Assembly (NCBI GenBank): GCA_014727915.1
Contig: WJMO01000005.1
Location: 384,001 to 448,000 of the forward strand
DNA length: 64,000 bases
Origin: Candidatus Altiarchaeales archaeon
GTDB lineage: Archaea > Altiarchaeota > Altiarchaeia > IMC4 > SCGC-AAA252-I15
Reading direction: 5' to 3'
In this document: positions 1 to 64,000 of the stretch, in pieces
Layout: each line of letters begins with the position of its first letter
Numbering within the stretch: the first letter of the stretch is position 1
The notes under the pieces: generated by a model
Told to the model about the DNA's origin: nothing
What the model saw: the letters and a program-made list of their open reading frames with translations, nothing else
Database searches by the model: none
Made by a program: the position numbers and the translations under genes

Positions 1-520
1 TGCTCCGGTCCTTTATCGCATCTGTGAAGTCCAGTCCAAGGACTGCTATGATCCCCCCTGCCATGTACTCTCCACAGTACTGTTTCACGCTGCCGCCGTA
101 TACTATGGTGGGCACGTTCTCCTTGAACTCCTTCATGTGTATGCCGATCCTGGATCCGCCGTTGCCCATTATGTATATCTCGCCGCCGCGGGCGCCCATG
201 CCCGTAATGTCCCATGAGTCCCCGTAGACGATTATCTCCCCCTTGTTCAGCGTGTTCCCGAGGAGGTATTCGCTGCATCCGTGGACTATCACCTTCGGGC
301 CTTCCATGAACACCCCCAAGTCCAAGCCCGCGTCGCCGAACAGTTCCAAGGTTATGTCCTTCTTTATCCCGGCTCCGATGAACCGCTGGCCGTTGACGTT
401 CTTGACCACGATGTGCTCCCAGCCGTCGGCTACCGCCCCCCGGATCCTCTTGTTCAACACCCGGTAGTCCATGTATTCGCCGTTCTCCCGCGCGTTTATT
501 ATGAACTTGTTCTCTGACAT
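1..520 (-). CDS. gltB3: Glutamate synthase GXGXG (GltB3-type) subunit, runs off the window edge
   Basis: Read manually on the minus strand from ATG at 520: MSENKFIINARENGEYMDYR..., with Gly-rich beta-helix repeats (GTPGNTLNKG, GMGARGGEIYI). Lies directly downstream of gltB2. Not in the ORF track because it is open at the edge. Confidence 0.8.
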   Translation of the reverse strand, partial: MSENKFIINARENGEYMDYRVLNKRIRGAVADGWEHIVVKNVNGQRFIGAGIKKDITLELFGDAGLDLGVFMEGPKVIVHGCSEYLLGNTLNKGEIIVYGDSWDITGMGARGGEIYIMGNGGSRIGIHMKEFKENVPTIVYGGSVKQYCGEYMAGGIIAVLGLDFTDAIKDRS

Positions 521-525
521 ATTCT

Positions 526-2055
526 TCACTCTCCCGCGTGCTTGACACCCAGTATCTGGGCCTCGTGGGGGTTGGGTCCGATGTACCTCAGCCTGCCCCT
601 GTTGCCTATGAAGGACTCGACCGCGTCGATGCCCATTATGCCCAATACCTCCTCCAATTCCGCGTGCCAGGCGTTGAACAGGTTCACAACCCTCTGGGTG
701 GCCCATTCCACGTCCACCCGCTTGCCCAGGTCCGGGCGTCCGGTGGCAATGCCCCAGCTGCACTGGCCCCTGTGGCACTGCTGGCATACGGTGCAGCCCA
801 TGGCCATCAGCACCGAAGTGGATATCATCCCGCAGTCCGCCCCCAAGGCGAGCATCTTGACCAGGTCCGCGGAGCTCCTCAGAGAACCGCCAGCGACCAA
901 TGTTACCTTGTGCCTGATGCCCTGGCGGGTCAGGTGCCGGTCCGTCGCGGCGACAGCCAGCTCTATGGGTATGCCCGTGTTGTCCCTCACAACCCTCGGT
1001 GCGGCTCCCGTGCCCCCGCGCAAACCGTCTATGGTGATGAAGTCCGCGTTCGCGTGCACTATCCCCGAGGCGATGGCAGGCGCGTTGTTGACGGCCGCGA
1101 TCTTCACACCCACAGGGACCTTGTAGTCTGTGGCCTCGTGCAATGCGGCTATCAGCGTTTTCAAGTCTTCAATTGAGTATATGTCGTGCTGTGGGTTGGG
1201 GCTCAAGGCGTCGGTACCCTCGGGTATGCCCCTGGTGTCGGCGATCATCTCGTTCACCTTCTCGCCTGGCAGCTGCCCTCCGTGTCCCGGCTTAGCGCCC
1301 TGCCCGATCTTGATTTCCAACGCCGCCACGTCCAGGTAGTCCGGCCCCACTCCGAAACGCCCGGATGCGACCTCGCTGACTATGTTGGCCTTGTAGGGTC
1401 TTAGGCTGACGTGCAGTCCGCCCTCTCCTGTCCCCATCAGCGTGCCCACCTTCTCGGCGGCCCGAATCATTGAGATGTAGGCGTTGTATGACAGCGATCC
1501 CAGGCTCATGTGGCCTATGAACAATGGCATGGACATCCTGACGTTAGGGGGTATGTCCTCGACCTCGTAGCCTTTCTTCATGTCCTTGACGTCCAGCCGG
1601 TCGATCTTCTTCCCCAGGAATGTGACCGTCTCCACAGGCTCTCTCAGCGCGTCTATGGCCGGGTTGGTGACCTGGCATGCGTCCCATACGAGGTTGTCGA
1701 ACACGGACGGTTTAGGCTGGTCGCAGCCCATCCCCGTCAGCAATACCCTGCCGGTCCGGGCGTTCTCGTAGATCACTCTGTGGTAGTATGTGGTCCAGTT
1801 CGCGTGGGGTGAATAGGTTCCCGGGTGGTTCCGGACGGTTATCGCGTCCACGGGGCAGAATACGGTGCACCTCTGGCATGCGACGCAGTTGCTGTCCTTT
1901 GAAACATAGGGTTTCTTCTCGTCTTTATCCCATTTTATGCAGTCGTAGGTGCAGTTCACAGCGCAACGCCTGCACTTGGTGCACTTGTCCAGGTCTATGT
2001 CGACCTTGAACTTGGCTAGCATAGTGTCCTGTATGGTCTTCAACTCATGGTTCAT
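526..2055 (-). CDS. gltB2: Archaeal glutamate synthase FMN-binding subunit with N-terminal 2x[4Fe-4S] ferredoxin domain
   Basis: CTKCRRCAVNC and CVACQRCTVFCP ferredoxin motifs; GTGEGG, EIKIGQGAKPGHGGQLP, HDIYSIEDL; CTVCQQCHRGQC [3Fe-4S] motif. Likely start is MNHELK at 2055, overlapping the gltB1 stop. Confidence 0.92.
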   Translation of the reverse strand: MNHELKTIQDTMLAKFKVDIDLDKCTKCRRCAVNCTYDCIKWDKDEKKPYVSKDSNCVACQRCTVFCPVDAITVRNHPGTYSPHANWTTYYHRVIYENARTGRVLLTGMGCDQPKPSVFDNLVWDACQVTNPAIDALREPVETVTFLGKKIDRLDVKDMKKGYEVEDIPPNVRMSMPLFIGHMSLGSLSYNAYISMIRAAEKVGTLMGTGEGGLHVSLRPYKANIVSEVASGRFGVGPDYLDVAALEIKIGQGAKPGHGGQLPGEKVNEMIADTRGIPEGTDALSPNPQHDIYSIEDLKTLIAALHEATDYKVPVGVKIAAVNNAPAIASGIVHANADFITIDGLRGGTGAAPRVVRDNTGIPIELAVAATDRHLTRQGIRHKVTLVAGGSLRSSADLVKMLALGADCGMISTSVLMAMGCTVCQQCHRGQCSWGIATGRPDLGKRVDVEWATQRVVNLFNAWHAELEEVLGIMGIDAVESFIGNRGRLRYIGPNPHEAQILGVKHAGE

Positions 2056-3182
2056 CCTAGGTTCACCCCCTCGAACACTTCCCCGGTCCCGCGGGTCTTG
2101 ATGCCCTCCTTTGACACTATGACCGGCACGCCCGGGTTGGGCTGCCAGTAGTCGCCAGTGTCGCATACGGTGCGTATCGAAGACAGCTCGCTGGCGCAGT
2201 AGAACGTGTTGCTGTCCCCGTCGTATGCGGCGATCATGGGCCTCAGCTTCTTCCGGTCCGTGTGGGCTATCATCGTCGGCTCCGGGTCGTCCGTAGTTAT
2301 CACGATCGAGAAGGGGCCGTTGGCCAGTGCGCTCCGGTAGGTCTGCCTTATGTAATTCATCCACCGCTTTCTCTCGGGACTCATGAGGTTGATGTCCCTC
2401 CAGTAGGGGGGTGCTATGGCGGTGGTCGCTATCTGGTGGACTATCCCCTTCGGGTATCCGCTCCTCCGTATTATGTAATCTACTATGTAGGCGAGGACTT
2501 CAGTGTCCGTCCTCAGCATGCACTGGTATCCCCGTTCTTCGAGGTAGTTTACGTTCGTCCCGTAGGATGTGATCTCTCCGTTGTGGACGACCGAGGTTCC
2601 GAGTATGTTGAATGGGTGAGCGCCGCCCCACCACCCCGGCGTGTTGGTGGGGAACCTGGAGTGGGCGCTCCACATGAACGCTTTCATCTCGTCTATCCTG
2701 TAGAATTCGGCTATGTCCGCGGCCCAGCCGTTTCCTTTGAACACGGCCATGTTCTTGCCGCTGCTCATGCAGAAGGCCCCGTCAATGGTGGAGTTCACGT
2801 GCATGACAACGTCCTTGATGTGCTCGTCGGCGTCCTCCCTCTTGGTGTTCACGAAGAACCTCCATATCTGCGGAGGTTCCCTTATCCTCTCCGTCTCCCT
2901 TATGGGGACTTCCTCGTCGAAGATCACGTCCGTGTGGGCGTTTAGGTACTCCTCCACCCTCTGTTTAGTGGGTGCCTTACCCGGCACTTCTTCGAGTATG
3001 AGCTGTATGCAGTAGTCGTCCTCGTGCTTTGGGAATATGCCGTGGGCTGCGAAACCCGCTCCCAGACCGTTCTCCCGTTCCTTCTGGAGGCGTATCATGT
3101 CCGCTATCTGCTTCCCCTCCACGGGCTTCCCGTCTATGTTGAACAGTGCCGCTATCCCGCACGCGTCATATACTCGGTTCAT
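2052..3182 (-). CDS. gltB1: Glutamate synthase class II glutamine amidotransferase subunit
   Basis: DACGIAA Ntn Cys after a short propeptide; AHSRFPTNTPGWWGGAHPF, HNGEI, TDTEV, LANGPF. Start MNRVYD at 3182 overlaps the upstream stop (ATGA). Confidence 0.9.
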   Translation of the reverse strand: MNRVYDACGIAALFNIDGKPVEGKQIADMIRLQKERENGLGAGFAAHGIFPKHEDDYCIQLILEEVPGKAPTKQRVEEYLNAHTDVIFDEEVPIRETERIREPPQIWRFFVNTKREDADEHIKDVVMHVNSTIDGAFCMSSGKNMAVFKGNGWAADIAEFYRIDEMKAFMWSAHSRFPTNTPGWWGGAHPFNILGTSVVHNGEITSYGTNVNYLEERGYQCMLRTDTEVLAYIVDYIIRRSGYPKGIVHQIATTAIAPPYWRDINLMSPERKRWMNYIRQTYRSALANGPFSIVITTDDPEPTMIAHTDRKKLRPMIAAYDGDSNTFYCASELSSIRTVCDTGDYWQPNPGVPVIVSKEGIKTRGTGEVFEGVNLG

Positions 3183-4492
3183 TTTTTCTTCTTCTTGCTC
3201 TTTTCGATTATCCTGGTTATCTCCTCTGGGTCTGCCGGTTTCAACGGGTCCATCCCCAGGCGCCTCCTTATCATCTCGTTCTGTCGCATCCCGTATCCTG
3301 TGGACTTGATCATGTCCATCTTCATATGGATCACATCGGGTGCCTTGCCATTCTCCACCGCGACCTCCCTCAATTTCAGGAACAGGTCCTTCAAGCCTAT
3401 GTTGTTGGGGCATCTTGCCATGCACTTCCCGCATTGCAGGCAGTGCCATATGAGCGGGTTCTCTATGGCCTCGTCCAGCTTGCCTTCTTTCAGGAGGTCC
3501 ACGATCTCCAGCGGGTCGAAGGGCTTCCCCGTATCCTCTGTTATCTGGGCTTCCGTGCACTCCAGCCTGCATGCTTCGCAGTGGCTTATGAGGTCGTTGT
3601 AGTCGAAGTACTTCTTCACTTCCTCAAGTTTGGCTCCTTCCTCGTATTCGACACCGATTTTCTCGAGGGCTGGTTGCACGCTGGTCGCGTGCATCTTCAA
3701 TGCCATGTCCTCTGGACTTAACCCCAGTGCCAGTCCTATGAGCTCTGTGACGTAGAAGACGGGTATCGCGTGCTCTCTCATCTCCTTGGAGAGCCGGTCG
3801 AACTGCAGGAAGCATGTGGGGCATGCTGTGACCATGCAGTCCGCGTTCTCCTTTGCATGTGCCAGCTTGTTCTTCAGCAGCTTGTCCGCGTCTTCGCTGT
3901 TGAATGCTGCTATGGGTACTCCGCAGCAGTCCATCTTGTACGGGTAGTCGGCGGTTTCAGCCCCTAGTTTCCCGACGATCTCGTCGAGGGATGTCGGGGT
4001 GTCCGGGTGGTCGCTTTTGACTGCCTGGGGCCATAGGGCGTGGCATCCGTAGTGGACTGCGACCTTCAGGCCCTTCAGGGGCTTTTTCACCTGGCTGTTT
4101 ATGACGTTGATCTTGTTGTGTATGGCTTCTAGTATGTGTTCGACTTTCACGCTCTTCTCGTATCTCTCGGATTCCTTGAGCATGTCGTTTATGTGCTTTC
4201 GGGTGTCGGGGTATTCCAGTTCCCTGTGGGCTTTTTCGAATGTGTTGTAGCATCCGCTGCAGGCCACGAGGATGTGGTCTCCTGCGAGTGCCATGTTGCG
4301 CGCGCTTAGTGCGAGTGCTGCGTCGTGGTCGTATGCTTTCGCGGACACTGGGTCTGGGCAGCAGGTCCATCCGTCTATCTCGTCTGCTTGCAGTCCAATC
4401 TTTTCGAGGGCCTTGTTTGTTGTTAAGATCAGGTATGGTAGTGTGTTGCTTATGGTGCAACCCCAGTAGATCGATGTTTTTTTCAATTTCAC
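3179..4492 (-). CDS. Heterodisulfide reductase HdrB-like (two CCG domains) fused to a C-terminal HdrC-like Fe-S domain
   Basis: YWGC...WTCC...ACSGC and HYGCH...DCCG...ACPTC CCG motifs; C-terminal CEACRLEC and WHCLQCGKCMARCP. Confidence 0.85.
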   Translation of the reverse strand: MKLKKTSIYWGCTISNTLPYLILTTNKALEKIGLQADEIDGWTCCPDPVSAKAYDHDAALALSARNMALAGDHILVACSGCYNTFEKAHRELEYPDTRKHINDMLKESERYEKSVKVEHILEAIHNKINVINSQVKKPLKGLKVAVHYGCHALWPQAVKSDHPDTPTSLDEIVGKLGAETADYPYKMDCCGVPIAAFNSEDADKLLKNKLAHAKENADCMVTACPTCFLQFDRLSKEMREHAIPVFYVTELIGLALGLSPEDMALKMHATSVQPALEKIGVEYEEGAKLEEVKKYFDYNDLISHCEACRLECTEAQITEDTGKPFDPLEIVDLLKEGKLDEAIENPLIWHCLQCGKCMARCPNNIGLKDLFLKLREVAVENGKAPDVIHMKMDMIKSTGYGMRQNEMIRRRLGMDPLKPADPEEITRIIEKSKKKKK

Positions 4493-4719
4493 ACCAACCT
4501 AAATATGGCATTTATTATTTAAATATTTAATGATTTATGGTATAATGGTTTAATTATTAAACTAAATGCTTGTTTTAGGTGGTTAGAAATAATGTGTATT
4601 TTTATATGGAAAATGATTAAAATATTATAAATATTTTAAAAAATTATTGATTTCACAATATTTATATATCAATTGTAAATATCCCAACAACAAAAGAGGT
4701 TTAAGGGTTAAATTTAAAA
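4493..4719. promoter_or_regulatory. AT-rich divergent promoter region between the hdrBC-glt operon and the Lrp gene
   Basis: About 230 nt of very AT-rich sequence with TATA-like elements (TTTATATA) and AT palindromes such as GTTTAATTATTAAAC. Confidence 0.6.
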
Positions 4720-5259
4720 GTGAAAAACAGGCTTTCCGATAATGAGAAGCGGGTTCTGACCTGCCTCATAAAAGACGGCCGGACCACATGCACGGAGATG
4801 GCCAGGGAACTGGGCATAACCAGCCAGGCTGTGGGGAAGATCAAGGAGAAGCTGGAACGGGAGGGGTTCATAAGCGGGTATACCGCGGTCGTCGACCAGG
4901 AACAGCTGGGAATCACCGTGCTCGCCATAGCGTTCTTCAGGTTCAAGTCCGGAGCATGGACCAAGATGGAAGAGAAGGACATACTCGACAGGGTCAAGGG
5001 ACCCCACCTCATAAACGTCTACAGGGTCCCAGTCGGCGACGTCACCCACATGGTAGTCTACGGATTCCGGAACATAAAGGAGATGGACAACTACTTCCAC
5101 CGCCTCCAGACCGAACGGGAGCACATAAGCGAACTCAAGAGCCTCTACGTCCTATCGACGGGGAGCGTCATGAAGGATTCACCGAACGAGCTCCTGCTGA
5201 AGATAATAGACGAGATGGGCCACGAGGAAATGGCAAGGCCCGAGACACCGTCAGCCTAG
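4720..5259 (+). CDS. Lrp/AsnC family transcriptional regulator
   Basis: N-terminal HTH (LIKDGRTTCTEMARELGITSQAVGKIKEKLEREGFISGYTAVVD) plus a RAM-like C-terminal domain. Confidence 0.88.
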   Translation: MKNRLSDNEKRVLTCLIKDGRTTCTEMARELGITSQAVGKIKEKLEREGFISGYTAVVDQEQLGITVLAIAFFRFKSGAWTKMEEKDILDRVKGPHLINVYRVPVGDVTHMVVYGFRNIKEMDNYFHRLQTEREHISELKSLYVLSTGSVMKDSPNELLLKIIDEMGHEEMARPETPSA

Positions 5260-6176
5260 CCCCAGTAGGGGTTCTTCACGTACTTGAACGCGTTCAAACC
5301 CGCGAGCCCTCCCTCGCCTATGGCCTGGGGTATCCTTATCCACTTGCCGACGATGTCGCCGGCCGCGAACACGCCCTCGATGCTCGTCCTCAGGTCGGAG
5401 TCGACGACGATCTTCTCCTGGTCGTTCAGCTCCACGCCGATCCTGTTGAGGAACTCCGTGTTGGCGGCGGTCCCAAGGCTGAACAGCACGTGATTCACCT
5501 CCCAGACCGTCTTCGAATCGTCCTTGTTGTTCAATAACGTGACCTTCTCCACCTTACCGTCTCCGTCGATGTCGAAGACCTCGGTGTTCCACAGCACGTT
5601 CACGCACTCGTCCTTCACGCACGCCACGTTCTTGTCCGTCGCCCGGAACGCGTCACGCCTGTGTATGATCGTAACATCCGCGCCGTTCCTCTTCAGCTCC
5701 ACCGCGCACTCCACGGCAGTGTCACCCCCGCCGACGACAATTATCCTCTGGCCATTGTACCTTGCAGGGTCGGGGAGGCAGAAGTTCACGCCTGACAGGT
5801 CCTCGCCCTTCACGCCCAGCTTCCGAGGCGAACCCAAACCCACGGCCAATATCACAGCAGAGCACGCGTATTCGCCCCGGTTGGTCTTCAACTTCAGGCC
5901 TTCCTTCAGCTTCTTCACGTCCGAGACGGTCTCGTTCTCGTTTATGTCCACGCCCTCCTTCAATGCGTGGTCTACCATCATCTTCGATACTTCAGCGCCG
6001 GTCTTCTCGTAGATGCCAAGGTAGTTGTCGACCTTCTTCCAAGGGTACTGGTTCGTCAGCGCCCCCCCGGCATTCCCTGATTCGACGACCAACGTCTTGA
6101 GCTTATAATATGCCGTCGTGATCGCGGCAGACAATCCTGCGGGCCCGCCCCCGACAATGACAACGTCGTAGTCCAT
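5256..6176 (-). CDS. Thioredoxin reductase-like FAD/NAD(P)H oxidoreductase lacking CxxC (possible ferredoxin-NADP reductase)
   Basis: GGGPAG, GGGDTA, HRRDAFRA, TSIEGVFAAGD; GVNFCLPD stands where TrxB has CxxC. Start MDYDVVIV at 6176. Confidence 0.8.
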   Translation of the reverse strand: MDYDVVIVGGGPAGLSAAITTAYYKLKTLVVESGNAGGALTNQYPWKKVDNYLGIYEKTGAEVSKMMVDHALKEGVDINENETVSDVKKLKEGLKLKTNRGEYACSAVILAVGLGSPRKLGVKGEDLSGVNFCLPDPARYNGQRIIVVGGGDTAVECAVELKRNGADVTIIHRRDAFRATDKNVACVKDECVNVLWNTEVFDIDGDGKVEKVTLLNNKDDSKTVWEVNHVLFSLGTAANTEFLNRIGVELNDQEKIVVDSDLRTSIEGVFAAGDIVGKWIRIPQAIGEGGLAGLNAFKYVKNPYWG

Positions 6177-6269
6177 TGTAACAGATAAGATGAAAGTCAC
6201 GGTATAAAAATCCTATTTTCACTGTGAAAACGTCCTGCTTATAATCTACTATCGGTAATATCTACCAAC

Positions 6270-8969
6270 GTGGCCTCGGAGAACTGGCATGCGCTGGACC
6301 TCAAGGGCGTATATGGTGGATTACAGTCTTCAGAGGGGGGTTTGACTTCTGATGAGGCGGGTGCGAGGCTGGCAAGGGACGGCCCCAACAAGCTCGCGGA
6401 GAAGAAGGGGATATCCCCCCTGCAGATACTAGCGGAGCAGTTCAAGGACTTCCTCATACTGCTGCTGATCGGCGCGGCGGTCATCAGCATCGTAGTGGGC
6501 GTGTACGAGCAGAGCGTCCAGGAGATGGTCGAAGCCTCTCTCATACTCGTCATAGTCCTCTTCATAGTCGTGGTCGGATTCTACCAGCAGTACAACGCGG
6601 AGAAGGAGCTGGAGGCGTTGAAGGAGCTTATGACGCCTCAGGCGGTCGTTCTAAGGGACGGGGCGAAGAAGAACGTCGACGCGGGCGACCTAGTAAAGGG
6701 GGACATAGTGTTCCTGGAGTCCGGGAGCAGGATACCCGCGGACCTCAGGGTCGTGGAGGCCATCGAGCTCAGGTGCGACGAGAGCTCCCTCACAGGCGAG
6801 AGCACGCCCGTGGACAAGCGGGAGGCTGAGGTCGAAGCCGACGCGCCTCTGGCTGACAGGGCCTGCATGCTCTACATGGGCACGAACGTCGTCTACGGCC
6901 GCGGCAAGGCGGTGGTCGTGGGCACGGGCATGGACACGGAGCTGGGGAAGATCGCAGGCCACCTCCAGGACATCAAGGACGAGCGGACGCCCCTCCAGGA
7001 CAGGCTGGACAGGCTGGGCAAGCAGATCGGCGTCGGCGTCATATTCCTCTGTGTGGTCGTCTTCGCGGCCGGGCTTCTGGCGGGGGACATGCCGTGGCTG
7101 GAGATGTTCATGGTAGCCATAGCCCTAGCCGTAGCGGCGGTGCCGGAGGGACTGCCGGGGGTGGTGATAGTCGCCCTCGCGTCGGGCACCAGGCGGATGG
7201 TCAAAGAGAACGCAATCATCCGGAAGCTCCCAGCCGTCGAGACCCTCGGGTCGACGACGGTAATATGCAGCGACAAGACCGGCACCCTCACAAAGAACGA
7301 GATGACAGTGAAGCGCATATGGGTTGACGGGAAGAGTGTTGAAGTGGAGGGTGAAGGGTACTCCCTAAAGGGCGGATTCAAGGGCGAAGTCGGCCCGGAC
7401 CTGAAGGAGCTGCTGAAGGCGGGCGCCCTCGTATGCGAGGCTACCGTCGACGAACGGGGCAACATCACCGGCGACCCCACCGAAGCCGCTATCGTGGTGG
7501 CTGCGGCCAAGAACGGGCTCAGACAGGAAGGGCTGAAGGCCGAATACGCTCAGGTGGATGAGGTCCCTTTCAGCAGCGAGCGCAAGCGGAAGTCGACAAT
7601 ACATGAGGGCCCGGAGGGTATGGTCGCGTATGGTCTGGGCGCGCCGGACGTGGTATTGGAGTCGTGCACGAAGCTGCTGAGGGGCGGCATGGAGGTCCCC
7701 CTTGCTGAGAAGGAAAGGGAGGGGATACTGGACGCCAACCAGGACTACGCCTCGAAGGCATACAGGGTGTTGGGCCTAACCAGGAGGAAGCTCACGAGAG
7801 GCTACGACCACGGTAGGGTCGAGGAGGGGATGACCTTCCTCGGGTTGGTGGCGATGATAGACCCGCCTAGGGAGGAGTCCCGGGAGTCCGTCGAACTCTG
7901 CAGGGAAGCGGGCATCAGGGTGGTCATGATAACCGGCGACCACAAGCTGACGGCCACCGCCATAGCCTCCGATTTGGGGATACACCATGAGGGTGACAAG
8001 GTGCTCACAGGCCCCGAGCTGGAGAAGACCAGCGACGAACAGCTGAGGGAGCTAGTGGGCGAGGTCTCCGTCTATGCCAGGGTCTCGCCGGTGCACAAGC
8101 TCAGGATAGTGGACGCGCTACAGTCCAAGGGTAACGTGGTCGCGATGACCGGCGACGGCGTCAACGACGCTCCTGCGCTGAAGAAGGCGGACATCGGCGT
8201 GGCCATGGGCATAACGGGGACGGACGTCAGCAAGGAGGCGTCGGACATGGTGCTGACCGACGACAACTTCAGCTCCATAGTCAAGGCCGTTGAAGAGGGG
8301 CGGGGCATCTACGACAACATACGGAAGTTCTTCGCCTACCTCATATCCGGTAACATAGGGGAGGTGGCGGTCGTGTTCCTCTCGTCGGTGATACCGGGGG
8401 TGCCGATCGCGCTGACGGCTTCGCAGATACTGATAATCAACCTTGTGACGGACGGGCTGCCCGCCCTCGCGTTGGGGGTGGACCCCTTCGAGCCCGGGGC
8501 CATGAAGAGGAAGCCACGCCCTCGGACGGAGCCACTACACCACGGCCTCTCACCCTTCATACTCTGGTATCCCCTGCTGATGATAATCGTGACCATGGGG
8601 TTGTTCCTATGGGTCTGGGACCCGGTGCGTGAGAACGTGTTCGAGGCGCAGACCACCGCATTCCTCAGCATAGCCTTCTTCGAGATGTACCAGGCCTACG
8701 CTAGCAGGAGCACCCGGTATCCCGCGTTCAGGGTGGGGCTTTTCAAGAACCGGTGGCTCGTGGCGGCGGTCACATTCTCGCTTCTCGTCCTGCTGTTCCT
8801 CTTGTACGTCCCCGTGGCGATACCCTTGACATCATTGAGTCTGCAGGAGCTCACGCATTCCGCGGCCCTGGAACCCGACATGTTCCTCACCGTGGCGGTT
8901 CTGTCGAGCATGGGCTTCATATACCTGGAGCTGCATAAGTGGTGGGACACCCGGGGCATGCGATTATGA
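6270..8969 (+). CDS. P-type ATPase, type IIA (Ca2+-transporting-like)
   Basis: TGES, PEGL, DKTGTLT, MITGDH and GDGVNDAPALK motifs; about 10 TM segments. Confidence 0.95.
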   Translation: MASENWHALDLKGVYGGLQSSEGGLTSDEAGARLARDGPNKLAEKKGISPLQILAEQFKDFLILLLIGAAVISIVVGVYEQSVQEMVEASLILVIVLFIVVVGFYQQYNAEKELEALKELMTPQAVVLRDGAKKNVDAGDLVKGDIVFLESGSRIPADLRVVEAIELRCDESSLTGESTPVDKREAEVEADAPLADRACMLYMGTNVVYGRGKAVVVGTGMDTELGKIAGHLQDIKDERTPLQDRLDRLGKQIGVGVIFLCVVVFAAGLLAGDMPWLEMFMVAIALAVAAVPEGLPGVVIVALASGTRRMVKENAIIRKLPAVETLGSTTVICSDKTGTLTKNEMTVKRIWVDGKSVEVEGEGYSLKGGFKGEVGPDLKELLKAGALVCEATVDERGNITGDPTEAAIVVAAAKNGLRQEGLKAEYAQVDEVPFSSERKRKSTIHEGPEGMVAYGLGAPDVVLESCTKLLRGGMEVPLAEKEREGILDANQDYASKAYRVLGLTRRKLTRGYDHGRVEEGMTFLGLVAMIDPPREESRESVELCREAGIRVVMITGDHKLTATAIASDLGIHHEGDKVLTGPELEKTSDEQLRELVGEVSVYARVSPVHKLRIVDALQSKGNVVAMTGDGVNDAPALKKADIGVAMGITGTDVSKEASDMVLTDDNFSSIVKAVEEGRGIYDNIRKFFAYLISGNIGEVAVVFLSSVIPGVPIALTASQILIINLVTDGLPALALGVDPFEPGAMKRKPRPRTEPLHHGLSPFILWYPLLMIIVTMGLFLWVWDPVRENVFEAQTTAFLSIAFFEMYQAYASRSTRYPAFRVGLFKNRWLVAAVTFSLLVLLFLLYVPVAIPLTSLSLQELTHSAALEPDMFLTVAVLSSMGFIYLELHKWWDTRGMRL

Positions 8970-10598
8970 CCTGTTCGAGCACGCCGACCTGAGCATGTTA
9001 TCAGTTATCCTATCGCATAGTGATATGTTGGATGTGAGGCTTGCCAGTTCCATGTAGCACTTGGTGCCGTTGGCCATCCTCCCGCAGTATCTGGGGTTCA
9101 TCTCCCTCAAGGCCACCCTCTCCAGGCACCTGTCCGCGACTCTCTTGTCGGTTATCCTCGTGCACAGGAGGTAGTCCTCTGTCTGGAGGTTAACCTCGTC
9201 TACGCACTCTCTTCTCATGGTTTCATCTTCCATCAGGCTGCAGTATTCCGGGTCGTTTTGGTGGATCGCGAACTCGAGATGGCATGAGTCCCTCCATCCG
9301 GTGTCCAGCGTGTCGCATATGCTCTGGTCCTTCGCTTCCTTAGCGTGGGAGAGCACGCACTCGTTCCTGTGCGTTCTGTCCTCTATCCTTTTGCACACCT
9401 CCAGGGGGTCGATGCTCTCATTGTGGTCGACTTCCATCGGTTTCTCTTCGAAGGTCAGCCTGACGAACCTGTAGAAAGTGTTCCTGGTAGTTCCCCCCTC
9501 GCCGACGTGCGGGTTCCAGTACTCCCAGACTATCTCCTTGTCCTCTGTGACTTCGAATGCCCTGCCTTTCGCCGATTCCGTGATGAGCGTGTTGCCGTTC
9601 GGGAGCCGCTGGGCGCCGCCCCGGTCGAGGCTGTAGAATGACTCCACCGGGTCTCCCTTGTATATCCATATGGGCCTCATGGACTTCGGGTTCACCTCCA
9701 GCACCCGGGAGTGGTTGACTTCCACGCCGTTGTCGAAGACCAGGACCTTCCCGGTTCCCAGCAGTGTCGCGTGATGGGGTTTCTGGAGATCCTCGTATCC
9801 CCACTGCCACAGCACCTCCTCCCTGTCGAGGTCCAATACGGCCAGTGTGTTGATCTCCCTGACGCAGACGAGGACGTCCCCTCCCGGGAAAGCGTCGGTC
9901 CCGCCTATGTAGTGGATGGAGTTCGTATGCAGGAAGTCCAGCGCTCTCTCTTGCTCGGGGTAGTAGAACCTGTGGTTCCCCGCGGACTCTGCCATCCTCT
10001 CCGTCAGGTTCCTGTCATTTAGCAGAATCCCGGATATCGAGTGGTTCCCTATCATCTCTCCCTCCGGGGTGTAGACCTCGATCTGGTTGTCGACTACCGG
10101 TATGTCCTCGGATATCTCTGGGATATCCGCCCTCCTGTTGGTGAGCACGTAGAGGTTCCCGTCCCCGTCGAGGGAGAGGTCGTGGTGGGTCCTCCCCTCC
10201 ATCGTCCATTCTCTCGAGGAGTTCCACCCGACCCTCATAACGCCCTTGTCAGCTATCATGACGTATAGCTCCCGTGGGCTCAGTGGCACTATCACCGCGC
10301 ACCCGTCCGTTCCGAGGTCGATGCTGTTCACGGTGTTCCCGTACATGTCCACGTAGTAGATAGTGTCGCTCATGTCGTCGCAGTAGACGTTCAGGTTCGG
10401 GTACGCGTTGGGCTTGTGCTCTACGACATTGGCCTTGCCCTTGTCCTCGTCTTGGATGGGGGTTTCCGTGATGTAGGGAAGGGTCTTGAGGTGGTCGCTG
10501 TCTTGCGGTATGTCGGGTTGTCTATTGACCGTGTCGTAGGTGGCTGCGCCCAGGGCGGCGACCATCAGGATTATCAGGTATATAGTCACCCTCTCCAT
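8964..10598 (-). CDS. Secreted arylsulfotransferase (ASST)-like beta-propeller with C-terminal Cys-repeat domain
   Basis: Signal/TM segment, HHD, HTNSI, PHHA, VFDNG, GGAQRLPNGNTLI; C-terminal CxxIxDxxxRxxC repeats. Start probably MERVTI at 10598. Confidence 0.7.
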   Translation of the reverse strand: MERVTIYLIILMVAALGAATYDTVNRQPDIPQDSDHLKTLPYITETPIQDEDKGKANVVEHKPNAYPNLNVYCDDMSDTIYYVDMYGNTVNSIDLGTDGCAVIVPLSPRELYVMIADKGVMRVGWNSSREWTMEGRTHHDLSLDGDGNLYVLTNRRADIPEISEDIPVVDNQIEVYTPEGEMIGNHSISGILLNDRNLTERMAESAGNHRFYYPEQERALDFLHTNSIHYIGGTDAFPGGDVLVCVREINTLAVLDLDREEVLWQWGYEDLQKPHHATLLGTGKVLVFDNGVEVNHSRVLEVNPKSMRPIWIYKGDPVESFYSLDRGGAQRLPNGNTLITESAKGRAFEVTEDKEIVWEYWNPHVGEGGTTRNTFYRFVRLTFEEKPMEVDHNESIDPLEVCKRIEDRTHRNECVLSHAKEAKDQSICDTLDTGWRDSCHLEFAIHQNDPEYCSLMEDETMRRECVDEVNLQTEDYLLCTRITDKRVADRCLERVALREMNPRYCGRMANGTKCYMELASLTSNISLCDRITDNMLRSACSNRS

Positions 10599-10884
10599 CA
10601 CATATCCCTCAATGATTGGATTCTCTGAATTTAATTCCAAAAAGAATATATTATGCAAATATGAATAAAAATAATTGAAAAGTATTTATATATGAATACA
10701 GATGTTATGCATAAGGAAATGGATGAGGTAAAAAATATGCGGAGGTGAATAAATGGGCTGTAGGACATCGATAGGAAGATGAGTGGAAAAGCCGGGTGAC
10801 CTGACACGGACACAAACGCCACAGGAGAATGGCAAAACCGTCTGGAGCATTCCAGCAACATCGGGCGCCCGGCTGAAAACCAAC

Positions 10885-11718
10885 TTAATGCCAGGGCCTC
10901 TCACGCGCTACATGACCCTCCTCCAACCTGCCTATCTGCCAGCCCCTGACTTCCCTCAACTCGCCGCCAGTGTAACCCGACTGTATGTAATACGTCACCT
11001 TCGAAAACCCGGTGCCACCCTCCTTGTCAGGTATGAACGTGACCCAATCCTTCTCGTCAGCCAGCCTCATGATGGGCGTGTGAACGCCCTTGGACATCAC
11101 CACGAGAGGCTGGCTTCGGTCGTTGACTGAGTGCGTGTCCAGCTGGTCTGCGCCAACGTAGACGAGGCCCCAGTGGGCCCTCGAGACGATGCCCTCCAAC
11201 TCCAGGCCATTCTCCCCCTCCCTGCACCTGAACGTGACAGGCTCAGCATCCAAGTAATCCCTGCTCTTCCCCCACTCGCCCTTCCACTCGGGGATGAACG
11301 TAAGGTCGACGTGTTCGCGCCCATCCCTGGTCTGGACCCTCGTCACCTCAACCAGCGAACGGTTCAACGGCTCGTCATCGCGCCTGTGAATGGGGGAGCC
11401 ATACCTGCCCAGGAACCGGTTGAGGTACTGCCTCTGCAATCCACCGTCCAACTCCGATATATCCGACGTAGCGACCGTGTCATGGTCGACCTTGAACCTC
11501 GACTCCCTCCGGTTCGCAAGATAGTATACTGTCCCTGCAGTCCCCCCGAGGCCAGTGAAGCCGGCAGCCACTGTCAAACCTATCCCCTTCAACATGGTGC
11601 GCCTGGTGAACCTCCTCCTGTCCACGTTCAGGGACTCCACAGGCTCTTGAATCCCTCCGCCTGGGGGTTGGGCCTCCGACTCCCCCTCCTGCCTCCTCTC
11701 AACCTGCCTGTTGCCCAT
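10885..11718 (-). CDS. Orphan protein with internal twin-arginine-like signal
   Basis: 277-aa ORF; TRRTMLKG followed by a Gly-rich hydrophobic stretch after a 37-aa charged leader. Confidence 0.6.
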   Translation of the reverse strand: MGNRQVERRQEGESEAQPPGGGIQEPVESLNVDRRRFTRRTMLKGIGLTVAAGFTGLGGTAGTVYYLANRRESRFKVDHDTVATSDISELDGGLQRQYLNRFLGRYGSPIHRRDDEPLNRSLVEVTRVQTRDGREHVDLTFIPEWKGEWGKSRDYLDAEPVTFRCREGENGLELEGIVSRAHWGLVYVGADQLDTHSVNDRSQPLVVMSKGVHTPIMRLADEKDWVTFIPDKEGGTGFSKVTYYIQSGYTGGELREVRGWQIGRLEEGHVARERPWH

Positions 11719-11801
11719 AGTAACCTGTTATGAACTGGGCATCCAAGGTTAATATCGGCGTTTTATCCCCGGATTTAACCTGAAAATCCTAATCTTCTAC
11801 C

Positions 11802-12977
11802 ATGCGGTTCGGCAACGTTGAGAAGTCGTATGTCGCGCGCTTCCTGAGGAGCCTCTCCTTCTTCGGGGCGGTGACCGTGCCCTACATGCTCGACTGGCTA
11901 CAGGTCGATTACACCAGAATATTCCTGCTGCAGGCGTGGTTCTGCCTGTGGATCGTGATATTCGAAGTGCCGACGGGCGTGTTCGCAGACAAGGTAGGGA
12001 GGAAGGTCAGCCTCATGCTGGGGACCATGCTGTTCATAGTAGACCTGGTGATATTCGGGACCACCAGAGACTACATGATACTGTACGTTGCAGAGTTCTT
12101 CGGCGCACTCGGCATCGCACTCTACTCGGGAGTCGACAAGTCCCTCATCTACGACTCCCTACTCGAAGAGGGCAGGGCAGGTGAGGGGAGGAAGTGCTTC
12201 TCAAACTATGAGGCTGCAGGAACCCTCGCAGTCGTGATATCCTTCCCTTTGGGGTCGTACCTGGCTGGGTCGGGGCTGATAGCCTATCCCATGTCCCTTG
12301 CGTTCATGTTCCTCCTCTCCGCGTTGACGATAGCGCTATCTATGGGCTTGATACTCTCCATGAAAGAGCCAGAGCGGAGGAAGCCTGTCGAGAGCGGGCT
12401 GAAGATGAGCATAATCGGGTTGACAGCCATCATGAAGGACAGCAGGCTCAGGAGGTTCGCGTTGAACTCGGTGCTCATATCCTCCCTCACCTTCTTCATG
12501 TTCTGGTTCTACCAGCCCCTCACGGAGATGGCAGGATACGATGTGAGATGGTTCGGGATAGTGGGCGCCTCCTATAACCTGGTGGCAGCCGGGCTGCTGC
12601 TGAACGTCCACAGGATAGAGAAGCTATTCGGTATGAAGAGGCTGCTCGAGTGCACGGCAGTGCTGCCAGGCCTGTTCTTCCTCGGCCTCGCGTTCACTGG
12701 GAACGGCGCGTTCATCATAGCCTCCATATTCGTGATAGCAGTCTCCAAGATACTCAGGGCGCCGATACTGGCAGACTACATGAACCAGCACATCGAAAGC
12801 GACCTCCGGGCGACGGTGCTGTCGTCGGTGTCGCTGATGGAGCGGCTGATAATATTCATACTCTACCCGATAGTCGGAATGCTCGCAGACGCTAATCTTA
12901 GGATAGCATTCGTGATGCTCGGCCTGCTCATACTCATATCAGCCGCCCTCGCCAGGATAGACCACATGTACCTCTAA
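11802..12977 (+). CDS. MFS transporter
   Basis: About 12 TM segments; EVPTGVFADKVGRK motif A; RATVLS. Confidence 0.9.
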   Translation: MRFGNVEKSYVARFLRSLSFFGAVTVPYMLDWLQVDYTRIFLLQAWFCLWIVIFEVPTGVFADKVGRKVSLMLGTMLFIVDLVIFGTTRDYMILYVAEFFGALGIALYSGVDKSLIYDSLLEEGRAGEGRKCFSNYEAAGTLAVVISFPLGSYLAGSGLIAYPMSLAFMFLLSALTIALSMGLILSMKEPERRKPVESGLKMSIIGLTAIMKDSRLRRFALNSVLISSLTFFMFWFYQPLTEMAGYDVRWFGIVGASYNLVAAGLLLNVHRIEKLFGMKRLLECTAVLPGLFFLGLAFTGNGAFIIASIFVIAVSKILRAPILADYMNQHIESDLRATVLSSVSLMERLIIFILYPIVGMLADANLRIAFVMLGLLILISAALARIDHMYL

Positions 12978-12982
12978 AGGGG

Positions 12983-14152
12983 CTATTTTATCAGTGTTCT
13001 GGTGCCCTGTCCCCTGATTGTGAAGGGTCTTTCCATCTGCCCCCCTGGGTCCATCATCTCAGGCAGGGCCTGCACCATCACCTTCGCCAGGGGTGCTTCA
13101 GGCTGGTACTGTGTCATCTCCCTAGCTAATGCTGGAGCGTCTCTGGCAATCCCCAACGCCAACTGCTCAAGCCTATTCTGGGGTATTTCAGGTACATGGG
13201 TCGGTTCGCCGATCCCCAGCGTCCCATGTATCAGGCGGGGGAACGCACCAGGTGTATCCCACATATGGGCGAACATCGCATCCACTTGGCTCTGCTGGCT
13301 GCTGACCCTGTTCAATAGACTGGCGGTCTCATCCTGTTGGAAGGTTGGATCGTCAACCCTTAACTCCCGCAGCCTAAGGCAGTCCCTCACATGCGCTCCC
13401 AGGAATTTAGGGATCAGATTGCCGGTGCCGAATATTGCACCATTGAAGTTAAGTCCAGGGTCGGCGAGTAACAGTTTGGCGCGGTGGTCGAATCCCGCCT
13501 GGAAGGTGAGTTCAGGACATGCTTTCGCGTAAATCTGAGCCACAACCTTGTCCTCGTGGGTTAGCTTCCCGCCATCCATCTTCTTACCAGTCATTTCAGC
13601 ATGATTGATGAGGACCTTCAGATGCTCTGGAGCCGGGAATCCAAGGGTGTTTCCAGCAGTCAACTGCGGGAAGATATACGGCATGTATATTGTGCCACTT
13701 CTTTCAGGTATTGCATCCATCACCCTGCAGTGGTACTCTGTCATAATGCGATGCAGATAAGCTGGGTCAACAGGGTCCTGCCCGAACCCTTGCGCGAATT
13801 CGGATATTCTATGAATGGGGTCAGTCACCAAGACGCCGAAAACACCCTTGCTTGCAGCATACTCTGTTATTTCAACTGCATGCTCCAGTTTTTCAGCGCC
13901 AGTCCCGACAACCACCTTCTTACCATGCTTTTCGCCTAACTCGATGCCGAGGTCAACCAGCCTTCTCGCATCATCTCTGGACTTGGCCAATACATTCCTG
14001 CCCCACCCTGTAGTGCCTAAAACAACGGCAACGTCCAGTTCAGGGATCAGATAGTCCCATATCTTCCGAGTTCCCTCGAAGTCAACACTGTCTCTGGTAT
14101 TGCCTGCAGTGACAAGCGGAACCCCAAAGCCGAATTCCGTGACAGCACCCAT
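12983..14152 (-). CDS. Divergent DapA/NAL-family (class I aldolase TIM-barrel) protein
   Basis: PLVT, VLGTTGW, VVVGTG, Y in YMPYIFP, candidate Schiff-base Lys in GGKLT. Start MGAVTE at 14152. Confidence 0.6.
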   Translation of the reverse strand: MGAVTEFGFGVPLVTAGNTRDSVDFEGTRKIWDYLIPELDVAVVLGTTGWGRNVLAKSRDDARRLVDLGIELGEKHGKKVVVGTGAEKLEHAVEITEYAASKGVFGVLVTDPIHRISEFAQGFGQDPVDPAYLHRIMTEYHCRVMDAIPERSGTIYMPYIFPQLTAGNTLGFPAPEHLKVLINHAEMTGKKMDGGKLTHEDKVVAQIYAKACPELTFQAGFDHRAKLLLADPGLNFNGAIFGTGNLIPKFLGAHVRDCLRLRELRVDDPTFQQDETASLLNRVSSQQSQVDAMFAHMWDTPGAFPRLIHGTLGIGEPTHVPEIPQNRLEQLALGIARDAPALAREMTQYQPEAPLAKVMVQALPEMMDPGGQMERPFTIRGQGTRTLIK

Positions 14153-14293
14153 GTAAAATATCACGCAAACAAAGGATATAAGAAGATGATACTGTGTAAA
14201 AATATTATTCACAAAAGCATCAAATATGCAATAATGCATAAAAATTTACGTTATTATTTATATATGAATACCCTTTTTTTGTGTATGTTGTCA

Positions 14294-14415
14294 GCTGGGG
14301 TTGCCTAGCCTGGCGAGGCGGTCGGCTGCAGATGTCGAAATGAGAATTTCGACAGAAAAAACCCGTAAGGGTTTTTAGAGACCGACACACGAGAGTTCAA
14401 ATCTCTCCCCCAGCT
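14294..14415 (+). tRNA. tRNA-Cys(GCA) with 49-nt intron at position 37/38 (about 14332-14380)
   Basis: Acceptor GCTGGGG/CCCCAGC with U73; D stem GCCT/AGGC; anticodon stem GTCGG/CCGAC with loop CT-GCA-G; T arm GAGAG-TTCAAAT-CTCTC; TATA TTTATATA at 14257-14264; CCA not encoded. Confidence 0.93.
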
Positions 14416-14462
14416 TTCGCACACACTATATTTTATAATACTCACCATACATACACACGAAG

Positions 14463-14636
14463 ATGAGCGAGGAATCGAACGCGGTCTTTGAGGCGATGTT
14501 CGCCTTGGAGGACATAAGGGAGCTGCTCCGGGAGACGGCGCCTGAGCACAGGCTCGGCGAAGAGCAGAAGAAGGCGTTGGAGGAATCGCTGAAGAGAATA
14601 ATGTCGTCACTGAAGGCGTTGGAGGATTTGAAGTGA
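14463..14636 (+). CDS. pscN: SepCysS N-terminal partner (SepCysSN / SepCysE-N-like), 57 aa
   Basis: MSEESNAVFEAMFALEDIRELLRETAPEHRLGEEQKKALEESLKRIMSSLKALEDLK. The FEAxFALEDIR motif matches the recalled N-terminal extension of long SepCysS proteins. GTGA overlap with pscS. Below the ORF-track cutoff. Confidence 0.75.
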   Translation: MSEESNAVFEAMFALEDIRELLRETAPEHRLGEEQKKALEESLKRIMSSLKALEDLK

Positions 14637-15769
14637 AGGTCGCGGAATTCGAACTGAGGGACCGGGACGAGGACTACATAAATATCAACCCCCTCCAGAC
14701 TGCGGGGAAGACCTACGCCGACACGCGGAAGGCGATAATCTCCTACATCGACGGGTACAGCGTATGCGACTGGTGCAAGGGAGACCTGTGCAGCATCGAG
14801 AAGCCCCCGGTCAAGAAGTTCCTGGAGGACGTGTCAGGATTCCTGGGCATGGACTCCACAATACTGACCAACGGATGCAGGGAAGCCAAGTACTCCGTCC
14901 TCCACACTCTCACGGAACACGGGGACTCGGTTGTCGTGGACGGCAACAAGCACTACACAACATACGTGGCTGCAGAGCGGGCCGGGCTGAAGATATACGA
15001 GGTCAAGAGCTCCGGACACCCAGAATTCAAGATAGAACCCGAGGGATACGCGGAAGCCTTCGAGAAGGTGAAGGCGGAAACTGGAAGGCTTCCCAAGGTG
15101 GCGGTGCTGACTCACGTGGACGGCAGCTACGGTAACATCGTGGACTCTGCCAAGGTGAGCGGAATATGCAGGGATTACGGCGTCCCCTTACTGTTGAACA
15201 CCGCATACTCGTCTGGGAGAATGCCAGTAGACGGTAAAAAACTGGGGGCAGACTTCATAGCATGTTCCTGCCACAAGAGCTGGGCCGCCGGGGGAGGCAA
15301 CATAGGATTGCTCGCGACAACCGATGAGTGGAGCGACAACCTCTTCCGGCAGAGCACCGAATACAAGGTGAAGACGCTGGAGATACTCGGCTGCTCGACG
15401 AGGGGTTCGTCCACGCTCGCGCTAATGGCTAGCTACCCCCACGTGAAGGAGAGGGTAAAGAGGTGGGATACGGAGGTCGAGAACGCACGTTGGCTCGTGG
15501 ATGAGTTGGAGCGGCTGGGACTGAAGCCTTTGGGCGTCCAGCCCACGGAACACGACCTTAACTTCGTAGAATCCGACGTCCTATACGAGATATCCCAAAC
15601 CCACAAGAAGAAGAACTTCTACCTATACCATGAGCTGAAGAGGAGGGGAGTGGTGGGTGTGAAGGCCGGGCTGACGAAGCAGTTCAAGTTCAGCACCTAC
15701 GGGAAGTCGAGGGAGCAGGTGGAGCACCTGGCGTGGGCGTTCAAGGACATAATAGAGAAGTTCGGCTAA
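14633..15769 (+). CDS. pscS: O-phosphoseryl-tRNA:Cys-tRNA synthase (SepCysS)
   Basis: NINPLQTAG, DGYSVCDWC, HYTTY, HVDGSYGN, LNTAYS, SCHKS (PLP Lys), LGCSTRG. Confidence 0.95.
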   Translation: MKVAEFELRDRDEDYININPLQTAGKTYADTRKAIISYIDGYSVCDWCKGDLCSIEKPPVKKFLEDVSGFLGMDSTILTNGCREAKYSVLHTLTEHGDSVVVDGNKHYTTYVAAERAGLKIYEVKSSGHPEFKIEPEGYAEAFEKVKAETGRLPKVAVLTHVDGSYGNIVDSAKVSGICRDYGVPLLLNTAYSSGRMPVDGKKLGADFIACSCHKSWAAGGGNIGLLATTDEWSDNLFRQSTEYKVKTLEILGCSTRGSSTLALMASYPHVKERVKRWDTEVENARWLVDELERLGLKPLGVQPTEHDLNFVESDVLYEISQTHKKKNFYLYHELKRRGVVGVKAGLTKQFKFSTYGKSREQVEHLAWAFKDIIEKFG

Positions 15770-15770
15770 G

Positions 15771-16376
15771 ATGAAGGCAGTGGCCCTATTCTCCTCTGGC
15801 ATAGACTCGCCGGTCGCCGCGTACCTTATGGCGAAGAAGGGCGTTGAGGTTATCGCGTTGCACATGGACAGCCGACCCCACACCGACGACGCCGGAGTCG
15901 AGAAAGCCCGCGGACTTGCCGAGAAAGTGGGGGCTAAGCTGAGGGTCTTCAACAACTCACGGTTCCACCAGGAGGTCCGGGACAACTGCAACCCTAAACT
16001 CCACTGCATACTCTGCAAGAGGCACATGTACCGAGTCGCGGAGAGGATCGCCGAACGCGAAGGCGCCGACTTCATAGTCACAGGGGAGAGCATCGGCCAG
16101 GTGGCCTCCCAGACGGTGGAGAACCTGGAAGTGCTCGACAACGCAGTCAAGATGCCGGTCATAAGGCCCCTGATAGGGTTCGACAAGGAGGAGACCATAC
16201 GCATAGCCCGTGACATCGGAACCTATAGCATATCCTCGCGGAAGTCCGCCGGCTGCCCGTTCGTCCCAAAGGCCCCTGCGACGAAATCCAGGATCGAGGA
16301 CGTACTTAAAGAAGAAAGCAAAATAGACTTGGACGCGTTGGTTGAGCAGGGCGCATCCAATGCGGAGGTAACTTGA
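15771..16376 (+). CDS. thiI: ThiI-like PP-loop sulfurtransferase, catalytic domain only (no THUMP)
   Basis: SSGIDSPVA PP-loop, CILCKR, TGESIGQVASQT, RPLIGFDKEE, GCPFVP; only 201 aa. Confidence 0.8.
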   Translation: MKAVALFSSGIDSPVAAYLMAKKGVEVIALHMDSRPHTDDAGVEKARGLAEKVGAKLRVFNNSRFHQEVRDNCNPKLHCILCKRHMYRVAERIAEREGADFIVTGESIGQVASQTVENLEVLDNAVKMPVIRPLIGFDKEETIRIARDIGTYSISSRKSAGCPFVPKAPATKSRIEDVLKEESKIDLDALVEQGASNAEVT

Positions 16377-16377
16377 A

Positions 16378-17169
16378 ATGGACGCATACGGGATACTCGA
16401 GAAGGTAAGGGAAGAGAAGCCGCTGGTACATCACCTGACGAACTGGGTCACGATCTACGACTGCGCCAACATAACCAGGGCTTTCGGCGCGCTGCCGGTG
16501 ATGGCCCACGCAGCCGAGGAAGTCGAGGAGATGGTCGGGATCGCAGGAGCCCTCGTGCTAAACATAGGGACTCTAACGCCTGAACTCGTCGACTCCATGA
16601 TAAAGGCTGGGAAGGCAGCCAACAGGAAAGGGATACCCGTAGTATTGGACGCAGTCGGCGTCGGAGCAACCAGGCTGAGGACCGACAGCGCACTGAAGAT
16701 ACTCGAAGAAGTCAAGGTAACGGTGTTGAAGGGGAACTACGGGGAGGTTGGTGTTCTCGCAGGCGCGGAAGCCGAAGTCAAGGGCGTGGAGTCAATGGGA
16801 GTGGAAGGAGACCCCGTTGAGCTGGCCAGGGGCCTCGCAGGCCAGTTGGGCCTCACAGTGGCGATGACCGGGAAGCAGGACATAATATCCGACGGGACTA
16901 CCACCTACCTGGTGGATAATGGGACGGAGATGATGGGGTCCATAGTCGGAACCGGGTGCATGGCAGCATCCGTCATAGGCGCGTTCACAGCGGTTGAGAA
17001 AGACGCGCCAAAAGCCGCTGCCGCAGCCCTCTCATGCTATGGGATAGCCGGAGAACTCGCTTCAAAGGATTCCAGAGGGCCGGGAACCTACAAGGAACGG
17101 TTCTACGACGAGGTATACGGCCTTAAAAGGGAGGAAGCCGAATCCAAAACCCGGCTAACACCAATTTAA
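16378..17169 (+). CDS. thiM: Hydroxyethylthiazole kinase
   Basis: PLVHHLTNWVT, ALPVMA, LNIGTL, LDAVG, KGNYGEV, GTGCM. Confidence 0.93.
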   Translation: MDAYGILEKVREEKPLVHHLTNWVTIYDCANITRAFGALPVMAHAAEEVEEMVGIAGALVLNIGTLTPELVDSMIKAGKAANRKGIPVVLDAVGVGATRLRTDSALKILEEVKVTVLKGNYGEVGVLAGAEAEVKGVESMGVEGDPVELARGLAGQLGLTVAMTGKQDIISDGTTTYLVDNGTEMMGSIVGTGCMAASVIGAFTAVEKDAPKAAAAALSCYGIAGELASKDSRGPGTYKERFYDEVYGLKREEAESKTRLTPI

Positions 17170-17244
17170 CACTGTTTTAACCCGGCTTTCACCCCAATCT
17201 CATAGTTAGGGACAGCATAGTATTTAGTGTGGAGGTGGGGTGAA

Positions 17245-17409
17245 ATGGCTGCCCAAGCGATGTTAATATACGTGGCATACGGAGCCACAGTGTATCTACT
17301 AGCCTACCTGCTTTACCTCGCATCCAGGGTTGCCACTCTGAACGGAGGTAAGACCTGCTTCAAACCCTACGACAGGGATAGCCTCATCTTGAAAAGAAAG
17401 CAATTTTGA
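17245..17409 (+). CDS. Small single-TM hypothetical protein (54 aa)
   Basis: SD-like GGAGGTG/GGTGA upstream; hydrophobic core LIYVAYGATVYLLAYLLYLA. Confidence 0.5.
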   Translation: MAAQAMLIYVAYGATVYLLAYLLYLASRVATLNGGKTCFKPYDRDSLILKRKQF

Positions 17410-17493
17410 GCGACCACCCACACGAAGCCATACACAGGTGGGATGAACCCACCTCGGAGAGGGGCCGCCCACTCCCCTCTCCCAAACCATGGC

Positions 17494-17637
17494 TCAGTCT
17501 CCCTTGTAGGTCCTGACGCAGAATGTCTTCCCTGACCGGTCGCTTTCGATGCAATGCCCGAAGTCGCCCAAGGAGGAGTTAATGCCCTCCAAGGCGGTGG
17601 CGATCCGCTCAAGGTATCCTTTAAGCTCCTCATCCAC
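17494..17637 (-). CDS. Small hypothetical protein (47 aa)
   Basis: GGAGGTG SD before GTG; (M)DEELKGYLERIATALEGINSSLGDFGHCIESDRSGKTFCVRTYKGD. Not in the ORF track. Confidence 0.55.
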   Translation of the reverse strand: MDEELKGYLERIATALEGINSSLGDFGHCIESDRSGKTFCVRTYKGD

Positions 17638-17685
17638 CCTATACACCTCCAAAATAATTTATTAGATGCCTCTATATTCTACACT

Positions 17686-18294
17686 ATGAGAGGGTTCTAT
17701 TATATAACCGACCGGAAGCTCTCGTCCAAGCCGGATGTGGACGGGGTCAGAGAAGCGGTGGAAGGCGGCGCAGCCGTCGTTCAATACCGGGAGAAGGAAC
17801 TGGACCCTGTAGAAAAGTCGGAAATCGCAGCGGAGATGAAGAGGATATGCGAAGGGCGGGCGGTGTTCCTCATCAACGACAATGTGGACATCGCATTGGA
17901 GGTGGACGCCGACGGGGTGCACCTGGGCCAGGAGGACACACCACTCGCAGAGGCAAGGCGGCTGCTTGGCCCCGACAGGATAATCGGAGTCACAGTGCAT
18001 AACGTGGAAGAGGCGTTGGCTGCTGAGGCCGGATGCGCGGACTACGTGGCCGCCAGTCCCATATACGCGACATCCACGAAGGAGGATGCGGGAGAGCCGG
18101 CGGGGTTGGAGCTGATAGTGGATGTTAAAGCGGCTGTGAAGATACCAGTGGCCGCCATAGGCGGCATAGACGAGTCGAACATCGATGATGTTGTGTCCGC
18201 GAGGGCTGACATGGCCTGCGCCATCTCCGCCACGGTCACCAAAGAAGATATAAGGGCTGCCGTCGAATATTTCGCAAGGAAATGGACGAAGTAA
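17686..18294 (+). CDS. thiE: Thiamine-phosphate synthase
   Basis: YYITD, QYREK, INDNVD, GVHLGQED, TSTK, AIGGI. Start MRGFYY at 17686. Confidence 0.93.
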   Translation: MRGFYYITDRKLSSKPDVDGVREAVEGGAAVVQYREKELDPVEKSEIAAEMKRICEGRAVFLINDNVDIALEVDADGVHLGQEDTPLAEARRLLGPDRIIGVTVHNVEEALAAEAGCADYVAASPIYATSTKEDAGEPAGLELIVDVKAAVKIPVAAIGGIDESNIDDVVSARADMACAISATVTKEDIRAAVEYFARKWTK

Positions 18295-19805
18295 TCGTGC
18301 TGGACTTCGGAGGCCAGTACTGCCACCTTATTTCCAGGAGGATAAGGGAGCTTGGAGTATACTGTGAGGTCCTTCCATCGGACACATCCGCAGGGGAGTT
18401 GAGGAATAGGGACGGGTTGAAGGGTGTGATACTCTCCGGTGGCGCGGCCTCAGTATACGATGATGAATCGCCCCAGTGCTCTGAGGGCCTCTTCGAGCTG
18501 GAGCTTCCCATGCTGGGGATATGCTACGGCCACCAGCTAATAGCGCACCACACGGGGGGCAAGGTGAAATCCGGCGACGCCGGCGAATACGGCCTGACAG
18601 AACTCACCATAAAAGACTCCGGCAAACTGCTGGAGGGGTTGAAGAAGAAGACGCGGGTGTGGATGAACCACAAGGACATAGTCGAGAAGCTGCCGGAAGG
18701 GTATTCGGTGCTTGCTTCAACGGACCACAGCCCAGTAGCTGCATACGCCAACGATAAAAGGAAAATATACGGTGTGCAATTCCACCCTGAAGTCACCCAC
18801 ACGGAAGACGGGATGAAAGTGTTGGAGAACTTCATAGCCCTCTGCGGCGCCTCAAGGGACTGGAGCATGGCAGACTTCATAGATAAATCCGTAGTAGAGG
18901 CGAAGGAGGTCATAGGGGATCGGAAGGCCATAATCGGTTTGTCCGGGGGTGTGGACTCCTCAACAGCCGCAGTGCTCGTGTCCAAGGCGTTGGGCGACCG
19001 GCTCACCGCAGTATACGTGGACACCGGACTCATGAGATACAGGGAGACGGAGTTCATGGACGAGACGTTCAGCGGGAAGGAGATGAACTTCATCATAGTC
19101 GACGCCGCCGACAGGTTCTTCAAGGCGTTGGAGGGCGTCACCGACCCGGAGCTGAAGAGGAAGGTCATCGGCGGCACGTTCATAGAGGTGTTCGAGGAGG
19201 AGGCCGAGAAGGTCGGAGCGGAAGTCCTCATCCAGGGCACAATATACAGCGACAGGATAGAGTCCGGGGTGACAAAGCACTCCGACAACATCAAAAGCCA
19301 CCATAACGTTGGCGGCCTCCCCGAGGAGATGAAGCTTGACGTCTACGAGCCGTTGAGAGACCTGTACAAGGACGAGGTCAGGGAGATAGCCCGGCAGCTG
19401 AAGCTTCCGGAGGAGATAATAACACGCCACGTCTTCCCAGGCCCCGGCCTGGGCATACGGGTGCTCGGGGAAGTCACGCCCGAGAAGGCTGACATATGCC
19501 GGCGGGCAGGATACATAGTGGAGGAGGAGCTGAAGAGGGCGGGAGTCTACGAAGAGTACTGGATGGGCTTCGCTGTTCTACTGCCCGTGAAGAGCGTGGG
19601 CATACAGGGGGACAGCAGGAGCTACAAGTACCCGGTGGTGGTGCGGGTGATAGAGTCCAAGGACGCCATGACAGCCAACTTCAGCAAAGTCCCATATGAG
19701 CTGTTGGAGGCTATCTCCACGAGGATAACCAACGAGATAGCCGAAGTGAACAGGGTCGTCTACGACATAACCAACAAGCCTCCCGCCACCATGGAATGGG
19801 AGTGA
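18282..19805 (+). CDS. guaA: GMP synthase (fused GATase + ATP pyrophosphatase)
   Basis: DFGGQY, GICYGHQ, QFHPEV, LSGGVDS, IKSHHNVGG, FPGPGLG, KPPATMEWE. Confidence 0.97.
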   Translation: MDEVIVLDFGGQYCHLISRRIRELGVYCEVLPSDTSAGELRNRDGLKGVILSGGAASVYDDESPQCSEGLFELELPMLGICYGHQLIAHHTGGKVKSGDAGEYGLTELTIKDSGKLLEGLKKKTRVWMNHKDIVEKLPEGYSVLASTDHSPVAAYANDKRKIYGVQFHPEVTHTEDGMKVLENFIALCGASRDWSMADFIDKSVVEAKEVIGDRKAIIGLSGGVDSSTAAVLVSKALGDRLTAVYVDTGLMRYRETEFMDETFSGKEMNFIIVDAADRFFKALEGVTDPELKRKVIGGTFIEVFEEEAEKVGAEVLIQGTIYSDRIESGVTKHSDNIKSHHNVGGLPEEMKLDVYEPLRDLYKDEVREIARQLKLPEEIITRHVFPGPGLGIRVLGEVTPEKADICRRAGYIVEEELKRAGVYEEYWMGFAVLLPVKSVGIQGDSRSYKYPVVVRVIESKDAMTANFSKVPYELLEAISTRITNEIAEVNRVVYDITNKPPATMEWE

Positions 19806-19807
19806 AC

Positions 19808-20749
19808 ATGGACATCAGTGAATTGGGCGGCGAGTTCGCCCTCATTGAGAGGCTCACACGGGCGGGCGGTGCCGTGGTAGGTGTCGGCGACGACGCCGCA
19901 GTCCTGGAATACACTGGAGACAAATACCTTCTTGTGACTACTGACATGCTATGCGACGGCGACCATTTCCGCCGGGATTGGAGCGCACCCGAGGACATAG
20001 GCGTGAAGGCGATGGAGTCCAACGTCTCCGACATCGCCGCCATGGGCGGCCTGCCAACATATGCGCTCGTCTCCATATCCTTGACGGACGATGTTACAGT
20101 GGAGTTCATGGACGGATTCTACAAGGGACTCTACAGCGTCGCAGACGAGTACGGGTTCAGCGTCGTCGGGGGTGACACCACCCACTCGAATACGATGGCA
20201 GTGTCCATAGCATTGTTGGGCGAGGTTGAGAAGGACATGATGTCCCTCCGCTCGGATGCCATGGTAGGCGACCTAATATGCGTCACCGGAGACCTGGGCA
20301 AGAGCAAGGCAGGCCTTGAGCTCATGCTCGTGGGCTTGGGAGGGGATACCTCCGCCCACACGAGGCCCAGGTGCAGGCTCCGGGAGGCGAGGGAGATAAC
20401 AAGGCACTGTAACGCGATGATAGACGTCAGCGACGGACTGGCAAGCGAAGTCAACCACATATGCAGGATGAGCGGCGTCGGAGCAGTGGTGCACAGGGAC
20501 AGGATACCCGTGTCAGAGCCGACAAGGGAATCTGCTATGAAATTGGATGCAGACCCCATAGGATATGCGTTGAACGGTGGGGAAGACTACGAGCTCGTGT
20601 TCACTATCGCAGAGGGCGACCTGCCGAAGATTAAGGTCGGGTGCCCGATCACGGTCGTGGGCGAGATAGTGGAAAAGTCAGAGGGTACGATATTGGACGA
20701 TAGTGGCGTGTTGAAACCCCTCGAGGGCGGGTACAACCACTTCCAGTGA
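19808..20749 (+). CDS. thiL: Thiamine-monophosphate kinase
   Basis: GEFALI, GDDAA, NVSDIAAMGG, GGDT, DVSDGL, GGEDYEL. Confidence 0.95.
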   Translation: MDISELGGEFALIERLTRAGGAVVGVGDDAAVLEYTGDKYLLVTTDMLCDGDHFRRDWSAPEDIGVKAMESNVSDIAAMGGLPTYALVSISLTDDVTVEFMDGFYKGLYSVADEYGFSVVGGDTTHSNTMAVSIALLGEVEKDMMSLRSDAMVGDLICVTGDLGKSKAGLELMLVGLGGDTSAHTRPRCRLREAREITRHCNAMIDVSDGLASEVNHICRMSGVGAVVHRDRIPVSEPTRESAMKLDADPIGYALNGGEDYELVFTIAEGDLPKIKVGCPITVVGEIVEKSEGTILDDSGVLKPLEGGYNHFQ

Positions 20750-20782
20750 CTAATAAACCTCTGGGGCTAATATCTTCATGCG

Positions 20783-21508
20783 ATGTCAGTCAACGTTAAC
20801 GCGCCAAAGGACCTTCCGAAGGGCGCGATGGTGATCGAAGCCTTCCCCAGCAGGGGCTATGTCAGCACCCTGGCAGCAAACCAGCTTATAAAGAAGCTGG
20901 AGATGGATATGGTGGGGCACATAGAATGCGATAAGCTAGATGCCATAGCAGTCGTCCACGACGGTCAGCCACTCCACCCCATACGGATATACCACAAGGA
21001 CAACCTCATAGTCATATTCTCCGAGCTCATGATACCCTTCAACCTGGTTCACGAGTTCACCGCGGCCATAGGCGACTGGTTCAAGGAACTGCAGCCAGAG
21101 TCCGCGATACTCCTGGCGAGCGTGCCAGGGGTGTCGACTGAGAAGGAGCATGAGATAATGAACGTGTCCACAGACGAGGGCATGAAGAAGAAGCTCAAGA
21201 AGATGAAGGTGAAGGGCATGGACGAGGGCGTCCTCACGGGGATGTCCAGCAGCCTGATGATAAAATGCTGCGCCCATGACATCCCCGCCACCTCACTGAT
21301 GGTAGAGACCTCATACATACCAGACGTGCTGGCTGCAGCCTCCCTGCTGGAGATAATAGGGGGCCTTCTGGACATGGAGATAGACGTCGATGAGCTGATG
21401 GAGGCTGGCCATGAGATAGAGAAGAAGTTCAAGGAGACGCTTAAGCAGATCCACCAGGGCCAGGAGAACTACCATGAGATACATCAGCTGCAGAGCATGT
21501 ACCGTTGA
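20783..21508 (+). CDS. PAC2-family proteasome assembly chaperone (PbaA/PbaB-like)
   Basis: EAFPSRGYVSTLAA, HPIRIY, PDVLAAA; C-terminal HbYX motif (MYR). Confidence 0.8.
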   Translation: MSVNVNAPKDLPKGAMVIEAFPSRGYVSTLAANQLIKKLEMDMVGHIECDKLDAIAVVHDGQPLHPIRIYHKDNLIVIFSELMIPFNLVHEFTAAIGDWFKELQPESAILLASVPGVSTEKEHEIMNVSTDEGMKKKLKKMKVKGMDEGVLTGMSSSLMIKCCAHDIPATSLMVETSYIPDVLAAASLLEIIGGLLDMEIDVDELMEAGHEIEKKFKETLKQIHQGQENYHEIHQLQSMYR

Positions 21509-22056
21509 AGATGAGCGTGCAGGAACTGCTGGAAGAGACCCTTTCCGAGAGCTTTGAACTATATCGCAGGAACTTCATAGCATTGGTACTTGCCACGTTG
21601 GCAGCTTCTGTCCTCTCAATATTCATAGTGACAGTAGCGCCCCTGTTCTTCGGCTTGTATGTGATGGCCGTCAAGGCGTTGAAGGGGCGCAAGCCTCTGA
21701 CAGGGGATGTCTTCAAAGGCTTCGACTACTTCATACTCAGCTGGGTTCTGTTCATCATAGTCGGTGCAATGTCATTGGCGGGGCTCATATTCCTGATAGT
21801 GCCCGGGATCGCGGTCATGGTGCTTTTCCAGTATGCCGTCCCCATCGCGCTGCTGGAGAAGAAGGGCGCGGTAGACAGCCTGAAGCGCAGCTACAAGATG
21901 GCGGTGGGTAACCTCGGGTTCTCGGCGTTGCTATGGCTCATCCTCATGGTATTGAACGTTGCCGGGGGCTCGATAACCTTCGGGATCCTCCTGACCCAAC
22001 CCTATTCCGTGGTGGCGCTCTGCCTGGCAGCCAAGAAACTATTGAAGAAAAAATAG
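21505..22056 (+). CDS. Integral membrane protein (4-5 TM)
   Basis: Hydrophobic; DVFKGF and GAVDSLKRS patterns typical of a widespread uncharacterised membrane family. Confidence 0.7.
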   Translation: MKMSVQELLEETLSESFELYRRNFIALVLATLAASVLSIFIVTVAPLFFGLYVMAVKALKGRKPLTGDVFKGFDYFILSWVLFIIVGAMSLAGLIFLIVPGIAVMVLFQYAVPIALLEKKGAVDSLKRSYKMAVGNLGFSALLWLILMVLNVAGGSITFGILLTQPYSVVALCLAAKKLLKKK

Positions 22057-22098
22057 GAACAGTTTAAAGAAAAGTTAAAATAATTGAAAAAAGGGGGT

Positions 22099-24081
22099 TT
22101 AGCCCCCTTTCTTGTTGTGCTTTACAAGGCTTTTCACGCACATCATGCCTGCCATGAGGGATATGACGTACAGCACGTACTTGAGCCATGCTGCCACCAC
22201 GAGCACGCTTATCTCCAGTGGCTCGTCCTTGTGGACCAGGTGGGAGGTGACGGATATGGTCTTGCCCATGTATGGGAGCTCCAATCTCACGGGCAGCACG
22301 CCCTCCCTGACGGGCACGTTCAAGGCTCCCTCGCCCGCTCCTAGGACGCTCATGGACTTCTGCATCACCATGGGAGCCTCGGCTTCATCGACCATCGCAT
22401 AGTCTGCGTCGTAGACTACCGCCCTGCTCTCATAGCCTGCTGAACTGCCTCCCATGCTGAATATGCCCATGGACAGCACCCCGAAGAACGCCACCACGAA
22501 AAGGCAGATTACGACCAACACCGCCGCTCCTGCGAGCATCCACTTCACGGACTGCTGGGACACGTATCTCCTTATGACCCACACCATCGAGGCTATTATC
22601 GACAGTATGAGCAGCACCCAGCTGAAGTAGAAGAGCCCCACGCTGAATACCAGGTATAGGAGCGCGTATTTGAAGCTGGACTTCATCATATAACCCAGCC
22701 CGAAGAACACTATCGTGAATATCAGCACCGACTCCAGCGATGGCAGCTCGCTGCCTCCCTTGGCGCCGTAGGTCCACAATACGATGTAGTCCTTTGGCAG
22801 GAGTATCTGCGTCGTGGCCTCGGTGATTGTGAGGTCCGTGTTGGCGACGGGCACGTCGATCATGTCTATGAACTTCAGCGGCTCCCTGGACTCGAAGTAT
22901 ATCATGTCCAACGTCCCATGCTCTGTCTTCGGGAACGAGAGGAATAGCTTGTCATCGTCTTTTGTGAGCTTCACCGAGCTCCTGTAGCCAGTGGCCGCAT
23001 ACAATGGCGTGCCGGGGGCTTCGATGCCTATGTAGTCCATGCCCGTGTTGCTGTACTTGTAGGTAAGCTCGGCCAGCATGCTCCCCTTCTCGGTGATGGC
23101 TATCCTGTTGACGGCCCTGCTCACCGAAGCCGCAAGGGACGGGAACATCTCAAGCTTGTCCACGGTTATGCTGAACGCGTCCTTGGGCGACGCCAGGAAA
23201 GCCCTCGCATTGCTGTAGGATGGGCTTATCGAGGATTGGCTGAGGTCTATCTCCTCCGCCCCGGTGGATATTGTTATCTTCTTCTGGGGGTCTGACTCTA
23301 TGAGCACATGGTGCCGTCCCTCATCCAATGGTATCCTCAGGTTCCTGCTGTCGAACGTCCCTGATATGGCCACGTTCGCGGTTTCACCCTCCAATTCCAT
23401 GGTTAGGACGCTGCCCGAGATGCTGTAGTCCGTCGCGCCGACGACTGAGACGATGCTCTCCCCGTTGCGTAGTGTGAGGGTCGCCTGACCGAGCGAGCTT
23501 CCGAAGGACCGGTAGTCCAGGCGGTAGCTGAACTGGTCCCTCTCCGCGTATGAGTATTTGAAGCTGCCGTCCACGAGCATTGCGACCTTGTCGCTCCTCT
23601 GCACTATGACCTCACGCTCCTTGAGGCCGTACTGGTCTCCTTTGATGGCGTATCCGTTCTCTATGTCGAATGTCATCTCGTTCACTGGGCCCGGGACATA
23701 GAGTCTGACCTGGCCCCGGGTCCTGATGGTCAGGTCGCCCCTGAACGTGAACTCGCCCTCCTCCAATATCATGTAGTAGCCTTCCTTGTCGAATGAAACG
23801 GTAACGGGACGTCCGTTGACCCTCATGTTGTCGACGAGAACGTCCTCCGGCCTACCGAGGATGTAGACTTTCACATCCTCCCCGGCTATGACCTCCCCCG
23901 TTCCCTCAAGGGTGAGCATGTTCTCGTTGAGGTCTCCCGAGACCGTCATGTCCTCGAGCGCGTAGAAGCTGGGTTTCGTCTCGTTTACGATCACTATCTC
24001 AGCCGAGCTGTTCTCGGCCAACAATACCCCCAATACTATGAACAAAACCGGCACTAACAATATGAGATTCCTGTTTTTCAT
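22099..24081 (-). CDS. Hypothetical membrane-anchored protein with large extracellular beta domain
   Basis: Signal peptide, about 420 aa soluble region, 4-5 C-terminal TM segments. Confidence 0.75.
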   Translation of the reverse strand: MKNRNLILLVPVLFIVLGVLLAENSSAEIVIVNETKPSFYALEDMTVSGDLNENMLTLEGTGEVIAGEDVKVYILGRPEDVLVDNMRVNGRPVTVSFDKEGYYMILEEGEFTFRGDLTIRTRGQVRLYVPGPVNEMTFDIENGYAIKGDQYGLKEREVIVQRSDKVAMLVDGSFKYSYAERDQFSYRLDYRSFGSSLGQATLTLRNGESIVSVVGATDYSISGSVLTMELEGETANVAISGTFDSRNLRIPLDEGRHHVLIESDPQKKITISTGAEEIDLSQSSISPSYSNARAFLASPKDAFSITVDKLEMFPSLAASVSRAVNRIAITEKGSMLAELTYKYSNTGMDYIGIEAPGTPLYAATGYRSSVKLTKDDDKLFLSFPKTEHGTLDMIYFESREPLKFIDMIDVPVANTDLTITEATTQILLPKDYIVLWTYGAKGGSELPSLESVLIFTIVFFGLGYMMKSSFKYALLYLVFSVGLFYFSWVLLILSIIASMVWVIRRYVSQQSVKWMLAGAAVLVVICLFVVAFFGVLSMGIFSMGGSSAGYESRAVVYDADYAMVDEAEAPMVMQKSMSVLGAGEGALNVPVREGVLPVRLELPYMGKTISVTSHLVHKDEPLEISVLVVAAWLKYVLYVISLMAGMMCVKSLVKHNKKGG

Positions 24082-24190
24082 GCTTAACTATGGCTAAGGC
24101 TAGTATATAAAATTCAACGTTTATTTTCGGCATCGCCCGAAACTCTGAGGTTTATATTCGCAGGGATTAAATCGTTTATATGGTGGGCCT

Positions 24191-24682
24191 ATGAACCTGT
24201 ATCGTATGCTCCGAAACCTCAGGAAGAGCCCTGATAACGTTGAGAGGGACAGGCTGATGGCGCGCTTGAACGGCAGGCGATACTTCACAGAGGACGAGCT
24301 TAACGAGATATTCTCATACAGGAGACTGGGATACCACCACAACGCCAACGCGGTCGAGATAACCACCAAGGCCTTCGAACCGGATTCCTCCCTGGGGGAT
24401 GGGATACGGGTCTTGAAGCGTTTGAACGGTGTGGACATGGCATCCGCATCCCTGATACTCTCGTTCCAGAATCCATTCTCCTACGCCGAGCTGGACAGCC
24501 GCGCATGGAACAAGCTCAGGAAATACCACGGCTTCAAGGGCGTGGAAAAGGACTTTAAATCCGATTTCTCCACTGTAGAATACGGGAAGTACCTGGAGGC
24601 CCTCAAGCTGATCGCTGAAGACTATGGGATGCGGGTGGCTGACGTCCAGTTCGTCCTGGCGTCGAACGTTAATGATGACTAA
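24191..24682 (+). CDS. Hypothetical protein, possible helix-hairpin-helix glycosylase-like fold
   Basis: LKRLNGVDMASASLIL...LDSRAW resembles an HhH followed by Asp. Confidence 0.45.
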   Translation: MNLYRMLRNLRKSPDNVERDRLMARLNGRRYFTEDELNEIFSYRRLGYHHNANAVEITTKAFEPDSSLGDGIRVLKRLNGVDMASASLILSFQNPFSYAELDSRAWNKLRKYHGFKGVEKDFKSDFSTVEYGKYLEALKLIAEDYGMRVADVQFVLASNVNDD

Positions 24683-25304
24683 TATCATAATGTTGGGCCC
24701 CCCGGGCTCTGGTAAGGGAACTCAGGCGGAGATGATATCCGAAAAGTACGGTTGGCCCCAGATATCCACCGGCAACATACTGAGACATGCGATCGAAGCC
24801 AAATCCAAGCTGGGATTGGAGGCCGAGTCCTACATGGGCCGGGGGGAGCTGGTCCCCGACGAGGTCGTTGACGGCATAGTCGCTGAGAGGCTCTCCCACG
24901 AGGACTGCAGGTCAGGGTTCATACTGGACGGTTTCCCCCGGGACCTCCACCAGGCTCATGCGTTGGAGGAGATAGCCTCCATAGACCATGTCTTCGACAT
25001 AAGAGTGCCGGACCAGGCCATCGTTGACAGGCTGTCCAAGCGGAGGGTCTGCGACTGCGGGGAAACATACCACCTGGAATACAACCCCCCCAGAGCCGAG
25101 GGTGTCTGCGACGAGTGCGGAAAGCCCCTCTACCAGCGGGACGATGACAATGAGGGGACCATAAGGAACCGTCTGAAAGTATACCATGAGAAGACAGAGC
25201 CCCTGATAGGATACTACCGGGAGAAGGGGTTGCTGGTTGAATTGGACGGCACCCGGGACATAGGGGAGGTCTTTGATGGTATGTGCTCCCGCCTGGACGG
25301 TTGA
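24672..25304 (+). CDS. adk: Adenylate kinase (bacterial-type, Zn-lid)
   Basis: GPPGSGKGTQA, ISTGNILR, GELVPD, LDGFPR, Cys-containing lid, QRDDD. Confidence 0.95.
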   Translation: MMTNIIMLGPPGSGKGTQAEMISEKYGWPQISTGNILRHAIEAKSKLGLEAESYMGRGELVPDEVVDGIVAERLSHEDCRSGFILDGFPRDLHQAHALEEIASIDHVFDIRVPDQAIVDRLSKRRVCDCGETYHLEYNPPRAEGVCDECGKPLYQRDDDNEGTIRNRLKVYHEKTEPLIGYYREKGLLVELDGTRDIGEVFDGMCSRLDG

Positions 25305-25307
25305 ACA

Positions 25308-26546
25308 ATGATGGAATGGAGGGATTTTGCGGCCTTAACACTGGTTTTGATCTTAGCCGGTATTGTCTCGGCCGATGTGGTCAAGGTCTATGAGCTGAGG
25401 CGTCCGATACACCTTGGCAGTAAGAATATCTCAGACTGGGATGCATCTAGGCCGTACGGCCTTGAATTGGAGGATGAATTCCGGGTTGACGGCCCCTATA
25501 AAAAAGCTTGGATAAGCATGCAACTCTATGACAGGTTCTACCATCAGGGCACGCTCCTCTCATTCAACAACAAGACACTATCCAACCTATGTCGTGTGAG
25601 GGAATATGACAAATGGGTGTTGTGCAACATAACCATAGCCGATGAACTGTTAAGGCCTGAGAAAAACACGTTTTCCCTGCGTTCCATCTGGACTCTCAGG
25701 TATTCCGACCACACCGACTTCATGTTCAAAGACCTTGGGATCTTCCTGGAGTACGAGTCTTTAGAGCCTGAGTTCCTGGTGTCCAAGACTCAGTCGTCGT
25801 ATGAGGTCGTCTCAGGAGAGCCTGTTAACGTCACGGTATCCCTGACAAACATCGGGGTCAAACCGGCCTATAACATGTCCGCACGCGACATAAAGCCGCC
25901 TGGCGCCTACCTGGTTTCCGGCTCTTTGGAGAGGGAGTTCAGCCCCCTCCGCGGGGGCGACATACTATGGTTCGAATACCAGCTGGTGGCCGATGAGCCG
26001 GGAGGCTATGAGTCATGGGCTGGGAGATACTCATACTATGACGGTAACTGGACCCTTCACACGGGGGAGATAGACCCCACAGTATTCGATGTCAGGCCGT
26101 CAAAGCCCTTCCTCCTGGTCCGGAAGAACGTATCCTCCCCCACCCTCTATTTTGGCATGGGGGGTGTTGTCACCGTGACAGTATACAACAACGGCTCTTT
26201 CGGGGCTCATAACGTCATGTTACGGGACTATCTGCCGGCTAACTTCACGGTTTCAGGGGGCTCTCCGAACGCGTCACTGGGCTTCATAGGCGCCGGCGAG
26301 AACTTAACAGTCGAATATAACATCTCGCCCAAGGACCCTGGCACATTCTCTTCCACGGCTGTGGTCGAATACGAGGACTCCACGGGATTCGACTATGAGG
26401 CCCGGAGCAACCACGTGGAGATAACATCGGTAGTGCCTCCCTCAGTGGTTGAGGGCTTGAACCCGCTGCTGGTCCTGGCCGCAATAGTCGTGCTGATGGT
26501 GTTCCTCCTTGTTGTGTTCATACTTGTTAAGTCCCGCGGCCTCTAG
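25308..26546 (+). CDS. Surface protein with Ig-like (DUF11/BatD-like) domains and C-terminal TM anchor
   Basis: Signal peptide; two V-T-V-x-L/V-x-N-x-G...A-x-N repeats; C-terminal hydrophobic helix. Confidence 0.7.
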   Translation: MMEWRDFAALTLVLILAGIVSADVVKVYELRRPIHLGSKNISDWDASRPYGLELEDEFRVDGPYKKAWISMQLYDRFYHQGTLLSFNNKTLSNLCRVREYDKWVLCNITIADELLRPEKNTFSLRSIWTLRYSDHTDFMFKDLGIFLEYESLEPEFLVSKTQSSYEVVSGEPVNVTVSLTNIGVKPAYNMSARDIKPPGAYLVSGSLEREFSPLRGGDILWFEYQLVADEPGGYESWAGRYSYYDGNWTLHTGEIDPTVFDVRPSKPFLLVRKNVSSPTLYFGMGGVVTVTVYNNGSFGAHNVMLRDYLPANFTVSGGSPNASLGFIGAGENLTVEYNISPKDPGTFSSTAVVEYEDSTGFDYEARSNHVEITSVVPPSVVEGLNPLLVLAAIVVLMVFLLVVFILVKSRGL

Positions 26547-27067
26547 AAATACAGCGCTACTTCGCTGTCCCATGCGACATAGCATTTGGCTTCGGTCTCC
26601 TTTATGGTGAGGTAGTATACGTTGCCCTCATCGTGCAATGTCCCGCTGGAGTCCACCCATGAGCCTATGTTATGCTCTTCGACCTTGAATCCTACCTTGT
26701 ATTCCCTCCATAGGTGGCGTTGTATGACCCCCCGGGCATCAAGTTCAGGAGCCATATAGTATCCCGCGCAGTAGTAGTACTCCCTCCTTTCCCCGACGTT
26801 CTTCCCCCAGTAGCAGTCTATCGTATGGCTCGCCGACATCTTACTTGAGCTAGGAGATGAAAAATCGTCTAAAAAGGCGTTTTCAAGCTCTGGTTTGATT
26901 AGCTTGGCGTCTAGGTAATCGGATGACAGGCGTATCTGAATGCCTTTGGAGGCTACGTTGCATGGGGTGACATAGACCCTCGGTTTTGTCTTGGCCTTCT
27001 TTTTTCCGATGCAGGCCCCGGCAGACAACAGCAGGATGATAATTAATAAGATGTATATGTGGCGCAT
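26543..27067 (-). CDS. Putative lipoprotein
   Basis: Hydrophobic signal ending AGAC; 174 aa. Confidence 0.6.
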   Translation of the reverse strand: MRHIYILLIIILLLSAGACIGKKKAKTKPRVYVTPCNVASKGIQIRLSSDYLDAKLIKPELENAFLDDFSSPSSSKMSASHTIDCYWGKNVGERREYYYCAGYYMAPELDARGVIQRHLWREYKVGFKVEEHNIGSWVDSSGTLHDEGNVYYLTIKETEAKCYVAWDSEVALYF

Positions 27068-27122
27068 ATTTAATCACTTCTTTTATTAATAATATCTGTC
27101 CTTTAATAAAAGAATTCAAAAA

Positions 27123-28337
27123 ATGGTTCGTAGGAACTCCAACATAGCGAAACTCCATGCAGGCTACCTTTTCCCGGAGATCAACAGGCGCAGGAGGAAG
27201 CTACTTGAACAAGACCCGGACGCCAGGATAATCAGCTTGGGGGTCGGCAACACCACGGAGCCCCTGACCGGCCACATCAGCGAAGGCCTCGTAGGCTCTG
27301 CGAAGGGCCTTGGCACCGTTGGGGGATACTCAGGCTACGGGGACGAGCAAGGGCTCACGGAGCTGCGGTCCAAGATAGGCGAGAGGGTATACGGTGGCTC
27401 CGTCGATGCGGGGGAGGTCTTCATATCAGACGGGGCGAAATGCGACATAGGCAGGCTTCAGGTGATGTTCGGCAGTGGGGTGACGGTCGCCGTCCAGGAC
27501 CCCGCATACCCGGTCTACGTGGACGGCAGCGTTATAGTGGGCGCTACCGGAGGCTACAATGAAGGCAGGGCTTTGTTCGACGGCATAGAGTACATGTCTT
27601 GCACGCCCGAGAACGACTTCTTCCCGGACCTGCAGAACACTCGGCGCACGGATCTGATATACTTCTGCTCCCCGAACAACCCCACCGGGGCGGTGGCTTC
27701 CAAGAAGCAGCTTAAGGAGCTCGTGGATTTCGCGGCAGATAACCGGTCCATAATCATCTTTGACGCGGCCTACAGCGAGTTCATCTCAGACAGTAAGCTT
27801 CCGAAGACCATATTCGACGTGAAGGGATCAAGGGAGGTGGCGTTGGAGGTGAACAGTTTCTCCAAGATGGTAGGTTTCACTGGCGTCAGACTCGGGTGGA
27901 CGGTCGTGCCCGATGAGTTGAAGTTCGATGACGGTTCGGGCGTCAACAGGGACTGGGACCGGGTCACATGCACCATATTCAACGGGGCGTCCAACATAGC
28001 CCAACAGGGGGGCCTCGCGTCATTGGACGACGAGGGCTTGGCGGAGATGCGCGAGACCATAGCATACTACATGGAGAATGCGCGGATCATAAAGGACGCC
28101 TTGGATGAGATGGGGGTTACGACGTACGGGGGCGTTAACGCACCCTACATATGGGCTCACTTCCCCGGGCGGAACTCCTGGGACGTGTTCGAGGAGATAC
28201 TGAACAAATGCCATGTGGTTACCACACCAGGCAGCGGCTTCGGGCCCGCAGGGGAAGGCTTCATACGCTTCAGCGCGTTCGGCCACCGACAAGACATTCA
28301 AGAAGCGGTTGAAAGGCTCAAAGCTAAACTAAGATAA
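27123..28337 (+). CDS. dapL: LL-diaminopimelate aminotransferase
   Basis: GYLFPEI, GYGDEQG, SDGAKCD, YPVYVD, CSPNNPTG, SFSKMVGFTGVRLG, TPGSGFG. Confidence 0.95.
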   Translation: MVRRNSNIAKLHAGYLFPEINRRRRKLLEQDPDARIISLGVGNTTEPLTGHISEGLVGSAKGLGTVGGYSGYGDEQGLTELRSKIGERVYGGSVDAGEVFISDGAKCDIGRLQVMFGSGVTVAVQDPAYPVYVDGSVIVGATGGYNEGRALFDGIEYMSCTPENDFFPDLQNTRRTDLIYFCSPNNPTGAVASKKQLKELVDFAADNRSIIIFDAAYSEFISDSKLPKTIFDVKGSREVALEVNSFSKMVGFTGVRLGWTVVPDELKFDDGSGVNRDWDRVTCTIFNGASNIAQQGGLASLDDEGLAEMRETIAYYMENARIIKDALDEMGVTTYGGVNAPYIWAHFPGRNSWDVFEEILNKCHVVTTPGSGFGPAGEGFIRFSAFGHRQDIQEAVERLKAKLR

Positions 28338-28371
28338 TAAAAAAAGTTAGAAAAAGAAGAACTTTCAGGCT

Positions 28372-28683
28372 TTATCCGAAGAGTGAGGCCAGGCCGCTTG
28401 CGGCTTCTTCCTCGCTTGCTCCGTCGTCTTCCTTCTTCTCTTCTTTCTTCTCCTCTGCTGGTGCGCCACCACCCGCGGCTGGGGCTGGTGCTGCTGCAGG
28501 GGCTGCGACAACTGCCTTCTCGATGGCTTCGTCGATGTTGACTCCGTCCAAGCTGGCTACCAGGGCCTTCACCCTGGCCTCGTCAACGTCGACTCCCGCT
28601 CCCTTCAAGACGGCTGTGACGCCCTTCTCATCCACTTTCTTGCCTGCTGAGTGCAAGAGCATAGCAGCGTAAACGTATTCCAT
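28372..28683 (-). CDS. rpl12: 50S ribosomal protein P1 (L12)
   Basis: [11 protein letters not shown]...Ala-rich hinge...[13 protein letters not shown]. Confidence 0.97.
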
Positions 28684-28759
28684 CTCAAATCCTCCAAAAA
28701 CTAACGCAAAAACGTAGCAGAGATATAGGGATTCCCGATATAAAAGTGTTTCACCCCCG

Positions 28760-29428
28760 TTATCCGAGGATTGAGGTCCGAACTATGGTGGTCAGGAACC
28801 GGACCCCCTCCCTGAACGCGCTGAGCTTTGACGCGCCCTTGCGGTCGTCGTATCCGATGGGCACCTCCCTGAACAAGTAACCCCGCTTATGGGAGCGTAT
28901 GGTGATAACAATCATCATATCCAACGTGTCCGGGAGGGGCTGCAGCTCATCGAACGTCGTCTTGCTGAACACCTTCATCCCGCTGCTGACATCATACACC
29001 CGCTTCATCAGCAGGATGCTCGTCAGATAAATGAAGAATGTGTTCCCCAATTTGCGGATGAACGGCATTCCAGCGTTAACCCCCAGGAACCTGGACCCTG
29101 ACACGATGCACCCGTCGCCTTTGAACTCTCCCAGCAGCTTTGGTATCGCAGCCGGCGGGTACGTGTGGTCGGCGTCCAACAGGCAGATAACGCCATAGCT
29201 GCTGTTCTCCACTCCCGTCTTTATGGCGGCACCGTAGCCTCTGTTGGTCTCGTGGCGTATTATCCTCGCCCCCGCAGACTCCGCCACCTCGCCAGTGCGG
29301 TCGCTGCTACCGTCATCGACAACAACGATCTCGTGGGTCACACCAGCCAAAGCGGCCCTGACTTCTTCCACGGTCTCTCCCACGCCATCCTCTTCGTTCA
29401 GCGCGGGAACGACCACACTCAACTCCAT
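28760..29428 (-). CDS. Glycosyltransferase family 2 (DPM1-like)
   Basis: [33 protein letters not shown]. Start MELSVV at 29428. Confidence 0.9.
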
Positions 29429-29472
29429 ACAGAACACATACTCCGACAGTATTAAAAAACAGTATTGTGTGT

Positions 29473-29636
29473 TGTTTTGCGGTGGGGTTGTCCTGCGTTC
29501 ACTCCGTTGGGGAGCATCACTTCCCCGGTGAACCCCACCAGGTTCATGGTTGCGCAGGGGCCGCGTCCACCGCAATGTTGCCCCTCACTTGACGCACCCG
29601 ATCATCGAATCACAGGTGCCTTCGCAGAAGGGCAAG
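29473..29636 (-). ncRNA. Candidate archaeal H/ACA pseudouridylation guide RNA with two hairpins
   Basis: Hairpin 1: TGCCCTT/AGGGGCA followed by ACA, internal pocket, upper stem GCACCTG/CGGGTGC capped by K-loop TGA-TTCG-ATGAT. Hairpin 2: GCGGTGG/CCACCGC followed by AAAACA, pocket, upper stem CCTGCG/CGCAGG. TATA TTTATAAG about 25 nt upstream. Confidence 0.65.
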
Positions 29637-29670
29637 TATGATATGGGAACCACTAGCTTATAAAAACAGG

Positions 29671-30861
29671 CTATTCCCCCTTGTACACCTTCAGAGCGCA
29701 GTATTCCCCGCACATGCTGCACTCCCCTCCCTTTTTGTCTCCCTTATAGCGTTTTTTAACGTCGGGGTCCAGGGCGAGCTCGAACATGCGGTCCCAGTCC
29801 AGGTTGAACCTGGCCCTGCTCATCTCATCATCCCTGCCACGCCGGCCCAGCTTCACAACATCCGCGGCGTGAGCCGCTATCTTGGATGCAATTACGCCCT
29901 CGCGCACGTCCTTGACGTCTGGGAGCCCCAGATGCTCGCTTGGTGTCACATAGCATAGGAAGTCAGCGCCGTACATGCCGGCAACAGCCCCTCCGATGGC
30001 GGAGGTTATGTGGTCGTATCCGACGCCGACATCGCAGACCAGCGGGCCAAGCACGTAGAATGGAGCTCCCTGACACGCTTTCTTCTGCAACTCAATGTTC
30101 CGCTGAATCTGGTCCAATGGCACATGCCCCGGCCCCTCCACAATCACTTTAACACCGGCCTCCCACGCCCGCTTTGTCAGCTCTCCGAGAACCTTCAGCT
30201 CGTGGAGCTGAGCCTTGTCGGTGGCGTCATGGAGGCACCCCGGCCGCAGAGCGTCTCCCAGGCTCACCGTAACCTCATATTCCCGAAGGACTTCCAGGAT
30301 GTCATCGTAGCCGGTGTAAAGGGGGTTCTCCAGGTTGTGCTTTCGCATCCACGCCGCCAGGAAACAACCTCCCCTGCTGGTGACCGGTATTATCCGCTCT
30401 CCCGCGTGTTTGACGCCCTCCAATGTGACGCCGGCGTGTATGGTCATGAAGTCCACGCCCTCCCGGCACTGGCTTTCGACCTCTTTCAGGTAGTCTTCTA
30501 GGGTGAACTCCAAGCCCCTCCCGGCGTAGGCCTGGTATATGGGCACCGTTCCCAGGGGAACGGACGTCTCCTTGAGGATCCTCTTCCTTGTGCTGCTGGT
30601 GTCGCCTCCGACGCTCAAGTCCATCAGCGTGTCCGCGCCGGCGTCCACGGCGACCCTGGCCTTCTCCAACTCCAGTTCAACGCTCAGTTCCCCGGGGCTG
30701 AAGCCGATGTTGGCGTTGACCTTCGTGGCGACGCCCTCGCCGATGGCCAGGGGGTCGATGTCACGACGGGCGTTCTTCACCAAAACCAGGCTTCCCCCGT
30801 CCACAGCCTTACTCAGCCTTTCCCTGGGGACATCCTCCCGCTCAGATATGACATCCAACAT
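29671..30861 (-). CDS. thiC: Phosphomethylpyrimidine synthase
   Basis: KVNANIG, MDLS, GTVPIYQ, VDFMTIHAG, SRGG, EGPGH, YVTPSEHLGLP, CSMCGEYC. Confidence 0.96.
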   Translation of the reverse strand: MLDVISEREDVPRERLSKAVDGGSLVLVKNARRDIDPLAIGEGVATKVNANIGFSPGELSVELELEKARVAVDAGADTLMDLSVGGDTSSTRKRILKETSVPLGTVPIYQAYAGRGLEFTLEDYLKEVESQCREGVDFMTIHAGVTLEGVKHAGERIIPVTSRGGCFLAAWMRKHNLENPLYTGYDDILEVLREYEVTVSLGDALRPGCLHDATDKAQLHELKVLGELTKRAWEAGVKVIVEGPGHVPLDQIQRNIELQKKACQGAPFYVLGPLVCDVGVGYDHITSAIGGAVAGMYGADFLCYVTPSEHLGLPDVKDVREGVIASKIAAHAADVVKLGRRGRDDEMSRARFNLDWDRMFELALDPDVKKRYKGDKKGGECSMCGEYCALKVYKGE

Positions 30862-30931
30862 CTTATCGCAGACTATTTAACAAACGAGGCTATATTATAA
30901 GAACCCGCCTAAAATAAAACACCCTCTACAT

Positions 30932-31003
30932 GCCCGTATAGGGTAGCGGATATCCTACGGGGTTGCGGACCTCGTGACTCGCGTTCAAGTCGCGGTACGG
31001 GCA
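30932..31003 (+). tRNA. tRNA-Arg(GCG)
   Basis: Acceptor GCCCGTA/TACGGGC; D loop with GGA (A20); anticodon stem CGGGG/CCTCG with loop TT-GCG-GA; T arm TCGCG-TTCAAGT-CGCGG; upstream TATA around 30891-30900. Confidence 0.92.
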
Positions 31004-31347
31004 TCTTTGTCCTTCTTTTTTTTCCTGAATTCCTCACTGTTCTTAACTAGTATGAATGCTATGATTGTGCTCTTGGCGAGTTCGATGAATATCATGTTGG
31101 TAGTCTGGGGTGTCGTCTGGGTGAGGGCTAGTGTCACTATGGCGAGTATGATGTTGAGGGCGGAGAGGGCGACTGCGCCGAGGTAGCAGTATCTTATCCT
31201 GAATATTATGCCTGCCCCTAGGGCTGTGAGCGCCGTTCCCAGGGCGGTCACGCCTCCTCCTCCCGGCAGGGTTAGCATCCCAGTGACCAGGAACCAAGCC
31301 CCCACCAGCGTCACCCAGGCGCTCTTCTTCCTCTTCTTGACCTTCAT
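30985..31347 (-). CDS. Small membrane protein (4 TM)
   Basis: MKVKKRKK start followed by hydrophobic helices; 3' end overlaps tRNA-Arg antisense. Confidence 0.6.
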   Translation of the reverse strand: MKVKKRKKSAWVTLVGAWFLVTGMLTLPGGGGVTALGTALTALGAGIIFRIRYCYLGAVALSALNIILAIVTLALTQTTPQTTNMIFIELAKSTIIAFILVKNSEEFRKKKKDKDARTAT

Positions 31348-31357
31348 CTTGGATGTT

Positions 31358-31651
31358 CTAGCAGGATAGGCAGGACTTGAATCTCTCAAATGCGAGCTTC
31401 CCCGCTCTGAACAGGTAGTAGGCTATAACTGTGCCGCTCCAGAGAGCTACGAGGAAGTCCAGGCTGAAATCCCCCTTCACCCGGTAGTCCCATAGTGCCA
31501 GTGCCAATAGCAGGGCTGATAACATCAAGGTGCCGGCATGATATGCTATGTATGCCATCCTGTCAGCGTATCCAAAATACTCTGCTGGTATCCTGAAATC
31601 CTTAAGCTTCCTGAGATGCTTGATATGCCCTTGAGAAAGCACGATCCTCAT
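31358..31651 (-). CDS. Small membrane protein (2 TM)
   Basis: MRIVLSQ start; two hydrophobic segments. Confidence 0.55.
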   Translation of the reverse strand: MRIVLSQGHIKHLRKLKDFRIPAEYFGYADRMAYIAYHAGTLMLSALLLALALWDYRVKGDFSLDFLVALWSGTVIAYYLFRAGKLAFERFKSCLSC

Positions 31652-31944
31652 CTTCTCAGTCACCACCTGCGGCGGAGTTGTCGTCAGCGCCCTCGGCGGT
31701 GGCCTTGACAACGTATGTCTCGGTTAAAAACTCTGCCTTGTCCACGTTTATCTACTCTGCATACTGGAATATAACCTTTCTTAGAATTCTCTTACCCCCC
31801 GCATCTCCGGGCTCCTCTCCTCTCTCAGAGGGCATTTAGCCCCTGAATGCGAGCGCCAATCCTGTCATGCGGGCAACCTATGAAAGCGTGAATAGAGGGT
31901 GTTTCAGAAGCCCTAGAACTGTTTTCTGGGGGTTTTTTCACCTT

Positions 31945-33087
31945 CTATCCTGGAGGGTATGCGCTCCTCCTATTCGGGAACCTCGGGTCACTGTGGCTTT
32001 TGGGAGGCACCCTCTCGGGGCGGTCCTCGTCCGTCAGCTTTCCGCCTGCAGCCCAGTAGAGGAAGCTGTAGGTGTGGAAGTTCTGCTCTCCCTTCCCCGG
32101 CGGGTCGACCACCTGCCCTGTCTCCGCGTTCACTATCTGGGTGTAGGGCCCGGGCGATATCATGAGCCTCTCGTCTGCGACGGCGATGCCCTCCTTCTGG
32201 AATGCCTCGTTCACCCCTGATATCGTGACTGCGCCTGTCTTCTCGTCCAATCCCAGCTCTATCCCATACTTCCCGTACTTGTCGTTCAAACGCTTTACTC
32301 CCGGCTTAAGCCTGGATACCTTCGCCCGGGTCATTTCAGCCAACTGCTCTTCCGTGTACCTGGGAGCAGGCCCCTCGATGATATCCACGTCGATGTGCTT
32401 ATGCATCCTGGTGCCGGCTGTCACTGGCCTGGCATGGTCTGCGGTGGCCGGCGCTGATACTAGCATGAAGTCAGGGGGCAGTTCCTGCGCATATGAGAGT
32501 TCCCTCCCATCCCCCCTTCTTTTTACTGGTAGGATGGCGGCGTCCGATCCGAGTCGGACCTCTTCTGCCTGGTCTAATGTCCTGTCCATGACCCCCTCCG
32601 CGGAGCTGGATATGACGGTTCCCTTAGGCAGCATTATGCTGTCAGACGCTCTGAGTCCGCCGGGGATTATCGAGATCCTATCGCCTCCCCGCCCGTGGAC
32701 TGTGACATCACCCCTTGCCCTGTTGTTTCGGATTGTGATCCTGTCGCCCTTTTTAAGCTCGTACCTCCTGGTCTGCATGGGCCCGATCTCAGGGTCGTGG
32801 AATTCAAGGTCTCCACCGTAGGCCTTCGAAGCGCCTGCCAAACCCGCAGCCGCCAAACCTGCCGAAGCCGCCTTACCGAGGAAACCCCGCCTATCAATGG
32901 TCTCACCTCCTGTTTTGGCCAGTGAGTCCGCAACCCCTACGGCAGCCGCGGAAGCGGAGGTCTCGGCGCCGATGACCATGGGCTGGTCCAGCCTCTCCCT
33001 GGCCCCGAATGCAGCATCATCCTGCTCGAATGCAGCCGATAGGCTGGTCCTCTGCCTTTCCCCTTGCCTGGCTGTTTTGACGCTCAT
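31945..33087 (-). CDS. Orphan protein with internal twin-arginine signal
   Basis: IDRRGFLGKAASAGLAAAGLAGASKAYG after a 63-aa leader; 380 aa. Confidence 0.65.
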   Translation of the reverse strand: MSVKTARQGERQRTSLSAAFEQDDAAFGARERLDQPMVIGAETSASAAAVGVADSLAKTGGETIDRRGFLGKAASAGLAAAGLAGASKAYGGDLEFHDPEIGPMQTRRYELKKGDRITIRNNRARGDVTVHGRGGDRISIIPGGLRASDSIMLPKGTVISSSAEGVMDRTLDQAEEVRLGSDAAILPVKRRGDGRELSYAQELPPDFMLVSAPATADHARPVTAGTRMHKHIDVDIIEGPAPRYTEEQLAEMTRAKVSRLKPGVKRLNDKYGKYGIELGLDEKTGAVTISGVNEAFQKEGIAVADERLMISPGPYTQIVNAETGQVVDPPGKGEQNFHTYSFLYWAAGGKLTDEDRPERVPPKSHSDPRFPNRRSAYPPG

Positions 33088-33141
33088 CTTCTATATAATA
33101 TCCTGAAACACACACATAAAAGCTTTGAACATTGTATGATA

Positions 33142-33753
33142 CTATGGCCAGAGGGTTATTCTCCGGTCTGTGACCACATCTGGCGTTGTGAACTCGACTA
33201 TCGTGGAGCTGCCCACCCTCGGTATTATCTTGGTCCTGACCTTCTTGTTCTCGGCTATACCGCCCACGTCGTTGCTTCCCGTGCACTCATAGCACTTGAA
33301 CTTGACCTTCAGCACGTCCCCCCTGCTCAGATAGTCCGTCTCGAAATCGGGACCCTCTTTGGTGTAGGTCACCACAAAAACCTGGGTGTTGCTGGCAAGA
33401 ACATCGTCTGACACGTTCCCCCCGTAGTTTAGGCTCTGGGAGGTGGTGGAAGTGTCCACCAGCAGGAGGGTGTTGTTCAGGTTTATGGACTGGCTTCCCG
33501 CCTGCAGCTTCATTATCATCTCGAAGTCCTCCAGGTCGTGTCCCGTGCTCCCGTCCGTTCCCATGACATTGAGCACCTCGACTCCTGTGGCGACACCCTC
33601 CTCAGCCTGCGACCCGGTGGTGAGGGAACGCTGCTGCAGGCTGCCTGAAGTGGAGATTAGGACGGACGCCGCCACCGCGGCGACCAGTATGATGGCTATG
33701 AATATGATGAGGGTTCCAATGCCCATCATGCCCCTGTCTGAACGGATTAACAT
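33142..33753 (-). CDS. flaB: Archaellin (archaeal flagellin)
   Basis: Class III signal RG|MMGIGTLIIFIAIILVAAVAASVLISTSGSLQQR. Confidence 0.9.
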   Translation of the reverse strand: MLIRSDRGMMGIGTLIIFIAIILVAAVAASVLISTSGSLQQRSLTTGSQAEEGVATGVEVLNVMGTDGSTGHDLEDFEMIMKLQAGSQSINLNNTLLLVDTSTTSQSLNYGGNVSDDVLASNTQVFVVTYTKEGPDFETDYLSRGDVLKVKFKCYECTGSNDVGGIAENKKVRTKIIPRVGSSTIVEFTTPDVVTDRRITLWP

Positions 33754-33791
33754 GGTTTATCGTAAATAATTGGTCTGCGACCGTTAAAAGC

Positions 33792-34394
33792 CTAGGAAGT
33801 CGGCCACACGGTAATCCTGCGGTCGACCATTGTCAGCGGAGTCTGGAACTTGATGACCGTCTGAGGGCCGTGGGGGGGTATGATATGGATCTTTATGTCC
33901 TCGTCCTCGCGTATGGGGTTGGTCCTGATGGAAAGCTTCGCAACGTCCCCCAGGTTCACATAACCTGCCTCATAGTGGGTTCCCTCCTTGAGATAGTAGA
34001 CCATGTACGAGTGAGTCGACGACGAGCTGCATTCGCTGGAGCATGAGCTGTTGAATACCGTGGTCTGCTGGAAGTCCCTCCCCTCAATGTATATGAGGGT
34101 GGTGTTCAAGTTGAGGGATATCGTCCCCGGTAGCAGCCGCACCATCATGTGCAGGTTCTCCAGCTGGTGGGGGGTGGAATCCGTCGGGTGGGCGTTAGTG
34201 CCAATGATGCTTACCACCTCCAACCCGGAGGAAACGCCCTTCTTCCCCTCCATGGCCTTGAGCTGGCTCTTCTGCTGGAGGCTGCCGCCGGAAGTCAGGA
34301 GTATGATGCCTGTGACCCCGACTATGAGCAGGACTGCTATGAACACGATCAAGGCCCCCAGTCCCATGATCCCCCTGTTGCTCCAAGACTTCAT
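33792..34394 (-). CDS. flaB: Archaellin-like protein (divergent paralog)
   Basis: RG|IMGLGALIVFIAVLLIVG...SGGSLQQK; C-terminus similar to its neighbour (FxTP...DRRITxWP). Confidence 0.8.
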   Translation of the reverse strand: MKSWSNRGIMGLGALIVFIAVLLIVGVTGIILLTSGGSLQQKSQLKAMEGKKGVSSGLEVVSIIGTNAHPTDSTPHQLENLHMMVRLLPGTISLNLNTTLIYIEGRDFQQTTVFNSSCSSECSSSSTHSYMVYYLKEGTHYEAGYVNLGDVAKLSIRTNPIREDEDIKIHIIPPHGPQTVIKFQTPLTMVDRRITVWPTS

Positions 34395-34456
34395 TTAAAA
34401 CACAAGCACGTTTATATTATACTAATTTTGTTGATGTCGTATATAAGTGTTGTATC

Positions 34457-34630
34457 ATGGCGGGTGAGTCTGAGATAAACTGGAACTGGCCGGCGGAACA
34501 GATCGACAGGAGGCCTCCCAAACGCAGGGAGTCCAAGATGAGGCAGATAGGGAAGGTAGTGCTATTCTTCATCGACGAAGCCATCATACTCGTGGTGCTC
34601 GGATACATCCTCTACCGCATATTCACTTGA
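34457..34630 (+). CDS. Small tail-anchored membrane protein (57 aa)
   Basis: MAGESEINWNWPAEQIDRRPPKRRESKMRQIGKVVLFFIDEAIILVVLGYILYRIFT; fills the gap between neighbours; below the ORF-track cutoff. Confidence 0.6.
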   Translation: MAGESEINWNWPAEQIDRRPPKRRESKMRQIGKVVLFFIDEAIILVVLGYILYRIFT

Positions 34631-34633
34631 GTC

Positions 34634-35203
34634 TCATCCTGTGACTAGCCTGCCCTCCCTGGTCTGGTTCAGGTCCTGGGGTATGACGCAGCTTATCAGC
34701 TGGCTGAACGAGGTCCCGCTGATGTCGCATTGGATGTAAAAGCACGTGTCACCCTCTATCTTCGAGTTGAACTCGTCATAACCCCCTACCGTGTTGTTGA
34801 TGCAGTAGGTGACCGTTGCCCTGATCTGCGTGTCATACCATTCGCTAGGCATCTTGCCCACCGAGCCTGGGGGCGGCTTGTCCTGGCATTGGGTCGGCAC
34901 CATCCCCGACTCGGTGAAAGAGTCCTTGCACACGTAGAACGGCGCGATCGTGGTCGAAGTCGAAGCGGTGGTCGTAGTAGAAGACGTGGACTCCGTCGTA
35001 GTCGTCGAAGACGTCGTCGTTGTGGATGTAGTGGATGTGGTGGTCGTTGTTGGATTCAAGATAGCCCCTACGTCGGGGAAATCCAAACCCCCAACATCTG
35101 ATTTGAACGCTATCACCCCGACTATCAACACCCCAACCAACAGTAGGGAGAGGAGCAATATGACTATAAGGCCTCCAAGAAGTATCTCGGGTTTAGCGCT
35201 CAA
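34634..35203 (-). CDS. Membrane-anchored Thr-rich protein with Cys-containing domain
   Basis: N-terminal TM, poly-Thr/Ser linker, six Cys. Confidence 0.7.
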   Translation of the reverse strand: MSAKPEILLGGLIVILLLSLLLVGVLIVGVIAFKSDVGGLDFPDVGAILNPTTTTTSTTSTTTTSSTTTTESTSSTTTTASTSTTIAPFYVCKDSFTESGMVPTQCQDKPPPGSVGKMPSEWYDTQIRATVTYCINNTVGGYDEFNSKIEGDTCFYIQCDISGTSFSQLISCVIPQDLNQTREGRLVTG

Positions 35204-35239
35204 TGTGCATTGTTATTAGATGCTAAGCCTAAAAACAGA

Positions 35240-35563
35240 TCAGGGGAGCCTTGTAACCTGCTCGCCTGTCAACAGGGCGTCAAGGTTGAAGTCAGAACCC
35301 AGCAGGAAAGTCAGCGCATAGTATATCACCAGCAAGGCGATTATCAAGGCGATCGCCGAACCGATCGTGGAGAGCAAACCCCCCGACGACTTCTTGACCA
35401 CAGGATTCCCGCTGTCAACTACCCTGGCCTCCCCTGAAAAACCACCTCCAGATGATGGCCTAACATCAACAACTTCGGGTTTTCCGACACCCGCGTCAGC
35501 ATTGGGCGTTGCTCCCTCTTCAAAAACGCCGCCGTCCGATACGTCCTTATCCGTCTCAACCAT
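35240..35563 (-). CDS. Small single-TM hypothetical protein
   Basis: Low-complexity N-terminus plus C-terminal TM. Confidence 0.6.
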   Translation of the reverse strand: MVETDKDVSDGGVFEEGATPNADAGVGKPEVVDVRPSSGGGFSGEARVVDSGNPVVKKSSGGLLSTIGSAIALIIALLVIYYALTFLLGSDFNLDALLTGEQVTRLP

Positions 35564-35593
35564 GTTAACTACAACTTTTTCAGGGTTAAAAAT

Positions 35594-36577
35594 CTAACTC
35601 TCGGGCCCGCATATTCCCTTGAAGAAGTCCTCGGCGTTGCATTCGTCATAGAGCGAGAACACGCACACCCCATATTCCCTACCGCTCGAGTACTTCCTAA
35701 TCTTGTAAACGTAACCCTGGGCCTCGCAGTAAGCCGCCTCCGGGTTTGTCATGTTCTTTGTGGGAATCGTTGTCGTAGTAGTCGGCGGGCATACCCCTAT
35801 CTTATAGCCTATGACCCTCCTGAACTTGCTCTCGGTCGTGCATGCGACGCACGGGTTACTGAACGTCATGGCTTCGAACGTGTACGGCGTCTGGTTGCCT
35901 ACCCTAACCTCAGCGCATACTGGATTATACTCCGAACTGCATAGTGTATCAGGCTCGTATCCCCTGCATTCTGTCATGCTGTCAGTGTAGGGGCTGCACC
36001 TCCCGTCATAGTATGATCTGATCTCGCATTCGTTGCCGTTGGAGAACACACACATGAGATAGGTCTCCCCCGTCACATGCTTCCTCATCTGGATCCTATG
36101 GCCCCGGTCAAGGCAGAACGTTGAAACATCGTCTGTGAATGCGGATTCCTGGCATGAACCGTTGACGCACTCGTACCTGACATTGTATTCCGCCACTTCC
36201 GGTATGCAGTCACCCACTGAAATGCACTTTAAACCGCCCTCATAATCCTCTATGCCCCGTAACCGCCCGTCATCGAAGGTTACGTTGACGAAATGCTCCC
36301 TTGTCATGGTCTCCCCGCCTACTTCAACCTCACAGTCGTACCTGAATGTGAACGACCAGCACCTGCTGCACCTGTGGTATTCAATGCCGACATAGTGGGG
36401 GCCCCTGCAGTCGCCCTGGTTGAAAATGCTCATCTGGCTTACGTTCTGCCTTGCTGCATCCTTCTGCTCCTTGATCATCTCGGAGAGGTCGAGCGTCGTG
36501 GTCGTGGCCGGGCCACCACCGCCCCCAAGGCACCCGCACACCAACACGGATAGCACGATAAACCTCAGGAATCGCAT
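35594..36577 (-). CDS. Cys-rich lipoprotein with DUF333-like and Kazal-like modules
   Basis: CGCL lipobox-like motif; NPEAAYCEAQG...GVCVF...ECNAEDFFKGIC (DUF333-like, two copies); CSSEYNPVCA...TFSNPCVAC (Kazal-like). Confidence 0.65.
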   Translation of the reverse strand: MRFLRFIVLSVLVCGCLGGGGGPATTTTLDLSEMIKEQKDAARQNVSQMSIFNQGDCRGPHYVGIEYHRCSRCWSFTFRYDCEVEVGGETMTREHFVNVTFDDGRLRGIEDYEGGLKCISVGDCIPEVAEYNVRYECVNGSCQESAFTDDVSTFCLDRGHRIQMRKHVTGETYLMCVFSNGNECEIRSYYDGRCSPYTDSMTECRGYEPDTLCSSEYNPVCAEVRVGNQTPYTFEAMTFSNPCVACTTESKFRRVIGYKIGVCPPTTTTTIPTKNMTNPEAAYCEAQGYVYKIRKYSSGREYGVCVFSLYDECNAEDFFKGICGPES

Positions 36578-36640
36578 GGTAAATATCATGTCGCAGCCCA
36601 TAATAAACAGTTTTCTTTATATACGCCAATTAATCTTACC

Positions 36641-37246
36641 ATGAAGATAAACTGGGCTGAGAGGATACTCGTCAACAACTTCATATGGGCGATTGTCCAG
36701 AGGAATGTCATAGCCCACTACTGGAAGAAGTCCGTCGAATTGGGCGATGAAGCGGTCGTATTGGAGATCGGCTGCGGCAGGGGAGCCGGCTCGGTCATAC
36801 TCTCAGACGAGTTCCAGCCCTCCCGGGTCGACGCATTCGACCTGGACGAGGAGATGATAGGGAAGGCCGAAGACTACATACCAATAGACTACAGGGAAAG
36901 GATAAGCCTGAGCGTCTGCGACGTCAAGAGCATAGGAGCATCGGACCAAACATACGATGCGGTATTTGACTTCTTCACACTACACCATGTGAAAGACTGG
37001 GAGAAGGGCGTTTCAGAAGTTGCTAGGGTGCTGAAGCCGGGCGGATACTTCGCGTTCGGAGAGCTTTACGGCCGGCTCCTCAACAACTACATAGTCCGGA
37101 ACATATTCGAACACCCCCTTGATAAGAGGTTCGAAAGGGAGGCATGGGTGAAGGCATTGGCCGAGAACGGTCTCAGGCTGATGGAGAACAACAGGGACAT
37201 CTGGGGATATGGGATAATAGGGGTAGCTAAGAAAATAGAAGATTAG
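36641..37246 (+). CDS. Class I SAM-dependent methyltransferase
   Basis: VLEIGCGRG, FDLD, YDAVF, RVLKPGG. Confidence 0.9.
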   Translation: MKINWAERILVNNFIWAIVQRNVIAHYWKKSVELGDEAVVLEIGCGRGAGSVILSDEFQPSRVDAFDLDEEMIGKAEDYIPIDYRERISLSVCDVKSIGASDQTYDAVFDFFTLHHVKDWEKGVSEVARVLKPGGYFAFGELYGRLLNNYIVRNIFEHPLDKRFEREAWVKALAENGLRLMENNRDIWGYGIIGVAKKIED

Positions 37247-38339
37247 GCTCCACCTCATAGCCTGCCCCCCTCAACGTCACCTTGACAGTGTTCCCGTCCA
37301 TGATGTTGAACACATCCACTCCCGCGTCGGATAGGATGTCCAAAGTCTCCGGTGACGGGTATTCCTTACGGTCCTTCCACGGAGTGACGACCGCCAGTTC
37401 AGGCCCTACCCTGGAGATGAACTCCTCAGTGTTAGCCTGCTTGGCCCCGTGCCGGGGCACCTTAAGGATGTCCGCTGACAGGTCTCCCTCCAAGCTCCCA
37501 AGGCATTCGCCGTCGCAGTCACCGGTCATGAGTATCGTGTTGTCGCTGTATGTCAGCTTGTACACCAGCGCGTTCTCGGTAACCCTGCCCGACGTCGGCT
37601 TTGTCTCGGCCGGGTGCAACACGGTCACGTCAACACCGTCGAATGAGAGCGTGTAACCCTCTGAAACGAGCGTGTGCTCGCTCAACTGCGCATAACCCCT
37701 GTATCTGACGTAAATGTTCCGGTCTGAGAGGGCCTCCTGGCCGGTGTCCAAAACGTTCACCACATCCATGGTGTCCATCAGCGTCCAACACCCCCCGTAG
37801 TCTTCGATGGTGGGCTGGCTCACCAGCAGGTAGTCAATCCGCTCGACACCGATGTCGTCCAGTATCCTCTTCAGCCTGTTCGCGCTGGGCCCGCAGTCCG
37901 TCAGCATCGTAGTGTTGGATGTGACGACCAACGTGCTGTCCCCGTAGCCCACGTCCAAGAAGTAAACATCCACCGTCGCCTCCAAGGTGGTCGAGGTCGT
38001 GGAAGTGGTGGTTGCCGTGGTCGAGGTCGATGGGGCGGCCTTTTGGGTGGTGGACTTGACAGCCTTCACAGTAGTGGAGGTCGCCGCCTCCACGGTCGTT
38101 GTGGTCGTGTCCGCCTCAAACAGGAAATCCGACTTCTTCAGGCATTTTATCAGCAGGTCCTGGTCCTCGATCTTCTCGCAGATTGTCGAGTTGCTGGAGT
38201 TAACCGCCTCGGTCATGTGGCATATGTCCCTCCAGTAGGTGTCGTTTATGCCATCGCAGGAGGAGACTTCGCCTCTCTCCTCCACTGTTACGCAACCGCA
38301 CAGGAGCGCCAGCAAAAGTATAGAAGCCCGGGCTTTCAC
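37227..38339 (-). CDS. ComEC/Rec2-like metallo-beta-lactamase-fold lipoprotein with degenerate metal site
   Basis: FLDVGYGDS, TDCG, LMTGD, ADILKVPRHG, YPSPETL; HxHxDH is replaced by QPTIEDY. Confidence 0.75.
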   Translation of the reverse strand: MKARASILLLALLCGCVTVEERGEVSSCDGINDTYWRDICHMTEAVNSSNSTICEKIEDQDLLIKCLKKSDFLFEADTTTTTVEAATSTTVKAVKSTTQKAAPSTSTTATTTSTTSTTLEATVDVYFLDVGYGDSTLVVTSNTTMLTDCGPSANRLKRILDDIGVERIDYLLVSQPTIEDYGGCWTLMDTMDVVNVLDTGQEALSDRNIYVRYRGYAQLSEHTLVSEGYTLSFDGVDVTVLHPAETKPTSGRVTENALVYKLTYSDNTILMTGDCDGECLGSLEGDLSADILKVPRHGAKQANTEEFISRVGPELAVVTPWKDRKEYPSPETLDILSDAGVDVFNIMDGNTVKVTLRGAGYEVEPNLLFS

Positions 38340-38417
38340 ATTACAGTATATGGTCGCGGTTTAATAATACCCCCCCAAACCGGTGCTTTTTTATTTGGGA
38401 GAACATAATTTGCTCTT

Positions 38418-38612
38418 ATGGGCTTGTTCGAACGTAACCTGACAGACCATGACAGGCTCGTCAGGGAGGCGGCCGGCTTCGCGGCCATGATAGTGGGTCT
38501 GTTCGCGATGTTCGTCTCCCCTATAGGGATAGCCATATGCCTGGTCGGCCTCTACTCGGTGGCTGAAGGCTACTATGGCGTTTCCGTATGGTCCAATTTG
38601 CGGAAAAAATGA
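38418..38612 (+). CDS. DUF2892/YgaP-like small membrane protein
   Basis: RNLTDHDRLVR followed by two TM segments. Confidence 0.6.
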   Translation: MGLFERNLTDHDRLVREAAGFAAMIVGLFAMFVSPIGIAICLVGLYSVAEGYYGVSVWSNLRKK

Positions 38613-39022
38613 AGGTTGCAGTCTTGTATTTCACTTTGACCGGGAACACGGGACGTGTCGCTGAGATTCTTGAGGATGATGACGTGGACCTGATCCAGGT
38701 GAAGGGCGGGTCCCGGCTGCTATCGCTCCTGGGCCTGGTGAGAAAGCCAAAGTTCGACGCTGTAAAATACGACCTGATCGTCGTCGGCTGCCCAGTATGG
38801 TATAAGAAGGCTGCTCCCCCGTTCGTGAAGGCCTTGAAGTCGATGGACTTCGGCGGCAAGCAGGTTAACGCCTTTATAACATATGCGTTGAAGGAGAAGT
38901 CGGCTTTGAAGGAGGTCATGAACGTCGTGAAGAAGAGGAACGGCTCCCCGGGGAGGACGGCGTCGTTCAACGTTTCCAAGGGATTGGAAGAGTCCGAGGT
39001 CCGGAAGCTGCTATCCTTCTGA
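38609..39022 (+). CDS. Flavodoxin-like protein
   Basis: YFTLTGNTGRVAE, YDLIVVGCPVW. Confidence 0.8.
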   Translation: MKVAVLYFTLTGNTGRVAEILEDDDVDLIQVKGGSRLLSLLGLVRKPKFDAVKYDLIVVGCPVWYKKAAPPFVKALKSMDFGGKQVNAFITYALKEKSALKEVMNVVKKRNGSPGRTASFNVSKGLEESEVRKLLSF

Positions 39023-39027
39023 CTGAT

Positions 39028-39480
39028 TTATCCCTTCTTCTTGAAGAAAAGCCAGTTCCTGGGGTTCCCGCCCATTCTCGTCTGCAACAGCACATAACCG
39101 CCTTTCAGCTTCTCGCCTCGCAGGTCCAGCACATACTTCCCCCTGCCTTCCTCCAAGGCCTCGAACGTCCCCATGTCCCATATCCTGACTTCTCCGCCGC
39201 CGTATTCTCCTTTGGGTATGGTGCCTTCGAAGGTGGCGTAGGCTAGGGGATGGTCTTCGGTCTCCACTGCAAGCCGTTTCACACCCGCGTCAGAGGGCGG
39301 TTCCTTCGGGAGGGCCCAGCTCTTCAGCACCCCGTTGAATTCCAGGCGGAGGTCCCAGTGGAGGTGGCTCGCATGGTGTTCTTGTATCGCATAAACCGGC
39401 CGGGGCAGGTCCACTTCGTCATCGAACGGTTCTGTCGTCTTCCCCGGGTCTCGCTTGCTCCGGTACTCCTCCAATAGCAT
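39028..39480 (-). CDS. Stand-alone LigD 3'-phosphoesterase domain protein
   Basis: EYRSKRD...TTEP, IQEHHASHLHWDLRLE, LKSWALPK, KRLAVETEDHP, YGGGEVRIWD. Confidence 0.92.
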   Translation of the reverse strand: MLLEEYRSKRDPGKTTEPFDDEVDLPRPVYAIQEHHASHLHWDLRLEFNGVLKSWALPKEPPSDAGVKRLAVETEDHPLAYATFEGTIPKGEYGGGEVRIWDMGTFEALEEGRGKYVLDLRGEKLKGGYVLLQTRMGGNPRNWLFFKKKG

Positions 39481-39523
39481 CGTTTAAAATATGCCGGTTT
39501 TAAATAAATTACAGGTGTTGGAT

Positions 39524-40270
39524 GTGTCTGTTGAATATGAGATCATTGGGGATGACATGCAGGCTGTCATCTTCAAGTTGAAGAACGGGGAGAGGATAAG
39601 GGCCGAGGCCGGGGCGATGATGCTGATGGACGCTAGCATAAGGATGGAGACGACCACAGGCGGGGGCATAATGCAGGGTTTGAAGCGGGTGCTGACCCGG
39701 GAGAGCTTCTTCATACCTCATTTCGAGTGCACGGGCCCGGAGGGGGAGGTCGGCTTCAGCGGCCCTTTCCCGGGCAAGATCGTGGCTTTGGACGTGGGAG
39801 GGGGCAGGAGCATACTCTGCCAGAAGGACAGCTACCTCTGCTCCACCGACCGTGTGGATGTTAGCATCGGATTCACCAAGAAGTTGGGCGCGGGCTTCTT
39901 CGGCGGCGAGGGATTCATATTGCAGAAATTGGAGGGTGAGGGTCAGGTGTTCGTCCACGCCGGCGGCACGGTGATAGAGCGGGTGCTGCAGGCGGGCGAG
40001 GAGCTGCGGGTTGACACGGGTTGTCTCGTGGCGTTTGACGACTCGGTCCAGTATGACATCAAGTTTATCGGCGGCGTCAGGAACGTGTTGTTCGGCGGGG
40101 AGGGCCTGTTCTTCGCGTTGTTGCGGGGCCCGGGCAAGGTGTTGATTCAGACGCTGCCTTTCAGCAGGTTGGCTGACCGTGTGATCTCCGCTAGCAGGCT
40201 TGCCGGCGGCGGGGGCCGTGGTGAAGTAGGCGGTTTGCGCAGCGTCTTCGGCGGTGACAAGGGCTTCTAG
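39524..40270 (+). CDS. TIGR00266/AIM24 family protein
   Basis: EAGAMM, ESFF, FFGGEGFILQK, VDTGCLVAF, FGGEGLF, QTLP. Start uncertain (39491-39524). Confidence 0.9.
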   Translation: MSVEYEIIGDDMQAVIFKLKNGERIRAEAGAMMLMDASIRMETTTGGGIMQGLKRVLTRESFFIPHFECTGPEGEVGFSGPFPGKIVALDVGGGRSILCQKDSYLCSTDRVDVSIGFTKKLGAGFFGGEGFILQKLEGEGQVFVHAGGTVIERVLQAGEELRVDTGCLVAFDDSVQYDIKFIGGVRNVLFGGEGLFFALLRGPGKVLIQTLPFSRLADRVISASRLAGGGGRGEVGGLRSVFGGDKGF

Positions 40271-41127
40271 TCCCAGAAGAGGAGGAAATCCCACACTTTC
40301 GCCATTAGTTCTATCGTTATGTCCAGTGGAGTCTTGAACAATAGCTTCCCCAACAGTCCAGGTTCCGGCTGGGTGGTGCTGGTGGTTGTCGTTACCGTGG
40401 TCGCTGTCGTGGTCGTGGCTTTGACTGTCGTCGTCGTGGGCGCCCGGGTGGTGGTAGTCCTCCTCTGAGTCGTTGTCGTGCTCCTGTCTGTGGTGGTTGT
40501 CGCCCGCTGGGTGGTGGTTGTGGTGGAATCCTTCAAGGTCGTGGTAGTGGTGGTGGGTATGCACCTCCTACCCCCGTCTTGGAGGTAGTCTTCGTCGCAG
40601 TATTCGTCGTCCTTGCACTCGTCGTAGGGGTCGTCGTCCCGGTCGTCATCGTCTTCCCTGCACTCGTGTTCGTCATCGCATATGAAATGGATGAAATACC
40701 TCCACACGTCGCCCCTGTAGCACCTGTACTCGGTATCGTCGTCGCAGTCGTCGTCGTCCGCGCACTCCCAGTCATCTCCCATAGTGGTCGTAGTGGTTGA
40801 ATCTGTGGTCGTGGTGGTCGTGGCTATAGTCGTCGTGGTCGAGTTGGCTTGTAATGTTGTGCTCGTGGGAGCTACTGTTGTTGTTGTCGCGTTCACCAGG
40901 GTGGTGGTTGTGGGTGGCTGGGTAGTGGTTGTCTGATCCGGTAGTGTTGTAGTAGTCGGAGCCAATGTCGTTGTCGGTGCTAGCGTGGTCGTGGGTGCTA
41001 GCGTGGTCGTGGGTGCTAGCGTGGTCGTGGGTGCTAGCGTGGTCGTGGTCTGGTTGGTTTGTCCAGCAGAGTATGTTGAAAAGAGAACTAACACCAACGC
41101 TGCCATTGACATCCTTCCCACTTTCAT
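40267..41127 (-). CDS. Secreted Thr-rich (mucin-like) protein with central Asp/Cys-rich domain
   Basis: Signal peptide, TTTLAP repeats, ECADDDDC...CYRG...CDDEHEC domain, second Thr tract. Confidence 0.8.
   Translation of the reverse strand: MKVGRMSMAALVLVLFSTYSAGQTNQTTTTLAPTTTLAPTTTLAPTTTLAPTTTLAPTTTTLPDQTTTTQPPTTTTLVNATTTTVAPTSTTLQANSTTTTIATTTTTTDSTTTTTMGDDWECADDDDCDDDTEYRCYRGDVWRYFIHFICDDEHECREDDDDRDDDPYDECKDDEYCDEDYLQDGGRRCIPTTTTTTLKDSTTTTTQRATTTTDRSTTTTQRRTTTTRAPTTTTVKATTTTATTVTTTTSTTQPEPGLLGKLLFKTPLDITIELMAKVWDFLLFWD
40976..41047. repeat. Four perfect tandem copies of 18-bp GGTGCTAGCGTGGTCGTG (encodes TTTLAP), plus a degenerate fifth
   Basis: Read directly from the sequence. Confidence 0.95.
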
Positions 41128-41226
41128 CTTTGAGTTATTCGGGTTATTCGGTTAAAAACTTCCAAACCCTCTGCCAATAATTATTTTGATTTTTTTATAA
41201 ATTATTACAACTTTTATTTCAATAGT

Positions 41227-41892
41227 TTATAATCCATTGCGTGGGCAGATGTGTTTGACCTGGCATTCGTCGCATCTGGGCTTGCGCGCCCGGCAAACCG
41301 CCCGGCCGTGCTCGACGAACACCCGGTTCACGCTGCTCCAATCCCCCCGGGGATATGCGTCCATGAGGTCCCTTTCGATCTTCACCGGATCAGTGTTACC
41401 TGTCAAACCCATCCGGTAGGACAGCCTCTTCACGTGGGTGTCCACGGCGATGCCCTCCACCCTGTCAAAGGCGGCGAACAACACGATGTTAGCAGTCTTC
41501 CTCGCGACACCCGGGAGCGTGAGAAGATCATCCATCGTGTCCGGAACCTCACCCCCATACTCCTCGACTATCCTTCCTGCAGCGCCCCGTATGTTCTTGG
41601 CCTTGTTCCTGTAGAACCCCGTGCTCCTGATATCCTTCTCCAAATCCTCCTGCCGCGCATTCGCATAGTCCTCTGCAGTCCGGTACTTCCGGAACAATTC
41701 CCTGGTCACGACGTTCACCCTGGCGTCAGTGCACTGAGCGGACAATATGGTGGCGACTAGCATCTCCAACGGCGTCCTATGCTCCAACGCGGTCTTCGGA
41801 GCCCTGGGATACACCCTCTTCAGCACAGCCAGTATCTCCCCCGCATGGTCAGGGGATGGTGCAGCAGCACCCGTCGATGTAGATTTCATCAT
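41227..41892 (-). CDS. nth: Endonuclease III
   Basis: LVATILSAQCTD, GFYRNKAKNI, LPGVARKTAN, VDTHVKR, CRARKPRCDECQVKHIC. Start uncertain. Confidence 0.95.
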   Translation of the reverse strand: MMKSTSTGAAAPSPDHAGEILAVLKRVYPRAPKTALEHRTPLEMLVATILSAQCTDARVNVVTRELFRKYRTAEDYANARQEDLEKDIRSTGFYRNKAKNIRGAAGRIVEEYGGEVPDTMDDLLTLPGVARKTANIVLFAAFDRVEGIAVDTHVKRLSYRMGLTGNTDPVKIERDLMDAYPRGDWSSVNRVFVEHGRAVCRARKPRCDECQVKHICPRNGL

Positions 41893-43279
41893 AAGAACAG
41901 TCGCTTTGGCTGTGGACCTTACGGCCTGCAGAATACTGACCCCACTGGCAGAACTCCTCGCAGTCCTGGTCAGTGTAATCCGGGATGCACCTGCACTCGC
42001 TACTCTGTTGCATGCACCAGCTGCCGCTGCTGCAGCTGCCACCGCAGTATGGGTATGTGACCTGGCAGGGAACAGCCAAGACGGTCGTAGGGGGACTCAT
42101 GGTCGTGGTCACCCTAACAGTGGTCGTAGTGGCCCTCAATGTGGTGGTCGACGATGTGGGAACGCACTCGCACATGGCCAGTCTCTTACCCACACCCGCG
42201 ATATACGTGCACTTCTGCCCCCGGGGGCAGATGCCGCCGGCGCAGGTCTTCGTGAAACCCGGCAGCACGAGGTTGCACGGCTTGCCAGGCTGGGTGGTCG
42301 ATGTGGTGGTCGTCGCATACAATGGGCCGAGGCAGAGGCACTCGCACGGCCCCCTCTCATCCTCTCCAAGGCAGCAACCGTCGCAGCCCCGGTATATGCA
42401 CCCCAGCCGGTCCCCCCTGTTGGAGGCGTCCGGGCATACAGCATGGCTGTTCTGCCAGACATCGCAGAGGCCGTCGACCGCGTAGAACCTCGGGTTGGCG
42501 CCCCTCGGGTAGTCCGCCCTGCACCTTTCAGGGCAGTTGACGTCTTCGCAGGGGTCGCCGGCATCCGGTACCGTTGTAGTCGTTGAATCCCCGTCTCCCC
42601 CCTCTATTGTGATGCAGCAGCATTCGCTGGGGTCGCAGTCCCCGTCGCCCAACGGCACGTGCGTGAACCCGTCCGGGCACGGCTCAAAGCAGAGGTGTGA
42701 CGTGTATCCACTGTCCTCGCACGCGTCCTTGCAGGTTATCAGGCTTGAGTTCACGCATTTCGCGTTCACGCAGGTCTCCCACTCCTCGCATCTGTCGTAG
42801 GCTTCGATGTCCGACTTCATGGTGCACGTTGCATCCGGCTTGCCCGGCCTGCTGCACCTGGGCTTCTCAACGTATGTCACGACGTTACCCCGGTAGCATT
42901 TCAGGTAGCTGGTCTCCTCCCCGCAGTCCTTGTGCATACGGCATGCGATAGTAGTGGACGTCGTAGTCGGCTCTGGCAGGGTTGAGTCGGTGGTGGTTGT
43001 TAAGCTTGATGACGTGGCCGGCACCGCCTTAACAGTCGAGGTCGTCTGCAGCGTAGATGTCGAAACGGTTATGGCGGTCTCCTCGTCGTCACAGACCCTG
43101 TTGCTGTTTATGTCCAGGCAGCATTCCTCCCCCTTCTGGAGGTATGGGGGGTTGCATACGAACGATTCCTCCCTGTCCGGCGGTGTGACCTCGATGCCGA
43201 GGGGCTCGCATAGGCACCCTGAGAGGAGCAGGAGGGACAGTAGGACTAGCATTGATATCAAATGATGCCTGGCCCTCAT
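41849..43279 (-). CDS. Cys-rich, Thr-linker lipoprotein
   Basis: LLLSGCL lipobox-like motif; CNPPY...CCLDINSNRVCD module; multiple Cys clusters separated by Thr tracts. Confidence 0.75.
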   Translation of the reverse strand: MRARHHLISMLVLLSLLLLSGCLCEPLGIEVTPPDREESFVCNPPYLQKGEECCLDINSNRVCDDEETAITVSTSTLQTTSTVKAVPATSSSLTTTTDSTLPEPTTTSTTIACRMHKDCGEETSYLKCYRGNVVTYVEKPRCSRPGKPDATCTMKSDIEAYDRCEEWETCVNAKCVNSSLITCKDACEDSGYTSHLCFEPCPDGFTHVPLGDGDCDPSECCCITIEGGDGDSTTTTVPDAGDPCEDVNCPERCRADYPRGANPRFYAVDGLCDVWQNSHAVCPDASNRGDRLGCIYRGCDGCCLGEDERGPCECLCLGPLYATTTTSTTQPGKPCNLVLPGFTKTCAGGICPRGQKCTYIAGVGKRLAMCECVPTSSTTTLRATTTTVRVTTTMSPPTTVLAVPCQVTYPYCGGSCSSGSWCMQQSSECRCIPDYTDQDCEEFCQWGQYSAGRKVHSQSDCSYDEIYIDGCCCTIP

Positions 43280-43660
43280 ACGATATAAGTATTCGATGTG
43301 GGATTTAAAACTTGGGAGAGGGATTAGAAGCAGTGTGCCATAGGGTCAGGTAGGGTTTTTACGCCCACCTTCCTTGCGGAAGATATCCCTGATGCACCAT
43401 CTTGCGTAAGCTTAATGGGTTTCTTGACACCACATCACTCCTGAGAGCGTTCAACCAGGTTGAACCGATAACCTCCTATGCGGCTATCAATGGGATGTCC
43501 TTTTCAGGGTATTACCTGATTTCCCCGCACAAAAATTTGCGTATTACTACATATGATGTGCTCATATAAATACTTATCGATTGTCGTGTACATTCTTGTG
43601 CACTCAAACATGGTTTTTTTCAATTATTTAGAAAATCACCCAATAGATACTGGTAAAAAA

Positions 43661-45979
43661 TTGAATTCCAAACATAAACTGTTCCTGGTGATGTCGATCG
43701 TTGCATTCGCTCAACTGGCAGTATCACAGCTTACCGTAGACCTGAACACACCAGTTGACGGCGGGAACGTATCGGACACGTCAGTCACCTTCAACTGCAC
43801 GGCATACTCCCCAGGCCCCGGCCTAGAGAACGTTACCCTGTACTTCTCAACCATTGGCGCGGGAATAACCCAGACGGCATATTTCCAGGACGATAGGGAC
43901 GGGTACACGGGAACCAGGGACGCTACCATAAAGGAGGGAGACCCGGACAACAACTACGAGACGGAGGCTCCATTGTACGTTGACGGCTCCACGCCGTCAG
44001 GTTATGAGAACTGGGCTCTGATGAAGTTCGACATATCCTCGATACCCTCCTACGCCACAGTAACCGGGGTCAACCTGTCAGTGTACATCGTGGACCAGGG
44101 CGACGCCTACGCATTCTACCAGGTCAAGCGGGACTGGGTCGAGTCTGAAGTCACCTATAACGAGTACTCTTCCGGGAACAGCTGGGAGACAGCGGGGGCC
44201 AAGGGTGCGAATGACATTGGCTCGACTGTGTTGGCAAGACTGCCCGGAACCGGCTATTCCGGGAACCAGACCATACAATTCAACCCGGACGGTATCGCCC
44301 TCGTCCAGGACTGGGTGGACGGCACGACCAGCAACTATGGCTTCATAATAGTGAACGTATCAATGACTGGCGGGACCGACATAGCATCGAGCGAGGGAGA
44401 CACGGAGAGGCACCCCGTCCTGGCCGTGACATACCAGTATGGGATCTCATGGCATGCCAACGAGACCAAATCCGCATCCGGCGCCGAGGACAATTTACTC
44501 TTCACCAAGACGCTCACAGACAACGTCGGATACGAGTGGAACTGCCTGGCTGTTGACACGCCAAACGCACAGAACTTCTCCATATCCAACTATACCTTCT
44601 CACTGAACACGAGCTTCATACCCGGCTACCCGAACAGCCCCCAACTGATCTATCCCCCAGACGGGTCTTTCCTATCGACGACGGACGTGCTGTTGAACGT
44701 GACAGTCGACGAACCGGAGGCTGGAGGCTTGGACGTCACATTCTACGGCCGGAACGTCTCGGAAAACTTCACCATGATCGCTTTGCCAGACACCCAAAAC
44801 TACGTCGAATACGAGGCTAACGCGCCGATATTCACAAACCAGACCCAGTGGATAGCCCAGCACTACAGCGACATGAACATAAAGATGGTATTGCACGAAG
44901 GCGATGTCGGAGACCACTGGAACTCGGACACGGAATACGTCCGCGCCAACACGAGCCTTTCAGTCCTCGACAACCACGACATACCCTACAGTGTGGTGCC
45001 CGGCAACCACGACCACGAAGGGGACACGGACAGCTCAACAGCCTACTATAACACCTACTTCCCCGTCTCCCGCTATGAGGGAGAGAGCTGGTGGGGAGGC
45101 AACTACAGCGGTAACGACAACAACTACCAGCTGATGACCATCAACGGCATGGACTTCATATTCCTGAGCCTTGACGTCTGCCCGTCAGACGACGAGATAC
45201 GATGGGCCAACGAGACATTCGAGGCATACCCCGACAGGAGGGGCATACTTACCACACACGCCTACTTGGACTCCAGCGGGGGCAGGACGCCCCACTACTG
45301 CTCGAACACCCAGTACATCTGGGACGACCTCATACGCCACCATGACAACCTCCAGATAGTCCTCTGCGGCCATGTACACTCTGAAAAACGGAGGACAGAC
45401 GACAACCTCGCGGGTAACCCTGTCCATCAGATGCTGGCAGACTACCAGGACCTGTCGAACGGCGGTAACGGCTATCTGAGGATCCTCACGTTCTCTCCAG
45501 CCGACGACACCATCTACGTGAAGACATATTCCCCCTACCTCGAACAATATGACACGGACTCTGAGAGCGAGTTCACCCTGGCCTACACGATGTCGAACGG
45601 CTACGCGGACCTAGGCGGCATCGTCGGCGTGGAAAGCGGGTCACACGCCAACATCACATGGTCGGAGCCCTGGGAGGACACCACCTACCAGTGGTTCGTA
45701 AGCGTGGTCGACGACGAATCCAAGATGACCAACTCTACCGTCTGGTCCTTCAACATAGACAATCTCATATGCACGGGCAGGGACTACACGGGAACAGGCA
45801 ACTGGGACGTGACATCGGACAACAGCTGCCTTGACACGGACATATCCGTGCAAGGGCTGCTGAACGTGAACAACTCGCTACTATCCGTGAATGGGCTCAC
45901 AATATCGCTCAACAATCCGATGCTCCGATTGAACGGTGGTCAGATCTCACTGGCTGACTCCGTCCTCGCATTCCCCTAA
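43661..45979 (+). CDS. Secreted calcineurin-like metallophosphoesterase with DNRLRE/CBM96-like and Ig-like domains
   Basis: LPDTQNY, HEGDV, PGNHD, TTHAYL, LCGH; DATI...NNY...ALMKFDISSIP...NYGF. Start uncertain. Confidence 0.75.
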   Translation: MNSKHKLFLVMSIVAFAQLAVSQLTVDLNTPVDGGNVSDTSVTFNCTAYSPGPGLENVTLYFSTIGAGITQTAYFQDDRDGYTGTRDATIKEGDPDNNYETEAPLYVDGSTPSGYENWALMKFDISSIPSYATVTGVNLSVYIVDQGDAYAFYQVKRDWVESEVTYNEYSSGNSWETAGAKGANDIGSTVLARLPGTGYSGNQTIQFNPDGIALVQDWVDGTTSNYGFIIVNVSMTGGTDIASSEGDTERHPVLAVTYQYGISWHANETKSASGAEDNLLFTKTLTDNVGYEWNCLAVDTPNAQNFSISNYTFSLNTSFIPGYPNSPQLIYPPDGSFLSTTDVLLNVTVDEPEAGGLDVTFYGRNVSENFTMIALPDTQNYVEYEANAPIFTNQTQWIAQHYSDMNIKMVLHEGDVGDHWNSDTEYVRANTSLSVLDNHDIPYSVVPGNHDHEGDTDSSTAYYNTYFPVSRYEGESWWGGNYSGNDNNYQLMTINGMDFIFLSLDVCPSDDEIRWANETFEAYPDRRGILTTHAYLDSSGGRTPHYCSNTQYIWDDLIRHHDNLQIVLCGHVHSEKRRTDDNLAGNPVHQMLADYQDLSNGGNGYLRILTFSPADDTIYVKTYSPYLEQYDTDSESEFTLAYTMSNGYADLGGIVGVESGSHANITWSEPWEDTTYQWFVSVVDDESKMTNSTVWSFNIDNLICTGRDYTGTGNWDVTSDNSCLDTDISVQGLLNVNNSLLSVNGLTISLNNPMLRLNGGQISLADSVLAFP

Positions 45980-45990
45980 AAAGGACTATT

Positions 45991-46251
45991 TCAGAACATG
46001 TCAGGGGTTTTCCCCGCTGCTTTCACAACGCCCACGACGACTCCAGCGTCCAGCCATCCCTCAGCGTACTCCAAAGCTGCGAAGGCATTCACGTATTCTC
46101 CGTTGTCGCGGAAGTGGAGTGCGTCTTTGTAGTATCTTAATGCGCTGTCCCTGACCTTCTCCCCTCGCTCGTCCAGGGACTCTATGTTGTTGAAGGATGA
46201 TTCGGCCTTCTCCAGGTATCTCTCCAGCCGCTCTCTCAGCTCACTTGTCAT
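45991..46251 (-). CDS. DUF357 family protein
   Basis: YYKDALHF...VNAFAALEYAEGWLDAG. Confidence 0.85.
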   Translation of the reverse strand: MTSELRERLERYLEKAESSFNNIESLDERGEKVRDSALRYYKDALHFRDNGEYVNAFAALEYAEGWLDAGVVVGVVKAAGKTPDMF

Positions 46252-46552
46252 GTTGTTCCAGGATACGATCGTGTAAGGTGGCCTCCTCCTGGACTACGGT
46301 CTTGCCGGCGGCCACCTCGTCAATGCTGTGGATGGTGGCGCCGATGTCCATGACAATCTTCTTGATGTTGTTTATGTCAGGGAACTTCCCCTCCACAGTC
46401 ACCTTGACGTTCTCCACCCTCTGGTCTATCTCGTAGACGCTGATGTTAACGCCCTCTATACCGTCCACTTCCGCTATGTTCTTGGCCAATACCGTTATGT
46501 TGGGGTCGTGGGGCTTGAGCACGTCCAACACCACACGTCGAAGCTCTATCAT
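46241..46552 (-). CDS. DUF211 family protein
   Basis: RRVVLDVLKPHDP...GATIHSIDEVAAG. Confidence 0.85.
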   Translation of the reverse strand: MIELRRVVLDVLKPHDPNITVLAKNIAEVDGIEGVNISVYEIDQRVENVKVTVEGKFPDINNIKKIVMDIGATIHSIDEVAAGKTVVQEEATLHDRILEQHDK

Positions 46553-46646
46553 TTTGGATTAGATTACACATCCCTCCTTAAATATGATGCGCTGGTATTT
46601 TTACCATTGAGGACATAAATAAACCCAGACCATCGGAGGAGAGCGG

Positions 46647-49310
46647 ATGCCGACTAAAGGCCTTAAGAACATATTCTACCCGGAGACGATAGCCGTCATC
46701 GGCGCCAGCAACGAGAAGGACAGCGTCGGCTACTCCCTCATGGCGAACATGATAGGCCACGGGTTCAAGGGAACCGTATATCCTGTGAACATCAAATCCG
46801 ACAGCGTACAGGGAGTCCACGCCTACAAGACGGTCAAGGACATACCACGGCAGGTTGACCTGGCGGTTATTGCCACCCCGGCGAAGACGGTTCCCATGGT
46901 GATGGGACAGTGCGGGGAGGCAGGGGTCAAAGGCGCGGTCATAATCTCCGCAGGGTTCAAGGAGACAGGGGATGCCGGCTTGAAGCTGGAATCTGAGGTC
47001 AGGGAGATAGCGACCAAACACGGCATAAGGGTCGTGGGCCCCAACTGCCTCGGCGTCATAAACCCACGGATAAACCTGAACGCCAGCTTCGCGATAGACA
47101 TGCCCCTGGAGGGGAACATAGCCTTCATCTCCCAGAGCGGCGCCCTCTGCTCGTCCATAATTGACTGGGCCAACGATGTGGGCATAGGGTTCAGCAACTT
47201 CGTGTCAGTGGGCTCAATGCTGGACGTGGACTACGGCGACCTGATAGACTTCTTCGGCAGGGACCCGAAGACCAAGAGCATCGTCGTCTACATGGAGTCA
47301 GTGAAGAACGCGGGTAAGTTCATGAGCGCGGCCAGCGGGTTCGCACGGCAGAAGCCCATAGTCATAGTCAAGTCCGGCAGGTACGAGGAAGGCCGGAAGG
47401 CCGTCGTATCCCACACCGGCGCCATCGCAGGATCCGATGACGTCTACAGCGCCGCCTTCCAGAGGGCGGGTGTGGTCAGGGTCAACGAGGTCGGCGACCT
47501 ATTCGACATCGCCGAGAAGCTCGCGAAGGGCCCGTTGCCTAAGGGCCCAGATATCGCGGTCATCACCAACGCAGGCGGCCCCGGGGTGATGGCAACCGAC
47601 AAGATAATCGAGGCCAACGGCAAGCTCGCTGAGATACCAGAGGACATGATAGGCCGTTTGGACAAGGTATTGCCGGCGAGCTGGAGCCGCAACAACCCAT
47701 TGGACGTCCTGGGCGATGCGGGAGCCGACAGGTACAGGCCAGCAGTTGAGGAATGCATAAAGGAGCGGGGCGTGGACAGCGTGATGGTGATGCTGACACC
47801 CCAGGCGGGCACGGACATCACAGAGACGGCTGAGGCGGTGGCTGAAGCGTGGCGTGGCAGCGGAAAGCCAATAACGGCCTGTTGGATGGGGGGCAGGTCC
47901 GTTGAGAGGGCGAAGCAGGTCCTCAGGGAGAATGACATACCCGTCTACCCCACCCCTGAAAAGGCTGTGATGCCCCTAATCGCAAGCTACAACTACGTCC
48001 ATAACCTGGAGCTCCTGCATGAGACTCCGATGGAACTGACCGACGCAGTATGCAGGGACAGGGAGAAGCTGGAGAAGATAATCGAGGAGAGCTACCGCAG
48101 CGGAAATCATGTCCTGTCGGAGCGGGAGTCCAAGGAGTTCCTCAGGGAATACGGGATAAACACGAACCATGCGGTTCTAGCCAAGACCCGGGAGGAGGCG
48201 GTGAAGGCAGCCAATGACGTCGGCTACCCGGTGGTCCTGAAGATCGACTCACCCCAGATAACCCATAAGACCGACGCCGGCGGTGTGATGTTGAGCATCT
48301 ACAACGACGCGGAAGCCGGAAAGGCCTATGATCGGATAATCGAGAACGCGACGAACTACGACGCCAAAGCGGACATAAGGGGTGTTGCTGTCATGAAGAT
48401 GGTAACGGACAGGGGTTTCGAGATGCTTCTTGGCTCCAAAAGGGACGAGGTGTTCGGACAGGTTGTGGTGTTCGGCGCAGGCGGAACCCTCGTCGAGGTG
48501 CTGCGGGACAAGAGCATAGGGCTGCCGCCTCTGAACCAGACCCTGGCCAGGAGGATGATGGAGGAGATCAAGGGCTTCAAGCTGCTGAGGGACGGCTCCC
48601 GTGACAGGTCCCCCGCGGACCTCACGGAGTTGGAGAAGGCCATCATAAACTTCAGCCAGCTGATAATCGACAACCCAGACATAGTCGAAGTCGACATAAA
48701 CCCCCTGCTCGCCTGCAAGGACAAGGTCATAGCATTGGATGCGAGGATTGTATTGGACAGGGAAAGGTCCAAGAAGGGAGGCGAGCACCTGTGCATCACA
48801 CCCTATCCGCGGGAGTACATTGAAGAGTATGAGCTGGCCGCGGGGGAGAGGATACTGCTCCGCCCGATCAAGCCCGAGGACGAGCCCAGGATGAAAGAAC
48901 TGTTCGAAAGCCTCTCCGAGAAGACCATCCACTACCGGTTCTTCCACGCCATAAGGGAGATAACCCATGAGATGCTCGTAAGATACTGCCACAACGACTA
49001 CAACAGGGAGATAGCGATCGTCGCCGAGAAGGACGGGCAGTTCAGGGGTGTGAGCAGGCTCATGTTCGACCCCGGGGAGAGGAGCGCGGAGTTCGCGGTG
49101 GTGGTTACGGACAGATGGCAGAACAAGGGCTTGGGGTCGAAGCTAGTGTCCAAGATAGTCGACGTGGCGAGGTCCAAGGACCTGGAGAAGGTCTATGCCA
49201 CGGTGATAAAGGAGAACCATGCCATGAAGCACGTCGCCGAGAAGCTGGGCTTCAAGGTCGAAGCCACCGACGACCCGCAGATAGACGCGCTGACGTTACG
49301 ACTAAGATGA
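46647..49310 (+). CDS. pat: NDP-forming acyl-CoA synthetase alpha/beta + GNAT fusion (Pat-type protein lysine acetyltransferase)
   Basis: GPNCLG, SQSGA, SHTG, TNAGGPG, NPLD, HKTDAGGV, DINPL, DARI; then PYP linker and GNAT domain (RPIKPEDE, EFAVVV, QNKGLG). Confidence 0.9.
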   Translation: MPTKGLKNIFYPETIAVIGASNEKDSVGYSLMANMIGHGFKGTVYPVNIKSDSVQGVHAYKTVKDIPRQVDLAVIATPAKTVPMVMGQCGEAGVKGAVIISAGFKETGDAGLKLESEVREIATKHGIRVVGPNCLGVINPRINLNASFAIDMPLEGNIAFISQSGALCSSIIDWANDVGIGFSNFVSVGSMLDVDYGDLIDFFGRDPKTKSIVVYMESVKNAGKFMSAASGFARQKPIVIVKSGRYEEGRKAVVSHTGAIAGSDDVYSAAFQRAGVVRVNEVGDLFDIAEKLAKGPLPKGPDIAVITNAGGPGVMATDKIIEANGKLAEIPEDMIGRLDKVLPASWSRNNPLDVLGDAGADRYRPAVEECIKERGVDSVMVMLTPQAGTDITETAEAVAEAWRGSGKPITACWMGGRSVERAKQVLRENDIPVYPTPEKAVMPLIASYNYVHNLELLHETPMELTDAVCRDREKLEKIIEESYRSGNHVLSERESKEFLREYGINTNHAVLAKTREEAVKAANDVGYPVVLKIDSPQITHKTDAGGVMLSIYNDAEAGKAYDRIIENATNYDAKADIRGVAVMKMVTDRGFEMLLGSKRDEVFGQVVVFGAGGTLVEVLRDKSIGLPPLNQTLARRMMEEIKGFKLLRDGSRDRSPADLTELEKAIINFSQLIIDNPDIVEVDINPLLACKDKVIALDARIVLDRERSKKGGEHLCITPYPREYIEEYELAAGERILLRPIKPEDEPRMKELFESLSEKTIHYRFFHAIREITHEMLVRYCHNDYNREIAIVAEKDGQFRGVSRLMFDPGERSAEFAVVVTDRWQNKGLGSKLVSKIVDVARSKDLEKVYATVIKENHAMKHVAEKLGFKVEATDDPQIDALTLRLR

Positions 49311-50419
49311 AGACCGGGATAGTATACCACGACGACTACCTGAAGCACAGGCAGGTGGAGCACCACCCCGAGTGCCCGGAGAGGCTTGAGACAACCCTCG
49401 AGTACTTCCTGAAGACGGGGTTGACCGACCAGGTGGAGATGATCAATCCAGGGCCCGCAGCCGTGGAAGCGCTGACCAGGGTCCACTCCAAAGAGCATGT
49501 GGAGTACATCAGGTGCAGGAGCAGCCAGGGCAAGGGAAAGTTCTCCGTCATCGACTCCGACACCTACATCTGCAGCGAAACCTACGATGTGGCTTTGCTC
49601 GCAGCTGGTGGTGTCATAGCGGCGGGGGAGGCCGTGTGGAAGGGGGAGCTGGACAACTGCTTCGCGCTGGTGAGGCCTCCCGGACACCATGCCTCCATGA
49701 ACCAGGCCACCGGCTTCTGCTACTTCGACAACACAGCGGTTATGATAAAGCACCTGCAGGCCAACCAGGGGCTGAAGAAGGTTTTCCTCTTCGACTGGGA
49801 CGCCCACGCGCCCAATGGCACGATGGGCACGTTCTACAGTGACCCCAGTGTGCTGAACATGAGCATACACCAGGATCCCCGGTCGTTCTACCCCGGCCAC
49901 GGTTTCGTGGACCAGATAGGCGAGGGCGCTGGCAAGGGCTATACCATCAACTTCCCGGTTCCAGGAGGCTCGGGGGACGCGGACTTCATCCACTTCATCG
50001 ACGAGTTCGTAATGGCCAGGGTGAAGAAGTTCAAGCCGGATATGATCGCCGTCTCAGCAGGCCAGGACAGCCACCGAGACGACCTGATATCCCAGCTTCA
50101 GGTGACCGACAACGGATACGCTCTGATGACCCGCAGGTTCATGGAATTGGCGGATGAGCTATGCGGTGGAAAGCTGGTGTTGGCCTTGGAGGGCGGCTAC
50201 AACCTGAAGACCCTTCCAATAACCCATCATACGATCACATCCACCCTCCTGGGAGTCAATGACCCGGAGCCTGCGGGCGGAGAGGTGCTGGATTCCACAA
50301 GGCAGATGATGTCCGAGCTACGGAACAAGCTGAAGGCCTCCACAATATGGCCGGAAGCCCCCGAATACGGCGAGTCAGCCGATTTAGAGGAGGGTGACAG
50401 GAGATGCACGCCCCCCTGA
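49307..50419 (+). CDS. Zn-dependent histone deacetylase-family protein
   Basis: HPECPERL, RPPGHHA, GFCYFDN, DWDAH, SIHQ, AGQD, LEGGY. Start MKTGIV overlaps the pat stop (ATGA). Confidence 0.92.
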   Translation: MKTGIVYHDDYLKHRQVEHHPECPERLETTLEYFLKTGLTDQVEMINPGPAAVEALTRVHSKEHVEYIRCRSSQGKGKFSVIDSDTYICSETYDVALLAAGGVIAAGEAVWKGELDNCFALVRPPGHHASMNQATGFCYFDNTAVMIKHLQANQGLKKVFLFDWDAHAPNGTMGTFYSDPSVLNMSIHQDPRSFYPGHGFVDQIGEGAGKGYTINFPVPGGSGDADFIHFIDEFVMARVKKFKPDMIAVSAGQDSHRDDLISQLQVTDNGYALMTRRFMELADELCGGKLVLALEGGYNLKTLPITHHTITSTLLGVNDPEPAGGEVLDSTRQMMSELRNKLKASTIWPEAPEYGESADLEEGDRRCTPP

Positions 50420-50949
50420 AAGCGGATAACACGGTGCTCGTAGTCGTGGACATGCAGGAGAAGTTCAAGCCTGTCATACGCGGCTGGGACGGTGTTGTGG
50501 ACAATGTCGTGAAGCTGGTGAAGGGGTTCAAAGTGCTTGGCGTGCCTGTGGTCCATACGGAACAGTACCCCAAGGGGTTGGGGAGGACCGTCCCCAAACT
50601 ATCCGGCGAACTTGATGGTGATCCGATCGAGAAGCTGCATTTCAGCTGCTTCGGAGACGATGGCTTCTGCCAACGCCTCGGAGAGCTTCAGAGGGAGAAC
50701 ATAGTACTGTGCGGCATCGAAGCCCACGTGTGCCTGCTGAAGACCACGTTGGATGCTTTGGACAGGGGCTATAGCGTCCACTATGTGCTGGACGGAACAT
50801 CCTCCAGGAGGCCGTTGGACAAGGAGGTCGCGGTGGAGCGTGTCATACAGGCGGGCGCGTATACTGTGACATCGGAGATGGTCCTGTTCCAGCTTTTGGA
50901 CAGGTCCGGGACCGAAGAGTTCACGGAGATAAGCAAGCTCGTGAAGTAG
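50404..50949 (+). CDS. Isochorismatase-family cysteine hydrolase
   Basis: VVDMQEK, TEQYPKGLG, FSC, GIEAHVC. Confidence 0.9.
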   Translation: MHAPLKADNTVLVVVDMQEKFKPVIRGWDGVVDNVVKLVKGFKVLGVPVVHTEQYPKGLGRTVPKLSGELDGDPIEKLHFSCFGDDGFCQRLGELQRENIVLCGIEAHVCLLKTTLDALDRGYSVHYVLDGTSSRRPLDKEVAVERVIQAGAYTVTSEMVLFQLLDRSGTEEFTEISKLVK

Positions 50950-50953
50950 CTGC

Positions 50954-51202
50954 TTACTGTTGTAATCTTATCGTATGCCCTTTCAACGAAGCCTTCCGGG
51001 CCTTGGTCTTGGAGCGTATCTCCTCAGTGACCTGGTGCTTGTCCCTCTCGCCGAGTGAGGACTTGAGCATCTTGACATTGACTTTCTTGTGCTTTCTGAG
51101 TATGGTCCTTATCTCGGCGATCAGTTCAGGAGTCACTCCCTTCTTTCCAACCCGGACGGTGATGTCCTGTTCACCGGGCTTTTCCCTTGAGCTTCTTGAC
51201 AT
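50954..51202 (-). CDS. YhbY/CRM-domain RNA-binding protein
   Basis: VRVGKKGVTPELIAEI...VNVKMLKS...GHT. Confidence 0.8.
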   Translation of the reverse strand: MSRSSREKPGEQDITVRVGKKGVTPELIAEIRTILRKHKKVNVKMLKSSLGERDKHQVTEEIRSKTKARKASLKGHTIRLQQ

Positions 51203-52154
51203 TCTTAGAGCCTGTCAGGAACATGGCCGTCCTGAACTCGGCGATGAACAATTCGACGTATTCCCTCACTGCCTTCTCCCCGCCAGATCCGTAGGCGCGC
51301 AGCACTGGCAGGGCTGCCCCGACCACGTCGGCGCCCAATGCTATGCACTTGGCCGCGTCCAACCCGTTCCTAACGCCTCCCGAGGCTATCAGCGGCTTCT
51401 TCACCCTGCTCAACTCCGCGATGGACTCTGCTGTCGGGGTGCCCCAGTCGGCGTATGTGACTCCGACAGACTTCATCTTCCCGTTGGTTCGGTGGCTTTC
51501 CACGAGGCTCCATGACGTCCCTCCCAGTCCTCCGCAGTCCAGGGCGGCGACCTTCAGCTTCCGGGCGGTCTTCAAGTCCAACCCGGAACCCACCTCTTTC
51601 ACAATGACTGGCACGTCCATTTTGGAGGCGACCGCGTTGATCTTCCCCGTCAATCCCCTGAAGTCGGTGTCGCCTTCGGGTTGTATGACCTCCTGCAATG
51701 GGTTGAGGTGCAGTGCCAGGGCGTCCGCGTCGATCATCTCGACAGCCTTCCTGCAATCCTCCAGACCGTATCCGCAGTTCAGCTGGACCGCGCCCAGGTT
51801 CCCGATCAACAGTATGTCTGGGGCTGCATCCCTCACCTTGTATGTCGTCGCTAGCCTGGGGTTCTCGAGGGCTGCCCTCTGGCTGCCCACGCCCATGCCA
51901 AGCCCGTATTCCTGCGCTACCCTCGCCAGTGCCTTGTTAACCTTCCTTGCCTCGCCGGTACCGCCGGTTATGGCCTCGAATATCAGGGGGAAATCAAGCC
52001 GCTTCCCGAGGAATCTCGTGCTGGTCTTCACCTCTGAGAGGCTTATCTCAGGGCTTGCCCTGTGGTCCAACCTGACCAGGTCGAAACCGGCATAACCTGC
52101 CTCCACATCCTCTTCCATGCAGATTCTCAGATGGTCCTTTTTCCTGCCTTTCAC
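51171..52154 (-). CDS. fni: Type 2 isopentenyl-diphosphate isomerase
   Basis: RKKDH, ITGG, GVGSQR, HLNPLQE, KEVGSG, GGTSW, ASGGVR. Start uncertain. Confidence 0.95.
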   Translation of the reverse strand: MKGRKKDHLRICMEEDVEAGYAGFDLVRLDHRASPEISLSEVKTSTRFLGKRLDFPLIFEAITGGTGEARKVNKALARVAQEYGLGMGVGSQRAALENPRLATTYKVRDAAPDILLIGNLGAVQLNCGYGLEDCRKAVEMIDADALALHLNPLQEVIQPEGDTDFRGLTGKINAVASKMDVPVIVKEVGSGLDLKTARKLKVAALDCGGLGGTSWSLVESHRTNGKMKSVGVTYADWGTPTAESIAELSRVKKPLIASGGVRNGLDAAKCIALGADVVGAALPVLRAYGSGGEKAVREYVELFIAEFRTAMFLTGSKNVKKLKGKAR

Positions 52155-52205
52155 CGTAACTGAAATTAAGACGCAGTAGGATATAAACATGTATTCGAAA
52201 AACAC

Positions 52206-52541
52206 ATGCAGATGAGGCTTAAAATAACCTATGATGGGCGGGAGATGGGATTGCGGGCGGTCTACATATCCCTCATGCTGTTCATAAAGCTCTCCCTCCT
52301 GTTCTACCCGTTTCCTCCGTTGATAGTCGCGAAGTTCCCATTCACCCTCGTGGACTTGGCTGTCATACTGGTGCTCTTGAGGCTGGTGGTCGCTGATAAC
52401 CGCGTCGGCTACGTTCTCTCGGTGCTTTTCTTCACGGTCACGACCGTGGGAGTGATACTCTCATATGGGGTCCTCGACCTAGCATGGCCCTTCTATCTGA
52501 TAGCGGTGGTAGCTGCGCTGACTAAGGCGTTGAAGAAATGA
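52206..52541 (+). CDS. Small membrane protein
   Basis: Four hydrophobic segments. Confidence 0.55.
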   Translation: MQMRLKITYDGREMGLRAVYISLMLFIKLSLLFYPFPPLIVAKFPFTLVDLAVILVLLRLVVADNRVGYVLSVLFFTVTTVGVILSYGVLDLAWPFYLIAVVAALTKALKK

Positions 52542-52553
52542 CCTTGGATGGGT

Positions 52554-53543
52554 TCACATGTTCCTGTCTATGAGGAAGTCGGCTATCTCGATGAGGCTAT
52601 CTTTGGCTTCGCAGTCGGGTAGTATTCCCAAAGCTCGTTTCCCCTCCGATATGAGCTCCGCGACCCTTTCATCCGCGTATTCTATGCTTCCGGTCTCGCC
52701 GAGCTTGTCTATTGCCGCCTTCACGTCCTCGTCGGATGCGCTGTCATTGCCCAACACCGCCTTTATCATGTCCCTGTCTTCCTCGCATGCTTTGGCGAGG
52801 GCGTGGACTATTATCAGGGTCTTCTTCCCCGACCTTATGTCCGACCCCACTGGTTTGCCCAGCTTTTTCGCGTCGGCGGTGAGGTCGAGCACGTCGTCTT
52901 TGATCTGGAACGCGACTCCGCAGTTGCTACCGTATATTCTGAAGGCTTCGAGTTGCTCTTCGCTGCCGCCGCCGACGATGCACCCTATCTTCACCGCAGC
53001 CTCTATCAGCGCCCCCGTCTTCTTCCCGATCATGGTCATATACTGGTCTTCTGTGACCTGGTCGTCCTTCTCGAATAGCATGTCCATTATCTGCCCTTCC
53101 TGGAGTTCCGTGTTGGCTTCCACGAGGGCTTCAACGGCCTTTAGTACTCTCGAGTCCTCTACGCCCTTGTTCCGCATGTCGATGAGCGCCTTGAAAGAGC
53201 TTGAGTAGAGGGTGTCTCCGATCATGATGCCCATCTCATCACCCCATATGCTGTGGACTGTTGGCTTCCCCCGCCTCTCCTCGTCATGGTCCATTATGTC
53301 GTCGTGGACGAGGGTGAACGTGTGCAGCAGCTCCACCGACGCCGCGGCGGGGAGTATGGACTCCGGGTCTCCCCCGACCGCCTCGGCGGCGAGCAACGTG
53401 AGACAGGGCCTTATCCGCTTTCCCCCCGCGTCCAGGGGGTGCAGTATCATCTTCTGGATCTTCTCATCCCCTATCTTCGAGTACTCCCTCATCACCGGCT
53501 CCACTGCCGCGCACCGGTTGATTATGACCTTCTTCACGTCCAT
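52554..53543 (-). CDS. idsA: Geranylgeranyl diphosphate synthase (short-chain polyprenyl synthase)
   Basis: GGKRIRP, FTLVHDDIMD...RRG, EGQ, KTGAL, FQIKDDVLD, GKPVGSD. Confidence 0.93.
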   Translation of the reverse strand: MDVKKVIINRCAAVEPVMREYSKIGDEKIQKMILHPLDAGGKRIRPCLTLLAAEAVGGDPESILPAAASVELLHTFTLVHDDIMDHDEERRGKPTVHSIWGDEMGIMIGDTLYSSSFKALIDMRNKGVEDSRVLKAVEALVEANTELQEGQIMDMLFEKDDQVTEDQYMTMIGKKTGALIEAAVKIGCIVGGGSEEQLEAFRIYGSNCGVAFQIKDDVLDLTADAKKLGKPVGSDIRSGKKTLIIVHALAKACEEDRDMIKAVLGNDSASDEDVKAAIDKLGETGSIEYADERVAELISEGKRALGILPDCEAKDSLIEIADFLIDRNM

Positions 53544-53659
53544 GATGTGTAAATACTATCCCCTAATCCCTATTTATACCATCCCCAAACGTCCGGGTTT
53601 AAATGTTAAACCTCCAGTATTTATATTTTGGTTTCAATTTTTGACATAGGTGCGGGGCG

Positions 53660-54427
53660 ATGGTTCATGAGCGGATTTCTGACATCATGACCCATAGGGT
53701 CATCACAGTCAACGAGTCCATGACAGTCTACGATGCGGCCTGCGCCATGGCGTCCAAGAACGTGGGTTCCATCCTGATAACCGAGAAAGCATCTTTGAAG
53801 GGCATACTCACCGAACGGGACATCCTCCGCCAGATAGGTCAGGGGAACAACGTTGATAAAATGCTAGTCTCCGACCTGATGACGAAGAATGTGATGACCG
53901 TCACATCAGACACCAGAATATCGGATGCTGGCAGGATCCTCGTGGAGCACAGGTTCCGCCGGCTGCCTGTGGTAGACGGCGGGGTGCTGGTTGGTATCGT
54001 GACCTCCACGGACCTGGTGTTCGAGCTGAACTCCCATCAGATATCAGGGCACATAAGCGATTACATGAGCACCACAACCTACACTGTCCGGTCTTCAGCC
54101 TCTGTCGGCGACGCGGTGGAGGTGATGATCAAGAACAACATCGGATCGGTGATCGTAGTGGACGACGATGACATCAAGGGCATACTCACCGAACGGGACG
54201 TGTTGAAGGCAGTTGTAGCCAAGAAAAAATCTTCCGACACCATCATATCCGAGGTCATGTCCCGCAACACACTGAACGTCCACCCCGACACGCAGATAAG
54301 CCACGCCTGCCACCTCATGTACTACAACGGCATTCGCAGGTTCCCCGTAGTAGACTACGACCACAAACTCGCCGGCATGATAACCGAACGAGACCTACTA
54401 CAAGCACTCATAAAACTCACAAGCTGA
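53660..54427 (+). CDS. Four-CBS-domain protein
   Basis: Repeated GILTERD / GIVTSTD / GMITERD motifs. Confidence 0.9.
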   Translation: MVHERISDIMTHRVITVNESMTVYDAACAMASKNVGSILITEKASLKGILTERDILRQIGQGNNVDKMLVSDLMTKNVMTVTSDTRISDAGRILVEHRFRRLPVVDGGVLVGIVTSTDLVFELNSHQISGHISDYMSTTTYTVRSSASVGDAVEVMIKNNIGSVIVVDDDDIKGILTERDVLKAVVAKKKSSDTIISEVMSRNTLNVHPDTQISHACHLMYYNGIRRFPVVDYDHKLAGMITERDLLQALIKLTS

Positions 54428-54444
54428 GACTCTGGATTTTTTGC

Positions 54445-55101
54445 CTACTGGACTCCCTTCACAGTTTCCACTTTAACTTCTTCCAGGCTTTCCACTATCA
54501 GGTCGGGTTTTTGCCTTTCCAGTTCTTCTTTTGTGTGTGTTCCTGTGGTGACGGCGATGACTTTCATCCCCGCTGACTTAGCTGCCTGCACTCCGAACAC
54601 GGAATCCTCCAATACAACGCAGTCTGATGGTTTGGCATCGAGTTCTTCCGCTGCCTTGAGGAATATGTCGGGTTCCGGTTTGCTCTTCAGTCCTTCGCTG
54701 CGGTAGACTTCAGCGTTGAAGTATTCTCTCACCCTGCAGGCGTCAAGTATTGCCTTACCGGTGTCGGGGGTGTTCGCCGTCGCCAACGCCAGCTTAAAAC
54801 CCGCGTTCTTCAGCGAATCCAAGATTTCAACCGCCCCGGGGAGCAACTCGCAGGTGCTCAGGTTCTCAACCACCTTCCGACGGCGTTTCACCACGAAATC
54901 GTCGTAGTCCACGTCCTCAACCCCCTTCTCCTCGAAGAAGGTCCTCGCGATCTCCTCTGCAGTCCGGCCGTAATGGGATTCCAGGTCCTCCCGGGCGAAC
55001 TCCAGCCCGTATTCCTCCGAAACAAGCTCCTGGAAGCCTCTAAGGTGCAATTCGAACAGGTCCACCAATGTGCCGTCCAGGTCGAAGATGACATAGTCCA
55101 T
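54445..55101 (-). CDS. HAD-family phosphatase (beta-PGM/CbbY-like)
   Basis: FDLDGTLVD, LATA, KPEPDIF, LEDSVFG. Confidence 0.9.
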   Translation of the reverse strand: MDYVIFDLDGTLVDLFELHLRGFQELVSEEYGLEFAREDLESHYGRTAEEIARTFFEEKGVEDVDYDDFVVKRRRKVVENLSTCELLPGAVEILDSLKNAGFKLALATANTPDTGKAILDACRVREYFNAEVYRSEGLKSKPEPDIFLKAAEELDAKPSDCVVLEDSVFGVQAAKSAGMKVIAVTTGTHTKEELERQKPDLIVESLEEVKVETVKGVQ

Positions 55102-55145
55102 AGAAGAATATATTATGCAACAAAAACAATTATAAGACAACTAAG

Positions 55146-56096
55146 ATGAAATCGCATTCAAACGCCATCGCATACCCGGGGTTGCCGGTGGTGTTCGCCG
55201 AAGGCTTCAGAGACTACAGGAAGAGGATATCAGGCCACAGCCACGCGAGCTTCGCCATAACAGACGCCTACGAGACCGTGAAGACCGAGACCAGCGCGGA
55301 AACTGTCAAAGCAGGGGTCGAGTTCACATTCGAAGGAAAGAGGCCAGCCGACCCCCGCTCGTCCGCCACCATGGACGTCATCCGCGAGATGATCTCCCTC
55401 GCAGCCGAGCGCACCGGCGTAAACGTCAGCTCCATCAACCACGGCATACTCACGGGCAGCAGCGACTCAGGCGCCGCAGCGCTGGTCACCGCATTGGACG
55501 ACCTCCTCGGCCTGAACCTGCCGCTGTGGCAGCTCAACGAGATCGCTAGCAGAGTCAGCGAAACAGCTTACAGGAGCCTCATCGGCGGTTTGAGCGAGCA
55601 CGTCATAAACGACGAAGGAGACGTCCGCATACGGCAGCTGAAGAAGGCCTCAGCATTCAAAGACCTAATGATCTACGCGATACCCTTCGATCTGAAGAGG
55701 TTCAGCGCAGACGACCTTCACAAGCGCGTGTCACAGCACCCCCGGTACAGCGACCGCCAGCTCCAGGTCGAATACAGGCTGGAGAACCTCAACAACCTAG
55801 CCAGGGGCGGCGACCTCCAGGGCATACTCGAATTGATGGAGTCCGAGGCCCGGACAGTCCATCAGATGTTCAATGATTTGGGGATGGAGGTCATCAAACC
55901 CGATATGAGGGAGGTCACAGAACTCGTCCAGGACATGCGGTCCAGCAGCCTGAAGGTGTACTGGAACGTCGCCGGCGGCAGCACAGTCTACGTTTTCACG
56001 TTGAAGAAGCATGCCAAGGAGGTGACCCGCGAGCTCAAGGACCGCGGATTTAAATACAAGCACTTCAAAGTAGCTGATGGGGCTAGAGTCATATGA
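55146..56096 (+). CDS. GHMP-family mevalonate-3-kinase-like protein (diphosphomevalonate decarboxylase homologue lacking the DAGPN Asp)
   Basis: AYP, GILTGSSDSGAA, VSETAYRSLIGGL, KRFSADDLH and NVAGGSTVYV match recalled motifs of Thermoplasma Ta1305 (GILSGSSDAGAA, VSESAGRSLFGGL, TGGSNVYV). Confidence 0.7.
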   Translation: MKSHSNAIAYPGLPVVFAEGFRDYRKRISGHSHASFAITDAYETVKTETSAETVKAGVEFTFEGKRPADPRSSATMDVIREMISLAAERTGVNVSSINHGILTGSSDSGAAALVTALDDLLGLNLPLWQLNEIASRVSETAYRSLIGGLSEHVINDEGDVRIRQLKKASAFKDLMIYAIPFDLKRFSADDLHKRVSQHPRYSDRQLQVEYRLENLNNLARGGDLQGILELMESEARTVHQMFNDLGMEVIKPDMREVTELVQDMRSSSLKVYWNVAGGSTVYVFTLKKHAKEVTRELKDRGFKYKHFKVADGARVI

Positions 56097-56335
56097 TGGA
56101 CTTGATTGGTTGGCTGTCCAGCATGTTACATGGCAGTGGCAGGTACGTTTCAAGCAGGCACTCCCGGGAGCACCTATACCACAGCATCGAATGCGAATGC
56201 CCCTACCTCAAGAACATACAGAAAGGGAACAAGATATTCTACAGGAACCGGGACCGGGCTGCCAGCAACGGACTGAAATACTGCAGGATATGCCGGCAGC
56301 AGACGATGCAGAAAACACTCAAAGACTACACTTGA
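56093..56335 (+). CDS. Small Ada-type Zn-binding domain protein
   Basis: YVSS...YH...C...I...N...A...G...CRIC pattern; ATGA overlap with the upstream gene. Confidence 0.55.
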   Translation: MMDLIGWLSSMLHGSGRYVSSRHSREHLYHSIECECPYLKNIQKGNKIFYRNRDRAASNGLKYCRICRQQTMQKTLKDYT

Positions 56336-56376
56336 CCCTCTTTTATACTTTTTTTACGAGTATCTTGTGATGTAAG

Positions 56377-57309
56377 ATGGCTGAAGGATACGGTTACGGG
56401 AAGACCATACTGTTCGGGGAGCATTTTGTCGTCTACGGGTTGCCAGCGATCGCGTCCGCGTTGGGCAACAAGACCACTGCGGTCGTGGAAGACGCGGGCA
56501 AGTACGAGCTCGTGGACGACCGGCCTGCAACGCCCCAGTACAAGAAGGAGAAATACGAAGAGCAGGTCGAATCCAACAAGCTCATATTCGACGCCTGCAA
56601 AGTGGACGTCGAGAAGACACCCCTGAAGATAACGTTGGCTGGTGACCTATACGCGGCCTCGGGTGTCGGCGCGTCCGCCGCGTCCGCTGCAGCCATCGCA
56701 AGGGCGTTGAACGACCACTTCCAACTCGGCTACGACGACAAGCGCATCAACGAAGTAGCCTACGAGGGGGAGAAAGGCTACCACGGGAAGCCCTCGGGTA
56801 TCGACAACACTGCAGCAGTCTACGGGGGTCTCATATGGTTCGTGAAGAACCTCGAAGGCGGTGCGAACACCATGGAACGGTTGAAGATGCCCGAGCCCAC
56901 GGAGATAGTTTTGGGCAACACCGGGCTGACCTCCAGCACCAAGGAGGTCGTCGGCGACGTGCGCGCCAACAGGGAAGCCGAACCTGAAAAGTATAAGAAG
57001 ATATTCGATGAATACAGTGAGATCGTGAAGTCAGCACGTGAAGCGCTCACCTCAGGAGGCCTGAAGGCGGTGGGCGAGCTGATGAACCGGAACCACAACC
57101 TCCTACAGGAGATAACCGTCTCCTGCAAGGAACTGGACTTCCTAGTCGAGCTCGCTCTGGACAACGGAGCCTACGGGGCCAAGCTGACAGGCACCGGCCG
57201 AGGAGGCCTCATGCAGGCATTGACGCCCGGGAAGGAACTCCAGGACAAGGTCGCAGCCGCCATGGAAAAAGAGGGTTTCACCACGTTCAAGACCCGGATA
57301 GGCGTCTGA
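56377..57309 (+). CDS. mvk: Mevalonate kinase
   Basis: GKTILFGEHFVVYG, GVGASAA, HGKPSGIDN, GAKLTGTGRGG. Confidence 0.92.
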   Translation: MAEGYGYGKTILFGEHFVVYGLPAIASALGNKTTAVVEDAGKYELVDDRPATPQYKKEKYEEQVESNKLIFDACKVDVEKTPLKITLAGDLYAASGVGASAASAAAIARALNDHFQLGYDDKRINEVAYEGEKGYHGKPSGIDNTAAVYGGLIWFVKNLEGGANTMERLKMPEPTEIVLGNTGLTSSTKEVVGDVRANREAEPEKYKKIFDEYSEIVKSAREALTSGGLKAVGELMNRNHNLLQEITVSCKELDFLVELALDNGAYGAKLTGTGRGGLMQALTPGKELQDKVAAAMEKEGFTTFKTRIGV

Positions 57310-57317
57310 AATCCCGC

Positions 57318-57734
57318 CTATCCTACCAGGTCCATCCACAGTGCTATCAATAGCGCGACCCCGGAAAGGGCGAATATTATCAGGAAGTTGGCCTGCTCCT
57401 TCCAGTTGTCCTGGCTGCACACGATCTCCGCCAGCAGCATGTACTCGCTTTCGCTGAGGTCAGAGCCGGAGACGAGCTTCTCCTTCAACCCCTCAGACCT
57501 TATAATCTTCGACCTCCTCCGCGACTCCCTGTACTTGAATATGAAGAATATGAAGAAACCCGCAACCCCCACATACCATGACAGTCTCGCGTACATGGGA
57601 TTAACACTGTCCAAAGGGCCTATTACCCTCAAAGCGACCGTTGCAATAACGCCGATGAGGAAGAATATCCAAGAACTCTTTGAGTCCCTGCACACCCCCC
57701 TCATACTGCATGTGCGACATTCAGATCCAGCCAT
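57318..57734 (-). CDS. Membrane protein with N-terminal CxxC-x5-C
   Basis: CRTCSMRGVC followed by three TM segments. Confidence 0.6.
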   Translation of the reverse strand: MAGSECRTCSMRGVCRDSKSSWIFFLIGVIATVALRVIGPLDSVNPMYARLSWYVGVAGFFIFFIFKYRESRRRSKIIRSEGLKEKLVSGSDLSESEYMLLAEIVCSQDNWKEQANFLIIFALSGVALLIALWMDLVG

Positions 57735-57769
57735 TATGAGATTAATAAACAACACCCAGTTAAAAAAGT

Positions 57770-58051
57770 TTACCTATTCTTTCTCTTCTCTTCCATAGTA
57801 AGCAGGTCGAGCTTGGCCCTGTCGGTCGTCAATTCGTCCTGGAGCTTGACTATGATGTCCTTCATCTTCCGGTTCTGGGCCAGCAGCTTCCGGATCTTCA
57901 TGGACTTCTGGTCGTCGTACCTGCGTCCGTACTCGTCTATGGCCGCTTCCTCAAGCTCCTTCTCCCGCTTCGCAAGCTCCTTGGCAAGCCGGGCGTTCTC
58001 AAGCTTCAGCTGCTTGTTCTCCTCAAGCACTTCCCCCAGATCCCATGACAC
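57770..58051 (-). CDS. Small coiled-coil protein
   Basis: Heptad-rich E/K/L sequence. Confidence 0.6.
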   Translation of the reverse strand: MSWDLGEVLEENKQLKLENARLAKELAKREKELEEAAIDEYGRRYDDQKSMKIRKLLAQNRKMKDIIVKLQDELTTDRAKLDLLTMEEKRKNR

Positions 58052-58119
58052 CGTAGGACACCATTAACTCTACTTGCCGGCAGGCTATAAAAACCATCCA
58101 GTAACCTCATGGAAATGAT

Positions 58120-58503
58120 TCAATCCACTGTCACGGTGTCGCCGTCGACTTTCACAGTGTCCCCGGTCTTTATCCTGCTGATGTCCACCTGGTCGACGGC
58201 GGGTATGTCGCTGATTATGCAACCCACGGCGACGATGGTCTCGCACTCGCTGTTTATCATCGCCTTCGGGCCGGTTCCCAGCTTCGCCAGCTGGTAGATG
58301 GTGTAGGGGCCTACGGTGCTTCCCTTCCCGAATGGGAATACAAGGATCTTATCCTTTACGGAGACGCCGTCGAGTGCGTTGTCCTTGTCCGCTATCTTCC
58401 CTGTCTCAGGGTCAACGCCCCCGTAGAATGATATGGGGTCCTTCGAGACCAAAGCTTCACCCTCCACGGTTCCCCTGTTGATTATCCTTCCCTTCATCTC
58501 CAT
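58120..58503 (-). CDS. Phosphomevalonate dehydratase small subunit (AcnX swivel, DUF126)
   Basis: ISFYGGVDPETG, GKGSTVG, AVGCIISDIP. Confidence 0.9.
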   Translation of the reverse strand: MEMKGRIINRGTVEGEALVSKDPISFYGGVDPETGKIADKDNALDGVSVKDKILVFPFGKGSTVGPYTIYQLAKLGTGPKAMINSECETIVAVGCIISDIPAVDQVDISRIKTGDTVKVDGDTVTVD

Positions 58504-59693
58504 TTTCCAGTCACCGCCGCGTCAAGGCACTGCTCGAAGCTGCCGGTCTTCACCAGCATCTTGTTCTTGCCCCGGCAGTAGAAGCATGCCTTAGCGCTTG
58601 TAGTCGCAACGTTCTTGAACCTGCCCTTCAACGGGGCCACCACCATGCACGTGTCGCATGCGAACTTCCCCCCCGCCTTCTCTATAACTTCCGTGTAGCC
58701 GCGGGTGTCCGACAGCTGCTTCGTGGGCCTCGCAGTGGCAATCCACAATTCAACACCGTCCTTCACCTTCTTTCCCTCCAGGAAGTCCGCTATCTCGCCT
58801 ATCTCTGCTATGGAGCAGTGGGGGCATCCGAGGGACACGAACTCTATGTCCCCGGTGTCGTCGTTCAGCGAATCATATGACTCCTTCAGGTCCTTCGCAG
58901 TCACCGTGATGCTCTCACCCGGCGCCTTGTGCTTCTCGGCCTCCGGGGTCATGTCCTCGATGTGGTATATGGGTTTGCTTCCGTAGGTGACCACCGAGGC
59001 GCCGAAGCTCTTAAGCTGGTCAAGCGAAGCAGACTTCAAACCCCTGATGTAGGGTATCTTCCCCTTGGCGTTGTTGCCTATGAAGTACCCTAGGGCTCCG
59101 AAGTCCGGCAGCGACTTCACATCGGCTTCCACTTCGAAGGTTATGTCAGGCTCCCTGTTCTCCTCCAGGTGCAGCCCGTAGGCGGGTGTCTTACCGATCA
59201 TCGCCGCAGCTATGGCGGACGGCCCGCCCTCCCGGTTGGTGCGGGCGCCGACAACCGAGTTGATGAAAGTGACAGCTGATGATTCGCTCCAGGCGATGTG
59301 CTCCCCATAGTGTGGGAGGTTCCCTATCAGATATGGGGTGCAGCTGCAGCATGTTATGACTCCCATCCTCTCAAAGGCTTCGATGACCTTCTCCTGCTTC
59401 TCGGCGAAATCCGGGGATATGCCCAGGTTCTTCCAGTTCTCCAGGTCCATCCCGGCAGGGTTCAACGTGGTCGTGACCTTCACCTGCCCGTCCTCCGCCA
59501 GCTCCGCCAGGTATTCGAGGCCGGGATCTCCCAGGTTGTGGTAGGATACTCCCGCGATCTGCACGGACCTTATGGGTATGAGGTTCTCCGCCCCGTATAT
59601 CTCCCCCAAGGCGACGAGTATCTTCATGCTCTTCGCAGCGGCGTTTCCCGCCCCTCCCGCGAGGATATTCTCCTCCTCCTTCGTCAGATGCAT
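58494..59693 (-). CDS. Phosphomevalonate dehydratase large subunit (AcnX, DUF521)
   Basis: GVSY, TTLNP, CSCTPY, WSESSA, ARTNREGG, GCPH, DTCMVV, TSAK. Confidence 0.9.
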   Translation of the reverse strand: MHLTKEEENILAGGAGNAAAKSMKILVALGEIYGAENLIPIRSVQIAGVSYHNLGDPGLEYLAELAEDGQVKVTTTLNPAGMDLENWKNLGISPDFAEKQEKVIEAFERMGVITCCSCTPYLIGNLPHYGEHIAWSESSAVTFINSVVGARTNREGGPSAIAAAMIGKTPAYGLHLEENREPDITFEVEADVKSLPDFGALGYFIGNNAKGKIPYIRGLKSASLDQLKSFGASVVTYGSKPIYHIEDMTPEAEKHKAPGESITVTAKDLKESYDSLNDDTGDIEFVSLGCPHCSIAEIGEIADFLEGKKVKDGVELWIATARPTKQLSDTRGYTEVIEKAGGKFACDTCMVVAPLKGRFKNVATTSAKACFYCRGKNKMLVKTGSFEQCLDAAVTGKWR

Positions 59694-59749
59694 TACACTA
59701 CACCCTGGTATCCGATGAGGTTATGTATTTGAAAACTCTTTAAAAACGT

Positions 59750-61033
59750 TCACTCGCCCAGGTTGGCCTTCAGGAACGCATCCCTGTCCTTGTCCCAGGG
59801 TATCGTCGCGTCCAACGCCACCTTCGCGGTCATAAGCCTGTCTGAGCCTTCTATCTTGCATGCGCTGGCGTCCAGGCTGGAGCCCTTGTCCTGCCAGACC
59901 TTGGCGTCCTTGTCCATCTGGCACCTTGTCGCAATAGCCCACTCCAGGTCGTTGAGGTCGTATATGTCTATGTCGTCGTCGACGACGATGCAGTGCTTCA
60001 GGCTTCCATGGCCTTTGAACGCCGCCTCCCCTGCCTTGATGCCGTCGTCGTCGTTCTTCTTCTCTATCTGCACTATGGCGTGCAGCCAGCTGCACCCGCC
60101 CGGCGACAGCATTACGTTCTTGCAATTCGCCACCTCGTTGACGGCCCTGTAGATGGTGGGTTCCTTGGGCATGCCCATCAGCAGCCGGTGCTCGTTGTAT
60201 GCGGGCAGTAGGCCCTGGTATATGGGGTCCTTCCTGTGGGTGATGCACTTCACCGTGAACACGGGCTCGTCCCGTACCTTGTCGAAGGTCCCGCTGATGT
60301 CCGGGAACGGACCCTCCTCGTGGGTTTCCGAAGCGGTGATGGTGCCCTCCAATACGAGTTCCGCATCCGCTGGTACCTCAACGTCTATGGTCTTGCACTT
60401 CACCAGCTCCACCGGTTTCATGGAGTTGGCTATCGCCAGCTCGTTGACGTCCGGTTTAGTCGATATCGAAGCTGCCAGCGAGACGGTCGGGTGAAGGCCG
60501 AGGCATATGGCGACCTCCAATGGGTCGTTCTTCTGCATGTACTTGTAGAGGTCACGGTGGCATATGCGCGCCACCAGCTTGTCCTTGGCGACGGGGCTGG
60601 CCCGGTGGTAGTCCGCGTTCAACCCCCATTCCTCGTCGTTGGCTATCCACACGCCCGCGCTTATGTAGGGTCCCAGGTCGTTGCTAGCATGTGTTAGTAT
60701 GGGTATTCTGGAAAGGTCGGCTTCCTTCTCCACCACCTCCTGGCAGACTCCCTTCTCAACCCTCTTGGGCTCGGTCGGCTTGTCGATGACCTCTGAGATC
60801 TTGAAGAGGAGCTCGTCCCTTTCGATGCCCATCGCCCTGGCGAAGTTGTCCCGTGACGCGCACACGCCGGCGACCACCCTGTACTCCGACCCCTTCACTT
60901 TCTCGAAGAGTATCGTGTCCTTGGGATGCTGTTTGATTATCTTCGCCGCCTCAAGCTTTGGGTCAACCTCGTCCGTTACGTGTATGACCTTCTCTTCCCT
61001 CTCAAGTTCCCCTATGAAATCGCGCAAACTCAT
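59750..61033 (-). CDS. UbiD-family decarboxylase (anhydromevalonate phosphate decarboxylase candidate)
   Basis: YHR, EGPFPD, EH, VVDDDID, WAIATR, DAT; co-oriented with the AcnX genes. Confidence 0.88.
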   Translation of the reverse strand: MSLRDFIGELEREEKVIHVTDEVDPKLEAAKIIKQHPKDTILFEKVKGSEYRVVAGVCASRDNFARAMGIERDELLFKISEVIDKPTEPKRVEKGVCQEVVEKEADLSRIPILTHASNDLGPYISAGVWIANDEEWGLNADYHRASPVAKDKLVARICHRDLYKYMQKNDPLEVAICLGLHPTVSLAASISTKPDVNELAIANSMKPVELVKCKTIDVEVPADAELVLEGTITASETHEEGPFPDISGTFDKVRDEPVFTVKCITHRKDPIYQGLLPAYNEHRLLMGMPKEPTIYRAVNEVANCKNVMLSPGGCSWLHAIVQIEKKNDDDGIKAGEAAFKGHGSLKHCIVVDDDIDIYDLNDLEWAIATRCQMDKDAKVWQDKGSSLDASACKIEGSDRLMTAKVALDATIPWDKDRDAFLKANLGE

Positions 61034-61188
61034 GTTAATCCACCCTATGTAATTTCCGTGAAAGAGTATATGCAGGTGACTATAAAAAAATCAGCGGTTC
61101 ATGGCTTGGGATCGGACCTGAGGACGAACTCTGCCTTTATCCCCGCGTAATCGCCTTTTGGACACTGGCCTGGCTGGCGTGGTTGGGA

Positions 61189-61746
61189 TTACCCCTGTGC
61201 TTTACCCTTCTTAGGCGCAGTGAACACGATCTTGTATCTTGGATGCTCTGTCGGAGCCTGCTCTACGTCCGTGAAGTGGTCCAATAGTATGAGGCCCTGT
61301 CCTATGCCCCCGATCTTGCCTTCCGATTCGCTCCGTTCGCGTCGGCTCTCCGCTTCCTCCTCCAATGAAGGCCCGCTCAACGGCATCAGCTCCTGCTGTC
61401 TTGCGGCAAGCGATGCTTGGAAGTCGAATCTGACGTCCTGCTCCCACTCGACCTCCGTGCGGGCGCTGTCCTGTGCCACCGTGGTTTTCACCCTGGCCTG
61501 GCAGGGTCTGCAGTGGTTCGCGACGTTAGCCATGAAATCGTCGTATACGAGGAAGATCCCCCAGGTGCTGTCGCCGGTAAGGCCCTTGGTCTTCATCTCC
61601 GCCTCCACCTCCTTCCAGGCCGGCTTCAAAGGTGCCAGCGACCTTTCCCTGCTGCTCTTGTCGGACGGGTCCAGGTCCAGGACGACTTCCCTCGACCACT
61701 CGTCCTCCTTTTGCGGCCCGACTCGTGTGTTTGGCGGCTTGAGCAT
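61189..61746 (-). CDS. Orphan with HATPase_c/RsbW-like motifs
   Basis: DDFMANVANH (N-box-like) and GGIGQGLILLDHFTD (G2-box-like). Confidence 0.45.
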   Translation of the reverse strand: MLKPPNTRVGPQKEDEWSREVVLDLDPSDKSSRERSLAPLKPAWKEVEAEMKTKGLTGDSTWGIFLVYDDFMANVANHCRPCQARVKTTVAQDSARTEVEWEQDVRFDFQASLAARQQELMPLSGPSLEEEAESRRERSESEGKIGGIGQGLILLDHFTDVEQAPTEHPRYKIVFTAPKKGKAQG

Positions 61747-61837
61747 TTTTGTTTAATATACTCGGATCCTTGAGTTATTAAGCATAAAATAAAATATATT
61801 GTCAATTATTTGTATTTTTTCCAAAATAATTAAAAAA

Positions 61838-62236
61838 ATGGTAAAAATAGTCTTGGATACCAATCTGCTCGTCGCCGGCAGGTGGAACAAGAGGAGCAGC
61901 TCATCGAAGATACTGGAACTCTGCTTAAAGGGCACTCTGACCCCTGTTTACACGTCTGAGATAAAAAAGGAGAACCTCTACATCCTCGGGAAGGTGAAGC
62001 CCCCCAAGGAATACATGGACATGATAGGCAAATTCTACAAGAAAGGGAAGAGAGTGAAGTCCCCCAAGAATCGCATAACCGCTTCGGTGGACAAGAGCGA
62101 CAACCGTTTCCTGGAAGCCGCCGTGTCCGGGAGGGCAGATTATGTCATATCCAACGACCATCACCTCCTGGACCTCAAAGAATACGATGGCATACGAATA
62201 CTGCGCCCAGCCGCGTTCATGAGGATGTTCCCATGA
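61838..62236 (+). CDS. PIN-domain protein (putative TA toxin, TIGR00305-like)
   Basis: VLDTNLLVAG, DKSDNRFLEAA, ADYVISNDHHLL. Confidence 0.88.
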   Translation: MVKIVLDTNLLVAGRWNKRSSSSKILELCLKGTLTPVYTSEIKKENLYILGKVKPPKEYMDMIGKFYKKGKRVKSPKNRITASVDKSDNRFLEAAVSGRADYVISNDHHLLDLKEYDGIRILRPAAFMRMFP

Positions 62237-62598
62237 GACATGCGATACTCATGGCCCTGATGCTGGTGTTAGGATGCATTGGGGGCGAGGAATGCGAGGA
62301 AACCGGGTGCCCGGTCGACCTGCCCGATAAGCCATCTCCCATATTAGAGTGCAGAAGCCTCTGCAGGGACAGCGGATACGACAATGTGACAGTCGTGGGA
62401 GACGCCGGCTGCACCCATCTAAAGGGGGAAATCAGGGACTGCACCTTGGAATGCTCCTACAGGAAGATCCTCGAATCCTCTGAGGAGGGTATGATCTGCT
62501 GTTGCAGGACAGTGAAGTACGTTGAAGGCGTAGGCTGTGATGGAACAGACAACAGCAGCTACTCTAGAATATGCGGTGAAAACAAACCTGGGGGATAG
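62233..62598 (+). CDS. Small Cys-rich lipoprotein
   Basis: VLGCIG lipobox-like motif; many Cys. Confidence 0.65.
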   Translation: MRHAILMALMLVLGCIGGEECEETGCPVDLPDKPSPILECRSLCRDSGYDNVTVVGDAGCTHLKGEIRDCTLECSYRKILESSEEGMICCCRTVKYVEGVGCDGTDNSSYSRICGENKPGG

Positions 62599-62608
62599 GC
62601 TTATCCTG

Positions 62609-62872
62609 TCAGTTGCTGACCAGGCCTATCCTCTCCAAGGAACTGATTATCTCCACAACATTCGCGTCCTTCTTCCCGTTCACCAAGCCCAGCTTGTCCT
62701 CGAACTTGTTCTGAATCTCTTCCATGCTGTTAGCCCCATTGCAGAGCTTCCAGACGATGAAGACCTTGGGGTCGACAATGTACGTTTTCTCATTGTCGTT
62801 CTTCAAAACAGGCTTAAGTCCGCACGAGTACGTTGTGGAACCCTTTGCTTGCGGATACATCACATTTACCAC
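62609..62872 (-). CDS. PqqD/RRE-like small protein
   Basis: FIVWKLCNGANSMEEI...VVEIISSLERIGLV matches the PqqD-type pattern (IW..xdG..t..eI...v..fl..L...gli). Confidence 0.6.
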   Translation of the reverse strand: MVNVMYPQAKGSTTYSCGLKPVLKNDNEKTYIVDPKVFIVWKLCNGANSMEEIQNKFEDKLGLVNGKKDANVVEIISSLERIGLVSN

Positions 62873-63066
62873 CCCACATTAGGTTAAGGAGTTAGCGCCA
62901 ACCTCACCAGGCTACCTCCCTCAGAATAGATTAGATATGGAAGTATATAAACCACCTGAAAGCGGTTAAAACATGCTTCATACTCCATTCTAAGAGCGGA
63001 TTATGGTGTCATACACCCTATTACCGTATGGTCTGCCATTTATTTGTCTGAACTAAATATTTGGCT

Positions 63067-64000
63067 ATGCCCAAACCCAGATCCGGGATCATGGAGTGCC
63101 GGTTGGCACGCCTTTTCATCATATCACTGGCTGCATCTCTGCTGCTTGACATGTCATTCTTCCTTGTTCACGGGTCTCACGCAGTAAACCATGCCGAGCT
63201 TTGGACTTATGTAGGCGTTGCCGAGGGCAATCTAACCACTGCAGTCGGTAGCTCGGACCCGACGGTATGGCTGCTGCGGGCTGTTGGATTCCTCCTCGAC
63301 GGCGATGCCCTTTTCTACTCGATGGTTGTGCTATCCGCCGCATTAACGTCTTTGACTGCCGTGCTGGTGTGCCTTCTCGTCTCAAGGCTGGCGGACGACC
63401 GGGCCGGGGCCTACGCAGGCTACATCTACGCGTTCATGGTGCAGCCCCTCTCCCTGACAGCCGTCGGGTTCACACACGACCACATACTGACTCCCCTATC
63501 CCTCGCGGCATTGGTTCTAGCGGTCGAAGCCGTTAAAAACGCCGAAAGAAGGAGGAAGATGGCTTTTACAGCCTCTGCGGTGGTGTTGTTCTATCTTGGT
63601 TCAAGGGTCAACATCGGAGCATATGTCGCGGTAGCGGTAGCGGTAGTATACGCCCTATCTCAGGCGGTTGTGAAGAGGAAGGATATCATACCGCTCTACG
63701 CCATCGCATTGTTAACCTCGATCTATCTGTTCGGCACCTGCGTGGTGCCTGGCTTCATGGACTACGAGCTTGGGCGGCTTCCACAGGGCCGCCTCGGCAG
63801 CGCGGACATCAACCCGGTCACCGTAGGCAACCTGGCACTCCGATACAACCTGCTCCTGCTGGTCCTGCCTTTCGGCGCATACGCAGCCTATAGGAGGCGG
63901 GAGTTTGTCAGCCTGACATACGTGCTATTCGGCTTCATGCTTGCCATGTCCATGGACCGGGGAACTCGCGTCGTCGACTTGGGCATGGCGATGGTCACCG
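63067..64000 (+). CDS. GT-C/STT3(AglB)-like polytopic membrane protein, partial
   Basis: Read manually: MPKPRSGIMECRLARLFII... stays open to the window end; many TM segments; GFTHDH and SADINP resemble STT3 DxD and TIxE loops. Confidence 0.55.
   Translation, partial: MPKPRSGIMECRLARLFIISLAASLLLDMSFFLVHGSHAVNHAELWTYVGVAEGNLTTAVGSSDPTVWLLRAVGFLLDGDALFYSMVVLSAALTSLTAVLVCLLVSRLADDRAGAYAGYIYAFMVQPLSLTAVGFTHDHILTPLSLAALVLAVEAVKNAERRRKMAFTASAVVLFYLGSRVNIGAYVAVAVAVVYALSQAVVKRKDIIPLYAIALLTSIYLFGTCVVPGFMDYELGRLPQGRLGSADINPVTVGNLALRYNLLLLVLPFGAYAAYRRREFVSLTYVLFGFMLAMSMDRGTRVVDLGMAMVT

Follow-up and report, generated by a model that had tools for sequence, protein, structure and literature searches.

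A mevalonate-3-kinase relative encoded among the genes of a complete archaeal mevalonate pathway in Altiarchaeota

What does a relative of mevalonate-3-kinase (M3K) do in an archaeon that already encodes the standard archaeal mevalonate pathway? The question is raised by a 64,000-nt stretch of DNA (the window) from Candidatus Altiarchaeales archaeon (GCA_014727915.1, contig WJMO01000005.1, positions 384,001-448,000 of the forward strand). The archaeal (Aeropyrum-type) pathway, as outlined in the part of PMC9254496 available to us, works without any DMD-family protein, whereas one such protein of 316 aa is embedded in the Altiarchaeota cluster. The original prediction made from this DNA had proposed an undescribed pathway variant or evolutionary intermediate, for example an Fe-S/prFMN-independent bypass. 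The genes it had named (fni, GGPP-type synthase, mvk, both AcnX subunits, ubiD and the GHMP gene) were all found where it had placed them, and the features of the locus are as follows.

51171..52205, minus strand: type 2 isopentenyl-diphosphate isomerase (fni/IDI2); TIGR02151 393 bits, cut-off 281; single copy in the genome
52554..53543, minus strand: short-chain (putatively GGPP-type) prenyl diphosphate synthase; Pfam polyprenyl_synt 260 bits; top NCBIfam model IdsA at 376 bits, below its cut-off of 468
53660..54427, plus strand: stand-alone protein with four CBS domains; Pfam CBS, four stretches, 203 bits
54445..55102, minus strand: HAD-IA phosphatase or phosphomutase-like protein, divergent from the M3K-like gene; Pfam HAD_2 126 bits
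55103..55145, no strand: AT-rich intergenic region of 43 bp between the HAD and M3K-like genes, putative shared promoter; read from the sequence
55146..56096, plus strand: M3K-like GHMP kinase (P0001), 316 aa, the main object; M3K_C domain, Ta1305 match, tree and AF2 model
56093..56335, plus strand: small Cys/His-rich protein of 80 aa between the M3K-like gene and mvk; conserved ORF position
56377..57309, plus strand: mevalonate (5-)kinase, MVK; TIGR00549 233 bits, cut-off 163; single copy
58120..58503, minus strand: AcnX small (swivel) subunit, putative phosphomevalonate dehydratase small subunit; PF01989 111 bits; NF003046 182 bits, cut-off 163
58494..59693, minus strand: AcnX large subunit, putative phosphomevalonate dehydratase large subunit; PF04412 511 bits; single copy
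59750..61033, minus strand: UbiD-family decarboxylase, putative trans-anhydromevalonate-5-phosphate decarboxylase (AMPD); TIGR00148 353 bits, cut-off 245

The UbiD gene is the sole UbiD homologue of the genome and adjoins AcnX, and it is because of this genomic context that we read it as AMPD. Elsewhere the genome carries IPK (213 bits, cut-off 120), UbiX, HMGR and HMGS, so that all components of the Aeropyrum-type pathway are present, most of them clustered with the M3K-like gene, and neither AcnX nor UbiD is damaged or duplicated. With this gene content the host forms its IPP along the usual archaeal route, via HMGS, HMGR, MVK, AcnX, UbiD with UbiX, IPK and IDI2. A search for M3P5K, MBD and a second DMD-family gene found none in the host genome, which is 90.6% complete, a level at which genes may still have been missed; MBD was searched with its own model in this genome only. 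The host is in this respect unlike those of the Thermoplasma-type M3K, and it combines a complete standard archaeal pathway with a lone M3K relative that lacks its two usual partner enzymes. Since the archaeal route is complete, the kinase would be an accessory branch rather than part of a Thermoplasma-type pathway. The gene combination itself has already been tabulated: the row for GCA_014727915 in a supplementary table of PMC11052028 (Microorganisms 2024) lists M3K=1, M3P5K=0 and MBD=0 together with acnX1, acnX2, AMPD=1, MVK=1 and IPK=1, and the word "undescribed" was therefore too strong. In the portion of that article available to us, such homologues are treated as a spread of the Thermoplasma-type pathway, with no comment on their orphan state, synteny or residues.

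To which family does the 316-aa protein belong? It matches Pfam M3K_C with 66 bits (cut-off 27) and MVD-like_N with 57 bits. Its top NCBIfam model is mevalonate-3-kinase NF040848 with 162.7 bits, far below the cut-off of 440, followed by PMD NF040704 (82.7 bits, cut-off 475) and DMD TIGR01240 (54.7 bits, cut-off 171). Among solved structures Ta1305 of Thermoplasma acidophilum (PDB 4RKP, 4RKS, 4RKZ) is the top sequence match with an E-value of 1.3e-25, the next being a PMD at 2.9e-8. The AF2 model (pLDDT 95.7) superposes on 4RKP with a TM-score of 0.92 and an rmsd of 2.1, and on the DMD and PMD chains listed with TM-scores of 0.83-0.89; PMD and DMD (e.g. PDB 6N0X, 4DU7) share with it the GHMP/MVD fold, Arg143 and a related ATP motif. 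A quick tree of 113 rows (77 M3K-like and 36 decarboxylase, with 19 full-length Altiarchaeota rows) places the protein within an M3K-like superclade of the 77 rows (SH-aLRT 100, stem 1.24), which also holds Ta1305 and PTO1356 of Picrophilus torridus, both likewise with M3K_C. Inside it the 19 Altiarchaeota rows form a clade of their own (SH-aLRT 99), and all 36 decarboxylase rows (PMD, DMD, MBD) stand apart (SH-aLRT 100). A grouping with PMD and DMD, named beforehand as an outcome that would count against the prediction, did not occur. The protein is thus a mevalonate-3-kinase family member, in a clade that is distinct and specific to Altiarchaeota. Because of its score of 162.7 against 440 bits and an identity of 25-26% to Ta1305 in the structural alignment, the same substrate specificity as M3K is not assured; we found no published assays for the Altiarchaeota clade or for any M3K-like clade outside the Thermoplasmatales.

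The residues agree with this placement. Both motifs singled out originally, FAEG (residues 17-20) and AGGST (within VAGGST, 275-280), are present, and Ala276 aligns with the Asp of the decarboxylase motif DAGPN. In that column Asp is found in 10/12 PMD, 21/21 DMD and 3/3 MBD rows, whereas the Altiarchaeota rows have Ala (18/19) or Ser (1/19) and the Thermoplasmatales rows Thr (27/27). In what we have of PMC9254496, a DMD is reported to have become a 3-kinase once this Asp was exchanged for Thr or Val. Where decarboxylases have Lys17 and the SGS motif, the protein has F17 and SET, and the YW(H)G loop is replaced as well. Like Ta1305, the protein lacks the catalytic Asp and has E139, D107, R185, D189, H192, R204 and M254; of these, E139, D107, R185 and M254 occur in every one of the 77 M3K-like rows, at positions where decarboxylases most often have other residues. 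No variation is seen at R143 or in the GSS core of the ATP motif, a motif that is intact here as GSSDSGAAA. The N-terminal substrate loop reads FAEG in Altiarchaeota and LLGG in Thermoplasmatales M3K, and the substitutions typical of the Altiarchaeota clade, A18 and E19 in this loop together with S29, T140, H198, M231 and Y282, could point to another substrate.

A close orthologue (36-65% identity) was found in 23 of 61 Altiarchaeota genomes, spread over three families of the phylum, and 21 of these 23 carriers have AcnX. None of the 61 genomes, the other carriers included, has an M3P5K over cut-off, and DMD passes its cut-off only in family f8 (4/4) and in a single carrier, G032. In 20 named Altiarchaeota loci the reading frame is open and full-length, and the gene always lies among mevalonate or isoprenoid genes (MVK, IPK, GGPPS, IDI2). 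MVK is downstream in 12/20, within 700 bp in nine and with gaps of 28-42 bp in five, and the HAD gene is present in 15/20, in 11 of them within 700 bp. The linkage recurs in related genomes and is thus not a matter of chance, in line with what had been proposed. M3P5K is beside the gene in none of the 20 loci. In 32 loci of other lineages (Micrarchaeota, Heimdallarchaeota, Bathyarchaeia, Aenigmatarchaeota and others), by contrast, M3P5K adjoins the M3K-like gene in 29, in 27 within 700 bp, so that MVK stands in Altiarchaeota where these lineages have M3P5K. All five of their genomes that were tested have an M3P5K-like match of at least 137 bits and an MBD- or DMD-family gene. The two groups share a non-Asp residue at 276, R71 and F17, and in the quick tree the Altiarchaeota clade shares a node with these M3P5K-paired lineages, to the exclusion of the Thermoplasmatales enzymes (SH-aLRT 94). 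This does not favour an evolutionary intermediate and fits instead with a kinase that was acquired or retained on its own.

The divergent HAD gene could be a functional partner. Its start is more probably the ATG at 55102 than position 55140, beta-phosphoglucomutases are its nearest relatives among solved structures (E 3e-23), and its DxDG motif (FDLDGT) is intact. The region 55103-55145 contains the TATA-like stretches AATATATTA and AATTATAAG and is a putative shared promoter region of the two genes. HAD orthologues of at least 160 bits occur only in genomes with the M3K-like gene. Weaker paralogues (120-150 bits) adjoin AcnX or IPK, and some of the genomes concerned lack the kinase, so that the HAD protein may serve the pathway generally rather than this kinase specifically.

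The reading that we prefer, with a probability of roughly 0.55, is that of a non-decarboxylating 3-kinase on mevalonate or mevalonate-5-phosphate, accessory to the complete archaeal route. Such an enzyme would use ATP to phosphorylate the tertiary 3-hydroxyl of (R)-mevalonate, or of mevalonate-5-phosphate supplied by the MVK encoded just downstream, and would release the 3-phosphorylated product without decarboxylation. For its physiological role we infer a side branch of kinase and phosphatase that draws on the pool of mevalonate or of mevalonate-5-phosphate, in which the kinase, the co-located MVK and the HAD phosphatase might provide a reservoir or flux control. Against this side branch it can be said that a kinase and a phosphatase acting on one compound would be a futile cycle. 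Could the kinase instead open a productive route? Together with MVK, in place of M3P5K, it might form mevalonate-3,5-bisphosphate, from which an enzyme unrelated to MBD would eliminate the 3-phosphate to give isopentenyl phosphate, or trans-anhydromevalonate-5-phosphate that feeds UbiD. The mevalonate pathway would thereby gain another variant, perhaps an Fe-S- or prFMN-independent back-up, and the pairing with a 5-kinase in other lineages, the nearby MVK in Altiarchaeota, the constant isoprenoid context and the retention across three families argue for such a route. We nevertheless regard it as unlikely. The host has no MBD, PMD or DMD homologue to remove the 3-phosphate, and the cluster shows no conserved unknown enzyme gene, its other conserved unknowns being small ORFs. 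The archaeal route has all its steps, and its AcnX and UbiD score no lower than those of kinase-free genomes; all 30 genomes of families f6 and f9 lack the kinase and 29 of them have AcnX. G032, with a DMD and without an AcnX match, has kept the kinase as well, and adjacency to MVK may just reflect a general clustering of pathway genes. The bypass originally envisaged is weakened on the same grounds, with no decarboxylating or eliminating enzyme to finish it, and what stands of that interpretation is the M3K kinship, the conserved linkage and the missing partners.

Somewhat less probable still is an enzyme that keeps the M3K fold and chemistry and acts on another 3-hydroxy acid or alcohol outside the mevalonate pathway. 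The clade-specific loop residues, the five other conserved positions and the score well below the M3K equivalog cut-off are in its favour, and the M3K of Picrophilus also phosphorylates 3-hydroxyisovalerate and 3-hydroxybutyrate (from the accessible part of PMC4357925), which points to a permissive pocket in the family. It sits poorly with the isoprenoid setting of all 20 loci and with the retention of the M3K-distinguishing residues and of H192 and R204. We think it improbable that the protein, as the leftover of a formerly complete Thermoplasma-type module, is decaying or non-catalytic, and now either inactive or no more than a ligand-binding regulator of MVK. Neither partner enzyme was found and the gene is missing from the f1 genome G046 (87% complete), but the frames are full-length, as are the 19 tree rows, and the AF2 model is confident throughout; 60 of 316 positions, the ATP motif and substrate Arg included, are at least 85% conserved in a clade whose identity falls to 36%. 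An ordinary but divergent phosphomevalonate or diphosphomevalonate decarboxylase shares the fold, and several source annotations of homologues read "mevalonate pyrophosphate decarboxylase", yet the loss of the catalytic Asp, Lys17 and the YW(H)G loop, the model scores and the tree contradict this identity and make it very hard to credit.

A CBS protein with at least 35% identity lies upstream of the HAD or M3K-like gene in 4/20 Altiarchaeota loci, and that at 53660-54427 is possibly a nucleotide-sensing regulator. The conserved small gene before mvk is the 80-aa frame at 56093-56335 rather than a 97-aa frame. Its product has no Pfam or NCBIfam match, and Atlas structure rows give, as a lead only, an Ada_Zn_binding-like fold with TM-scores of 0.58-0.67. 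ORFs of 71-81 aa occupy the same position in four loci (L051, L052, L053 and L055), with 17 invariant columns that include C36, C64, C67 and H30.

An isoprenoid-precursor gene cluster occupies positions 51171-61033 of the window, which corresponds to G000:C12:384001-448000 of its own genome (G000; 1.81 Mb in 13 contigs, 90.6% complete). It carries the gene of a GHMP protein resembling mevalonate-3-kinase (M3K), P0001, hereafter the kinase, close to a mevalonate kinase (MVK) gene and in the company of AcnX and UbiD.

Genes of the cluster (window positions, strand, product)
51171-52205, minus strand: type 2 IPP isomerase (IDI2); TIGR02151, 393 bits, cut-off 281
52554-53543, minus strand: short-chain prenyl diphosphate synthase
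53660-54427, plus strand: protein with four CBS domains
54445-55140 as called, minus strand: HAD-IA phosphatase-like protein; probable start ATG at 55102
55146-56096, plus strand: M3K-like GHMP protein P0001, 316 aa; Pfam M3K_C, NCBIfam NF040848
56093-56335, plus strand: 80-aa Cys/His-rich ORF between the M3K-like gene and mvk; orthologous ORFs exist
56377-57309, plus strand: MVK; TIGR00549, 233 bits, cut-off 163
58120-58503, minus strand: AcnX small subunit
58494-59693, minus strand: AcnX large subunit
59750-61033, minus strand: UbiD-family decarboxylase

P0001 belongs to the M3K family; the decarboxylase aspartate is lost in it and the kinase motifs are retained. Pfam assigns it M3K_C at 66.3 bits (gathering threshold 27) and MVD-like_N at 57 bits, and M3K_C is precomputed for all 57 homologues among the matches listed. 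The top NCBIfam model is that of M3K (NF040848), whose score of 162.7 bits falls short of the equivalog cut-off of 440; the models of phosphomevalonate decarboxylase (PMD; NF040704, 82.7 bits, cut-off 475) and diphosphomevalonate decarboxylase (DMD; TIGR01240, 54.7 bits, cut-off 171) also scored below theirs. Among solved structures the best match was Ta1305 (E 1.3e-25), with a PMD as runner-up (E 2.9e-8), and an AlphaFold model built from 72 sequences (pLDDT 95.7, pTM 0.92) superposed on Thermoplasma acidophilum M3K 4RKP with a TM score of 0.92 and an rmsd of 2.1, against TM scores of 0.83-0.89 for the DMD and PMD chains listed. Among 1.84 billion representatives, an exhaustive search without a profile found only 157 proteins at E ≤0.001. 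The closest homologues bear the source name ‘Candidatus Altiarchaeota’. Scanning 56 of the 150 listed matches with NCBIfam separated four groups: the Altiarchaeota clade (136-190 bits to NF040848), intermediate M3K-like proteins (120-214 bits), Thermoplasmatales-like M3K (345-537 bits), and PMD and DMD proteins.

A tree of 113 rows (77 M3K-like, 12 PMD, 21 DMD-family and 3 MBD or MBD-like, MBD being mevalonate-3,5-bisphosphate decarboxylase) was computed by an IQ-TREE quick search under LG+C20 with SH-aLRT as the only support measure and no bootstrap; matches covering fewer than about 280 query residues and ORFs outside 280-420 aa were excluded. All 77 M3K-like rows unite (SH-aLRT 100, stem 1.24) with DMD, PMD and MBD outside, the MBD rows nesting inside PMD. 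P0001 thus groups with M3K-like proteins and not with PMD or DMD, as the original prediction had it. Within the M3K-like superclade, the Thermoplasmatales clade that contains the relatives of the characterised enzymes (27 rows) has a support of 100 and the Altiarchaeota clade (19 rows) a support of 99, and the latter joins the other non-Thermoplasmatales M3K-like groups with a support of 94 in this quick tree.

The two motifs on which P0001 had been recognised are both present, FAEG at residues 17-20 and VAGGST at 275-280, and Ala276 occupies the column of the decarboxylases' catalytic Asp. This column is Asp in 34 of 36 decarboxylase rows (10/12 PMD, 21/21 DMD, 3/3 MBD); in the M3K-like rows it is Ala in 18 and Ser in one of the 19 Altiarchaeota sequences, Gly in 28 and Ala in 3 of the 31 others, and Thr in 27 of 27 Thermoplasmatales. 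A passage of PMC9254496 describes the Asp as conserved across DMD, PMD and MBD but not in M3K, and reports that a DMD became a kinase once it was swapped for Thr or Val. E139, D107, R185 and M254 are common to all 77 M3K-like rows, the E139 position being Gly, inside an SGS motif, in most decarboxylases. The decarboxylase Lys17 is replaced by Phe in 19/19 Altiarchaeota rows, and the ATP motif GSSDSGAAA (residues 104-112) and Arg143 are kept in all 19; positions 101-111 and 144 in Staphylococcus epidermidis numbering serve ATP and carboxylate binding according to a section of PMC4357925. Residues both peculiar to the Altiarchaeota clade and conserved there are A18, E19, S29, T140, H198, M231 and Y282. 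An apparent difference from Thermoplasmatales at Arg71 was left unused, as other groups show Arg at 73 or 74 and an alignment slip is probable.

The genome around the kinase encodes the full Aeropyrum-type set, namely MVK, both AcnX subunits, a UbiD-type decarboxylase with UbiX, and IPK, all over their family cut-offs. IPK (213 bits, cut-off 120) is encoded some 3 kb beyond the window end, HMGR and HMGS are also present, and UbiD, AcnX, MVK and the M3K-like gene are each single-copy; the role of the UbiD protein as trans-anhydromevalonate-5-phosphate decarboxylase (AMPD) is putative and follows from family and context. In this 90.6% complete genome the model of mevalonate-3-phosphate 5-kinase (M3P5K; NF008996) had no match at E ≤0.01 and that of MBD (NF040847) none at E ≤0.1, while TIGR01240 hit only the M3K-like gene itself and, weakly, other GHMP kinases. 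Nor does the genome lack MVK, as the Thermoplasma-type route would have it: MVK is present and adjoins the kinase gene. On this inventory the host has the whole archaeal route and, of the Thermoplasma-type route, only a homologue of the first enzyme. Of the four genes that the original prediction had singled out for a genome search, IPK and UbiX thus turned up, and M3P5K and MBD did not.

One sub-lineage of Altiarchaeota has retained the kinase, and the gene invariably sits amid mevalonate or isoprenoid genes. Across 61 genomes of the phylum, own included, which are mutually related so that counts are not independent, close orthologues with 36-65% identity occur in 23: 19 of 20 in family f1 plus the own genome, the single f2 genome and both f5 genomes. 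None was found in f6 (0/22) or f9 (0/8), and the matches in four f8 genomes (about 25% identity) are DMDs over cut-off. AcnX is present in 52 of the 61 genomes (f1 18/20, f6 21/22, f9 8/8, f8 0/4) and in 21 of the 23 carriers of the kinase; it was not found in G032, where a DMD exceeds its cut-off, or in the 71% complete G035. M3P5K over the NF008996 cut-off was found in 0 of the 61 genomes; weak matches to this model, of the 2-phosphoglycerate-kinase type (33-103 bits), occur in 11, and in the three of these that carry the kinase they sit on other contigs. As a separate observation, two types of MVK exist in the phylum, one 42-79% identical to the window MVK (f1, f2, f5 and part of f9) and one 31-37% identical (f6, f3, f4, f7 and part of f9), with both types together in four f9 genomes. 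The MVK type was not informative about the kinase, since the kinase-adjacent type is found in kinase-free f9 genomes as well.

Synteny was compared by tblastn, with the window proteins and an M3P5K query, in 80 named loci of species-representative genomes, retained out of 130 confirmed ones. In the 20 Altiarchaeota loci MVK is found 12 times, 9 of them within 700 bp and 5 with gaps of 28-42 bp; the HAD gene 15 times, in 11 loci within 700 bp and divergent; GGPPS 12 times; IDI2 10 times; and M3P5K in none. The linkage to mevalonate and isoprenoid genes noticed in the window therefore extends to related genomes. In the 32 loci of other lineages (Micrarchaeota, Heimdallarchaeota, Bathyarchaeia, Aenigmatarchaeota, Marsarchaeota and others) M3P5K is present in 29, within 700 bp in 27, and in the 28 Thermoplasmatales loci neither an MVK nor an M3P5K gene lies within about 6 kb, M3K and M3P5K being unlinked there. 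An M3P5K-like match of at least 137 bits is present in each of five genomes from outside the phylum with M3K-like genes, accompanied by an MBD-like gene (218-386 bits) in three and a DMD-family gene in two. Among the loci of other lineages (L069-L095, L103, L112, L116 and L126), M3K-like gene and M3P5K thus make up a tight two-gene module in 29 of 32, and one protein of the representative library, P0079 (547 aa), is a natural fusion in which residues 8-201 match M3P5K (NF008996, 213 bits, cut-off 250) and residues 220-545 match M3K (NF040848, 369 bits), which supports a functional coupling of the two enzymes outside Altiarchaeota.

The HAD gene probably starts at the ATG at 55102, so that the protein begins MDYVIFDLDGT and its DxDG motif is intact; between this start and the kinase gene lie 43 AT-rich bp that contain TATA-like words. 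Its orthologues of at least 160 bits are confined to kinase-bearing genomes. A weaker tier of paralogues (120-150 bits) neighbours IPK in the own genome and AcnX in G008, G009, G048 and G049, and is present in kinase-free f9 genomes too; the HAD family is thus tied to the pathway generally, with the kinase-adjacent copy specific to carriers. We noted that a second HAD-IA paralogue, 35-39% identical to the kinase-adjacent protein, adjoins IPK just beyond the window end (entries G000:C12:449529-450167 and 450901-451671) and lies next to AcnX elsewhere (G008:C118, G009:C137, G048:C111, G049:C92); one may speculate that it is a phosphatase linked to the pathway, which might for instance supply UbiX with its monophosphate prenyl donor.

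P0001 would probably phosphorylate the 3-hydroxyl of mevalonate or of mevalonate-5-phosphate without decarboxylation, and we favour a role in an accessory branch on the mevalonate pool, together with MVK and the HAD phosphatase. The main alternative is a productive route through the 3,5-bisphosphate, completed by a hypothetical eliminating enzyme. That MVK takes the place of M3P5K beside the kinase speaks for such a route, but a candidate for its last step did not emerge: among the ORFs 3' of the kinase in 8 loci, no conserved MBD substitute recurred across loci, these being IPK, a NUDIX hydrolase, adenylate kinase, a weak MVK-like GHMP ORF and unrelated housekeeping genes (IPK, the NUDIX hydrolase and the GHMP ORF are each the neighbour at a single locus, L064, L057 and L119 respectively). 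The persistence of the kinase gene in G032 also speaks against it. In its full form, this alternative would have the sub-lineage run an undescribed mevalonate variant in which the co-transcribed M3K-family kinase and MVK make the 3,5-bisphosphate, a non-MBD enzyme eliminates the 3-phosphate to give isopentenyl phosphate or trans-anhydromevalonate-5-phosphate, and the HAD phosphatase tunes the pool; we consider this unlikely. If it were true, it could act as a stand-by that does without Fe-S or prFMN, or it could start up the pathway, whose own decarboxylase needs a prenylated cofactor derived from the pathway product. Taken together, the genes, motifs and linkage of the original prediction stand as described, and its interpretation is borne out in part.

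Four variants of the mevalonate pathway are recognised, and M3K has been counted as one third of the Thermoplasma-type variant, itself understood as an adaptation to acidic conditions. The present data show an M3K-family kinase long kept in hosts of the archaeal route, with orthologues down to 36% identity, where the two enzymes on which the known purpose of M3K depends were not found. At the named Altiarchaeota loci it stands in the position of the M3P5K partner of other lineages, but beside MVK. If P0001 does act on mevalonate or mevalonate-5-phosphate, 3-phosphorylated mevalonates would have a second role, in regulation, storage or a new route, and schemes of pathway-variant evolution would need a ‘kinase alone’ branch. 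A passage of PMC5177888 (2016) gave M3K no homologues beyond Thermoplasmatales. Excerpts of PMC11052028 (Microorganisms 2024) place Altiarchaeota sequences in an M3K tree, and in its table of gene counts one Altiarchaeota MAG has M3K=1, M3P5K=0 and MBD=0 along with acnX1, acnX2, AMPD, MVK and IPK, and another has M3K, PMK and DMD; the orphan state of M3K is not discussed in the excerpted text. A full-text literature search, to which most subscription journals are external, returned no paper on the function of any Altiarchaeota M3K homologue. What is new here is thus an M3K-family kinase in a new pathway context, a combination recorded in a published table without study.

Several smaller features surround these genes. 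The 80-aa ORF at 56093-56335 has counterparts of 71-81 aa at the equivalent position in L051, L052, L053 and L055, and is missing from L058 and L059, in which some 30-40 bp separate the M3K-like gene from mvk. It has no Pfam or NCBIfam match, and Atlas structure rows (TM 0.58-0.67) suggest an Ada_Zn_binding-like fold. A 97-aa frame at 56077-56370, conserved at first sight, was dropped because the overlapping 80-aa frame has full-length orthologous ORFs. The gap between mvk and AcnX (57318-58067) contains overlapping ORFs on both strands without family match (145 aa, minus; 136 aa, plus; 93 aa, minus; 84 aa, plus), of which the 145-aa frame is 58% identical to an equivalently placed ORF of L052 and the 93-aa frame 38% identical to an ORF in L051. 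Before the cluster, an 887-aa protein (46647-49310, plus strand) combines NDP-forming acyl-CoA synthetase domains with a C-terminal GNAT domain in an architecture like that of Pat-type protein acetyltransferases, followed on the plus strand by a histone-deacetylase-family protein (49115-50419; the two ORFs as called overlap by about 195 bases) and an isochorismatase-family hydrolase (50404-50949), and these genes (46647-50949) may form a protein acetylation/deacetylation module. Just outside the cluster, a PIN-domain gene (61799-62236, plus strand; PF13470, 54 bits) and the following 121-aa ORF without family match may be a toxin-antitoxin-like pair.
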